64,000 nucleotides of DNA, from the NCBI GenBank assembly GCA_009103225.1, contig RHPI01000008.1:300015-364014 (forward strand). The letters run 5' to 3'. This stretch comes from Chlorokybus atmophyticus (lineage: Eukaryota; Plantae; Mesostigma and Chlorokybus algae). The translations under genes and the position numbers were made by a program. Of the stretch, positions 1 through 64,000 are shown piece after piece; the first letter of the stretch is position 1; every line of letters begins with the position of its first letter. The notes under the pieces are model-generated. The model ran no database searches, was not told the origin of the DNA, and worked only from the letters and a program-made list of their open reading frames with translations.

Positions 1-1402
1 GACGGCAACCAAGACTACACATGAGCAAACAATCAAGATCGCTTCCTGGGACGCCGCCTGGTCACCGCAACCGCCACTTGCAGCTGCTCACCATAGCTTG
101 CTCTTCCTCCATGCTTGCATGCACTGAGCTGGATTGGGGCTTGCGGAAGTGACCGGCAGCGAGAGACACTGTTTTGGCCGAGACACGACGCTACGTAGCT
201 TGCCTGAGAGTGGTGCAAGCTTCGGCCGCAATGTCAGCCACGCCTTTTCAATGTCCGGCAGACCTCTGGTTGCACAGTGCAACAGGTCGTGCACTCGCAA
301 CGACTACCGGTAGCAGCCTGGTAGCAGGCACTGTCATGTGCCAAACTCAAAGTGAGTTTGCATGCTGCCCATGTGCTGCCATGCCACAAAGTTTATGTGC
401 TACTCATTGTAAATAGCATAAACAATTTGAGCTGACATGTTCATTGACCATGTATAATGTTGTTACAAACAAACACATGGACTATAATGATATGTTTATA
501 AGTAGTAGTAGGTGTCTCATCAGCGTACCACCCGGATGAAAGCCCATATCCATCATCCAAAAGGGATTTTATACGCCCGCCGTGGGGTGGGGGGTGGGTC
601 AGATGTATCATGTAAATATCGACTTGCAATGTTGAAGCCTTCAACAATCGGTCATCCAGCACGTGTGTTATATGGTATAACACGTGTGGCTGATGACGCA
701 ATGCTACAATTGTTCGGGTTTAAGATTATGCGATGGCGTTTATACTATATGCACCCTACCACACTCACGTGCAAAAGGTACCGATGTGAATGTGGTTACC
801 ATCCCTTTCCATCAATATGCGAGATTGCGCAAAACAATATATGAAATTAAGATCTTAAACACAATTCATTAATAAAACATTGCGTAACTTTCAACACAAG
901 TGGTGTTTGTTAATTGTAGCGTACAAAATATTGCATGATTAGTATTACACCTTGTTATTGCCTGATCTGTGTATGTGCCAGCGTGTAGAGTGCATGCTGC
1001 GCTGATAGTTTGTTATTGATAACCCAAAGCAGCTAGGGTAGTATTGTGAGGGTGCACATGTGTCTGCAAGTGCCTTTGCAGGTGGTTACATGGCAATCGC
1101 ATCGTAGTTGCAACCAACCTGATGTCTTTTTGCGATGTCTCAAGTCCTAAGTTCAAGAGTTAGTATAGCGTTGCCTTGGCCCCACCTTTATTTCATTGTT
1201 GCTGTGTTGGTGCTTGCACAAAGCCTGCATGGTGGTGGTTTCTTTGACTTGAGTGTGCTGCTAGCAACTCCATTGTTGTTTATGGCACATGGCATTGCAC
1301 TTCATGCAGTTGCCTATCCTGGGCCGGGAGGGACCACTTGCAAAATTCCGTCCTTGGGGTTGCCTCACGCAAAGCTGGGAGGGACCACTTGCGCCGAAGC
1401 GA

Positions 1403-4400
1403 ATGCAGCGAATGCCGTCAATAGCGGCAATGGCGGCGGTAATGGCGGCGGGCGGCGCAGCGGCGCTTGCAGCATGCCAGCCACCCAGGCCACCTATGCT
1501 ATGCGGCAACAGGGGGGGTCGTGCAGGAAGCAGCAGCAGCAGCAGCCGAAGCTACCCCACCGCCTGCTGGAGAAGGAGCAAGCCGTGGGTGGGTCAGCTG
1601 CCGCCTGGCTGGCCCGCTGTGCGGCGCAGCAACAAGAGCAGGCGACACAGCACAAAGTGCACCGCCGCAGCTTCCACCGCCGCTGGCAGCTACACCGCGG
1701 CCGGCAGAGGTCCTCGTGAGCTGATCCTCATACCGCAAGGCTGGGTGGAGGTGTTCTGGGACTGGCTGGATGTCGCCGCCATGGCTGGTGCAATGCTTGG
1801 GTCGCTCATGGCGCTAATAACTCGCCAGGTAGAGTGTCATGTTAGGCAACCAGTGCGAACCGTGGCCATGACCACCTCGTCGTGGTGTTGGTTGTTTGCT
1901 TGGCTCTTCATGCAGGCATGCGGTTGGTGCGTTGAGCAAAAATTTGGCAAATCAAAGCATCAATTGAATCAGAAAGGCCGCGGGTTTGACCATCAATGTC
2001 GTGGCGTGTCATGTAACTGCGCATGCAGCGAGTTGTGCAGACAACTGCAGCAGCATTGGCAGATTTGCTGCTAACACACTGCATATTCTATCAGCCTTCA
2101 ACATTGCCTTGCTGTTGCCTGGTAGTCAATCTAGTCTGGCTGCATGGATGCGTGTTGACACTTTGAGTCTACTTAGCCGGAGCTTGCTATTGTTCCCCAC
2201 AGATTGCACTCGTGCAACATGTATATTGGTTGCACCATTGTGTGCAGCCAGTTTCTAACCTCAAGCCTTCCCCCTTCCCCATATTCCGCCAGCACACAAC
2301 CACGTCTCTCGCACCTGCCAACACATGTTACTGTGTGCTGGCCGTTGATGTTACCAATAAGAGTGCAGCAAAGGTGTTGGCTGGGACCTGCTCTGCAGGA
2401 GAACCTACCCAGTTAGATCACCTTGTTGGCAATGACACTAAACTACTTGCGTCTGAGGTCAACATGCCTTGTGTGCAGATTATTGGCGACGACATAATAA
2501 GGCATGGTGGATAGCATGTGCTTGTGCAACATGCATGCCGCGCACGTTTCTTTTTGCCTGAAATAACGAGAATATCGTTTGCCTGCAACAGGTAGCATAC
2601 ATGGCTGCACCGCTGGTGCTGTCGCTGGTAGTGTTGGTGTCAGCGCGTCGCAGAGCTTTGCAAGAATGGAGTCAACAAAGGGAACACGCTGTTGCAATGG
2701 CTGCACTTCGGTCGGAGGTGGCTGCTTTGCGCGGTAGTGGGACGCCCACTACTGACATTGTTCAATGGCAGGTGACGAGGTGCACTTGCAGAGTCAACAG
2801 CAACACATGGCTACTTTTACTCATGCGCAGCATTTGCTTGCATTTACCCGGGATGTCTGGCAGAGCGATGAGCAGTTGATGCGGCTGGAACAGTCTTCTG
2901 CCGCAGCAGAGCGAGGTGCACAGGCGGCTGCAGCAGCATCTAGTCAGATGCGAAATTCTCTCCAAGCACTCAATGATTCCTTGTCTCAGGTGTACATTTC
3001 TCACCATAGCATGAACGCATGACACACATTGAGCCGAGCATGCAGTAACATGTCTTTGTTGTTAGGTACAAACAGTCCTTGGAGAGCGCATAACCCGCAG
3101 CACTTCAGAATTGCAGCAAATGATGCGCAGCGAGCTTGAGGGAGCCATGACCTTGGAGCGGCGAACACTTGAACCTCTAGTTACCATCATCCCAAAGCTG
3201 GATAGTCAGATTGCTGAGGTGAGCCTGGTTGTTCTGTGTCCTTGCAACCTGTTGTACGTATCACTCGAAATTTCACCATCACACCTAACCTGGCAACGCG
3301 ATAGATACGCGCCATTGTGATGGGGCTTGATGAAGAGCGTGGGGATCAGGCGGGCTGGCTTGGTGCACATCTGCGAGCAGCGATGCGTGGTACAGAAACC
3401 ACAATTGCACAGGCGGTGCGTATCAGCATACACATCAATCCAGCAAGTCTTGTTTTGCAGCGCCAGAGCTCACCATATCACTTGTTATGCAGGTGGTTGA
3501 CGAGGTGCAGACAGCACTTGAGCCTGCCATAGGCATGACGCAGACAATCGAGCGGGTGCGGGGAGATATGTCCAGTAGTCTCAAGAGGCTGCAGGACGAG
3601 TTGCCTGAGATGATAGCATTTCATTTGAACAGCACGCTTGTTGATGACATGGTGGAGCGATTACAGGTACGATTTCAGGAGAACAACTGTGTGTAAACTT
3701 GATTGCTTACTGCCGGCATTGTTTGCAGCCCGCTCTTGCATCATCACAATCAGATGGTGTCGCGCGTGCGGCTGCCATGCTGGCAGCGCAGCTTGTGGAC
3801 TTGCAGAGGTTTATCCATCGCTCAGCCCAGCAAACAGAGTCGACGTTGTTGGAGGTGTGCTGCAGTTCCTCAGTTGCACATGCGACCCGTCATGGTGCGC
3901 CATGTCGCATATATTGCTTGTTGTCAACATCGTGTTTGCACAGGCAGTTGACAGACAAGCTGGGTTGCTGGAAGATGCTGCAGGCAGCGGGGTTTCGGTC
4001 TCAGACCCACGACTGTTTACTAGTTTAGCACAACAACTGTCCATGCTGGGCGCGTCCTTGACGAACTTGCAGTTGCAGCTGGATGCGAGAGCGGAGTCTG
4101 CACCTGTGACTGCAGACTCGCAAGTGCTCACAACCTTGACGCAGCAAGTGTCCATGCTGGATGCTTCTGTGAAGACTTTGCAGTCGCAGCTGGATCAGAG
4201 AGTGGAACCTGCCCTTGTTGCTGCAGCAGAACGGTTGGAAGAGCAAGCTGAGGCCCTTGCACGCGCCGTCCCCTCCACGCCGGCTGTCAGTGTTGCTGAT
4301 GGGCTGCTTACAGCAGTGCAGCAACTGTCGCAGCAACTTGAGAGTCTGCAATTGCAGCAATCTATGCAAGATGCACTGCCAGTCACATCCCAGCAGGTTG

Positions 4401-5722
4401 AGGTATCACCAATCATCAGCCCAGCAGAGCTGCTGAACGAGCCACGCCGAGACACGGAGGTTCCCATAGTGCTTCCAGCGATTGAGATGGACAACGAGCT
4501 TCAACGCATGTTGAAACGAGGCGCTGCACTGCTGTCAACTGGGCAAGCAGCAATGTCGTCTGCATCTTCGCTAAGTGTGGCAGATCGAGATCTGAGTGAA
4601 GCACTGCAACTATTCTCCCAAGCCTCCGAGAAGTTTCCAGACTCCGTCAAGGTTGGGTTGTTTGCTCACATGTTGTGTGGAGACTCTGGTAAACTGATGT
4701 TCGTGGATGCTTGTGCAGGCGTTGGGCCAGTGGGGCAACACTCTGCTCGCTATTGGTCAGCTGAAAGTTGCCCTCGTGGAGAAGCTGAAGCGGGCAAATT
4801 TGCCCCCGGATGAGGCAGAGACGGTCTTTGACGACATATTTGCGCTGCAATGTGAAGCCGAAGAAAACCTAGTGTTGGCAGGTAACACTAATGCTTGCCT
4901 GCAGTGATCTGAAATTGTTGGCGTTGTCAATCTCATGCATGTTGTATGGAATGAGGACTTCAAGTTCTGTGTCCAGGACGGAAATATCGCGCTGCTTTAG
5001 TTCTCGACTCCACAGATGCAAGACCATATTACAACTGGGGCTTGGCGCTATGCGTACGAGCAAAATTGGTGGATGCAGAGCGCACCCAGGTTTGTTCCCC
5101 ATGCAGTACACTGATGATGGTCAACAACTTGCGGTGTGCATGGGTTGATTGTCTAGAGATAGAATAGCTGTTTTAAACTCACTTTCGGGCTGCCGGTGAT
5201 ATTGTCAATGTCTTCGTCTTTGCATTGCACTGTGTATGCTTGCTTTGTTTGGATACGGTTGATTGATGCATTACAGCAGGATGCGGAGAAACTGTACAGC
5301 GCAGCCGAGGAGAAGTTCCAAGCTGCGCTCGCTGTCAACCCGAAAATGGTCAGCGGTAAGTGCACATTTATGTGCCATTGTAATGATCAGTTTCAGCAAG
5401 TGTAAGCACAAAGTGACCATCCTCGCTTGCAGCACACATCAACTGGGGCGTGACGTTGCGCGAACACGCTCGGTTATATACGGAAGGCACCGATAAGCGT
5501 GCGCAGCTGTTGGAGTTATGCGTGTTGCAGTTCCAAGCAGTGTTGGACATTGACCCCAACAATGAAGTAGCCGCAAATGGCCTGCTTCGCGCCAACCAGG
5601 AGCTGGAAGACTGCATGACTGCGCTTGCTGCAGTGGAGAAGAGGACGCTGACACGCTCCCCTCCCAGAGCTTCACCAGGGCAGTCATTACGCACAAGTCG
5701 ACCCAGCAGACGACGAGGTTGA
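1403..5722 (+). CDS. Multi-exon protein: probable plastid transit peptide, N-terminal transmembrane pair, long coiled coil, C-terminal TPR-like repeats
   Basis: Exons joined by GT-AG introns: Ala/Ser/Arg-rich N-terminus from ATG 1403; EVFWDWLDVAAMAGAMLGSLMALITRQ|VAYMAAPLVLSLVVLVSARRR (1741-1828, 2592-); Gln/Leu/Ala coiled-coil exons 2.8-4.6 kb; TPR-like helices ALGQWGNTLLAIG (4720-), GRKYRAALVLDSTDARPYYNWGLAL (4977-), AEKLYSAAEEKFQAAL, FQAVLDIDPNNEVAANGL; stop 5720-5722. Confidence 0.75.
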
Positions 5723-5959
5723 TGCGAGCAGTCTTACATTTTATGTACACATGTTGTGGCGAAGTAAAGTCGTGTGGCAAGGCGACAGAATGAGGAGCGC
5801 TCACTCACAGCATGGTCACAATAAGACTGCAATCAATGTCCTATCAACCATCGCCATGGCTCATTATGTGCCTGCCGCGCTCCCGTTGCTAGGTTTGTGA
5901 GATGATGCCCTTTGTGGCGGTGTGACGCGCATGTGGCTGGTGGACAATGATATATGCAT

Positions 5960-6960
5960 AGATCGGCCATACACACATATATATATATATATATATATAT
6001 NTACATATACATTTGTCTGTATATGTACATGTATATGTGTATAAAGGGTATGGTACGGTGGCAACATGCATGTTGTGCGGGCAATGTCAGTGACATGCAT
6101 GAAAAGTAACCATCGCCACTCACATAACAGTCACCATCGGGCTAGTGCTACCTACGCTATGCTAGTACTAGCCCGCCCCGTTAGACATATAGCAAGCACG
6201 CAGAGAACAGGACCTGCCCACAAGGGCTGCGGTTAGCAGTTGCTGGCTAGGACGGCAACGGCAGCAACAACAGCGACGCGGACTCCCACGCCCTCCTCCC
6301 TTCCTCCTCCCGCCACCGCCACCTTCCCAACCCTTGCTCAGCAATGGCAGCCGCTGTCGCCACTGCCGTACTTTAAGGTTTCGTCAGTTGCACGGTAGCA
6401 TGCACGATGCACAGTCACGCATGTCATGCATGTGCTGCAGCACTCCCTTGCTGCTGTCGCTGTGTGTGTACATGTATATGTGTGTGTTTATATACACTTA
6501 TATACATACACACACATATACATGTACATATACACATATATGTATATGTATTTGTATATATGTATGTATGTATATGTATATGTACATGTATATATGTATG
6601 TATACGTGGTGCTGCATCACAGATGCTGACGTATATGCGCACTTGATAGCTGCACATGCTACAGTCACATGCACATGCACAAAGCATTCACCATTATCAT
6701 CTCATTTACACCACCACATTTGCATGTGTATATATTCATACATATTCATATATATGTATGTATACACGCAATTATGTGCTTTGGTTTGTTGGCTTGAATC
6801 GTGGCACCATTGCGTGCTTGTTACCTATACTACGGAGACTACTTGTAGCAACTCTTGTGTTATATACACACATATTATTATATAGATGAGTATGTATGTA
6901 TGTATATACATATATATACATATGTATATACTTATATATACATATAGGTACATATAGATA
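5960..6960. repeat. (TA)n/(TATG)n/(CA)n microsatellite-rich low-complexity tract
   Basis: Degenerate AT/AC runs at 5970-6040, 6460-6600, 6720-6770 and 6860-6960; the ORFs here (YICIYV-type) are translation artefacts. Confidence 0.9.
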
Positions 6961-7729
6961 TGTCTGAAGACTTTATTCCGGTAGGGGCGTACACGCTAAC
7001 TACGTGCTTATCTAAGTGCGTGCAAGTGGGGTGAAGGGGTGGGTAGGGTAGGGCAGGGTAGCAGGACAAGGCAGCAATCACACCAACCAACATGTAGCAA
7101 CAAGTGCGGATGGTTAGACGAGGTAGGTCATCCAACAATAGCAACAACACCGTAACAGCAAAACAAGGCGAGGGGATGTGGAGCGAGTGGAGTGTACAAA
7201 AGCACGACGAGGGAATTGAATTGACTGCGTGCAACGCATGCCACACACAACACTATTATATGATGCTGGCAGCACCGCCAGCTTTACACGCCACACACCA
7301 ACACGATATGTATGTCCATTACACATAAGCACCTTCAACACGACCATCGGGCTCAACTATGCTTAACTACCACTACCCCACCCTGTTAGTCATGCATGCA
7401 TGCAATTGGTAGACACAATCACCTGCACAGCGGATGCGGTTAATGTGTGTTGCAAATATATGCATTTACTTGTATATAATATTTACATTACATGCACGGT
7501 TGGCTTCGTGCATGGCTTTTGTCGTATCTTACGTCGTGAGCATAATGTGCGTCCCTTGTTTATAACAGCACATTAATGTAATCGACTCATTGTTCGTGCT
7601 GGCAAGGATATTATAAATGAGCATTTGATAATAACATTGTTACACTACACCGGTTATGATTACAAGCGCCTATAATAGGCGTTTAAAATCTATTATAAGT
7701 GGTGCAGTGTAACGCACTGTTAGACTTGA

Positions 7730-7731
<2 letters not shown>

Positions 7732-7806
<75 letters not shown>

Positions 7807-8112
7807 NNNNNNNNNNNNNNNNNNNNNNNNNNNNNNNNNNNNNNNNNNNNNNNNNNNNNNNNNNNNNNNNNNNNNNNNNNNNNNNNNNNNNNNNNNNNNN
7901 NNNNNNNNNNNNNNNNNNNNNNNNNNNNNNNNNNNNNNNNNNNNNNNNNNNNNNNNNNNNNNNNNNNNNNNNNNNNNNNNNNNNNNNNNNNNNNNNNNNN
8001 NNNNNNNNNNNNNNNNNNNNNNNNNNNNNNNNNNNNNNNNNNNNNNNNNNNNNNNNNNNNNNNNNNNNNNNNNNNNNNNNNNNNNNNNNNNNNNNNNNNN
8101 NNNNNNNNNNNN
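7732..8112. repeat. (GA)n microsatellite, poly-G and assembly gap
   Basis: Perfect GA run 7732-7797, G run to 7806, N from 7807 to about 8112, then another G run. Confidence 0.95.
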
Positions 8113-8215
8113 NGGGGGGGGGGGGGGGGGGGGGGCATCGCCCACGACGTTGCGCTCCGAGGCTCGAAACCAGGAGAGCTGTAGCAACAACTAGCCAAGC
8201 AGCTCAGGCCTAGCT

Positions 8216-8877
8216 TGTGACGGTGCTCGTGCCTTGTCACCTGTGAGTTGGTCCAATCAACAACCCTCTCACCAAGACACGGTAATCACACCAGGACCTT
8301 GCCCCCTCTGCCAAGCACACACGCGCGCCCCGTCACTCGCGTACGCACGTGCATGCGCTCGAAGCTACACACCGACTTGTGTAGCTCCTTGGATCGTCAC
8401 ACAAGCAAGCACACACTAATGGACACACGCTAGCAACCCCTGCTAACCACCACCAAGCTTGCACACCAGAATCTAGGGAGCGAAAGGTTGTATTGCACAT
8501 TGTAGAATGTCGCTTTCATACCTACCAGTCTACACATGCTACTAGACGATTGCCGTGCTACACAAAATTAGATGCTAAGGTGTTATTGCAGAACCTTGTA
8601 GTATATTTCAAGACTTTTCTTACGCATCAAAGATCTCATGATTAGGTGCTTATATCGAGTTATACTACTTGGCGCCAGGCCCTTCAAAAATCTGGTCGAG
8701 CCCTTCTCGACTGGCCCTCCATTTTCTGGCACCTTCCGGACTGGTCCTGCGGCGCCGGTCGATATCCGCGGCAGACTCATAACTTGCCGATATCTGCCAC
8801 ACGTCATAAAAACGTGGTGCTTGATAAATGGGCCAAAAAAGGTCTTAAAATCATGAAACTTGGCCTCGACTGTTACA
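8216..8877 (-). repeat. 3' LTR of gypsy copy A
   Basis: Starts TGTGACGG and ends TGTTACA; direct repeat of 13840-14512; abuts the PPT. Confidence 0.95.
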
Positions 8878-11800
8878 CTCCTCCCCCCCTAGGTGAGCTT
8901 CGTCCTCGAAGCTTTGGATTCTTTAGTCGTCGTTGCAAATACTGTTGCAGGATATGTTGTGCATTTGCCAAGTGGTCTTTTGGTTCCCAAGTGGCTTCAT
9001 GCATCGGGTAGCCTTTCCACTTCACCAAATATTTGCGCACGTTGCGCACCATCTTCTCACCCAACATGTCCTCCACTTCGTATTAAATATGACCTTCCGT
9101 AGCCAACTCAAGCGGTGGACGCAATGGTGGCTCTCCTCGATATGATTTCAGCAGCGATATATAAAAGATAGGGTGGATGTGCATAGACTCGGGCAGTTGC
9201 AACTTGTACGCCACGTCCGAAACCACTTTGATCACTTGAAATGGCCCAAGCCAGCGCTCACTTAACTTGCGAACTTCAGCACGCACTTGTAAGTTCCTTG
9301 CAGAAAGCAATACTATGTCGCGTTCTCGAAATGTGACATGTCGGCGATACGGGTCTGTGTACTGTTTTTGCCTATTTTGTGCCATCAATAGCGCCTCTCT
9401 CGCTGCCTTGTTGATGTCCGCACACGTTGTAAGAAAATCGCTTATTGCTTCCATATCAGCTTCACTTCGTTGCGGTATTTACGCCGTCAGCGGTGTCAGC
9501 GGGTGTTGGCCGTAGTTCATGAGAAAGGGGGTGATACCCGTGCTTACATTGGTGTGGTTGTTAATGGCAAATTCCACCACTTCCAGCAACTTCGCCCAAT
9601 TGTCTTGCCGTGCATTCACGTAGTAGCGCAACATATCTTCAATCACACAATTGGCTCGCTCCGTTTGAGCATCAGTTTGCGGGTGGACAGTGGTGCTAAA
9701 CTTTAAGGTAGTACCCAGTGCACTATGCAGCGCCTCCCAAAACTTACTTGTGAAGCGGGGATCACGATCGCTCACAATGCTTCATGGTAGTCCGTGGGAA
9801 CGAAAGACGTGCTTCATAAACAAGCTTGCTGCCTCTGGTGCCGTGCAAGAATTGCCACACGGTGCCAACTTGGGCTTGAAGCCCCTTTTTGGCTGGTTTT
9901 GCCTACGAACACGAGTTTTGCGTCATACCCTTCTGTTGTCTTCAGCAGCCCTGGAATAAAGTCCATAATAATTTGCTCCCACTTGGACAATGGCACGAGA
10001 AGAGGTTGTAGCAACCCACCTGGCTTTTGGTTGCTTGCTTTCACCCTTTAACATGCGTCGCACAACGCCACATCTATAATAGTCGCGTACATCACGATGC
10101 ATCTCCCGCCAGTAAAAGCGTTGTTTCAAGCTTGCCAATGTCCTCTCCACTCCTTGGTGGCCAGCAATGGGTACGTCATGAGCTTCCTTTAACAGTTGAA
10201 CGCGTATATGTGCAACATTGGGGATGTACAAGCGGCCATGATGCCATAGTAGGCCGTCTTGCTTTGTCCAATGTCCACTGCTGTCCGTTGCTGTGCTCTC
10301 CATGTCCCGCAAAACTCTCCTACCTTTTGTGTCTTTGCAAAGCACTTGTCGGATCTGGTCGGCCCACTCCGGTTGCACTTGAGCGAGTGCTTCAATCGCA
10401 TTCAACCGGCTTAGCGCGTCGGCCACACTATTGGATGTACTCAGCTTGTACTTAATTCCAAAATTAAAAACTTGAAAGAACTCCAACCACCGCGCTTGTC
10501 TCCGGCTCTGATGTGGTTGTTTCCGTAAGTACCTCAATGGGGAATAGTCCGTCTCTAGAACGAACCTTTTGCCCTTAAGAAAGCATCGCCATTGTCGCGC
10601 CATCACTTGCGCCAATAGCTCCTTCTCGTGCACAGAGTAGTTCAGCTCTGCTCCTCTCAGTTTCTTACCAAAAAACGCTACAGGTTGAAGACCCATGCCT
10701 TGGTCTTGCTGTAACACAGCTCCCACATCTGTGTCGTATGCATCACAAGCTGAAATAAAGGGTTTGTCCATGTTGGGGTGAGCCAAGACGGGTGCCTTTG
10801 TCAACGCCTTCTTTAACGCAGCAAATGCATGCTCTTCCTTTGTGGACTAGCTTTAAGACTTCCCTTTCTTGAATAGGGTGGTCAAAGGGGCCGCAATGCG
10901 TGAAAATCCCATGATAAACTTGCGATAATACCCCGCAAGGCCCAAGAACGACATTACCTCCTTAACGTTAGTCGGGGCAAACCATTCGCGCACCACTTGC
11001 ACTTTGTTGAGGTCCGGCTTGATCCCTTCGTGTGACACAATGTGGCCCAGGTACTCCACCTCACGTAGCAGAAACTTGCACTTCTGTAGCTGAGCGTACA
11101 ACTTGTGCTCGCGTAAACGCTGCAACACGCGCCGTAGAAGACTCACATGCTCGTCCTTCGTCTTCGAGTACACTAGAACGTTGTCGAGGTACACGAGGAC
11201 TTCCTTACCCAGCAAGTCAGCAAAAACGATGTTCATCAACGTCTGAAGTGTCGCTGACGCGTTTGTAAGCCCAAACATCACCAACCACTCATAATATCCA
11301 TAGCGCGTGTTGAACGCTGTCTTCTCCACGTCCTCAGGTGCAATGCGGATCTGATAATAACCTCCAGCCAAATCAAGTGCGGTAAAGTACTGCGCACCTT
11401 GTAGCTGCTCCAGCAATTCGTCAATACGCGGATGTGGAAAGCAGTTCTTCTTTATGATGGTGTTGAGCGCTTGGTAGTCAATGCACATACGCAGGCTGTT
11501 GTTCTTCTTTCGCACGAACGATATTGGTGCACCATAAGGTGACTTACTTGGCCGGATGTAACCTTCCTAGAAGATCCGCTATCTGCTTCCGATAAGTTGT
11601 CACCTCCAACTTCGGAGGTGACAACTTATCTACAGGCCTGTAGGGTGGCTTGTGCACGCCCTCAATCAAAACCACACGGTGATCAACGCTTCGTGAGGGT
11701 GGCAGACCAGCTAGAAGTCCGTCCACCAAGATATCTTAGTAGATCCAAACAAGTTTGCACACTTCGGGGTCCATCGTGGCTGTCTCAGTGCAATCACTTA

Positions 11801-13745
11801 GCTTCGGTACTGACTTTAATGTGCTGTGACGCACCACGCACAACCATGCAACCTTCGCTTTTTGTGGGGCTAGCAGCCTTCTCAATGGCACATACGAAAC
11901 TTTAGCGATGCTAATCCCACCTGTTTGCGCGTGCCGTGCCTTTCCGGTGCTTGCATCCCCTTGCAGGTGCTCAACACACGTGCGCATACTTGCCTTATCA
12001 ATGTCCGACGCAGCTATGACAAAGCCCTTTTGCTTTCCTCGCAAGAGTAGTTTTCCACTTTGATGGAGCACGCGCGTAGACCTTGAATGGACTCTCTATC
12101 GTTTCCCTTGATGGTGAGCACACGCTTCCTCCAATTAGTAGATGGGTTATGTTGCCACAGCTATGGTAGTCCCAAAATTCCATCAAACCCGTTCCGTAGG
12201 GTGATGCAGCAAAAGCGCATGTTCTCCTTCAACTTCCCCATGTGAACACACAACTCCTTTGTTAAAACCGCAGCACAGGTACCTTCAGAGGTTGGTTCCC
12301 CATCAGCGAGCAGCAAAAGCGCATGTTCTCCTTCAACTTCCCCATGTGAACACACAACTCCTTGGTTAAAAAGGCAGCACAGGTACCTTCAGAGGTTGGT
12401 TCCCCATCAGCGAGTTTCTCTTCTTCTCCTCCTCGTAATGGTGAAAGCCAACCGTAGCGCCGTGCAACCTCCTCACTCATGAAGTTGCTGTTTGCTCCAC
12501 TATCAACCATAAGGTTGCACTCCCTCCATTGTCCTCGGTCATCGCAAATGCGTGCTAGAAGCCCAACGTACTTTGTTGCCTCCTCGCTTGCGTAACTTAC
12601 CATTATGGGCGTGTTCATAGCCACCTCCAATTGCTTCCTTGGTTGCAATGTCACAATCTTCATTTGTGCGTGAGTCTCCCCCTCATTCTCAGCAGTAGCC
12701 TCCTTACATACTGGGGGGAGTCGTTTCCCTGATCCTTCACGCCATCTTCCTCCATTGCGTTCATGTGTCGTGCGCGATACGTGTTGCCAGCTGATGCAGA
12801 CGTTTGCGTGCGCCGCTTCGAGCAATTGAACGCCAAATGTTCAATTGAACCGCACGTAACACTTGTGCACGCTGCTACCTGCCTCACCACGTCCACCGTG
12901 CTTCGCCACGCCGTTACGCGTGTTTACGGCACCCATCTCCATTGGTGATGGTCCAAATTAGCTCAACCTTCTTTTGCAAGTTGTAAACTTGGTTCCCTTC
13001 GTGTCCATGCATGTTGAAAGCTTCCCCTAGGCTGATCATCAAGCTCTTGCTTGCTCCCACGCCTCCATTCAGCGTTTGTCGCAATAGACTTGAAGTACAA
13101 CGCGTCGAGACGCTCCGCGATGCGTATAGCTTCGCTAAAGTTTAGGGTGCCGTAGCTCCACTTCTTTGCATCCCAAAGGTTTCAAACCACGTGTGTACCT
13201 GTCCAACTGCTCTTCTCGGTCATGTTGGGTATGGACATCACCAATTGCTGAAACGTAGCCGTGTACACCGTCACCGACCCCTTTTGCACAAGGGCTGCAA
13301 TTTTATCGCGTGCGGCCTTCACACTCTCCACGGGAACAAACTGATGCGTGATATCGAGAGCCAACTCTTCCATGGTGGTCAGTGGTAGCGCCAACCCACT
13401 TGTAACACGCGTACAACGATGTCTCCACCATACAAGTGCTGCACCTTCAAGCAATGTTGCTGCAACCTTCACGTGCAGATGCGTGGGCACCTCCGTGAGC
13501 TTCAACCTAGACAATACTTGAAAAATCCATTCGTTTACTGCATCTCCATCACGTTGACCCTTTAATGGCTTTGGCTTTGGAACCTTCACATGCACGCGCG
13601 AGCTTGATGCCATGGGAACTTGCACACGCGCCATTGCATGCTCATACGCCTCGCTTTGTGCTTGTGCCGCCGCTTGAGTGTGATGAAGCTCTTCCCGCAA
13701 TGCTAAGATGGCAGCTTGAAGCTCTTCCATGCGAGCATCCTCCAT
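8873..13745 (-). pseudogene. gag-pol of copy A, frameshifted with stops
   Basis: Gag MEDARMEEL...VKVPKPKP; protease LMVDSGANSNF; RT CIDYQALN, LDLAGGYYQIRI, YLDNVLVY; RNase H ACDAYDTDVGAVL; integrase [22 protein letters not shown]; chromodomain LGEKMVRNVRKYLVKWKGYPMHEATWEP. Confidence 0.95.
8878..8890 (-). promoter_or_regulatory. Polypurine tract of copy A
   Basis: Minus strand AGGGGGGGAGGAG directly before the 3' LTR; same as 30732-30744 in copy B. Confidence 0.9.
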
Positions 13746-13825
13746 CTGCACTAACACACTACACTCCGCTTCCAAATGCAAAGTGTAAACGCCCACACAC
13801 TTCCTCTCTCACCTTCGTAAACCGT

Positions 13826-13837
13826 GCTCCGATACCA
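13826..13837 (-). promoter_or_regulatory. Primer-binding site (tRNA-iMet type) of copy A
   Basis: Minus strand TGGTATCGGAGC two bases from the 5' LTR; one mismatch to the usual plant TGGTATCAGAGC. Confidence 0.85.
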
Positions 13838-13839
13838 GT

Positions 13840-14512
13840 TGTGACGGTGCTCGTGCCTTGTCACCTGTGAGTGGGTCCAATCAACAACCCTCGCACCAAG
13901 ACACGATATTCACACCAGAACCTTGCCCCCTCTGCCAAGCACACACGCGCGCCCCGCCACTTGCGTACGCACGCGCATGCGCTTGAAGCTACACACCGAC
14001 TTGTGTAGCAACTTGGATTGTCTCACAAGCAAGCACACACCAGTGGACACACACTAGCAACCCCTGGTCACCACCACCAAGCTTGCACACCAGAAACTAG
14101 GGAGCTAAAGGTTGTATTGAACATTGTAGAATGTTGCTTTTATACCTAAAAGTCTGCACATGCTACTGTCGAGACGATTGCCGTGCTACACAAAACTAGA
14201 CGCTAAGATGTCATTGCAGAACCTTGTAGTATACTATACTTTTAGATCTTTCTTACGCACCAAAGATCTCCTGATTAGGTGCTCATATGGTCAAGTTATA
14301 CTGCTTGGCGCCAGGCCCTTCCAGAAATCTGGTCGAGCCCTTCTCGACTGGCCCTCCGTTTTCTGGCACCTCCGGACTGGTCCTGGGGCTCGGTCGATAT
14401 CCGCGGCAGACTCATAACTCGCCAATATCTGTCACAAGTCATAAAAACGTGGTGCTCGACAAATGGTCCAAAAAAGGTCCTAAAAACATGAAGCTTGGCC
14501 TCGACTGTTACT
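13840..14512 (-). repeat. 5' LTR of gypsy copy A
   Basis: Homologous to 8216-8877 with many substitutions and small indels; terminal base altered (TGTTACT versus TGTTACA). Confidence 0.93.
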
Positions 14513-14931
14513 TAGCTCGCACAAACAGGCGGCCCAGGGAGAGAGAGAGATAGAGGGGGGGGGGCATCGCCCACGACGTCGCGCTCCGAGGCCCGAAACC
14601 AGGAGCGCTGTAGCGCGCGCAACAACCAGCCAAGCAGCTCAGGCCTAGCTGGCACAAACAGGCGGCCCAAAGATATGAAAAGTGCGCCACGTCAGTTTCC
14701 CGCGCCGCACATCCGTCAGCAAAACTACAAATCAACTAAATGATTGCCACTAGCAAGTTGCCAACCATGGCCGCGTCAAAATCGACATGGGTATAAGAAT
14801 ATATGTGCTCAACAAGTCGCATCGCCGTGTAAGTTAAGGCTAAATCAGGCTAAAATTGAAAGCCGGGGCGGTAAACTGCAGCAGCCCGCTTCGTTTTCCG
14901 TTGCGTTTTTGCGCCTCCCGTTTCAGCAGCG

Positions 14932-17806
14932 ATGTTGGTGGCCGGGCGGGAGGCGGCGGGGGCGTCGGCGTCGGCGTCCGTGTTGGCGGGGTGGGCCTCC
15001 TGCTCCGGCGTGACCACCCTCCCTGCCAAGTTGAGGCTTGGTAGAAGGAAGGAGCGCCAGGTGAGCCGCTGCTTGGTCGTGCTGGTGGTTGCTGCTGCCG
15101 TTGTTGTTGTTGTTGTCGTGCTCCTGCTTGTCGTTGCGCTTGTGCTTGTTGTTACCTGGCGACAATGTCGAGTTTGTGCTTGCTACCAGCGAGCTCACGT
15201 CAGCTGATGACTCGTTAGGGGACCAGCAACTCTGGGTGCCATTGTGTCTGCTAGCTCAGCATATCGGGCAACATGCAGTCTGCTACATGTGTGCGCGATT
15301 GCGTCGTCGGCAGTGCGTCGTTTGACCTTCACTTGTCGTGAAAACAATGTCGCGTAAGTGTTAACACTATTTCTGTGACTGTACGACTCTTACTGCTAAG
15401 TCGTGCCCCCCAACCTTGACGCNCTACATGCTGGCTCGACAGCAGCTGCAGTTGCATGACTGCATGTGCAATGCTCACAAGTATGCGCAAGTAATTTTTT
15501 TTACCTTAGTTAGTCTGTCTCTAAAGGTTGATCCTCCTTACTGCAGCAGCAACCATCCTCCATTGGGTTGCAAAGGCACGTTACGCTTGCACCCGCTTGC
15601 TCTGGAGTTTTTTCGAGAAGGAGGGGAAAGAGACATACAGGTTACGCGACTGTGAGTCCACAGTGCATTGCAGAGCCGGCCGGCGACAACAGCTCGTCAG
15701 GAAAGATCTCAAGGTTCATCAAGTTCGTGAGCACCGGCGGGCGCTCGAGAGCGCGAGTTGCTATCACAAGTGCAGTCGTAGTACCCGACGCTGAGCCGGA
15801 AGCGGTGAGTCCGCCCGCGAACATGGCGACCGCCATCAACATGGCCACTGTGGTAGAGCGGGCAACTGAGTACATGATACCCAGCACCTACAGGGAGCTG
15901 GGCGGCGCTCTTTCAGCCAGTCCAGCACAGGTAAATTGCGTTACCTCACAAGCATGCGCGTGCTCCCAGTGTTAAGGTGAAGCTTTTCATGTGCATGCAT
16001 GTCGAGTTCCAGCTTTTAGGGATCACTGATGACATGCCCAGTTCATCGTTTTCTAGCTGCTGAACAAAGCATGTTTGTTGCAGCTGGGAACGCTGACATG
16101 CTGCGGGACAGTTGTCGCATCACTGGTGGCTCCTCTATGTGGCATTGCTGGCGACAAGTAAGTGCTGCTCTGCATTCCATGCAGTTTGTCACTGCATGCC
16201 GTTGACACGTCTTTTAATGGCTTTACTTGTAGGTTTGATCGACGGCTGTTGCTCGGTGGTTCATGCATAGCCTTCGCAGCCTTGACCGCTGTGTTTGGAC
16301 GGTATGTCACATCCTACCCGCCTGCGGTGGGCATAGTATGCCTTACAGCAATTGCACTCTCGCTGGCCATTGCTTCCATCCAGAGTCTTACTGCGGACAT
16401 GCACCCGCCCGAGACGCGCGGTCAAGCCTTTGGGTAAGCAGTGTGTGCACTCGCGAAGAACACACAACGCATTTACCTTTGTATTCCCACAACCTCCTTG
16501 CACAACACCACTGAGGTCAGTGTCTCGCCAACCAATGCAGCACCATGCAACTTGTGGCCAACATTGGAGGCGTGACGGGTGGCTTCTTCACAATGAACCT
16601 CGCAAGTTCAACTATCATGGGGATGCCTGGATGGCGGTTTGCATTCCAGGTCATTGCTCTGGCCAGTGCCGCCACAGGTGCGCAAGCTTCCCTATGCTGA
16701 CGTGCACTGCTTGCTGCATTTGTACTTGTGCCCTGCCTCTGACTTGTTGGGCTTGGACAGGTGTATATGTGCTTGGGCATGTTGTTGATCCTCGCCATAC
16801 TGGAGCAGCTGTCAAGGCGCAGCAACACAGCAAGTCAAGTAGTACAGATGTAAGCTGGCAGGACTTGAAGGCCATCTTCTCGCTGCCGACCTTCTGGGTC
16901 ATCGTGGCGCAGGGCTGCATTGGATGCATAGCCTGGAACGCGATGGTGTTCTATACACTCTGTAAGTGGCGCTCAATTGCATGTATGGTGAGACACAACA
17001 CAATCATCCAATTGACTGCGTCCCATTGGCAGTGTTTCAGCACGTCGGGTTTTCTGATTTGCGGGTCAGCATGCTCCTCGCTGCGTTCAACTTTGGCAAT
17101 GCGGCTGGTTGCTACTTTGGGGGATTGATTGGGGATTGGGCCGGTCGACATTGGTCCAACACGGGTCGTATTGCTGCTGGGCAGTTCAGCGTTGTAGCTG
17201 GAATTCCTTTTAGCTTCATTCTTTTGCGAATGCTCCCACAGGTACAGCTCTTTGCAGCAGCTGTCAGTTTTGCCGTGTCATCCCTTGCTCACAACCTCAA
17301 CACTTTCTACAGGAGCCTTCGGCGTTCCCGTTGTATGCACTCACCCTGTTTTCAATGGGTTGCTTCATCACTTGGGCGGGCACGGCCTGCAATGCACCCT
17401 TGTTTGCGGAGGTCGTTCCCGCCCAGCTGCGATCAACAGTTTATGGCTTTGACCGCGCCCTGGAGGGAGTTGTTGCGGCCATGGGCGCTCCTTTAGTTGG
17501 CTTTGTCGCTGAAAATGTAAGCAACCTGTACATTCATTGCACAGCATCTGCATTGGCGTTCAAGTATCATCGTTGGTAACCCTTTGGTTCTTTGCACAGG
17601 TTTATGGATACACAACCAAGGCCAATGTTGCAGGGGCAGTCAGTGCACTGAACGCACGAGCGCTTTCAGAGAGTTTGTTCCTCTGTTCCTGGTTGCCGTG
17701 GCTGTTGTGTGCGCTGCTGTTTACTGGCCTCTATTGGACATACCCTGCAGATAGGTTGAGGGCGCTAGAATGGGAATCATCACGTTTTGGGAAGAAAGAG
17801 GATTAA
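14932..17806 (+). CDS. Major facilitator superfamily transporter (plant spinster-like MFS), multi-exon
   Basis: Spliced exons: AINMATVVERATEYMIPSTYRELGGALSASPAQ|LGTLT...LVAPLCGIAGD|RFDRRLLLGGS; LTADMHPPETRGQAFG; FSLPTFWVIVAQGCIGCIAWNAMVF; NAPLFAEVVPAQLRSTVYGFDRALEG; stop 17804-17806. Conserved part starts near ATG 15823; the upstream exon from 14932 is tentative. Confidence 0.88.
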
Positions 17807-18287
17807 GGGTTAGAGATGCAGTTGTAGTTTGGGGTGTACACTCGACCGGCAATGCACTTTGCGCACTACAAGAGCGGCTGGCTCGATGGTTGTAGGGGGT
17901 AAGTGGGGTTGTTGGGAGATAGACAGGGTTGGAATGTTAAGGTTTGGCGCAGTCTTCATTGTTGGTGCCCACCCAGCGCTCAGCAAGCAGGTGTACAGTA
18001 GTTGTGTTATAATACTTGGGAGAGTGTTTGTGACAAGCTGACAGTTTGGGCTCAAGTTGTTGAAACTTGCACGTGCTGTTGAGATGCATCTGACAACTTG
18101 ACAGCTGGCTTTACACCACATTCTGGAGTTGCACTACACCGCAAGAAACTTAGTACACGGGTGACAAAAATGTATCGTGTTTTGTAAGTAAGTTCACACA
18201 ACAACAACTACTATTGCAGCTGACAAGTGCCTTGCCTGTGTGTATGTTGGTTGTACTAGAGACATATCGACAATGAACATTCATCGT

Positions 18288-18610
18288 GGCGAGAATGACA
18301 CTCACTGACTTAAGCGGGGGCCTCACGTGTATAAATAAAGAATAATCACATCAAGCCAATATGGGCTTTGTGTACCAGGTACTCTGTACCTTGCTCGCTT
18401 TACATGTGTTCATAAAACAGCAGATGCAAAGTCGCGGCGAGAATGACACTCACTGACTTGAGGGGGGGCCTCAAGTGTGCAGAAAATTCGAGAGGGGTGT
18501 GCCCATTCATTGTATCAACAAAGCCATAAGCACATGAAACTATCATGGGCTTTGATGTACATGTGTTCCTTGCTCGCTTCATATGCGTACATATAACAGC
18601 AAGTGCAAAG
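18288..18610. repeat. Degenerate two-copy tandem duplication
   Basis: GGCGAGAATGACACTCACTGACTT at 18288 and 18436, each followed by ATGGGCTTTG and CCTTGCTCGCTT blocks. Confidence 0.8.
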
Positions 18611-20045
18611 CAGCATCCAATTCACATGAATTTCATATCACCTATCGTATGGGGACATATATTGTCATACGCATTTTACCCTCGGGTCTGATGGCAGAGA
18701 CGTGTCCATAGACATTTACTCCTGAGGCCATTACTGGTTTGTTTTATGATTAAAACTTGAGTTTGGGTCCCTTTGCACATAAAACAAGTGGTTAGCAGTC
18801 GCGGTAGTCGTGTAAAAAATCAACATGCATGCTATGTACGTCGTATTTGCATGTCTAAAATACCATATGCATTGAACATTACGAAGGTAATGCAACATGA
18901 TGTACATGCAACAAAGTTTGCGCTTTGCTGTAGCCAAAACATATCATTTGTTGGTTTGACTGCATGACAGTAGCAATAAGCCTATAGAAAAATCTTTAAC
19001 TACTGGATTATTAATTAGGCCGGCCGTGACGATATTGCTACCTGCTTTTGCCATGCTTCAACAACCATAAAATAAAGCCACAATTGTGTGCATCTTTTTA
19101 ATGGCTCTAGCTTTGGCTATGGGACGCAATATGGTAGCATTGTGATGTGCACAGTATTGCAACATTATTGGGTAATCAGAGAGAGCGGATGTGTGATTGG
19201 GGCCGCATATTAAAAATGATTATTTTAACGCCAGCCTCTGCAATAAGCAAATCAGCTATATGTAAAAACCCTATATCTATGCAGCACTTCAATGGTGATT
19301 TTGATGGCATACGTGCTTGTTGCAACCTTAACGAAATTCTTGCATTATATGTCTTTCTATAATCTCATTCAGTATCAGCTTCATTCAATTTACATGTGCT
19401 AAGAAAGAGCACTTGGTGCCATGCGTTGTTTCGCGATCAACAAATGGCTACTAGCTCGATCACTTAAAAACAGCTGTATTTAAAAATTAAACTCACAACA
19501 TGCCGTACGCCGCATATAAATTCCTCATAAACGAAGAACTTTTTCTTTAGCAATTTCAACCGATTGAGCACAAGCCGCAGTAACAACTGATTGAGCATAA
19601 TGCGCAACAGTAATTTCTATCTTGAGCATAAGAGCTTGCCATGTCCCAATCGCTACTTATTGATTGGCAAGTTGAGTTAAAGCGCCTGAAATCCTTGTGT
19701 AGAAGACAAGCAGCGAGCCTTGTGGTTGTCAAATCTCTCTCTGTACTAAACGGCAACAGCAAGCATACAATTGTCAAGGGCGTTGAAGAGTTGGCAAAAG
19801 TATGCTATACAAAAATCTGCGAGCACAACAGGTAGGGCCTAAGCGAGTCGTGCAGGACTTGGCCTAGAACTTCTGGGCCATAAGGTGGCGTCTCGGCGCA
19901 AGCGCAGCGCCAACGGCGTTGATGGTAAAGAGCCCGCCTGTGCACCGCCAGCCTCAGTGCAAAGACAGGATGCCGAGTGCGCATGGCATCCGACCAGCTA
20001 GCTCTGGTGCCAGTCTCGTCAGCAGCTAGAAGAGCAGCAAGCGGC

Positions 20046-22263
20046 ATGAAGTGCAATGCGTGCTGGAAGGTGCTGGAAGGACGGGCAGTGGCAACGTGTT
20101 GCGGGCATGTCTACTGTATCCTCTTGCATGCCGCACGCTGCGTGTGTGCATGCATGCACGCTGGTGCTATCAAGCAGCTGACAGGCACTGTTTTGCCGTG
20201 TCATACTGTCCGCAAGCACAACCGTTGTGACTATTTTTCTTGTTGAGTTGTTGCTACATGTCAAGCAAGCTGTGCCAGTGAATGTGCGTCAGAGTTAGTG
20301 GTTGGTCATGCAAATTGTGGGCACAGCTGCTGCATGCCGCACGCTTCGTGTGCGCATGCACTCTGGCTATCAAGCAGTTGACAACCACTGTTTTGCCGTG
20401 TCATATTGTCCGCAAGCACAACCGTTGGGACTATTTTTCTTGTTAAGTGTGATTGCTGCATGTTAAGTAAGCTGTGCCAGTGAGTGTGCGTCAGAGGTAG
20501 TGGTTGGTTACGCAAAATGTGGGCACAGCTGCTGTAGCCTGCACTGCTGAGCCGCTGTGGTGTAACACAAGCAACGGCTGTGAATGCTGACTTTTGTTTC
20601 CGACAATTCAAAACTCAGCTTGCATGCCTTGACAGCACTAGCAGGTCAAGAGGATGCCGCGAAGATCCTGTCAGCAGACTCAACATGTCCCCTTTGCGAC
20701 CAGATCTTGTCAAAAGGGTACGACACACCAAGCCAAACCGCATTGATTACTCGTTGTGTGTGGCTTTCTGTGATCATGTGTAAGCCCTGGATCCACTGCT
20801 TGTCAGCACGTAACATGCACAGTTTGAGGTTGTTTGTACTGTACGCATGCTCCAGCACAGTTGGTTTGCAGGAACATGAAGATGGTGGAGCTCAGTCCTT
20901 CAGATGAGCGACTGAACGTACGATGTATTTCATGCTTGAGCACTGCTTACTGCAGATAAGAACAGCTTCGCTTGACCCTCACTGTACGTTTTGCAGATGT
21001 CTCTTATCGGCATCCCACCCCAAAGCAGTATCCTTTGCGAAGCAGTGTGTTGCTGCTGCAATGTTGTGTCTGTGTTGTGGTGTGCTCAGCAGGCACTGCT
21101 CTGTGCTTGCGTCACAACATGCCAGCTGCCTAGCAGTGGTATGAGCTGTGTACTGTGGTGCGCGTCGTGAGCTGACGCAGTGATAAGTGTTTTGTTTTGG
21201 TCGGATTATGAAGGGGCCACATTGGAAGCTTTCTTTGACCCCCCATGTCATTAGTTATGAAGAGCGCTTTCAAGGGTGTCATCTTCTGGATCGGCCAAAA
21301 GGATGTCGAGTCTCAGATGATCATAAGTAAGGCGCAGCACCTGCGGCAGAAGTATGACGAGATGCAGAGTAGGTACACGCAGAAGCTGGAAGAGGTGCAC
21401 GGGGCATACCAGAAAGCGATGCGCACCGTGCAGGCCCTCAAGCAAGAACGAGAGCAGCTGCTCAATGACAAGAACGAGCTACAGGAAAAGTATGCAGAGA
21501 AGTCCAGGTATGCTTGCTGGCTCGCACACAGTTCTGCATGTGTGTAAACGAAACTTGCATCACATCGAAGCTGCATTGCAAGTTGCATTAGTGCATTAGT
21601 GAGGGTGATGGTTAGCTCCAGGTAGCGCGGGTACAAGTCCAGGCGTCGGTGGTGGCCGGAGGCAGTGCCCAATGCTAATGTGCATGGGGGTTTGACAGGC
21701 AGAAGCGGAAGTTGGAGGAAATGTATGAGGCCTTGAGGGCAGAGTACGAGCAGCTCAGGGCGGCAGTGTCAACGCAACCACGGCACACATCAACAGCTCA
21801 GCACCCAAACCTCATGGCAGCGCCAGTTCGAGAGCCCGGGACCGCAAGGCTTCAACGCACCTCGCATTTCGTCACCAACTTTGACACCTCCCCCTTGAAT
21901 GTTCCTGCAGCTCGCCAGGCTCCCATGTTTTCGGACCCTGACATCGGCCGAGCACCAATGGGTAAGCTAGTAGGTGTTCTCTACGACGTTGTCACCTGAG
22001 TATGCAGTCGCACAGCAGGCTTTCAAGCAGGTCTATGATTGAGCGCGTGTATTGAGGGCATACCCAGCTCTAGAGTCAAAACATGTTGTTAGCTAAGTTG
22101 CAAGTACTGCTACACACGATCATGCGCAGGTACAGGTGGACCGGATTCGCTACGGTCGTCGCATCCATTTGCCACACCGGCTGGCAACCCGTCCTTTGCG
22201 CTTAGGAACTTGCTGCTGTCGCCCATGCGAAGGCCAGCATCCAGGATGCCGAGATCTAGTTAG
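20046..22263 (+). CDS. HEI10: HEI10/CCNB1IP1 RING E3 ligase (meiotic ZMM crossover factor)
   Basis: MKCNACWKVLEGRAVATCCGHVY|CQEDAAKILSADSTCPLCDQILSK; MKSAFKGVIFWIGQKD...YTQKLEEVHGAYQK...ELQEKYAEKSR|QKRKLEEMYEALRAEYEQL; C-terminal LRNLLLSPMRR; all match plant HEI10 as I know it; stop 22261-22263. Confidence 0.95.
20125..20533. repeat. ~206-bp tandem duplication in HEI10 intron 1
   Basis: Units start TGCATGCCGCACGCT at 20125 and 20331 and share long internal blocks. Confidence 0.9.
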
Positions 22264-25200
22264 TGAGAAGCTTATAACCAGCTTTCAACTCCTAGCTACC
22301 TGAAGCCTCGCATCGACGCACCACAGCTGTGACGCTACAGCACAACCATCAACACGGGTGGTTGCAGATGAAGTGTGTGTCAGCAGCGTGTTGGCAAGTG
22401 GGTACGGTAGATTCCTGTTCCAGGTGTTGGCTCACCTGAGTCATGGAAGGGTGGCTCAGCACTCTATGAGCTGTTGCCGGCCTCCAGGCCGTGCCCTACG
22501 CAAGGTAATGGGCAAGGTAACAGCTCCCAATGGTTATTAGTTGGAGGCAACATTTGCCATGTGCCAATGACATGTACAGCTTGTGATAAGTTGAGTTCTT
22601 TGCAGGTTGTGTATGTACATATGTACATACAATGCGCGTGGCATATGCTCATGCTGTATGCTTATTTGTTTGTGTAAGCATGTATCCATTGCAGCGCATG
22701 CGTTTAGCAATCACCACAGAGGCTGCTACTAACATTACTGTACAAGGGTACAACATAGCGCCAGTTGTTCGCTACCACACACGGTGCCGTCGCCGTACAA
22801 AGCACACGCCACGCCACGTGCACGGCACGTTATGTATCATGTACACCATCACATCCCATCAGCTACCCACCACGCAGCGGGCACGCGATGCGCAGGCAAA
22901 CACTACAGTACAATCCCACGCATGGTGTGCCATATTTTGTGACTCACAAGGTGTCTAGCATCGAATGCTATAGAGACCGCTGCACATGCCATGTGCATAT
23001 GTACACATAGTAATGGTTTCTGGTGCACCATCAATGTCCTTGCAATCGCTGTTACAAGACAACTTCAATCCCAAGAAACCGCAACTGAAACTACAGGATT
23101 ACAGGAGTCAAAGTGCGAGCTGCATCCACTTCGCGGTCACCTGACATCTAACATGTACAATATATAGGATGCAGAGATTGTGGCACATGTGTCTAAGCGG
23201 TTGCCCTTGCGCATACCGTTTGGACTTGTGCTACTGTTCTTGCTGTTTGTAGGTGTTGCACCCGAGCCGGGTCACCACCGGCACCTTGTGCGCGATTCTG
23301 TGATGACATTACTAATGCAGCAAGTGTTTGTATACTACCACAACAGCGTGAGCGTCCTAGCCCGGTGCGTGCCACATGGCTAAAACTTTGAAAATGCCAA
23401 TCGCTGCAAGTATCGTGACCACATTCCAAGCAGATTAGTTCATACCGCTGGCTTAGAGGCATGGCCCTTTTGGCAGCAAGTATTATAAGATGTAAGCAAG
23501 CATGGTTTGCATGCTGCGTGGTGCAGACCCGCGAGTGAGTTGCGCTGAACGTTGGGCTTCTAATGTATCAGAGAAAGTGGCAAGCGCGCTGCAGCCACAT
23601 CTATGTCGAACGCTACCTTGGCTACTGCAAGTTCGTGTACTCGGTGTCAAGCTGAGCTACATTATCTTTACTGGTACTGGTATTTAGTGCTACTATCATG
23701 CTTTTGTCACGCGCATGTGTGTCGGTGGCGCAACGCATAGGTTATGAAGGCTTTGGGGGTCATATTGCATAAGTTAGAGCTGAGTTACAATCAGCACATT
23801 GAGGTGTAAGTCAAAGACGCTGGTGGGACTCACATGACTGGAAATCGCTGGTTGCGACTGATTTCAAATCTCTCGAAAAGTTGCATTGTAGTCATGGCAG
23901 CCAAACTGGTAAAAACGGTTGTAAAGGCATGCTAGGCAGGGTATGTGAATGACTTGGACTTGCATTCTTGCTAGTTGAGCGCGAGTCCCTTGTTCTATTT
24001 GCAGTATACAGCTACTTGAAGAGGCTCCAACACTTGGTTGGTTGTTGCCTTTGTTGTATGCTTGCGTTGAGTGTGCACATGCTAGGATATGCTTGGGTGA
24101 AGTCACTTCACTAAAGTATATGAGCGTGCCACACTTTGTGACCGGACTTAGCCCCAGGCTCATCTCCTCGTGCAGGCCAACTGAAGTTGTAGTTGCCCAT
24201 GTTTGAGTCGAGGTTGGCTAAGACACGCGCTTGTTACTTGCGCTCAACTTTCTGGCATAAATGTGTGCGGGTGTTTGCAGTTGTGGTTGTGGAGAACGAG
24301 GAATGCCTTGGGAAACAAGGCTTGCAGCCGGTTTGGAGGAGCTTGAAGTCCCGATAGAGGAGAGAGAAGAGTTGCTCGAGAAGGAGGTGCCTACTTCCTC
24401 AAATGAGTGAGACTTCAATGACGAGCCAGCTGGTGACGAGGAAGACCACGAGGACGTTGAAGAGGAGGAGCTTCATTTGATGGACACTTTGTTAGGCATC
24501 TTGGAGCTACTCAATGACATGACAGGTTCGAGTGTCGCATGCTCAGCCAATCACCAGCTGATCGGCACTTGATAAGTCATGGAATTATCATATAGCATTC
24601 AAGATGATGGAGGGAGCGCGAACTGCGGCGCGTTTCAGCGGTCGGCCTAGCATTTTGGAGCTACTCAATGATTGGTTCAAGTGCCTCATGCTCAACTGAT
24701 CAGCACTTGATAAGTCACGGAATGAGCATAAAGCATTCCCGATGATGCCATTATCGGGGCCTAAGTTCTTGGAGGATGAAGCTTTAGGCACGTGGAGGAA
24801 GTTGAAGGCACGAGAATTGGTGTGTAGAGCTGAATATGGAGGTGAGATTCAGAAGGAGTGGGCGAAGGTAATGTGTGTGAAAAGGTTCACGGTAGTCATG
24901 GTGTTGACGTCGACATATCCACAATCGCACGGGGTGTGGGACGCGGTCAAGAGCAACGGCAAGCAGCGGTAATAATAGCAACCTGCAGAGCGCATGCAGA
25001 AGTCAGAGGTTGGACCGGGCGCCCATCAAGGAGCAGCATGCATGACAGCTTGGACGGTAAGGTCGACGATTAGATGACAGTTAATGGCGTGGGCGGATCC
25101 TCAACAGCCATTAACCATTAACACGGTGGTCGTGTACTTACGACTGTGCTCTTTAAGTTAATGGATCGTATGTATTACATACATGTGGAACACGTACGTG

Positions 25201-25319
25201 TTGATTGTTGTAAGCCGCAGATTAGGGCACTCGTAAGTAAGTAACTCATTAGGGCTATGTATTTAATCATCGTAACGCAGGCTACTGATGTGCGCTTGCT
25301 GCCAGCTAGTGGCACATAA

Positions 25320-25985
25320 TGTACCAGTCAAGGCCAAATTTCATGATTTTCATGGCCATCTTAGGCCTTATTTGTGAGGTATCATGTTCTGCATGACTTA
25401 GCGGATATCGGCGAGTTGCGAGTCTGCCGCAGATATCGACCGGCCCAGGGCCAGTCTGGAAGACGCCAGAAAACGGAGGGCCAGTCGAGAAGGGCTCGAC
25501 CAGATTTCTGGAAGGGCCTGGCGCCAAGTAGTATAACTTGACCATATGAGCAGCAAATGAGGAGATCTTTGGTGCGTCGGAAAGTTCTAAAAGTGTACTA
25601 CAACATTATGCAAGAATATCTTAGCTTCTAGTTCCGTCTAGCGCTAGAATCGTCTAGACAGTAGCATGTGCAGACTGGTAGGTATAAAAGTGACATTCTA
25701 CATTTTGCAATACAACCTTTAGCTCCCTAGTTTCTGGTGTGCAAGCTTGGTGGTGGTTAGCAGGGGTTGCTAGCGTGTGTCCACTGGTGTGTGCTTGCTT
25801 GTGTGACAATCCAAGGCGCTACACAAGTCGGTGTGTAGCTTGGAGCGCATGCGCGTGCGTACGCGAGTGGCGGGGCGCGCGTGTGTGCTTGGCAGAGGGG
25901 GCAAGATTCCGGTGAATACCGTGTCTTGGTGAGAGGGTTGTTGATTGGACCAACTCACAGGTGACAAGGCACGAGCACCGTCACA
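25320..25985 (+). repeat. 5' LTR of gypsy copy B
   Basis: Direct repeat of 30745-31416; reverse complement of the copy A LTRs. Confidence 0.95.
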
Positions 25986-26078
25986 ACCGGTTTTGGAGCA
26001 CGGTTTACGAAGGTAGAGCGGAAGTGTGTGGGAGTTTACACTTTTCATTCGGAAGCGGAGTGTAGTGTGTTAGTGGAG

Positions 26079-29000
26079 ATGGAGGATGCTCGCATGGAAG
26101 AGCTTCAAGCTGCCATCTTAGCATTGAGGGAAGAGCTTCATCACACTCAAGCGGCGGCACAAGCACAATGCGAGGCGTATGAGCATGCGATGGCGCGTGT
26201 GCAAGTTCCCATGGCATCAAGCTCGCGCGTGCATGTGAAGGTGCCAAAGCCCAAGCCATTCAAAGATCAACGTCATGGAGATGAAGTAGATGAATGGATC
26301 TTTCAAGTGTCGTCTTGGTTGAAGCTCACGGAGGCGCCCACGCATCTGCATGTGGAGGTTGCAGCGACAGTGCTTGAAGGTGCAGCACTTGTATGGTGGA
26401 GACATCGCTGTACGCGTGTTGTACGTGGGATGGCACTGCTATTGACCACCAGGAAGAGTTGGCACTAGAGGTTAGGCATCAATTTGTTCCCGTTGAGAGC
26501 GTGAAGGCAGCACGCGACAAGCTTGCAGCCCTTGTGCAAATGGGGTCGGTGATGGCGTACACGGCTGCGTTTCAGCGATTGGTAATGTCCATACCTAATA
26601 TGACCGAGAAGGAGCAGCTGGACAGGTATACACGTGGTTTAAAACCTTTGGGGCGTAAAGAAGTGGAGCTACGGGACCCGAAGACACTCGCGGAGGCTAT
26701 ACGCATCGCGGAGCGTCTGGACGCGTTGTACTTCAAGTCCATCACAAGAAACACTGCCTGGAGGCAAAGGCATGGTGATCAGCCCGGGGGAGGCTTTCAA
26801 CATGTATGGAGACGAGGAGAACCAAGTTCAGCGCTTGCCGATGGAGGTGGAGCTGACTCTGGGCCTGCACCAATGGAGGTGGGTGACATACACACGCGTG
26901 GAAGTCAGGCGAAGCACGACGGACGTGGTGAAAGAAGTAAAGGTGTGCGCGTAAAGTGTTATGCGTGTGGGTCGACTGAGCATTTGGCGTACGGATGCCC
27001 CAAACAAAGCACGCAAAGGCCAACACCGGATGGCAACCCTCGCCGTGATCGTCGCGTCAACACCATGGAGCAAAATGGCGTGGAGCAGGAAAACGACTTC
27101 CCTCAGTAGGTGAGGAGGCTATTGCTGGGGATAGGAAGGAGCCTCATGCACGGACGGATGCTGTGACATTCCCATTAAGGAAGCAAGAGGAGATGGCTAT
27201 GAACACGCCAACGGTGGTGAGTTATGCAAAAAAGGAGACAACAAAGTACTTCGGGCTTCGAGCACACATTTAACCAAGGACGATGGAGAGAGTGTAAGCT
27301 CATGATTGATAGCGGTGCTAACAGCAACTTTATGAGTATTGATATTGCGCAGCGTTACGGTTGGCTTTTGTCATTACGAGGAGGTGAAGTGAAGCTCGCT
27401 GGTGGAGAGCCACCCTCTGGAGGTAATGGCGCTGCGTTTATGACCAAAGAGTTGTGCGTTCGCATTGGGAAGATGAAGGAGAACATGCGATTTTGCTGCA
27501 TCACCCTACGGAACGGGTTTGACGGGATTTTGAGACTACTGTGGCTATGGCAACATAATCCATCCATCAATTGGAGGAAGCGCGTGCTCACCATCGAACG
27601 AAATGGTGGAGAGTCCATTTAAGGTATGCGCGCATGCCGTGTTGAAGGGGAAGATCGCTTTGTGGAAAGCAAGAGAGATTTTGCCATAGCTGCGTCGGAC
27701 GTCATCGAGGCGCGGCACGCACAATCAGGTGGTACGACAATTGCCCAGATCTCTTATGTGCAATCGAGGAAGTTATTGTCTCCACGGAAGGCAAAGGCTG
27801 CATAGTTGTGCGTGGTGCGCGAAAACACTGCAAAGTTAGCACCGGAGCTGAGTGACGATGTTAAGACGGCTACGATAGACCCCGAGGTGTGTAAACTTGT
27901 TAAAGAATACTAAGATATCATGGTGGACGGACTTCCATCTAGTCTACCACCTCCACGGAGCGTAGACCACCGCGTGGAGCTGATTGAGGGCGTGCACAAG
28001 CCACCGTATCGGCCCATATACAAGTTGTCACCTTTGGAGCTGGAAGGAGGCCGAGAGGCAGGTGGCGGACTTGCTGAAAAGAGGCTACTTCAGGCCTAGT
28101 AAGTCCCCTTATGGTGCACCTATTTTGTTTGTACGAAAGAAGAAAGGGAGCTTGCGCATGTGCGTCGACTACCGAGCTCTCAACAACATCACGAAGAGGA
28201 ATTGCTTTCCACTCCCACGTATCGACGAGTTGCTGGAGCAATTGCAAGGTGCGCAGCACTTCACAACACTTGATCTTGCTGAAGGTTATCACCAAATCCG
28301 CATCGCACCCGAGGATGTGGAGCAAACAGCTTTTCACACACGTTATGGGCACTACGAGTGGTTGGTCATGTCCTTCAGACTTACGAACGCGCCGGCAACA
28401 TTTTGAACGCTAATGAACAGCGTTTTTGCTGACTTGATTGGTAAGGGAGTCCTCGTGTACCTCGGCGACATTTTAATGTATGCGAAGACAAAGGAGGAGC
28501 ACGTCGCCCTTCTACGGCGCGTGTTGCAGCGTTTGCGCGAACACAAGTTGTACGCCCAGCTACAAAAGTTCAAATTCTTGCTTCGAGAGGTGGAGTACCT
28601 AGGCCACATCGTGTCGCATGAAGGCATCAAGCCGGACCCCAACAAAGTGCAGCTGGTGCGCGAGTGGGCTTCCCCGACCAACGTAAAGGAGGTGATGTCC
28701 TTTTTAGGCCTTGCGGGGTATTATCGCAAGTTTATCATGGGGTTTTTGCGCATATGTGCTCTTTGATTGCCCTACTCAAGAAGGGAAAGCCTTGGAGCTG
28801 GTCAGCAACAGAGGAACATGCATTTGCTGCGTTGAAGAAGGCGCTGACGCAGGCACCAGTCCTGGCTCACCCCGACATGGAAAAGACATTTATTTTGGCT
28901 TGCGACGCGTCCGACACAGTCGTAGGAGCTGTTTTGCAGCAAGACCATGGCAACGGCCTTCAACCAGTAGCAGTCTTTAACAAGAAGATGAGTGGTGCGG

Positions 29001-30749
29001 AGCTGAATTACCCCGTGCACGAGAAGGAACTTTTGGCGCAAGTAATGGCGCTACGACAATGGCGTTGTTTTCAAGAAGGCAAAAAGTTCGTGCTTGAGAT
29101 GGATCACTCTCCACTGTGGTACTTACAAACACAACCTCATCTAAGTCGCAGACAAGCACGATGGCTGGAGTTCTTTTAAATTTTTGACTTCGATATCAAG
29201 TACAAGCTCGGTACGTCAACTGGTGTTGCTGACGCGCTGAGCCGGCTTAATGCAATTGAGGCACTCGCTCAAGTGCAGCCCGAGTGGACCGACCAGATTC
29301 GGCAAGTGCTTCGTAAAGACACGGAGGGTATGAAAGTGTTGCAAGAGCTGGAAAGTGCAGCTACAGACACAAGTGGGCATTGGTTAATGCACGACAGGCT
29401 GATATGGCACCACGGGCGCTTGTACATCCCCAACGTCGCGCATATCCGCGTGAAGTTGCTGAAGGAAGCTCATGACGTGCCCGTTGCTGGTCACCAAGGG
29501 TTAGAGAGGACTTTGGCAAGCTTGAAACAGCGTTTTTATTGGCGAGAGATGCATCGCGATGTGCGCGACTACGTGGCGTTGTGCGACGCATGCCAAAGGG
29601 TGAAGGCAAGCAACCAAAACCCAGGTGGGTTGCTGCAACCTCTCGCTGTGCCATTGTCCAAGTGGGAGCAAGTTACCATGGACTTTATTACGGGGCTACC
29701 AAAGACAAAGAAGGGTAAGACGCTATACTTGTGTTTGTCGACAAAATCAGCAAAATGGTACGCTTGGCACCATGTGGTGAGTCTTGCACGGCACCGGAGG
29801 CAGCACGCTTGTTCGTGAAGCATGTGTTTCGTTCTCATGGATTACCACGAAGCATTGTGAGTGATCGCGACCCGCGCTTTACAAGTAAGTTTTGGGAGGC
29901 GCTGCATAGTGCACTGGGTACCACACCGAAGTTTAGCACGACATTCCACCCGCAAACTAATGGGCAAACGGAATGGGCCAACCGTGTGATCGAGGACATG
30001 CTGCGTCGCTACGTTAACGCGCGACAAGACAATTGGGCGGAGCTGCTTGAGTTGGTGGAGTTTGCGATTAACAACCACCACAATGCAAGCACAGGTGTCA
30101 CTCCCTTCCTTATGAACTACGGGCAACAACCATTGACACCGTTGACGGCATGGACACCGCGACGACATCACGTGCGTGTGGAGGCAGCTAATGACTTTCT
30201 CACAAAGTGCGCGAACATTAATAAGGCAGCTAGGGAGGCGCTATTGGTGGCACAAAACAGGCAGAAGCAGTACGCGGACGCGCATCGCCGACACATTTCA
30301 GGAAGGCGACATTGTGTTACTCTTCGCGAAGCATGTACAGGTGCGTACGAGAGTTTACAAGCTGAATGAACGCTGGTTGGGACCATTTAAGGTCAGCAAA
30401 GTTATTTCGGACGTGGCGTACAAGCTGGAGCTACCCGACACCATGCGTGTGCACCCCGTTTTTCACGTCTCCCTTCTAAAGGCATATCGAGGACAACCGC
30501 CAAAGACCGCCCCCCGAAGTTGGCACGGATGGTGAACCAGAGTGGGAGGTAGAAGACATCCTTGGTGAGAAGTTTGTACATGGCGTGCGCAAGTTCTTAG
30601 TGCAATGGAAGGGCTATCCATTGCATGAAGCATCCTGGGAGCCAGAGGCACACTTAGCTAATGCTCGAGACGTTGTGCGTGACTATCCTGCTCGACGACA
30701 ACCTCGCGAGCTTCGAGGACGACGCTCACCTAGGGGGGGAGGAGTGTAA
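26079..30749 (+). pseudogene. gag-pol of copy B, frameshifted with stops
   Basis: Gag with CCHC knuckle CYACGSTEHLAYGC (about 26955-27000); protease LMIDSGANSNF; [10 protein letters not shown]...YLGDILMY; RNase H ACDASDTVVGAVL; integrase HHCC and [10 protein letters not shown]; chromodomain EWEVEDILGEKFVHGVRKFLVQWKGY at about 30540-30670. Confidence 0.95.
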
Positions 30750-31416
30750 CAGTCAAGGCCAATTTCGTGATTTTCATGGCCATTTTAGACCTTATTTGTG
30801 AGGTATCATGTTTTTCATAACTTGTGGCGGATATCGGCGAGTTGCGAATCTGTTGTAGGTATCGACCGGCTTAGGGCCAGTCTGGAAGACGCCAGAAAAC
30901 GGAGGGCCAGTCGAGAAGGGGGGCTCGACCAGATTTCTGGAAGGGCCTGGCGCCAAGTAGTATAACTTGACCATATGAGCAGCAAATGAGGAGAACTTTG
31001 GTGCGTCAGAACGGTCTAGAAGTGTACTACAACATCATGCAAGAATATCTTAGCTTCTAGTTCCGTCTAGCGCTAGAATCGTCTAGACAGTAGCATGTGC
31101 AGACTGGTAGGTATAAAAGTGACATTCTACAATTTGCAATACAACCTTTAGCTCCCTAGTTTCTGGTGTGCAAGCTTGGTGGTGGTTAGCAGGGGTTGCT
31201 AGCGTGTGTCCACTAGTGTGTGCTTGCTTGTAAGACGATCCAAGGCGCTACACAAGTCGGTGTGTAGCTTGGAGCGCATGCGCGTGCGTACGCGAGTGGC
31301 GGGGCGCGCGTGTGTGCTTGGCAGAGGGGGCAAGGTTCCGGTGTGAATACCGTGTCTTGGTGAGAGGGTTGTTGATTGGACCAACTCACATGTGACAAGG
31401 CACGAGCACCGTCACA
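30745..31416 (+). repeat. 3' LTR of gypsy copy B
   Basis: Follows the PPT AGGGGGGGAGGAG, ends GTCACA, followed by TSD CATAA. Confidence 0.95.
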
Positions 31417-33014
31417 CATAAAGCCGCTTGCAGGTTCGTGCTTATATATTGTCACAATCTTGCGGCAGCATGCAGTCCAGCAAAGGATAACCGTTATATG
31501 GTAGTTGTTGTACGGCAATAGGGGCCATATTTCCGTACAATCACTACTTACGTACAGATACTGTAGCTACGATCAAGCATAGCGAATAATAACAACTACT
31601 ACATAAAATAATCAGTCTTACAAATTGAAATATCATTTGCATTAACTTGTTGAAATTATGCTAGGCATATGGACAATGGCAACTTGCGTGAAGCCGTTTG
31701 GGCAAGTCAGTCAGCGGAGTGTATGCTGTCATGTAGGTTACTTCGTTGCTGGTTTCAATCACACTGCGATTGAGTAGCTAACTACATGAAGTCACATTCG
31801 ATCGAAGGCCATTTGCATACAATTCAACAATGACAATCTCACCACACTATGCGAGGCATAATGTGGTGTAATTGTCATTGTTGAGTGTGCGGCGCACACT
31901 GCCGTACCATGTCTCATATAGACAATTGGCCTTACATGTTGCCTATGCATCAGATACAACGATATGGTCACTTTGTAACACAAAGCAATCGATGTCAGGC
32001 ATCTTCAATTGGCATAACTACCATCACAACAAATCAAGGCAATAACGCAAAGCACCGTGCACATACAAGCACACCACTCCCTAATCCTGGTTACCGTTGG
32101 GGATTCCAATCGTTTACCTGTTCACACTACGAAAGGCGGTTGTCACAACCAAGTTAGTGACGACATAGTGGAGCAGATCACACATGTTGTAAGCAGCGAA
32201 AACTTTGGTGGTGCCCTCCGCCATAATGACAGTAGAAGATGTCCAGTCCTTGTGCAACATCACACCGTTGTGCATGGTGATTTCGCAGCGTCGTTGCCCT
32301 CTGAGGCCCAATTTAAGTTCTGCACGAGCAAACACCATAGTGTATCTTGTTCAGGCAGTTCAAAGTGGTGCATGCACATGTGTGGTGGGGAGTAATGGCA
32401 AGACTGTCATGGGGTTGTTGTTGTCTATACCGTCGTCCTGTCACACTGTGCAGTTCATGAGTTGTCACATACATGAACGCACGTGCAGGTGCCGTAGCTT
32501 GCCGTACATGCACAGAGTATGAGTCATATTGCACACATGCAATCTGTGCACACATGCGAACAACAATAGTAACACTCAAGCGAGCAAGGAAGGCAACACA
32601 CATACATTACACCAGAAGCCATCACACTACTCTATACCGAGTGACCTATGTGCAATGCAACTTGCGGCATGATGCCGTTGGTGATGTAGGCAGCAGCAGC
32701 AGCAAACACCAACCAACCAACCTGAGTGCACAATGCGGCAACAGTTAGTTAGATAGTAGGGGCTTGGTGGAGTCGAACAGCAAGCACGTGTGTTATGGAA
32801 TGTGTGGTGCTGTGCTGTGCTTGTGCTTGTGCGTTGCTTAGGTACGGACACACTGGTCTTGCTCATCTCATTTTCATTATTGACGATTGATGTGCTCTAC
32901 GCCCGCCCCCTTCCCCGCCACTCGCTCGCTCCAGTTATGCTACGGCGGCTCGTTAGAGTGTTAGTGTTGCGTTGTTAGCGCTGAAAGGCTAGCATGCCTG
33001 CATGATTGACAAGG

Positions 33015-33242
33015 NNNNNNNNNNNNNNNNNNNNNNNNNNNNNNNNNNNNNNNNNNNNNNNNNNNNNNNNNNNNNNNNNNNNNNNNNNNNNNNNNNNNNN
33101 NNNNNNNNNNNNNNNNNNNNNNNNNNNNNNNNNNNNNNNNNNNNNNNNNNNNNNNNNNNNNNNNNNNNNNNNNNNNNNNNNNNNNNNNNNNNNNNNNNNN
33201 NNNNNNNNNNNNNNNNNNNNNNNNNNNNNNNNNNNNNNNNNN
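33015..33242. other. Assembly gap
   Basis: Run of N. Confidence 1.
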
Positions 33243-33412
33243 TTAGTTAGTGGTAGGAGTAGTTAGGACGTGCGTGGCTTAACCCTGTGGTCGAGTTGGT
33301 GTGCTGGTTGACTACTTGCATACTCACGCATACATGCACGAAATGACCGTTTATACACACGCGGGGAGCTGACATAGAGGCTGCGCGCAGGTACAGACTG
33401 CGAGTCTTGCCA

Positions 33413-33630
33413 CTTCTGGTCACCATCTTCATTATACAGCATGAATTTGGTCTCAAGCCCGCCACTACTGCCGACAACAGCAGAATTGTGATACTACTTG
33501 ATGCATTATACTGCACTGCCTTCTGGTCACCATCTTCATTATACAGCATGAATTTGGTCTCAAGCCCGCCACTACTGCCGACAACAGCAGAATTGTGATT
33601 TACTACTTGATGCATTATACTGCACTGCCT
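33413..33630. repeat. ~107-bp near-perfect tandem duplication
   Basis: CTTCTGGTCACCATCTTCATTATACAGC...GCACTGC repeated from 33413 and 33520. Confidence 0.92.
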
Positions 33631-34075
33631 ATCAACTTATGCTGCAGATTCAGCTGTTGGACCGCACAGTTGACATGGCCAACAAACTTTGTTAGCATAA
33701 GAGAAGAAGACACCATGCAAAAAAGACACTGTAACAAGCAATGTGACCAGGACCAAAACAGCCCTTGAAGCACACTACAAATGAATTGAATGGTATAACA
33801 ACAGACACACCTATACAAACTACACAGATACACACATCGTCCTATTCAACCCTGTTGATGTCTACACTGCGAGGGGCTGTTGTTGTCAACAGTCCCTTGC
33901 ACAATAGCAGCTCTAGTCTGCCACACACTTCACTAACAAAAATTGGGGAAACAGCTCCGAAAGCTGCAGGAGCAGGCTGCGGAAAACAACAGCTTGATGA
34001 AGCTGTTTGCGCGGTAAAACCAATACTACAAGGCTGGTCATATCAAAGCTGTCACAGTGAGGCACAAGTTGTGCA

Positions 34076-36205
34076 TCACGGAGCTGATGACCGCGCCTTG
34101 CGACTGTGAACTGTACTCTTGCTGAGTGATGCAGCCACGCAGCGTTGCATGGGGATGCTCTGGATGTGCGCTTGTGAGAAGCAAGCCTGGGAAGTACTAC
34201 GCTGGCTGTAGAAAAGGTCCGCAGAGGACTGTTGCCCGTTAATGGCTTCTGTGCGCCACGATGCTTGGCGTCTTGAGCTAACAACACGCCGCTTGCCAGA
34301 TGTTGAGGCTGCCTTTGACAAACTCTGCAGCTGCGCCACAGTCTTGGCTGTCTGCGAGTCAGCACCCAGATACTTCTGCGCCATGCTGTACAGCGTGTGC
34401 GGATCGCACATGCCTGGGCTGGCAGACATAAAGCTCGTGTACATGTCATAGGTTACGCTGGGCAAAGCTGCGGTTGAGGTCAATGTGCCATCGGTAGTGC
34501 TGTCGGTGCCACACAAGTCTGAGCTGCTCTGGTCTGGTGACAACGCCACTGCATCACTGGTGCTCATTGGTGTGGCTGCCTCCATTGGGCTGCCAGCTTC
34601 ACTGCAGTGGAATGGCATCTCAGGCAGCCAGCCTTGCTTAAAATCACCACTTGGCAGCTCATCAGCGTTGCTTGGCGTTGCTGCCGGCTCAGCAAAAGCA
34701 GTTGGGTCATTGCTGCTGGTGATGAGACCGCGAATGCGTTCATCTACAGACATAATCTTCTTGTAATGCTTATGGAGTACGCCAGCGGGGAATTGAAGCA
34801 CATGCCGCCTGCAAACGGAATTCGCTTTGAAAACCACATCAGCAGCGACGTGATGCCTGCTGACATCCCATCAAGCCAAGAGAGAAACACTTACATGTTC
34901 ACAGTGGCCTGCCCACCAGTGAAGTCTGTTGTTGTCTGCCAGAGGGTATGCTTTCTTGGTTGAGGGTTCGTCTCTTTAAAGAACAGTGGAGGGCGAGCCA
35001 ACTCTAGCTCAATCATTCCAGGCTGGTCCTCAGGCATGTCAACCTTAAAGACACGAAGGTCTGACCATTGCATCTCCAGCTTGCGCTTCAGTGTACCCTC
35101 GAGCAATTCCCAGACAACTTTGCGCTTGGCATAATAAAATTTGCCGACCAGGTCACCTTCATGACATGAAATGCGCTGCACGAGTGTGCCAGCGTCAGAA
35201 ACATCACAGCATTATGCAGACATACTGCAACTGGATGTCTCAGGCAACGATCTGCATCACATTGAGCCAAGGTGAAGTACCTGCCAAGATCCGATTTGCA
35301 GAAGAGTTGCTGGGAAATTAGAGGCCTTCATCTTGCTGTCACACTTGAACTCAACAGCGCTTTGGACAGATGCAGAAACAACTGTGCTCTCAGATATGGC
35401 CTCAAGGATGCGGGGGGCTGGTCGTGTAGTAGGCGCCAATGCAAGGCTTGGAACTGCCACAGCTCTGTAAGGTTGCTCCGCACACTTGTCCTGACTATCC
35501 GAAGGAGGGGGTTCAGTGGCATCTACATCAGTGCCACGCAGCCGGCGATTGACCAAGTCCACCAGTGATGCAGACTTCTTCAGTTGCAAGCCAAGAGGGC
35601 GGAGCATGGGTTCAGTGTCGGGGTCCTGAGAATTGGGCCGATCACCTTGCACCCTTGGGGTGGTTGGGCATAGAGCGTTAAACTCATGCATAGAACTTGA
35701 CTGTATATCACACATGTTGTTCTGGTGCGTAGGCCACAAAGGTTCAGCGGCTGCAATTCCTGTGATGCTCGCTGTGCTGGGCACAGGCATTGCAGCTGCC
35801 GAATACCCTACAAAAACATTATCCTCTATTGAGGCGCCCGCGGTAGCTGCAGACTCGCCTGTTGGAGTAACCTGCGCGTGTTGAGCAAACTCAGCACCTG
35901 AAAGGCCATGAAAGCGCGTGCCATGTGGACAACTGTTATCAACTGCTGACCTGAACAAGCTGCTGCGTGGCCTGAACCGTGCCTGTGCCAATCAGGTCAG
36001 AAGGGCGTTTGTGGCCACGGTCTTTAGCGAATGCAAATGCATTAGAGGCCAGTTGGCTGCAAATTGCAGCATACGGAGGTGGCAGGGAGTAGGAGAATGT
36101 ACAAGGTGGGAAAGGGGGGAGCGGTGGCATCAAAGCTGCTGCACATGGTGGCTGCCAGCTGTGCTTGTCGGCTATCTGAGGTGAGCGGGACACCACAGAC
36201 ACCAT
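34076..36205 (-). CDS. Plant-type TRF2/HOY1 PH-like domain protein (family with the MKASNFP...GDLVAKCYYAK signature)
   Basis: Spliced core: PLGLQLKKSASLVDLV...KMKASNFPATLLQIGSWQ|RISCHEGDLVGKFYYAKRKVVWELLEGTLKRKLEMQWSDL...LARPPLFFKETNPQPRKHTLWQTTTDFTGGQA|RRHVLQFPAGVLHKHYKKI; donors at 35280 and 34894, acceptor at 35176; stop 34076-34078. 5' exons uncertain. Confidence 0.85.
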
Positions 36206-38482
36206 GGCTGCCCTCTATGCCAACTGTCAGCAAACGGCGTCTGGCAACTACTGCCCCTGCACGAAATTGGACGTGGTTTAACAAGAGGACTGGCTACGGC
36301 AGCCAAGACTAAACTGCACTGGGTCGCAAGACTAAACTAGGATGCAACAAGACTGCCATCGAATGGTAATGAAGGTCATAGTATGGGCAACCAGCCACTG
36401 ATATGGGTGATTACAAGCTCGTCACACTCGCTTAACAAGTTGTAACTTGTTGACAACAGTGCTGCTTAAGCGCCGTAAGGACACCCAGCAACAAGCGTCA
36501 CCCTCAGCAAGCTTCAACCCCAGCCACGACTCGATGTTCCAACATACTGTGGCCGTTCCGAGCATGACTTGCTTCTAACCAAGCCTTGGACGATGGCAGC
36601 AAACTGACACTTAACCGACAAAAACTGGTTCGGTGCAACAGGTATGCCGTATTGAGCAACCTTTACATTGTAGCAACGATCGCTACGCTGAACCCAAAAA
36701 GCTGCTTGATGGCACAAAACAAACTCCGAGGAGCCAACTGCGCTAGCACATGTGGCCACCAGAACAACAAGTTCGAGGACTAGCACAGCGCACAACCCCT
36801 CCTAACTTTACTGGCGAAACCTGCACAATTGCCACATACTAGTAGTTCTGCTGATGGACATCATCCAGCCACTCCTGACCTATACAAAGACCAAGAACGA
36901 GCCAGCAACCCCTCAAGAAGGTAGGCAGGCGCAACAGCAGCTACTTCATAGATGACATGTCTGCTCAACAGCTAGCTTCACCAGCGGATACACAGATTGC
37001 CAAACGCATGCCCCTGCTGTGCTGAGCCTGTACGAGTGCCATTGGCAGCGTCCTTAAAATATGTGAGCTCCGCAAGTCTACCTCGGCAGGTCGCCTCAGC
37101 AAAGCAGACAACACCGTAGCGGACGAACCGGCAGCATCTCCACACCAGCCACGGCCAGCAAGCCCGCCACCTGCGACCCTCCACGCCACCCTTAGGCCAC
37201 GACCCACGCTGCCCACCTTCCCGCTCTCAGCGCCACCTCGGCCTGCCCCGCCGCCAACGCTCCCCGCCGCCGCTGCGGCGCGGACGCAGCTGAAAGCTTG
37301 CTGCACGCGTTAACTACGCTTAGGGCAACACATTCTAACGGCGAAGCCTCCTTCGTGGCGCTCGCCTGCAACAACCGTTAAAGCGGCCACGGCCTTCCTC
37401 TGCAATCCCGTCGCACATCTAAAGAACGCGAAGTTTGGCGCGTCGTTACTCGCGGCGGACTAATTTGCGTACCCATACAGGTAACGTCTGTTACGTTAGG
37501 TACTTTTGAAGCGCTAACGTTGTGGAGCTTAGAGGCATGCGCGCCACGTGGTACGTGTGATGATCGCATCCCCTACTGTGCGCGGCGGCGTTTTCCCCTG
37601 CCGTTAGGGACGAAGGAGCCATATTTGCCTCCTCTGCCCGGTTAGGGCTCGTCTGGATGAGCGATTGCTGACGTCGGAAGCAACGCAGTTGTATCAATGC
37701 GGCGACGCGCATAAATCCGACGTGGATTGCATCGACATCATCTATGCATGGCATTGCTAGCAATCACAAGCAATCCACGCACCCGGTGATTCATTGCGAG
37801 GTGAAGCTCTTGTAACCGTAACCGTCACTGTGTCGCCTGATTGAAACCGTAAACGGCGATGTGGGCACCTGCAACCCAGTTAACGAGCAGTTGCAGATGT
37901 CACAATGATGATCTGCTTGCAGGCCGTCCATCGAGTGTCAATAAGTTGATGTTTGTCAAATGCGCTGCTTCAAGTCAACCTTTTGGTGCAGAGTTTGATT
38001 GGACACGCGCTCTGCGGTGAGCAGGCAGCAACGGTTAGGATTGTATTCGGTCGCGACCAGGATACATGTATACAGTATACACTCGACGCCAGAGACCTTG
38101 TGGTATGGCAGATTGCAGCAACTGGACAGCTGCGATGTCTTCTCGATACGTAGTATTGCCGTGATCGACTTGAGCAAGCGGCTGATCGGCAGGCGTGTTC
38201 GTTCGAGGATCACCTGTGTTTGTCGGCGTATTGCAAGCTCTGTCGACGACCATACGGTAGTCAATCAGCAGTGTTCTCAGTCTCGACAGAGTTGAGCGGT
38301 GACAGTTTTCTTTTATTGGCTATGTCGCTCACGCGTGCACATTTCGATACGCGTGAAATGTTTGTCGTCGACATTGCTGATCGGCAGCGTATATCGGTGT
38401 TTGTCAACGGTGTTGAGTTTGAATTGAAACTTGTAATTGGGGTGGGTGGGTTGATGCAGGACGAAGTGGTGTCGTTGTTTGT

Positions 38483-41400
38483 ATGGCGGCGGCGGCGGCG
38501 GCGGCGGCGGTGATGGCGGATGAGGGCTCTGTAGCACTGCTATATGAGGAGCAATGTCAGAAGTTGGAGGCTATACAGGTAGCGAGGCCTTTATGCAACA
38601 ATAACCAGCGTGATTATGCTAAGCGCCGGCGGGTTGAAAACAAGTATCATGTTAACCAGTTGAAGGAAGAGTGTGGGTTGACGAGGACTCGTTTGAACCC
38701 TACTGGTGTCTTCTTGTATGCGGTAACGTGTGGTAAGATCTGGAGATGGGAGGGCGATAACTTGGTGCTGGTGAAGGTGAGTGGGTTTGTGTACGTATAT
38801 GCTATGAAACTGAATGCGTGCTTTGCAGTGTAGGTGGTTGATTACATGGCATGTGCAGGAGGCTGATCAACTGGCTGCATTGTCCCCAGCTGGCCATCAT
38901 AACCAGGTAGGGTGTACAGACGCTGTGTGTGCATGCAGGCTCATTATATGTGCATGATCATGCTGATACTTGTGTGCCTATAGAAAGGAGAGCTGAAACA
39001 GCTAAACTCCGAGGGTGAAGATGTCGAGAACCAGGAGAACACTCAGCCGGGCTCTTCTCAGCCGCGCAAGAGGCAGAAGTCGCATCAGCTTGGTCTGCAG
39101 CAGCAGGTGCCATCTGCGCATGCATTGCATCAGCAACCGTCCGCGAACACGTGTGGACCGTTATGGCAAAAGTGTGCGGATGGGGCCAATCCTGTCGCGG
39201 ATGGCGGCTGCTGCTAAAAACGTGCCAAGGACGCCCAGGACACCACTTGGGACACTGCCAGGTGGGCGGTTTGGCAGTTGAGTTGAAGTGGTTTCTTCGG
39301 CACAACAGACCTTAGCCAATGGTAGTGCTGATAAGGCTGTAAGACTGGTAGTGGTCGCTGCTAGCGTGCTATGATATGCAATAATACACTAAATAAGAAG
39401 AGCCTGTGGTGGATGTGTCGGCTTTGATGCGCATGGTCTTGTGTATTCAGATACAATGGGGACTGCAAGAGTGCATGCAGACAAGGCGTATAGGCAGACA
39501 AGTGTGTTCAGCCAATTGGAGATACATGATGCATGGCTATGTGATGCTTAGGAGGATAAGTTCAACACACTGCATGATTTGGGTGGGCAAGTGAATCGCT
39601 TCATCGATCATGCAGTTGAATAAGTTGTGCAGTGGTTTGAGGAATGCTGTGGTCCATACACTGTCCATGTTCGTGGTCGTGGCCAAATGCACTAGCATCT
39701 ATCACGGTGTTGCCAGGATACTGCATGTACATACAATGCGTGTGGCATATGCTCATGCACAGCGACCATCCCACAATCATACCACTCACATTTCACACTA
39801 CCACGTAGTTCACCACCGGGCTACTCTACCAAATCTACCTAATAATGCTAACACCCCGATAGTATGGTGATGGGTGTGCTCAGTGTGTCAAATCTGTGTT
39901 ATATGTTGGCACGCAGTGTCTCAGGCTGCAAGTACAAAGGCTGACAACGCAGCCGAGCCAAGTGTCCAAGGAGCGAGACAGTCAGGCTGTGGAGATGGAA
40001 GGGTTGCGGGCGGCTACTAGCCGCCCGCATAGTATGCGTAATCTGGAGTTGGCGGGACGCATAGGCCAATCCCAAGCGCTGCTGGACGCTAGACAAGAGG
40101 TTCAGCACTTGCGCAAAAAGTGTGAGGTGAGCACTTAATGAAGACTCCTCCTGCAACCTCTCAACCTGGGGTGTCTCTGTGGTGTGGGACTGCACTCTCA
40201 TGCTGTGGTTGGCCGTGTCAGGTAGCACAGTGCAAGATCGTGCGTCACCTCTTGAAAGAGCAGCGGCGGTGTGAGGAGTCTGCACGCGCACGCCAAGAAC
40301 AGGAGGACGAGTTAGATGAGTTGCAACAACATGCTGAGGTGTTGCTTGTACTGATGTGTAGTTGCACCTGGCGGTCCGGTGGGTCGATTGAGGAGTCTGC
40401 ACGCGCACCCCAGGAACAGGAGGACGAATTAGATGAGTTGCAACAACATGCTGAGGTGTTGCTTGTACTGATGTGTAGTTGCACCTGGCGATCAGGTGGG
40501 TCGATTGGGCACTCTGCTGACAGTGTCCCTTCAGGTTTTGGAGACAAGGGTGCGCGAGGAGGCAGAAGTCGGTAACGGCGAAAGGCGTCGCAGGCTCAAG
40601 GCTGAGAGGGACCTGGAAGGGTACCGCAGCAAGCTGGTGGAGTTGGAAGACGTCATTGCCGGTCTAAGGGAGATAGTACGCACTAGCACATCGGTGCGAC
40701 AAACACAGCACGATGAGCGGGTTGCTGAAGAGGTGCGGCAGCTCTTTGCAGCAGAAGTGACTAGTGTGGCGACTAAGGACTGCGTGGAGCCGTTGGCATG
40801 TACCGTTCGGGAAGTTGCTCAGCAACTTTTGCAGAGAGATGCTGTTGTTTTCCTCACGGCAGTAGCTGCCAAGTACAGCATTACGCCGGCGCGCTATCTG
40901 CTGCGAGCTGTTTAGCAACGCTTGCCTGGTGCAGTGGTTGTTGTGACTTGTGCCAGGCAGCAGGGAACTTCAATGATCGGCGCCTGAGCGGACCCACTGT
41001 CATGCCTCCTGCGTTATGGCACACGCGATACCGAGTTGCCTGTCAGTGCACAGGCCACGCGTGCGGGCACCAGTGTACGTGATGCGGACACTCTGCCAGA
41101 TGGCGTGCTGCGTACGCTCTCACGGCTCATGGAGAATGAACGGCAACGTCAGGTTGAGCGCAACAAGTCGGACCCTGACCTGAGTTTAGTGGACTCAAAG
41201 GAGAAGTGGGATGCCTTCAGCGAGCAGCTGTGCAGAGTCTTCGGGGCCCTGACTGGATACAGTGCATTGGAGCGACTGAGAACACCTGGACGGAGACATG
41301 CATCAGCGCTCACCATACTCCGTAACAAGACACTGCTTTTTATGCACACAGCGTTATATGCGCGCAGCAAGTTTGCATACTCGCCACTGCACTTGGTGGT

Positions 41401-44400
41401 CACTGATGAGGTGGACATGCACTCGCAAGGCAACAAGCTGATTCAAACACTCAACCGTCTGGGGGTGTCTGTCAGTCGTGGTCACATTGACCAACACATC
41501 CATACTCGTGCACTGCACAGTCTCCACACCGTCAGTTGGATTCGTCCCAAGCCAGGCGTGCACGTCTTGGCGTCCATAGACAACCTTGACATCAGGGCAA
41601 GACACCAGGCACGCTACAAGGGCAGGCAGGGAGGAGACATCCACGCAACCTCAACTCAACTCACATCCACTATGGGACGTGTTGCACTCCCACCGTTGAT
41701 TCTGCAGGTGAGAGATTGACAATTACTATCTGAATCACCTGTGTCACAAGCACTATAGTCTTGTGCATGTTTTGCTGACGCTGTGCTTGCTACCATGGCA
41801 GCCATCGAGGAACAGAACTATGGCAGAATCGATGGTTCAACAACCAACGGTGGACCCGATGCCGACACAGGCTCCGTTGCCGCGTGCGCCGAGTGTCATT
41901 CGAGCGACCCCATACTCCACTTAAAACATGAAGAGACGTCCGTGGATGACCAGGGAGGCCCAAGCTGCGCTGCCCACGCTGAAGGAGGATTGGGCTCGTT
42001 ACTTGCAGATATCCACTGGAGAGACAATAGTAGTGGCCAATGACATAGAATACCTGCCAGTCCTGCCATTCTGCCCCAACAACATTGACAATCTCAAGCA
42101 CGCACTGCTCCACCTGCGTGCCAAGGTGGGCATTATCAATGACAGCAGCAAGATATGTGTGACCGGTGACCAGAAGACGTTTTTGTTGATGCATTCCCTC
42201 AAGATTGCAGAGCCGAAATACTGGGATTGGGTTACGCCCTTGCCGGGAAATTTTCATGTCCTCATGAACATGCAGCCAGTGCTCATGAGATGGCATGGGA
42301 CGCTAGACTTGCGATGTCACTGGAAGCCGGATTCACGATTTCTACTGCGCGCAACCATCTGGCGGATGGCTCACACTGGAAAAAGATACATAACTGGCTA
42401 TACAAGGTGAGGGAGGCCCTGTACAGACATATGTACAAACTGTGGGTGGCGAGTGCGAGCGAAGAAGTGCTCAGCATGTGTCGCGCTGACCAAGAAGAGC
42501 ATGGGGTGATGTCGTGCAAGTCTGCCACATTCTTCCGCAAATGGTGTACAGAACAGGCAAAGACTAACCACTTGGCAGTTCTGGTGGAACTTCGTCAATC
42601 GGGACATGCTCAATTATCTCGGCCTCTTCTGCTCTGTGCGCCAGAAGATATGGCACCTGCGAATGGCCACATGGAAGGGGCTTGGTCCTCTGCCGTTTGC
42701 GTGGGACCGCTACCATTATCAGAAGGTTATGACTCTGCATCTGGGGGACTTGCAGGTCATTCCTCGGGACTTGCGCGAGATGCTGGCATCAGGTGGCTTT
42801 GCACTTAGTCTTACCGGTGCTGCTGGTCGCATGGTGGCACTCGACAAAGCTCACGAGTCCATGATCAACAGAGATATGAAGATGTCAATTTGCCGCCCTA
42901 TACAGAAGCAGCTGCGACAGAAATCAATGTATCTAGGCGAGCGTAGCCAATCGCACAAGCAGCTGCAGCAGCAGCTGCTGCTGAGCAACACATTGCTCAA
43001 CAACGAGTTGGACGATGACGCTGACGATGACCACGAGAGGGTACTGCGCAGCCTCGCCAAGGATGCGGCAAGGTACGGCAGCGATCTGCAGCACATGGCA
43101 GACTTTTTGCTAAACACTCAAGCGTTGGCCCGCCCTCACCAATTAAAGTTGACTTACCTTACATCAGGGGCGCCTGCAACGCCATTATCAAGTCGGTAGT
43201 AAGTCCATGAAGTCCTTTGTGGAGGTTGAGATCTGCAGAGAAGCTCCACCGTGCAAGTTAGTCGGCGGTTCAACTTGAAGACAATGGCGCCAGCAAAAAA
43301 ACGCATCACTAATCAAGCGACAGTGCTCAAACAGTATCGACAGGAAATGCTTGTGGCCAAGCGCCTAGCAGCAATCGGCGCTGACAAATCTGAAGTAACA
43401 GCCAGATACTGCGAACACCCTTGGGCTCTCTTTTAAAGAGTTGACTGGCAAGATGCGGTCCGGAGAAAAGTCCAAGTTCCTGTCGGAAGTCGCATCACTC
43501 GATGCACCGTGCTTGAGCCGGCTCCTCCACCAGAGGTTGACTGCTTCATCTTAGAGGGCATGTTTCTGATCAACAAGGAATGCCAAATGACAGAAGGAAC
43601 AATTAAGGATTACATATTGCAGCTCATGCGTACCTCGGTCTTCAGTCGTTTGGCCAACCCAACTGTGCGCAGCGTCCATGTGGTGTTCGATACTCTTAGG
43701 CTGCAGAGTGGCGTCAAGTCGTCGCTGCAGCGCTCGCGCGACGGCGTGGCTTCCTCGTCAGGAGGCAGGTTGACTTTGGAGACAGAGCTGCCGCGATCAT
43801 AGCGTGATGTGTTAAGAGACCGCAGTCTCAAGCGATCATTATGTGAACTTATTACGGAGCACATGCCAGCCATGCTTTAAGATCACTTGCGGATCGACAA
43901 AGAGGTTGTTTTCGCTGGGGGTTCTGACAGCATTGTGTTCAGTGACCTCGCAAAAGTTGTTGCACGCAACAACCAATTATCTGTCTACTATGTAACGGAT
44001 TATAGCTGCAACCAAAGTAAGGCAGACTCTAGGGTGTGGGTGCATGCCCACTGCGCACCCTACAACAACATCCTCATATACTCACCGGATACGGATGTCA
44101 CAATGATCGGTGTGGCAGTAATTGGGAGCTGGGGTACGTCTCTGAAGGAGGTATGTGTGCAGTTGGCCCAGCACTCCAGTGGGTCCACTCGTCCACCATT
44201 CATCAACCTGAACACCTTGTGGGAACATGTCAGCTGCATGCATCAAGTCGCCAGCATGCGCGTTGGCCGCAGGGTGGCTGCTGCTTGTATATGCTGCCAC
44301 GGGCAGCGACTACGCTTCGTTCATTGGTGGGATCTCCAAGCAGTTCATATGGCGGACTGTCATGGCTAAGCACGCCGACTTCAATACTGGCGACGTAAGT

Positions 44401-45209
44401 GAAGTGGCGCACCAGACGTGCTTTGCAGTGTTGCGCTTGCTGGGCTGTGCATATTTTGAGAAGTATCGCTATTGGTTTGACAGCGGCACGCCAGCATCCT
44501 TGTTCTACGAGCTCCATAAACCTGACGCCACAACAAGTGATAAGGTATATTTGAGCAACTGGTTGGAAGCCATCCACAATACAGTGTGGAAGAAGACTGC
44601 AACACTGTTACGGCAGCCAGGGAGGCTGGGCGTAATACATAAGAATGAGAATAGTCATAAATCCCACCATGGTCTTTTATGGCTTAGATGGCCGGACCCT
44701 TGTCGTAACAAACACCAAGGGAAACGATGCCCACAGTGGATGCGCTATGGCTGCATGCAATGCGTGCAATATATGCCATGCAAATGTGGATGCAAAGCTG
44801 TGAGGCAAAAATGCACCTCCCTGACCTGGCTGAGTATGGTTTTGAGGAAGTGGACGGTGTGTGGACTGCACTTCAAGATCTCCCGAAGAACATGCAGGAG
44901 GCCAAGAGCAGGAGGCAGCTGATGAAAGGCTGTAGTTGCAAAACTGGCAGATGCATCAGCAAAAGATGCAAGTGCAGGAAAGCAGGACAAGCATGCACCG
45001 ACAGCTGTAGCTGTCTGGGGTGTGACAACCACAGCCCCCAGGAGCCATCCGGTGCACAAGATGCTGCACCATGTGCAAGTGCCACGCCAACCACTGCTGC
45101 ACCAGTTTTCGCACATGTGGATGTGGACATAGACTGGGACTTTAACGACTTTGATGACAGCAACAGCGACGTAGAAGACCTCATCAACATGAACATGGAT
45201 GACATTTGA
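38483..45209 (+). mobile_element. Academ (AcademX-type) DNA transposon gene, decayed: DDE transposase + XPG/PIN-like nuclease + Cys8 finger
   Basis: LNRLGVSVS...ASIDNLDIR...GDIHATS (41.4-41.7 kb), VTGDQKTF and LPGNFHVL (42.15-42.27 kb), VALDKAHESMINRDMK (42.83 kb), PWALF...GKMRSGEKS, CFILEGMFLI, VHVVFDT, CNQSKADSRVWVHA, ILIYSPDTDV, ATGSDYASFIGGISK, WLHAMRAIYAMQMW, GCSCKTGRCISKRCKCRKAGQACTDSCSCLGC. N-terminal spliced coiled-coil exons run from ATG 38483. Several stops and frameshifts; TIRs not found. Confidence 0.85.
40273..40506 (+). repeat. 117-bp tandem duplication across an exon-intron junction of the Academ gene
   Basis: GAGGAGTCTGCACGCGCAC...GGTGGGTCGATT at 40273-40389 and 40390-40506. 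Confidence 0.92.
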
Positions 45210-45368
45210 CTGCGTCTGAAAGCATGTAATGGACCGATACGCTAGGCTCACAAAATTAGGGTTTACCTCGCTTTATTGGGGTTCAGCAATCGGAGAGGCG
45301 GCTCACCTTCCGCTGTTTCAGGGGCGCTGTGCAAATCTGGACCGTGCACTGTGTGGTCCCATCCTCCA

Positions 45369-46941
45369 ATGGCGCCAACACTCACATGCATTGTCTGCCG
45401 TGCATACATCGTAAGCAACGGTCAGCGTCCTCGTCTATCCCGACACCCATCCCAGTGCTAGTCTTACCACCAGCGATTCGGCTTCACCGCAGCATGTTGG
45501 CACCACCACGCCGCGGGGCAGCACATCCTCGATTGCAGAGCCATTCGTCGCTGCAAAAATCCAGAGTTCTTCATATCAGAGTGCACCTGCAATGCCTGTC
45601 AGTGCTCTGCCTTCGAATGGAATGGGCAGCTCATGCGGTATATGCCATACTTGCGTCCCAGTTTCTCGCCGCAGGCACCTGACCGCCGACAAAAGCAGGA
45701 TATGAGAGGCAACAAGAGCTATGCACAGTGTCCTGCGTCGAGAGAGAGCAATGCGCAGCCATGCCAACTACCATGCTGCGGACGTGGAACGCACATTACG
45801 CAAGTTGGCAACATTGAGCATTCCCAGACCACACCGACGGCTGTCGGCACATTGGACACCCTTGCAACGCACCGCCGCCGTTGCAATGAGGGTGGTGTCG
45901 CGTTGATTGGCAGTGCTATCATGGTATACTGGCCAGCGGATTCAAAGTGGTACAGTGGCGCTGTGGCGTACAGCACTGACAGCGGTGGAACCACATAGTT
46001 GTTGTCGTACCTGTCATACCACCCATGCTGCCTGCAGTCACTGACATGCCGTCTTTGGCCGCCACTCTATCCGCTTTAAGGATGACGATGTGCAGCACCT
46101 AAAGCTAGCATTGCACAGTGTGGCCGTAACTTTCACGCACAATGGCAGGTTGTATTGCATACTGGTTGGAGGACAACGTGTACAGCAACATCGCAAGCCC
46201 ACCCCACCATTGCCCTCCCTACCATTGTGGACCGACTCAACTCTACTCCTTTTCACACATACTCACATCCGTGGTGACGGTGTACCACATCGACCCAGGG
46301 CGCTGAACCTTTGTTGCGGTGGTGGTGCAGCCATCATGGGACTTTACCGCGCTGGCTTCAACGTTACTGGCATGGACATCAATACACAACCGGAGTATTC
46401 ATTTCCATTCATGCAAGGTGATGCCATGACACACGATCTTACCGGCTACGACTTAATATGGGCTAGTCCACCATGCCAAGCATATGTGACATGCATATCT
46501 GAGGCGCAACGCAGAACCCATGATGCCCATTTGCAGCACAGCACTCTGCTACCCAACCTGCTCAGTCGACTGCAAGCTGGAGGGACACCGTACATAATGG
46601 AGAATGTACCATCCGCTGCTGTTCAGATGGAGACCAACATGGTGCTGTGTGGGACGATGTTTGGGCTGCCTACATTCCGACGCAGAGTTTTTGAGACAAA
46701 ACCAATCCTCAACGCGGATCTTGTATGTGATCACAAGTCGAAAAGCCTAGGCAACTTGTCTGGCCATGCAGGCAGCAATGGAGCATCCAATGCAGGGCAG
46801 GCAACGCTATTAATGTTCCCGGTATATGGCAGAGCAGCATCCCGTGGTACACTCACCGGTTGGCAGCAGGCATTAGGCATTGATTGAATACAAGTAGAGA
46901 CCACCCTAGTCGAGTGCATCCCACACACTTGCGTATTTTGA
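45369..46941 (+). pseudogene. C5 cytosine DNA methyltransferase (phage-type) with upstream Cys/His-rich and Tudor-like segments, interrupted
   Basis: Motif I NLCCGGGAAIMG, II GMDIN, III QGDA, IV ASPPCQ, VI MENVP, VIII LCGTMFGLPTFRRRVF; after TGA 46885-46887 the frame continues IQVETTLVECIP (motif X-like). Upstream VYWPADSKWYSGAV (45924-45965) and RHSIRFKDDDVQHLKL (46060-46107) form a Tudor-like pattern. Exon from ATG 45369 is Cys/His-rich and is followed by a candidate intron at 45638-45674. Confidence 0.8.
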
Positions 46942-47295
46942 ATACAAAGGCAGGCAGATGTTGAAGATGTTAGGATACACACTCAGCAGCGGCCCCTTGT
47001 CATGGTCAGCCTAAGGTCCTGCGAGGTAGTGCCAGGCAGCTACCTTTCACGACCTCTACCATACTATAGACATGAGTCCGACTGCGAATCCAGCGCTGTA
47101 CACATGCTAAGAGTTCATCACACAGTTATTCAGCAATCCTGAGTTATACACATGCTAGTTCAGCCGACACTGTTCATCAGGCATGCTGGCATGCAACACT
47201 ACCAATACTGGACAGATGTCAACATGGCCACCTGTTGCATACGTGTGCCGGTGGCCGGGCACAACTCAGTCTTCATGCGACGTATATGATGGCGC

Positions 47296-48640
47296 CTAAA
47301 AAGGCTCATCCATGTGCACAGCTGTTTCGTCGTACGCGCCATACTCTTCCTTGCCAGCGTCACTCTGCTTAATGTGAGATGCTTCGTCAACGTCTCTGTA
47401 TGCTTTGTTGACATATATATGTAGCTTCCATGTCAACTGAGAGATCACGCTCTTGTTGCGCTTGTAATGGTCTTTGTGCTTAGACTTTTTGTCTTTAAGG
47501 ACCTGCATCTAGCAATGGCCCATGTTCAGACAAAGTCACATGCACATGTGACAACAAATGCACCGCACTACATGCATGTTCTGGCACCACAAGCATGATT
47601 CCTGCATCTGGCAATGATTGCCCATGTTCACACCTAGTGAAAGGCAGAATATACCGAAGAATAGCAAAGCCATGCACAAGTATGGCTTGACCGTTATTTC
47701 ACACAACCTCAAACGATGAGACAACAGCACCAGTCACCTTGTTAATTTCCTCCTCTCGCGCCGCCTTTCGCACCTCCAACTTGCGCCTCAGCTCTTTGAT
47801 TGTCCGCACTAGGCACGTGACTTGCCCAACAGGCACAATGCCCATTAGTACACAGTCTTTCCTCGGCCAGCAATACCATTACACGGCACTGTCATTTGCT
47901 GCCTGAGACACTCAATCATCTGCTTCTCAAAGGCCTTGTGCTGTTTGTCATTTTCCTGAAGCTGCGCGCGAATCTCCATCAGCTCCGCATCCTTGGCCTT
48001 CAATTCACGTTCGCACGCTGTACGCACGCACTCGCGTTCATTGCAACAACCAGTAAACTCAGACCTGTGGTTCGAGCATGACGCACGCCACTCCTCATGA
48101 CACAACTTGAACACGTTTGGCTACGCCGCTTCTATATGAAAGCATCAACACTAATGACAATGTATGCATTCGGATTGCTGCAGTTGCCATGCTGATCAAC
48201 GTGTCGCTCATGGGACCAGGATGCATGCGAGCAGCAAGTATATTATATTGCAACCTGGTCAACAATACAACAACAGCACAACCAAACACCTGGACAGGCC
48301 AATGATCCCTAACACACTGTGTGGACCATGGGACAGGATGCATGGGAACATCACATTCGCTGGAGGGGGTTGTATAAGGGTTTCGGGATTGCACTTACAC
48401 TGCATGCATACCTTCTTGAAAAACGTTGCAGATGTTGCCATCGGCCTGACCAACCAACCCTCCCTAGAAGTCTGGCCTAAGACGGCTGCTGCCTGCCATG
48501 CCGCCCGCTCTGTCCGCCGTGTGCAAAACTTCACCGGCGCACGCCACACCAGATCCGCCACACCCAACACCAAGCCCTACAGCAACGCCGCCCCAACACC
48601 CACACTTCCGCCTCCCACGCAGCACCACCCCCACATTAGC
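47296..48640 (-). pseudogene. Degenerate spliced coiled-coil protein of unknown function
   Basis: Charged helical segments ERELKAKDAELMEIRAQLQENDKQHKAFEKQ (47845-48114) and VLKDKKSKHKDHYKRNKSVISQL (47296-47508) with GT-AG boundaries; frames do not join cleanly. Confidence 0.4.
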
Positions 48641-49382
48641 AACAACATCAACCACCCTAAACTCTAACTTTTGCATGACAGAGCCGCTGATACTTCAATC
48701 AAAGACAACCAGATAGAGTGAGTGAAAAATTTTCAGTTTGTCATTAGCTGCACACATAAGCTGTCGTGGCATGTCTATAATCCTGCAAAAGCTGGTACAC
48801 CTGTGCTTGCAAAGGTCAAACGCTGACCGCATGTCGCACACACAGAGAAAACATACACAGCTTGTCTGGCGGTCTCGTAAATAACATTCAACAGACATCC
48901 ATAACAGCTATACAGAAGGGTGTCGCAATCAACGAGCCATGAACAACTATCAGTCGCTCAAAACTGCATTATGCTACGGGCCTGGCAGGATCCGACAGTC
49001 TCCACACCCCACCTGGTCTGTTGTTAGTGAGATCGACTTCGGCTTGCACAATTCACATGCATCAACAGCATGCAGCATGGTATTGCTGATTAACTCTGTC
49101 TATGCACACGCATTGTCTGCGCATAAGCGCTAGACTCAAATAGCAGAATGTGTGGGCTGCAGGAGTCAACCCAAAAGACACACCCAGCAATTGCTCTATC
49201 CACCAGCGGCTGGGTCTCGGGACTGTGACACCATTGCAGCGCAATAACGATCAACGCTTGCGTCAGCATGCACACAACAAAGCAGTTAAGCAATGCAATG
49301 CATAATGCGGACATGAAGATGACAGATCATAGCGTCACAATAGTTGGCATGCACACAACAACGGACATGAACAGGGACTGCA

Positions 49383-50069
49383 TCAACCCATTGCAAATAA
49401 ATGCGACACACGTGTGAAAGGTGACTGCTCACCAGGTCGGAGAGGCATGACTGGCTGCCAACCACCCCCCTCCACTATAAGGGGTGGGTAGGGCAACCCC
49501 GGAGTGTCGCCATAACCGTCGTCGTCGCCGCCCTGCAGAGGATGCAGGCTCCACTGCCCCACTTCAAATGGCAGCCAATCAGTGTCATGCCACTGCTCCA
49601 CCCAATGTCTTCGCCTCCCGGGCTCCATATCACTAGTGGTAGCAATCACCCACCGAGCAAGCACAACCCCACCCTCGACATGCTCCATAACCAGCAGATC
49701 ACTACTTAATTGCAGTTGCATGCCTCCCTCTCGCCGCACACGATGCAAACTGTATCTAAAGCCAAACCCACCAGGCAGCTCGACATGCAGCTCCCTGACG
49801 CCATCACTCGAAGCAGACATGGAGTCTGCGAGAAGAGCTGGACATCCCAGCGACACCTGACGACTGCACGACATAGTATTCCAACAAATTACGGCAACAT
49901 TATACACACACCGCATATGTCTAACACATGCCCATATAACTAGTGCGCCCACCTGCTCATATCCAGCTTGGAAGAACGAGCCGCTCCGTCGAATATATGG
50001 CAACGGACCATCGAGCGACAATGAAACACTCAACGGCACATGGTCATCGTCGTCGCCATGAGCCGCCAT
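49383..50069 (-). CDS. Orphan two-exon hypothetical protein (about 200 aa)
   Basis: Open frame 49383-50144; ATG 50069 MAAHGDDDD...GYEQ, candidate intron (GTGGGC...GTCAG), then VSLGCP...WVEQWHDTDWLPFEVGQWSLHP...; no family recognised. Confidence 0.45.
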   Translation of the reverse strand: MAAHGDDDDHVPLSVSLSLDGPLPYIRRSGSFFQAGYEQVGALVIWACVRHMRCVYNVAVICWNTMSCSRQVSLGCPALLADSMSASSDGVRELHVELPGGFGFRYSLHRVRREGGMQLQLSSDLLVMEHVEGGVVLARWVIATTSDMEPGRRRHWVEQWHDTDWLPFEVGQWSLHPLQGGDDDGYGDTPGLPYPPLIVEGGGWQPVMPLRPGEQSPFTRVSHLFAMG

Positions 50070-51540
50070 GATACATATAACACCAACACAGCTGCCGCCG
50101 CCGCAGCAACACCGACCCGCCCATAACCCACACACAATAACCACGCGATATCCATGCAGCGTTTCACTACAAGCCGATATACGTCCGACGCCACACCCAC
50201 TTGCAACCGCGCTAAACCACTATTAAACCACTACACTACAATAACACTACAATAACCACTGAACAAAACGGTGTGCATGAGTTTCAGCCCACTTCCCCGT
50301 TTACGCACCGTCACCCTCAACTGATCCACGTTCGTCAAAGCCCGATCGACAACAGAAAGCCGACTGAACCAAAAGCATGCCGACACTGATCAATCAGCGC
50401 AGACCACGCGTCGCGCACCGTTCAATCAAGCGCCGAATAAAACCACCTCAATTGTGTCTATCTACGTAACACTGCATGTAACAAAGTTGGTATTACACTT
50501 GTTTTTAAGCTACGTTTCTAGCCCTTTTACCCCAAAACAGCCCTGTTTAACAGGCCTGACGCGTTATGCTTAAATATAATAAAGTCCCGAGTCGCCGGGT
50601 TACTCCTACATCGAGGGCGCGCGTTAAAAAGGTCACGCGAGCGTTATGCGCTGACATTTGACCACCGTTGACAGTTTCTATGCGCCGACGCAGTTTTAAA
50701 CAGCTAATACACATGTTTTAGGCATGTGTTGGCGGTGTAGTCAACATAGTTGACTGCTACAATGATAGTGTAGCCTCTTAGGTTTATAAGTAGCTAATAT
50801 ACTGCTATTAAAAAGGTTGGACCAAGAAGAAATTAAGTTATTGCTCTTGTTGTGGACGGTGTGTGCGTGCTTGTGTAGTTTGCATCCACGGTGCGTGTGT
50901 GCGCGTGGGTGTGCTTTTGCTACAGCTCTTGCACGGACCGGACCGCCCCACAGGCTTTGAGGCGCCTACATTGCCCTGAAGGTGTTCAACCCCACGGTGC
51001 GAATACTGTTGTTGATTGATTGCGAGTAGGTGCACGTGGAAGCGCCATTAGTGTGCTCAGTTGCATCCTAGCTCGTTCATCAGGCTGGTAGCTCTGGTGA
51101 GGTGTTTAATCAGCACGAGCATCGTTACACTGCAACTCCCAACGTATCCCATCGCAGTAACACAACGTCATGCAGCTCCAACAGCGCTGATCCGACCGAT
51201 TTAAGGTCTGCCCCAACAATGGTCTCTGGCATCGAGACTGTACAGTGTTTGCGGCCAGCCTATCCGCGGGACTTTCTGCTGCAAACGGCCGCTGTAGGTT
51301 GGGTTTGTCAAACCGCTTTCCCCAATCAGTCCACCATCGACGGGCGTGGCCGGGCGTTCGCGCTTTGCTATGGTCATCGCACATCACACATTTGCGGGTA
51401 TCGTCTACCATCGATCTAAACACATCATTGGTTACCAACAATCTTGTGCTTAAAGCCAGGTGTGACACCTTCGATCTAAGCACATTGTGACTACTGCAAG
51501 TTAACCTCCTTTAAGCAAATCTGGTGCTTGGGTCGAGGGA

Positions 51541-51735
51541 ATGAGTTATACATATACATACATGTATATAGAATGTACGTACAAGTATATACATACATAA
51601 TTATGCATAAACGTATGTGTATATACGTATACATTTGTAACAAATTCTTTAAAAAAGTAAATAAATAGGTATGTATATATGTTTGTATACATATAGGTGT
51701 ACATTTATCTGCTTACGCAAGTATACGCACAATTA
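51541..51735. repeat. TA-rich microsatellite left of the TIR element
   Basis: Degenerate TATA/TACA/TATG runs; a similar tract with (CA)n resumes at 53617-53815. Confidence 0.85.
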
Positions 51736-53616
51736 CCTTATTTACCCGTTCAAAGTGCCGCCCCTATTACAATTACCCCCTAAATTTCAAGGGGGGCACA
51801 CTGTTGGGCTGTAGTATGCCCTTTCCTGTATACAATGCCCCCCTACTGTAGGATGACATAAAGCACAGTAAGTTACATCCAAGTTATGGTTGAGTTACGT
51901 ATTTTGTCGCATTAAATCGCATTAAATTTTGCTTAATACGGCTAAATACGGTTAATTACGGAAAAGTTCGTCGCAAAATGTTTCCCCTGCCGGCCGACTG
52001 AATATTGGCAACGGCCGTGCACCTGAGGATACTTATTTAGACTGTCGACCTTCAGTCTACCGGCGATCTCGATCACAGGGACCTGAGCATAACGGCCGTC
52101 ACCATTCGGTGGCGGCCGTCTACATAAAGGGCTTGACCCTAATTACTAGGTACCTGTTAGGTACTCAACAGTTAAGCAAAAGGGACTTGACCTAACTAAC
52201 TGATAACTGACCGGTATCTATCAGTTAGGTACCGGCGACTGTATGCTAACTGAGCGAAATTGTCAGGTACCTTAATGTACCTACCGTTAATGATGTGTAC
52301 CTTCAGGTACCTGCTGGTACCGCTTAGTCATGATTATGTGTAACAAGTGATTGTCGTCATCAGCTGTGCCAGAATGCGTGACAAATAATGAACAACAAAA
52401 AAATAAGAATTACAATGTAATATACTGAGCTACGACTACTACTGCTAGTACAACTAGACTACCACTACTGCTACCACTACCACTACTGCTACTACCACCT
52501 TAAGTATTACTGCTAGTACTACCCTTGTTCTGAGCTGCGGCTCCTGTACCGCCCGCTCCAGCTCCGCCGCCGCCGCCGTTCGTTCTCCGCCGCCGCTGCC
52601 GCCGCCTGGCCTGGTCTGGCCTAGCCTAGCCTGGCCTGGCCGCCCTAAGGCAAGGAGGGTGGTTAGATGGCATGCGGTGTTGCGCGTAGTACAACGTCAG
52701 ACAGCAACCAAGCTCACCTACCGTTAGCCGTTGCCGCCGCCGCCACCGCCGCCGCCCACAACGCTCTGTTCAACTTGAAGCCGTTGAGCATTTGAATAAC
52801 TTGGGCAGCTCAATTTATTCGACCGCATTGTTGAAACGTAACTCGCAACGGCATTATCGTATTATTATAATGGTACGAAAGTACTATTGTCGCAATGGCA
52901 CTATCGTACCATTGGTATGGTACAATAATGCCATTGCGACAATGGCACTGTTCGTACCATTCACATAGTACGGCGGCTGCATTGTACTAGCGTCTCGACT
53001 TGCCGGCCGAGACCACCGTCCCAACTTGCCGACCTTGAGGGATCGGCGGTCACTTACTTATCATACTTGACACACAATAAGTACGTCGCCGCCGCGTTAA
53101 GTGCACAACCGGCGATCGACCGTTACTTAATAAACGCGGTAAGGTCACTTGATAGGGACTAACGGTGACTGGCTTGCCAAAGTAGGTAGGCCGTCGCATA
53201 CTTTTCGGCGGTCAGGGTACGACCGACGGTCGGCCGTCACAGTATGTGACCAAAACGTGACTTATCTGCTATACAGATAGGTCGCCATCGCGCAAATGGG
53301 ACGACCGACAATCAGCCGTCACCTTAAAGTGCGGTGTTGCCGTCACAGGCAGGCCGCCGTCGATTGTACTCATCGGTCGACCGCTTGCCGTCGGTATATG
53401 TTGCTTGATAGTAACGGCCCTTTATGGACCAATCCATTACATCGGATAGGGTCAGGCACCCGTCAGTCCCTCAGTCCCTTGTCAGTCACCGTGTGAAATT
53501 TGCGACGTTAATACAATGCCCTCTTTCGAATAGAGTGCCCCCCCGAATATAATAACCCCCATAAATTGTGGGGGGCACTTTGTTGCAAGGGGGGCACTGT
53601 GGACGGGTAAATACGA
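51736..53616. mobile_element. Non-autonomous TIR DNA transposon, Tc1/mariner superfamily (Tc2-like CCGTA ends), TA TSD
   Basis: Left TA|CCTTATTTACCCGTTCAAAGTGCCGCCCC; right end reverse complement TA|TCGTATTTACCCGTCCACAGTGCCCCCC; subterminal GTGCCCCCC/GGGGGGCAC motifs at both ends; no transposase ORF. Confidence 0.75.
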
Positions 53617-53624
53617 TATGTATA

Positions 53625-53665
<41 letters not shown>

Positions 53666-55675
53666 GCATGTACAGATGCACAAGTAATATGTGTACATGC
53701 GTATCATTGTGTTTGCACATGCATGTATATGCACGTAGCCTATACGTTGTATGTATATGATGATGCACACATATATAAATCTGTGTGTACACAATATACG
53801 TATAATTAACATCTTTACCCTCGCTATAATCACAAATGGCAGCTATGGAGAGTGCTTACATTGAGTATGATAGTGCTTTTATATGGTAGTAATTTGCCTT
53901 ATGCACGTTGGTCCCCGATAAACATGTGCTTACACGAAGGCTGTACTGTAACGCATTCAAGCAGACATAAACATTTCAGTCAACTTAGGCTAAGGGCCCC
54001 TTAGTAAGGGGGCTACTACTTATGTGTATTAAGAGGTTTGATATAGTTAAGCTAATTCATGTTCGCCGTGCGGTCAGCGGACTGGGTGATGCTGTTTAAC
54101 GTTGCTGATTACTAATGTTTACATCAATCTAATGGAGTACTAAGACGCGTTGAGCTTATTCACTTAGATTCCACGTTGGCGTCGAGATAACGTACGTCAG
54201 CTATGACTCTTCAACCCTTTACCCTTTACACCCACGCCAACGAAGAGATGACTGTCAGCTAGCGGTAGCGTGACGTCGTCGTAAGTGGCAAATGACTGAT
54301 TGGGAGGCCCCATCAGTGATAAGTCCCTCTGTATCATAGATTTATTGAATTGACAAGTGTGATATGCAACTCGTAAATTTACCTAAATTTGCAAATCCTA
54401 TTTTATACATTGTTGACATGTAGATTCTAAACATTGTCACCTTTGATAGTGTTGCAGTAGTGGCGTGTATACAGCCAGCAGGAGTACGTTGAGGTAGAGT
54501 GTGTGCTCTGAGCCGGGCCCCCTATGTTGTAAAGGTTGCAATTGCAGCATTGCTTCAATCCAAAAAACTTATCTCGTGGCCAGGTAGTAGGAGGTGGTTG
54601 CTTGTCGCATTTGCAGCTTATTTGCTAGGGTACTGTGTATATGTGTATATGCTTTCGAGTGGTTCCGCTGCAAGCGGATATGAAGGTTGGCAGCATGCAC
54701 ATAAACAGAGGATACTTATAAAATAGGGTGCAGCACAATGCAGAGGACATGCATGCATTCGTTTTTACCAAACAGAAAGAAACAATAGGTACGATGTGGT
54801 TGTCCTCGCCGTTTGCTTCTTGCTGCTGTCCACATATTGCTGCTTGAGGGTTTTGATAGTCTGATGTCTTGTCTTATCTTGCTATAGTAGGCTGTGCATA
54901 GCTGTGCCTTGGCCTCCACATGATGCCACGAATGCTTCTTGTTGTCTTGCCCTTGCACTGTCACCTACTTCTGAGTTTGTTATTACCCCGCTTTTCGGGT
55001 GTGTAAATGCTTGTGGTGTTTACCCCACTTGCACAGCACAACACCACACAAGCATATCCGCCTCCCGCCTCGCCATGCCTGCTGCTGGTTCGCTGCCCTG
55101 CCCTGCCTTGTCTGTGCCCTTGCTGCATCCTGCAGCCTAAGTCCTAACCAAAGAATTTCTGTGCTACGGGTAGTTAGTAGCAACCTGCTTCTACCTGCCT
55201 GCCTGGCTCCGCCCCTGCACTTTGCATTGCATGTAGCTAGGGCACGTAGCTTGGTCAAGCCCCTATCAAAATTCTGCCGTGCCCATGCTGTTGTTGGTCG
55301 CTGTGCTCCACGTGTTTGCATGCTTGTCTTCCATCCGCCATGCGTAGCAGCCTATATGCAACTCTTGTGTGTGTTATGTACGGACACAACCTCAATATTA
55401 AAGTCAAGAGAGCAAAAACTTGATACATAGTCATAGACTGTAGCAAAGCAATATGGCAAGCAACAAGCAAAGCCATTGTACTGTCTTAGCAGCGGCAGAG
55501 GCAGGAAGCAGAGCAAGTTAGCGTTATTACTAACACAAGCAGCAACCACAATAGCTCCTCACCTACACATAAGCCCACAGTGATACATACACAATTAGTT
55601 ACTCACAATGTTTACATAATTGAAAAGCCAACAGATGAACAAATCTTGACAACTTTGCGACCCAAAGCAGTATTG

Positions 55676-57730
55676 CTAACTAATGCTTGCGCACTTTTGC
55701 ACATGGCCGTTCAAATACAACCAAGCGCCGCCTCTATGGCAACCTGGCATCAATGCTGCTTTGGCCCACAATTCCCTCTGTGTAACAAGGACAGTACACC
55801 ATGAACATTACAATTACATCAGTTACTTACAACATGATGCTAACATGCGGCACGCACCTTGGGCACAGCGCATAGGCTAGTGGACTCAAACTTGTCCACG
55901 GCTGAGTGGTATGTTTCAATCACTTCTTCAGATGTGAGCACGCATTTGAACTTGAACATCATCGTGGGACGTGCGTGCAAACACCGCCGGCTGATGCCAA
56001 TGAAGAGGGGAGCGGACTACGTGCAAACAACAGTTAAGTTAAGTGCGCATGTCTGCATTGCGCACTTGATGAGTCCATGATGTTTTTCACACTCACCAAA
56101 TGCTTTCCATCCACGCCGGACTCCTCTTCAACCTCCCGCACAATGGAGTCATACATCTCAAACTCTGCCTTGCCAGGAGATACGTCTTCAAAACAAGAAA
56201 TGCCAGCATCCTTTGGCTTCACGGACCAAACCAACACACGTGAGCTGGATCACACACATCCCAAACCGTTGGGAATCATGCGCAACCAGTCGTTCAGATT
56301 GTACAACAACACGCACCCCACAAAGCATGCGCATGTGTGTGTAATACACAAAACATGCTCGTACCTCAGGATGGCCACCGGGGAAAACGAGCGTATGCGG
56401 GCATTCCCCAACATTGCCGCTGCGTTGGAGCACAATGACGTGCTCGTCGCTCGTTTCCACCACCGCACCGTTACCCAATGACGAGGCAGTGTGTTGCCAC
56501 CTTGCAACATCCTGATGACAAACACACTCGCGCAGCTTCAGCGCCAGATTGTGGCTCAGCTAAGCGGTGGTTGTTACAAAACAAGGCTTACCCACTCGCT
56601 TGGTGATTGTGCCATATCCGGCATTGCGGAGTCAACGGTCACTGCCGGCGCTTTTGACATATTCGCCGGCAATGCTGATGTCGTTGTTGGCGCTGCCGCA
56701 AAGCCTTGCCACCGAGGGTTCAGGTTCGTACCCACAAACTGGCTACCAGCCGGCAGATGATAAGCAAAGGAGACAAGTCAAGGAAACCTCACAAACGGAC
56801 TTGACTCTCATGAAGTGCTCACTTCAAATTGAGAGATTGACAAAGACCATGGGCAACCTGTAGTTTGTCAAGCCCAAGCGCAGTGTCACGTGGGATGGAT
56901 GGCCTGCAGTATCCGTTTTATCCACTCGTATCCCACCATACTGCGCAGACACAGGCATGAGATGTTGGATGATATACAACCATGCTCCCATTGGTGCTTA
57001 TTGATGGTACGGAGACATCATGCAGCGCATATTTATGGCACAGCAGACTTCGCGAAAGTGTGCTAGTCATGACCCATGTTACCCTGAACTTCGTGCCGTT
57101 GAAAAGCGCTGGCTGCGCTGCCAGCCGCTGCTCCCATATCTGGGAGTGGACACCGTTGAGAAGCATACAGCAAACGCACACATACAATAAAAAAGAGTAA
57201 GTTGGTTGTGATAAGATTTAGTGTTGGATTTTGCTGAGAGTACACGAAAACACGAACTGAGTGATGTGTAAGTCAACGGATTGCAACAGCAAGAAAGAAG
57301 GGGGGAAGTAAGGAACCGGCAAGAAGCAGACCAGGCAAAGAAGTTGGGTAATCAAGACGATTCAGCAGGATTCTCAGTAGCAAAAGACCTTGCACCTGTG
57401 TAATGGACTGCTCCAGTTGCGGGTCTGGATGAGGCACCCTGTCGTACTTGGTGCTCGCCTCCACAGTCAACTGCGTGTGCACGCTTGCATGTGCATGTGC
57501 GCACGCATGTTTGTGATTATCACTCTTGTTCAGTGCGCAAAGCAACACAACCACGCCCTCTCAGTATGTATTGGCAATAGAGGAATCACTAAAGAAAAAG
57601 TCAGCTCAAGCAGCTGCAGAACAACGCGAGAGACCCACCAACCTCCTACCTGATCTTGGCTTAGACCGGTTGGGCAATGCAGGAGGATCTCAAACTGGGA
57701 CAAGTGTGGAGCATCAGCATCAACATCCAT
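55676..57730 (-). CDS. NUDT9: Nudix hydrolase, plant NUDT9 / animal NUDT22 type
   Basis: FEILLHCPTGLSQDQ|LTVEASTKYDRVPHPDPQLEQSITQ|IWEQRLAAQPALFNGTKFR; FVGTNLNPRW; LGNGAVVETSDEHVIVLQRSGNVGECPHTLVFPGGHPE; YDSIVREVEEESG (Nudix box); C-terminal MPGCHRGGAWLY; stop 55676-55678. Confidence 0.9.
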
Positions 57731-57827
57731 AGCCACTTGCACCTCCACCTGCACCTTCACCGCCGCCTGCGCCTAAACTGCCACAACTGTCAGCCACCTT
57801 CACGCTTGGCTTGGTTGTTGCATAGGC

Positions 57828-59513
57828 ATGGCGTCGGCGTCGGCGGCGGTTGCGTGCGCGTGGTCGTTGGCGTCGCCGTCGTTGTCGCAAGGCAGGCTAG
57901 GCAGCGGAAGGCGGAGGCCCCTGTCGTCGTCATCATGCCAGCTGGCATCATCATCTGTCTGTCTTAGGCCATGCCAGGGGGCAGAGGTGGCAGTTTCTTC
58001 CTCTGCTGGAGTAAGCGCTAGGGTTTGGGGCAGGCGCCAGGCAATTCGCTGCTGCCTGGACGCTGTCTCCAGCCAGCAGTATGAGGCCTCTTCCCGTACG
58101 GACACTGCCGCTGCTGCTGCTGGACAGCGCCGCCGGAGGATCGTCCTTACGCCCGTTGAAGCCACGCCGGAAACGTTCGCACCTTTCGGGCAGGTTTACG
58201 ATGACACTAAAGTCACTGCTAAACACATTCTGTAGTAACGAGTAACTTGTTTCAGTTAACACTTCTCTCCAAGTTATAAGCATGTGTGCAAGTGACTGAT
58301 ATGGGCATGTTGCTTGTGATTATTACGAGCTTGACTTTGGTTTTGGAAACTGCTTCTGTTGGATCTGGACTGCTGCTGGTTGCGACGCGGCATATGCATG
58401 GTTGGTCTACTTGCGCATGAATGCATTATCGGCATGCCTCAACCAGCCTCATGAAGTCACGCATGCACAATGGCACCAATACAGCATCAACGGGCAGGTC
58501 GTGTGCATGCATGCCTGAGTCATTCACTGGTTCGTTCTCACTTGTGCGTGCACGCTCCTAATGTGTGTTTGAGCTGATCAATAGATATAAGCTTACAAGC
58601 CCTTTTAACAAACAGATGTTCACGGAAATGCCGCATGGATTGCTGCCATGGGTTTACATTCTCTGCAATTTTCACCACGTCTTAGTCGCTGCTGTCCTCA
58701 GGTCATTGGCCCGACAGACGACGGAGCGGAGTTTGGAGATGATGACGCACAGCTGCAGCTGGATCGGGGCACCCCCAGGTGGATGTAGTCAGCAGCCTTC
58801 TGCTTGCTTTGGACGCGTTTGAATGTCAGCTGTTTCCAGCAATCACACAGTGTCATGGTCTTGCGAATGAGCAGCGCTGTAGTCAGTCTCTAAAAAGCTG
58901 CTGTTGGTGTTTGTTTCTATAGGAGTTGCAAGGAATTGCTTCTTGCTACACATCGGCTTAGTGGATAGTAGTAGTTTACACATGATGGTGGGTTGTGTCG
59001 TTGAGCACATGTTGTGGCAGGTTCTACATAATGAGGTTACCGCGAAGAGGTCGAGTATTGGACCGCATAACACACCACGCCAAGGTCACGCAGTGCCTTG
59101 GGTCACTTGGCGATCAGTCATGGTATGCAAAGCTTTTGGACCAGGCTTAATGCATATCACCTGGTTCGCAACATAACCTGCCTCTGAACCTTCCCGCTAG
59201 GTATATGGCTGTGTGCCCACCGGGCACGCGCCCATCCGAGGACAACATTGTTGCATTCAGAGTACCTCCAAGGCGGTTCATTAGAATGCATGCAACCACA
59301 TGGCATGCGGGCCCGTACTTTGAGGATGAGGAGATGATGGATTTCTACAACTTGGAGCTTAGCGACACAAATGTGGGTTGTGCACATATGTAGCTTCGCA
59401 TGTTGGTGTGCAACTCGCACTAACTGTGCTGTGTGCAGGTTGTCGACCACAACAACCACTATTTTGGCAAAGAGGGTCTGGAGTTTGAGATCGCAATGAG
59501 GCCAGTCGGTTGA
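57828..59513 (+). CDS. Ureidoglycolate hydrolase/lyase-like cupin protein with probable plastid transit peptide
   Basis: Ser/Ala/Arg-rich N-terminus; LTPVEATPETFAPFGQ|VIGPTDDGAEFGDDDAQLQLDRGTP; ITHHAKVTQCLGSL; AFRVPPRRFIRMHATTWHAGPYF...DFYNLELSDTN|VVDHNNHYF; stop 59511-59513. Confidence 0.88.
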
Positions 59514-59999
59514 CAAGCAAAGCGCTGTTTTGTGTATATACCACGATCTATATCCTATACTAAGAGTAGATGGCGGATTGTACAACATGCATTCATGTGT
59601 AACGGAACAATACAGTGTAACCTAGTACCTAGGGCTACAAATGGCGAGTCTGGACTAGTCATCAGCGTCAGTGTTGTGATTCGGATACCCCGATGCTGAT
59701 GTGGGTGCATGGACAGTCTGCAGTATTTTCCTCAGTCACAGGTTTCGAGCGCAGGGTCAAGATATACCAGCACTTCAAGAAGAAAGCTACCCAAGGCTTG
59801 AAACCCTGAATGCTGCATTGGTTGTACAGCAGGATCTGCCGAGGATCTGCCTAGGATGTGTCAATTTTTTACCATAAAGATGCTTATCAATCACAGACGT
59901 ACAGTGGGTGCGGGTCATGTCCATGGCTATGCCTAAGCTCACACGTCACAGCAACAACGGCCAGCACAGGGCCACGCAACAGCGCAGCACACTAGCACG

Positions 60000-60515
60000 C
60001 TAGCACGCGCATGCAACTACACGCAGGTGCCCTGCAGCACCTGCGAGGACCGCATCCTCCGCCATCGGGGGCACCGTCTGTAGCGGCACCCATCCCGGCA
60101 CAGCCGCCACAGCAGCGGCACCACGCTCGAGCAGCGCCAGCCCCTGCGCCCGCTGCAGGGCGCAGGCCACCCTCTGACGATACATGGCCACGAACCCGCT
60201 CAGACGGCCGAGGGTGAGGCCACGCGTGTAGACCGCCTGCCGGGCGCACTTCGCAATCAGCGCGTTGAACGCCCCGCCCAACGTCCCTAGCGTCTCTGCC
60301 GCCAGCGGTATGAACTCGTCCGCGGGCGGGTGGTCGGCATCCTTGCGCCGCTTCGCCTGCTCCGCCTCCTTCGCCGCCCCTCCTGGTCGCTGGCCTGGTT
60401 CGGGACACGTCCAACAACCAACGCCGATCGCGCCCCGGCTCGGAGGCGACCAAGTCAATCCGACGGTCGTGGGTCTCGCCGGGCCGTATGGGCATAAACC
60501 CGGCCTGCTCCCTAC
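60000..60515 (-). mobile_element. 5'-truncated non-LTR retrotransposon remnant (restriction-like endonuclease C-terminus, CRE-like)
   Basis: REQAGFMPIRPGETHDRRIDLVASEPGRDRRWLLDVS, then a frameshift to GGAAKEAEQAKRRKDA...FIPLAAETLGTLG...RQRVACALQR; GC-richer than its flanks. Confidence 0.7.
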
Positions 60516-61060
60516 TGACGACGTACCCAGCATCACGCAGGATCAGGTACCTCGACGGGATGTCAATGCGCCTGTAGTACCAGCCATGTCAGAAAACTTT
60601 TGCGCAAGAACATGTGCGGTTGCGCCAACCCGTATGCATGTAGCACAAAACGCATGCATATCCGCACTTGTGCACCAATATGCACGAGCAATGCGAAAGC
60701 AGCTGTGCTGCTGCAGATCACTGCCAGCAGGTTCAGCCAACAACATGCGGCGTGGCTGTCCAAGCACGTGCATTTTGGTGCTCTTGTCGTTGGATGCTGA
60801 CCGTTCGGCAATGTAAGAACCTCAATCATAGACTGACACCGCACATTTACATCTCAACACATACGCATTGCCATATGATGTTATACATACCCTCAGTCAC
60901 CATCCAACACGCTTCTGGCACAAGCAAAGTGGAAACAAAACCATTCTCAACAATTAACTCACTATTAGGCAAACTTGAATGCACACAAAACCAGCGCTTG
61001 AATAAACAGCGGTGATTGAGTTCATACTGCCACAGCTTTGCACAAAAAAGTATATGAGCA

Positions 61061-64000
61061 CTACAAGAGATTGCACGCTGCTGTTTTGTCATTGACTGCA
61101 ACTATGACATGTATTTCAATGCGCATGGACTCGTAGGCACTCATCAGTCCCGTGGCTTTGGAAATCTCCACAACAATGCTCAGCTCTTCCCCGCTGAAGT
61201 GCGGCCCGAAACTGCCGACCAGTTGCAGCTCAAACTCGGACAAACAGTTGCATTCAGCCTCAGGACGCACTCCGTGACTGGCTGGCAAAACCACATAGAC
61301 CATGCTTGAACTCGCAGCCGCTTGTCTCATAGTATCACATAAGGACGCCGTGGGTGCCCCAGCCAAGTCAATAATATTAACCTCTGCAGCAGAAGGTGGT
61401 TGTCATGTCTCGCACTAACGGCACAACACTTGCACAGGTGCACGCGCACGCGAATATACACACATGCATGGGAGCGCAGGCAGATAGAGATGCGTCACCT
61501 GGTTGGGCATCAGCGGTTGGTGCAGTGCACGCGGTTGCCGGGATGCTGAGGAGGAACCGCGGCGGCATGTACGTGCGATGGAAAATGACCGTCGTGTTTA
61601 CGCTGGACGACAAAGCCTGGCAGCCTGGAAGCAAGCTACCATCTTCATGCACAGACGCCTGCAGCTGCGGCTGAAGCAGCCCGTGCAGATGCATTGTTGC
61701 AGGCACAACACCCGCCTGAACCACAATCAATGCTTGTTTGTCTAGTTAAGGACCTTTTAATAATACAACCCACATGCATACACCACATGACGGAGTCATA
61801 AGCACCTGATGCAGGAAGCCGTATCCGACCAAGAGGGAGATGTTGAAGAAGGCCCACACAGTCTGGGAGACCACAAGGAAAGGTTACACAGAGACAGGTA
61901 GGTAGTGCAGACAATGCACCCATGATGCTATAACGAAGGGTACCTTGCGCATTGGAGTTTTGACTGGGACGTCTCCAACGACTATGCATAGTGGTAGCAA
62001 CAGCGGCAGCAAGAAGCGCGGCTCCTGCATGAGATACGCTTGCTGTCAGCATTGACCCATACGACTGTTGTGAATCTGCTAAACAAACACGCATGTAGCC
62101 TTAAGCTCAATCACGTCAACAAACACAAGCAAGCACCCGGCTGCACCTGGTGTGGGGCCATTGACAGTGCGAACAAAGGCAGCAGGATGCATCCAACCAA
62201 GCATAACCTAATGCTTTGGGCTTTTGTGGGTGGCAATTTGGCTCCTGCGCCATTGCAAGAAATTCAGCCCAGCAAGACTGCATGTTGCTCAAGCGTGTGC
62301 TGCGCATTGCTCGCATTGTTGTGCATGTCAACGTGCACAACATGCGGCGGCTTCAAAACAATGCTGTCAACTATCTGCTTGACCTACCGCAGCATAAGTG
62401 GAACAACTGGGAGGCGCAAGCCAGGGCAACAGGGCCGAACATGAGTGGCATGTTGACCACGACATGCAAGTAGCGCGGGTGTAGTCCTGTCCAGTGAGTG
62501 GGTGTAAAGCAAAAGGCCACGCAGGACGAGGAAAGGAAAAGTGACACGCTTTTTGCCAATGCTCACCATGCAGTGACAGATTCTTTGCTTGAATGTTGTA
62601 CAGAAGACTGTTAATCGGTGTCCACATGAGTCTGCCCTGCACACAACCTGGGATGAACACCAGAATCCTTGAAAGGTGGTTACAGCGGGCTGTACAACAA
62701 CTTCAGTTCAGACACACCTTCCAATGAAAGGTGCACAGCTGGCGAAGTCGCCGAAATATGGTTGCGCATGTTGCAAGAATAGAAAGCAGGGCGTTGGAAG
62801 CATCAGGGCGCAGCATTGTGGCGTTGTCTGATGTGCAAATAGCAAGTTGCCCATAGAACAAGGAGTCGCCGATTGCGATCACTAGAGCAGTGGGAACAAA
62901 GCCCGCCGTCAAGCTCAAGCCAAACTGCACTGAAAACAGTTGCGGTTAGATGCTGTCACAAAAACAAGTCCCATCAACGTACTAACACAAAGATGTGCTA
63001 AGCAGAGAGAGAGAGAGGAGTGCACGGGCACTTGTGTCTGAAGCAATCGCACCTGTGTGCTTTACATACTGCAGTACACCCTTTCCGTCTGCGCAACAAG
63101 TGAGTAGCTTGAAAAGAAGCAAAGGCGCGGCGAAAAACGCGAACGTGAATCGCGCAAACAAGCCAAATGCCAACACTGCGCCGAGCCACAAGCATTGCAA
63201 CAGTGTGCATTTGGTCTTGTGTGGCGTGGGCATTACAGCCAGTACTGCTAGGGCCAGCAGCAGAGTCTCAAGAGTGTTGGAAAAGGTGCGCGTCATGAAC
63301 AGGAGAGTTGGCCATGCTGAAGCGTACACCAGCAGAGTGCGCGGGGACGACCCGCAAAGCGCACTCGCCTTTGCAACTGCCATGTCTGTTACGACCTGTA
63401 TGGTGAGTTACTACTATTATCTTTGGCTTACTCAATACACAAGATGTCCGCTGTTACCCGCAATGAGCGACGTGCCGAACAAGTAGATTCGTGGCAAGAG
63501 AAGCAAGGCGCCGGGTTTCACCACCCATTCACCTGCGAGCACATTGTTATGACTGATGCCATTGGCAGCATTTATATAACAATGCGCGCGTGGCGAGCGG
63601 ACCGAGGAGTGCATCTTCGCCCGCTTACCCCATTTTTGGGATACTGCACGCAGCAGCAAATACGGAGGACCAGCCAATGCAAACCTGCGAACACAGACGC
63701 GCTTACATTGGGGCATCGAATCCATACAAGTAGAGCGCACACACAAAATTGTTGATTCATGGTCAATCACATAAGCGCATATGTGAATGCGCGCATGGGG
63801 TGTGTATGGTGAGTGATAGTATGCATGGGAGCAGGTTGAGACGCTGTTTGCACAGCCATTTGTGCTGTGAAGCCCTGTCCACACCTGAGATGCCGTGTAT
63901 GTGGCAGCACATTGCTGCAACTGCAACTACAAGTGTGTGCATGCCAGCGACACAGCCAGCTTACGGTACTAGAGACGAGCGTGCTGCTTGCGGCGAACGT
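61061..64000 (-). CDS. PIGZ: GPI mannosyltransferase 4 (PIG-Z/Smp3, GT22), 5' end beyond the window
   Basis: LLFMTRTFSNTLETLL; FARFTFAFF; NSLLYNIQAKNLSLHG; HPRYLHVVVNMPLMFGP; SMAPHQ|EPRFLLPLLLPL; GYGFLHQ|AGVVP; RTYMPPRFLL; SFGPHFSGEEL; stop 61061-61063. Confidence 0.88.

Follow-up and report, generated by a model that had tools for sequence, protein, structure and literature searches.

Cytosine methylation normally silences transposons. Nuclear transposable elements that carry a C5 methyltransferase of their own have been described in algae, namely the retrotransposons SymbioLINE-Dnmt, SymbioDIRS-Dnmt3 and KnitGypsy-Dnmt3 of Symbiodinium and Klebsormidium (PMC5890265) and the EpiLTRs, which combine a C5 methylase with a chromodomain histone reader (bioRxiv 10.64898/2026.05.21.726589). 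In a giant-virus genome, the cut-and-paste transposon Mariner-1_OLpv bears a transposase, an EcoRII-like restriction nuclease and a C5 methylase (PMC3627910). N4CMT of bdelloid rotifers joins a bacterial-type DNA methylase to a chromodomain in a 'histone-read, DNA-write' arrangement; it deposits 4mC and has been domesticated by the host, where it acts on transposons (PMC8885841). In algae, DNMTs restricted to particular lineages include the ChloroDNMTs, in which a PWWP reader is frequent, and the orphan DNMTs, which come by lateral transfer and are generally without companion domains (PMC12344493). Phage and prophage methylases of the phrog_363 family, such as gp77 of mycobacteriophage BillKnuckles, are stand-alone proteins of about 210 residues.

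Here, we analysed a stretch of 64,000 nucleotides from Chlorokybus atmophyticus (hereafter the window). Our best explanation of the locus, which we hold to be probable, is that it contains a dead gene fusing a Cys/His-rich region, a Tudor domain and a phage-type C5 methylase, likely the cargo of an AcademX-like transposon whose transposase lies 159 bp upstream. As in the retrotransposons and EpiLTRs, so far as the available parts of those two reports describe them, a C5 methyltransferase would thus sit on a nuclear transposable element of an alga. It differs from them in that the element is a DNA transposon, with a DDE/XPG neighbour and no reverse-transcriptase element (the two LTR elements of the window end at or before 31416, away from the methylase); in that the methylase is of the compact phage family, not Dnmt3 or DNMT4-like; and in that it belongs to a separate, predicted intron-containing gene, with a Tudor reader fused to the methylase. 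The first-pass annotation had proposed a DNA-transposon counterpart of the DNMT-retrotransposons. This idea is not wholly new, given Mariner-1_OLpv, which likewise is a cut-and-paste transposon with transposase, nuclease and C5 methylase, although no case was found on an Academ element. Mariner-1_OLpv differs in its giant-virus setting, its nuclease and its transposase superfamily, and the available portion of that paper mentions no chromatin reader (PMC3627910). N4CMT offers the same pairing of a bacterial-type methylase with a histone reader, but the present enzyme is C5-type, Tudor-fused and likely located on a transposon. The lineage restriction of ChloroDNMTs and orphan DNMTs is shared as well, in a comparison made by description only, and neither group is described on a DNA transposon in the accessible text (PMC12344493). 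With the stand-alone phrog_363 enzymes, the locus shares family, motifs and 36-56% identity. In the literature searched, which held few subscription papers, we found no Academ-borne or Tudor-fused phage-type C5 methylase, although Aravind-lab surveys could mention one; the available parts of PMC11244446, PMC10799480 and bioRxiv 10.1101/2024.10.15.618488 describe no such element. Known nuclear elements with their own C5 methylase are retrotransposons, and the Academ-borne, Tudor-fused version was not found in print.

The methylase motifs are contained in an open frame of the forward strand (46045-46887). The domain itself, delimited at 46291..47014 (+) by its relatives, profile and fold, is a pseudogene copy of a compact phage-type C5 cytosine methyltransferase (phrog_363). 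From 46291 its core runs through motif I (NLCCGGG), PPCQ, ENV and LCGTMFGL..RRRVF to a TGA at 46885-46887, beyond which LVECIP follows. All of the compact C5-methyltransferase motifs that the first-pass annotation had read here are present, including the motif X-like LVECIP stretch beyond the TGA, to which we add a frameshift in motif X. The extent that it had assigned, 46090..46941, encloses the motifs but needs revision at both ends, since the core starts at 46291 and the gene likely reaches 47014. A protein search with the 198-residue core found 350 relatives that passed E ≤ 0.001 among 1671 candidates, the best at 4e-40. The core is 36-56% identical to the 120 relatives listed, which are prokaryotic or viral and mostly 200-260 residues long, and it matches phrog_363 at E 2e-20, with 309 of 50,697 phage records matched. 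When pattern matches were checked against a family alignment, 316 of 600 from bacterial genomes were upheld, as were 453 of 602 from viral contigs; a single-sequence scan of viral contigs confirmed none of nine. The AlphaFold model (pLDDT 71, pTM 0.70) shows a C5-methylase fold, and its top Foldseek matches are M.HaeIII (the best, E 2.5e-6), DNMT2 and a prophage methylase. Identity to the solved DNMT1/2/3 and MET1 is 14-22%, with canonical motif order. C62, E104, R130 and R132 are invariant in a 35-row alignment, and the catalytic PC, ENV and RxR are retained in the window copy. The similarity and PF00145 profile searches proposed at first pass gave a divided answer: hundreds of prokaryotic and viral relatives emerged, most of those listed carrying PF00145, but neither PF00145 nor NCBIfam matched the window's own protein. 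In a tree of 81 sequences built by a quick method from 61 of 160 rows from loci plus window and 20 of 120 proteins, in which every sequence but the query is prokaryotic, viral or unnamed, the query sits on a long branch without supported sister or donor. Because the phrog_363 and prokaryotic matches contrast with the low identity to solved DNMTs, and because the fold is M.HaeIII-like, we conclude that the methylase belongs, on sequence grounds, to the phage/prophage family of C5 methylases rather than to the host DNMTs. The earlier call of a phage-type enzyme thus holds, and in fold search and identities the methylase is without resemblance to host DNMTs.

The frame remains open over 82 codons upstream of motif I; prokaryotic relatives have a median of 6 residues ahead of it (116 of the 120 relatives), and three have more than 40. 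The methylase is predicted to be the tail of a larger gene starting at ATG 45369. The predicted exon 1 (45369..45967, +), defined by its sequence, a match to PDB 7de9 and a piece of a diverged copy, would encode a Cys/His-rich N-terminus, with 16 Cys/His within the first 79 codons, followed by a linker and the first half of a Tudor domain. The 7de9 match covers 45891-45968 at E 8e-4 over 26 residues. This structure is the Tudor domain of Arabidopsis RDM15 bound to H3K4me1, in which W616/Y623/Y641 form the cage and D643/D645 the acidic pair (PMC8184781). Four frame-compatible GT-AG introns could join the Cys/Tudor frame to the methylase frame. Only one of them, a 70-bp intron with GT...TGCAG borders inside the Tudor domain (45968..46037, +), predicted from the frame and the cage spacing, was noted to give distances equal to those of RDM15 (W-to-F 25, Y-to-F 18). 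After the predicted splice, W, Y, F, D and D stand at the spacing of the RDM15 cage and acidic pair, F-x-D-x-D corresponding to Y641/D643/D645. The 5' part of exon 2 (46038..46290, +), which rests on the splice model and a diverged copy piece, would supply this second Tudor half and a linker. The N-terminal module is thus predicted to be an RDM15/PDS5/MSH6-type Tudor reader, and the predicted product, of about 520 residues, would comprise a zinc-binding region, the Tudor domain and the methylase; the gene likely ends at TAA 47012-47014. Pfam scanning of the separate Tudor halves gave no Tudor match, the second half gave no relevant PDB match, and the ESM Atlas returned no usable match for the Cys/Tudor frame. 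The 284-residue N-terminal part had no matches among 296 proteins and 160 loci.

The window copy of the fused gene is dead, a pseudogene, because it has three in-frame stops, at codons 31, 202 and 483 of the 494 in the spliced model (45459-45461; 46042-46044, within the Tudor domain; and 46885-46887), and a frameshift within motif X near 46921-46930. Its motif I Asp is replaced by Asn. This copy is incapable of self-methylation or chromatin modification.

Upstream lies a decayed AcademX-like transposase gene (40988..45209, +) comprising a DUF6589 DDE-type region, an XPG/FEN1-type nuclease and a C-terminal CXC cluster, as indicated by relatives, a profile and a TCR/CXC match. Its frame is broken by many stops and frameshifts, and this copy is dead. 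Read through, with X at the stops, it found 725 relatives at E ≤ 0.001 (best 3e-54) in a HMMER search of 1.84 billion representatives, whereas a word-indexed search with a transposase piece gave none among 1972 candidates. The organisms named for the relatives are lancelet and crinoid (3 of 10 looked up). DUF6589 is present in 17 of the 20 relatives scanned, and none of these 20 proteins includes a methylase domain. A profile made from 25 relatives, with the window sequence excluded, maps colinearly onto 41327-45089 across all three frames, matching DNLD, GDQK, GNFH, D..HE..IN, EGMF, VFD, SPDTD, GSDY and CXC; the patterns of DNLD (41561), GDQK (42150), GNFH (42237) and LDKAHE..IN (42831) occur in 17, 19, 24 and 16 of the 25 relatives, respectively. 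The fold search for the DDE part yielded a weak match to Hermes. The relative P0143, once folded, resembles XRN/FEN1/Exo1/Rad2 nucleases; the window transposase is colinear with it, yet has lost the NxxEAD pattern. At the C-terminus, the TCR/CXC match reaches E 1e-6, and the same pattern occurs in 10 of the 25 relatives. The C-terminal cysteine cluster and the domain order of AcademX were reportedly set out by Kojima in 2020. A nuclease and a 3-4 bp target-site duplication (TSD) are documented for AcademX (PMC10045372). The locus is like AcademX in holding DDE-type motifs, an XPG/FEN1-type nuclease and a C-terminal cysteine cluster in one long frame, and differs in that its ends and TSD were not found and that methylase cargo is absent from the Academ literature searched. 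The Academ call made at first pass is therefore supported by anatomy, as judged from DDE motifs, DUF6589, the XPG/FEN1-type fold and CXC, and we use only the label 'Academ-like' because terminal inverted repeats (TIRs) and TSD were not found.

Three observations concern the transposase and its upstream region. The relatives P0156, P0168 and P0173 carry extra NADAR or OTU domains, and the Academ-like family therefore acquires accessory domains. An exon recognised from its sequence (38515..38776, +; ATG 38515, GT donor 38777) has no Pfam match; it could belong to the 5' part of the transposase gene or to a further gene of the element. A 117-bp tandem duplication (40272-40507), upstream of the transposase core, extends over coding-like and intron-like sequence.

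Two public sequencing runs from two studies (X1 and X2) each hold 11% of the sampled window words; both are low-coverage, with contig pieces shorter than 500 nt, and one may be the window's own source. Four further runs (X3-X6) held nothing within the element. In X1 and X2, which also contain this exact DNA, flank pieces are identical to the window and the diverged pieces fall within the element. Six of the eight contig pieces listed in 45198-47007 are diverged (4-17%) and two are identical; the four listed in 47015-50200 are all identical, as are two listed left-flank pieces. Diverged copies of the transposase are present in both runs, and the upstream exon region has a diverged piece in X2 (38747-38940; 6 differences and 3 gaps over 191 nt). 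Within the fused gene, diverged pieces cover the Cys-rich exon (45553-45745; 8 differences over 193 nt), the linker (46145-46305; 8 over 162 nt) and, in X1, the methylase at 46255-46422 (10 over 168 nt), 46555-46761 (17 over 207 nt), 46635-46698 (11 over 64 nt) plus 46856-46883, and, as another version, 46953-47007. The first-pass annotation had considered that the methylase might be single-copy; in X1 and X2 it is not. Another strain in the sample might account for these pieces, but 46635-46698 has two overlapping versions in X1 and an identical one in X2, which argues for paralogues.

The other versions keep family residues that are lost here, namely the motif I Asp and the His of RHR, each found in 114 of 120 relatives. 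One X1 contig has Trp at the window's TGA (a single, hand-translated contig with a loose end), and another encodes an intact motif X, IPPAYSEFIG, and stops at the codon where the shifted frame of the window ends (again a single hand-translated contig); the latter loses resemblance to the window at its stop codon. Since Asp, His, Trp and an intact motif X are all seen in these versions, we conclude from the sequences that the ancestral methylase gene was intact and repeated. Other versions carry their own stops, at 46183 and 46291, so that no complete, intact copy was seen. Among the 40 listed copy differences, CG/CHG positions are not in excess (11 of 25 transitions, compared with 147 of 353 sites), which lends no support to any methylation target.

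The transposase is also interrupted by a 105-bp insertion (44606..44710, no strand assigned), with TG...CA ends and an AACAC target duplication. Contigs of X1 and X2 skip it, joining 44600 to 44727, and it is absent from the other copies. No second copy was found within the window, and the insertion resembles a solo LTR or TRIM of very small size. Two further contigs, each single, of depth 2-3 and identical to the window on the listed side, jump backward by 5-6 kb on the same strand within the putative element, from 45886 to 40785 in X1 and from 44977 to 38747 in X2; they may be library chimeras, tandem rearrangements or circles.

The two genes are separated by a 159-bp spacer (45210..45368, +), recognised from the sequence and from a diverged copy, between the transposase stop (45207-45209) and the same-strand ATG at 45369. 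The earlier placement of the methylase gene about 160 bp behind the transposase is right for the ATG of the fused gene, whereas the methylase domain itself lies about 1.08 kb downstream; the co-orientation noted then is confirmed, both being on the forward strand. A diverged spacer copy in X1 (45198-45356; 22 differences over 159 nt, 86% identical) extends from the final 12 nt of the transposase frame to 13 nt short of the ATG. No contig bridging a diverged transposase to a diverged methylase was found in X1 or X2, the spacer piece comprising 12 nt on the transposase side. Self-BLAST, local alignment against shuffles and a TIR-plus-TSD scan of the window gave no convincing TIRs or 3-4 bp target duplication; the best TIR score was 28, against a maximum of 27 in 60 shuffles, and was not colinear, in a copy that is old. 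The spacer has no inverted-repeat partner. One candidate pair of ends, a mirror likeness between 38.4-38.5 kb and 50.05-50.2 kb, was rejected, as it consists mostly of GGC repeats and scored 43 against a maximum of 47 in 100 shuffles. We consider the methylase gene to be likely cargo of the AcademX-like element, short of proven because no bridging contig, inverted repeats or target duplication were found. None of the 160 prokaryotic and viral methylase loci has an Academ-like neighbour within 3 kb, so that the pairing either came about among eukaryotes or is a chance event at this locus. A metagenome scan for neighbourhoods of Academ relatives gave one locus among 111 pattern matches, a spurious bacterial contig, and a viral scan gave none among 61.

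The strongest alternative, which we nevertheless judge unlikely, is that the Tudor-methylase gene forms an independent repeat, a small mobile cassette or dispersed gene family that landed by chance behind the Academ transposase. The region is indeed full of nested repeats, the methylase versions are 6-17% or more apart, and neither shared ends nor a bridging contig for the two genes was found. Chance placement accords poorly with the shared strand and the 159-bp gap, however, and this non-coding gap is itself repeated, at 86%, from inside the transposase frame; the methylase gene alone, moreover, has no flanking inverted repeats that we could find. Less probable still is capture from the host. 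Pack-MULEs pick up gene copies passively, and a transposon could in the same way have taken, without using it, a copy of a host gene domesticated from a bacterial or phage source, the 5mC counterpart of the rotifer N4CMT. Host chromatin genes typically show such a reader-writer anatomy and an intron, N4CMT is a precedent (PMC8885841), and at least one diverged version seems undamaged in the stretches that contigs cover. Against such an origin, only a single intron is predicted, and the versions are 6-17% or more diverged, the most diverged ones keeping the frame where seen, which fits long residence as a repeat family; a search for longer, fused methylase relatives gave 13 matches among 1641 candidates, none with a Tudor by Pfam and none a eukaryote-like fusion, a weak negative. 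That the methylase is stray phage, giant-virus or contaminant DNA with an over-read Tudor fusion is highly improbable: the close relatives found do all come from prokaryotes or viruses, and orphan DNMTs often arrive with viral insertions (PMC12344493), but the G+C of the gene equals that of the window (0.51), the flanking frames scanned hold no further viral gene, 82 open codons precede motif I with five cage positions at RDM15 spacing, and the best identity is about 50%, on a long branch.

We thus favour a fused Tudor-methylase gene carried by the AcademX-like transposon, and this transposon family likely once had its own chromatin-guided methylase. A prokaryotic or phage methylase gene would have entered the nucleus, gained host-type eukaryotic domains and an intron, and then been amplified along with the element. 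In an intact copy, the Tudor cage is predicted to dock the enzyme on methyl-lysine nucleosomes, H3K4me1-like as for RDM15, where the enzyme would write 5mC using SAM and the PC cysteine; the most plausible predicted targets are the element itself and its new insertion sites. We advance more tentatively, as a possibility that we rate below even chances, a broader reading in which an Academ-type family captured a phage methylase, added an H3K4me1-reading Tudor and keeps intact copies that write 5mC on chosen chromatin, offering a route for new reader-fused DNMT families into green-lineage genomes. If true, the enzyme would be a mobile writer of the 'histone-read, DNA-write' kind. The retrotransposon strategy would be extended to DNA transposons by a nuclear cut-and-paste element that bears a phage-family methylase and a histone reader, and such an element would show a foreign enzyme being wired into chromatin, a step proposed for N4CMT and lineage-specific DNMTs. 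No close solved structure was found for compact phrog_363 enzymes, so that an intact copy would represent a small, testable reader-writer fusion.

The surroundings are eukaryotic, with intron-rich genes and LTR elements. On the left, a TRF2/HOY1 PH-like host exon (34903-35175, -) matches Pfam PF24818 at E 3.5e-39, and the 5' end of this gene, near 37.3-37.5 kb, would mark the left limit of the element. To the right, a convergent gene (47200-50064, -) is probably spliced, with an ATG near 50064, a coiled-coil exon at 47845-48120 and weak Pfam matches; the listed contig pieces are identical over it, so this gene may lie outside the repeat. Frameshifted GC-rich frames at 60000-60590 (-) have no Pfam match, but their motif is like that of the restriction-like endonuclease at the C-terminus of non-LTR retrotransposons. 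Two related, decayed LTR retrotransposons, which we take to be of Ty3/Gypsy type, occupy 8215-14511 (-) and 25401-31416 (+), their LTR pairs being 92-99% alike in the blocks listed. Finally, the interval 50650-54000 contains several high-copy repeats, represented by many diverged contigs in both X1 and X2.
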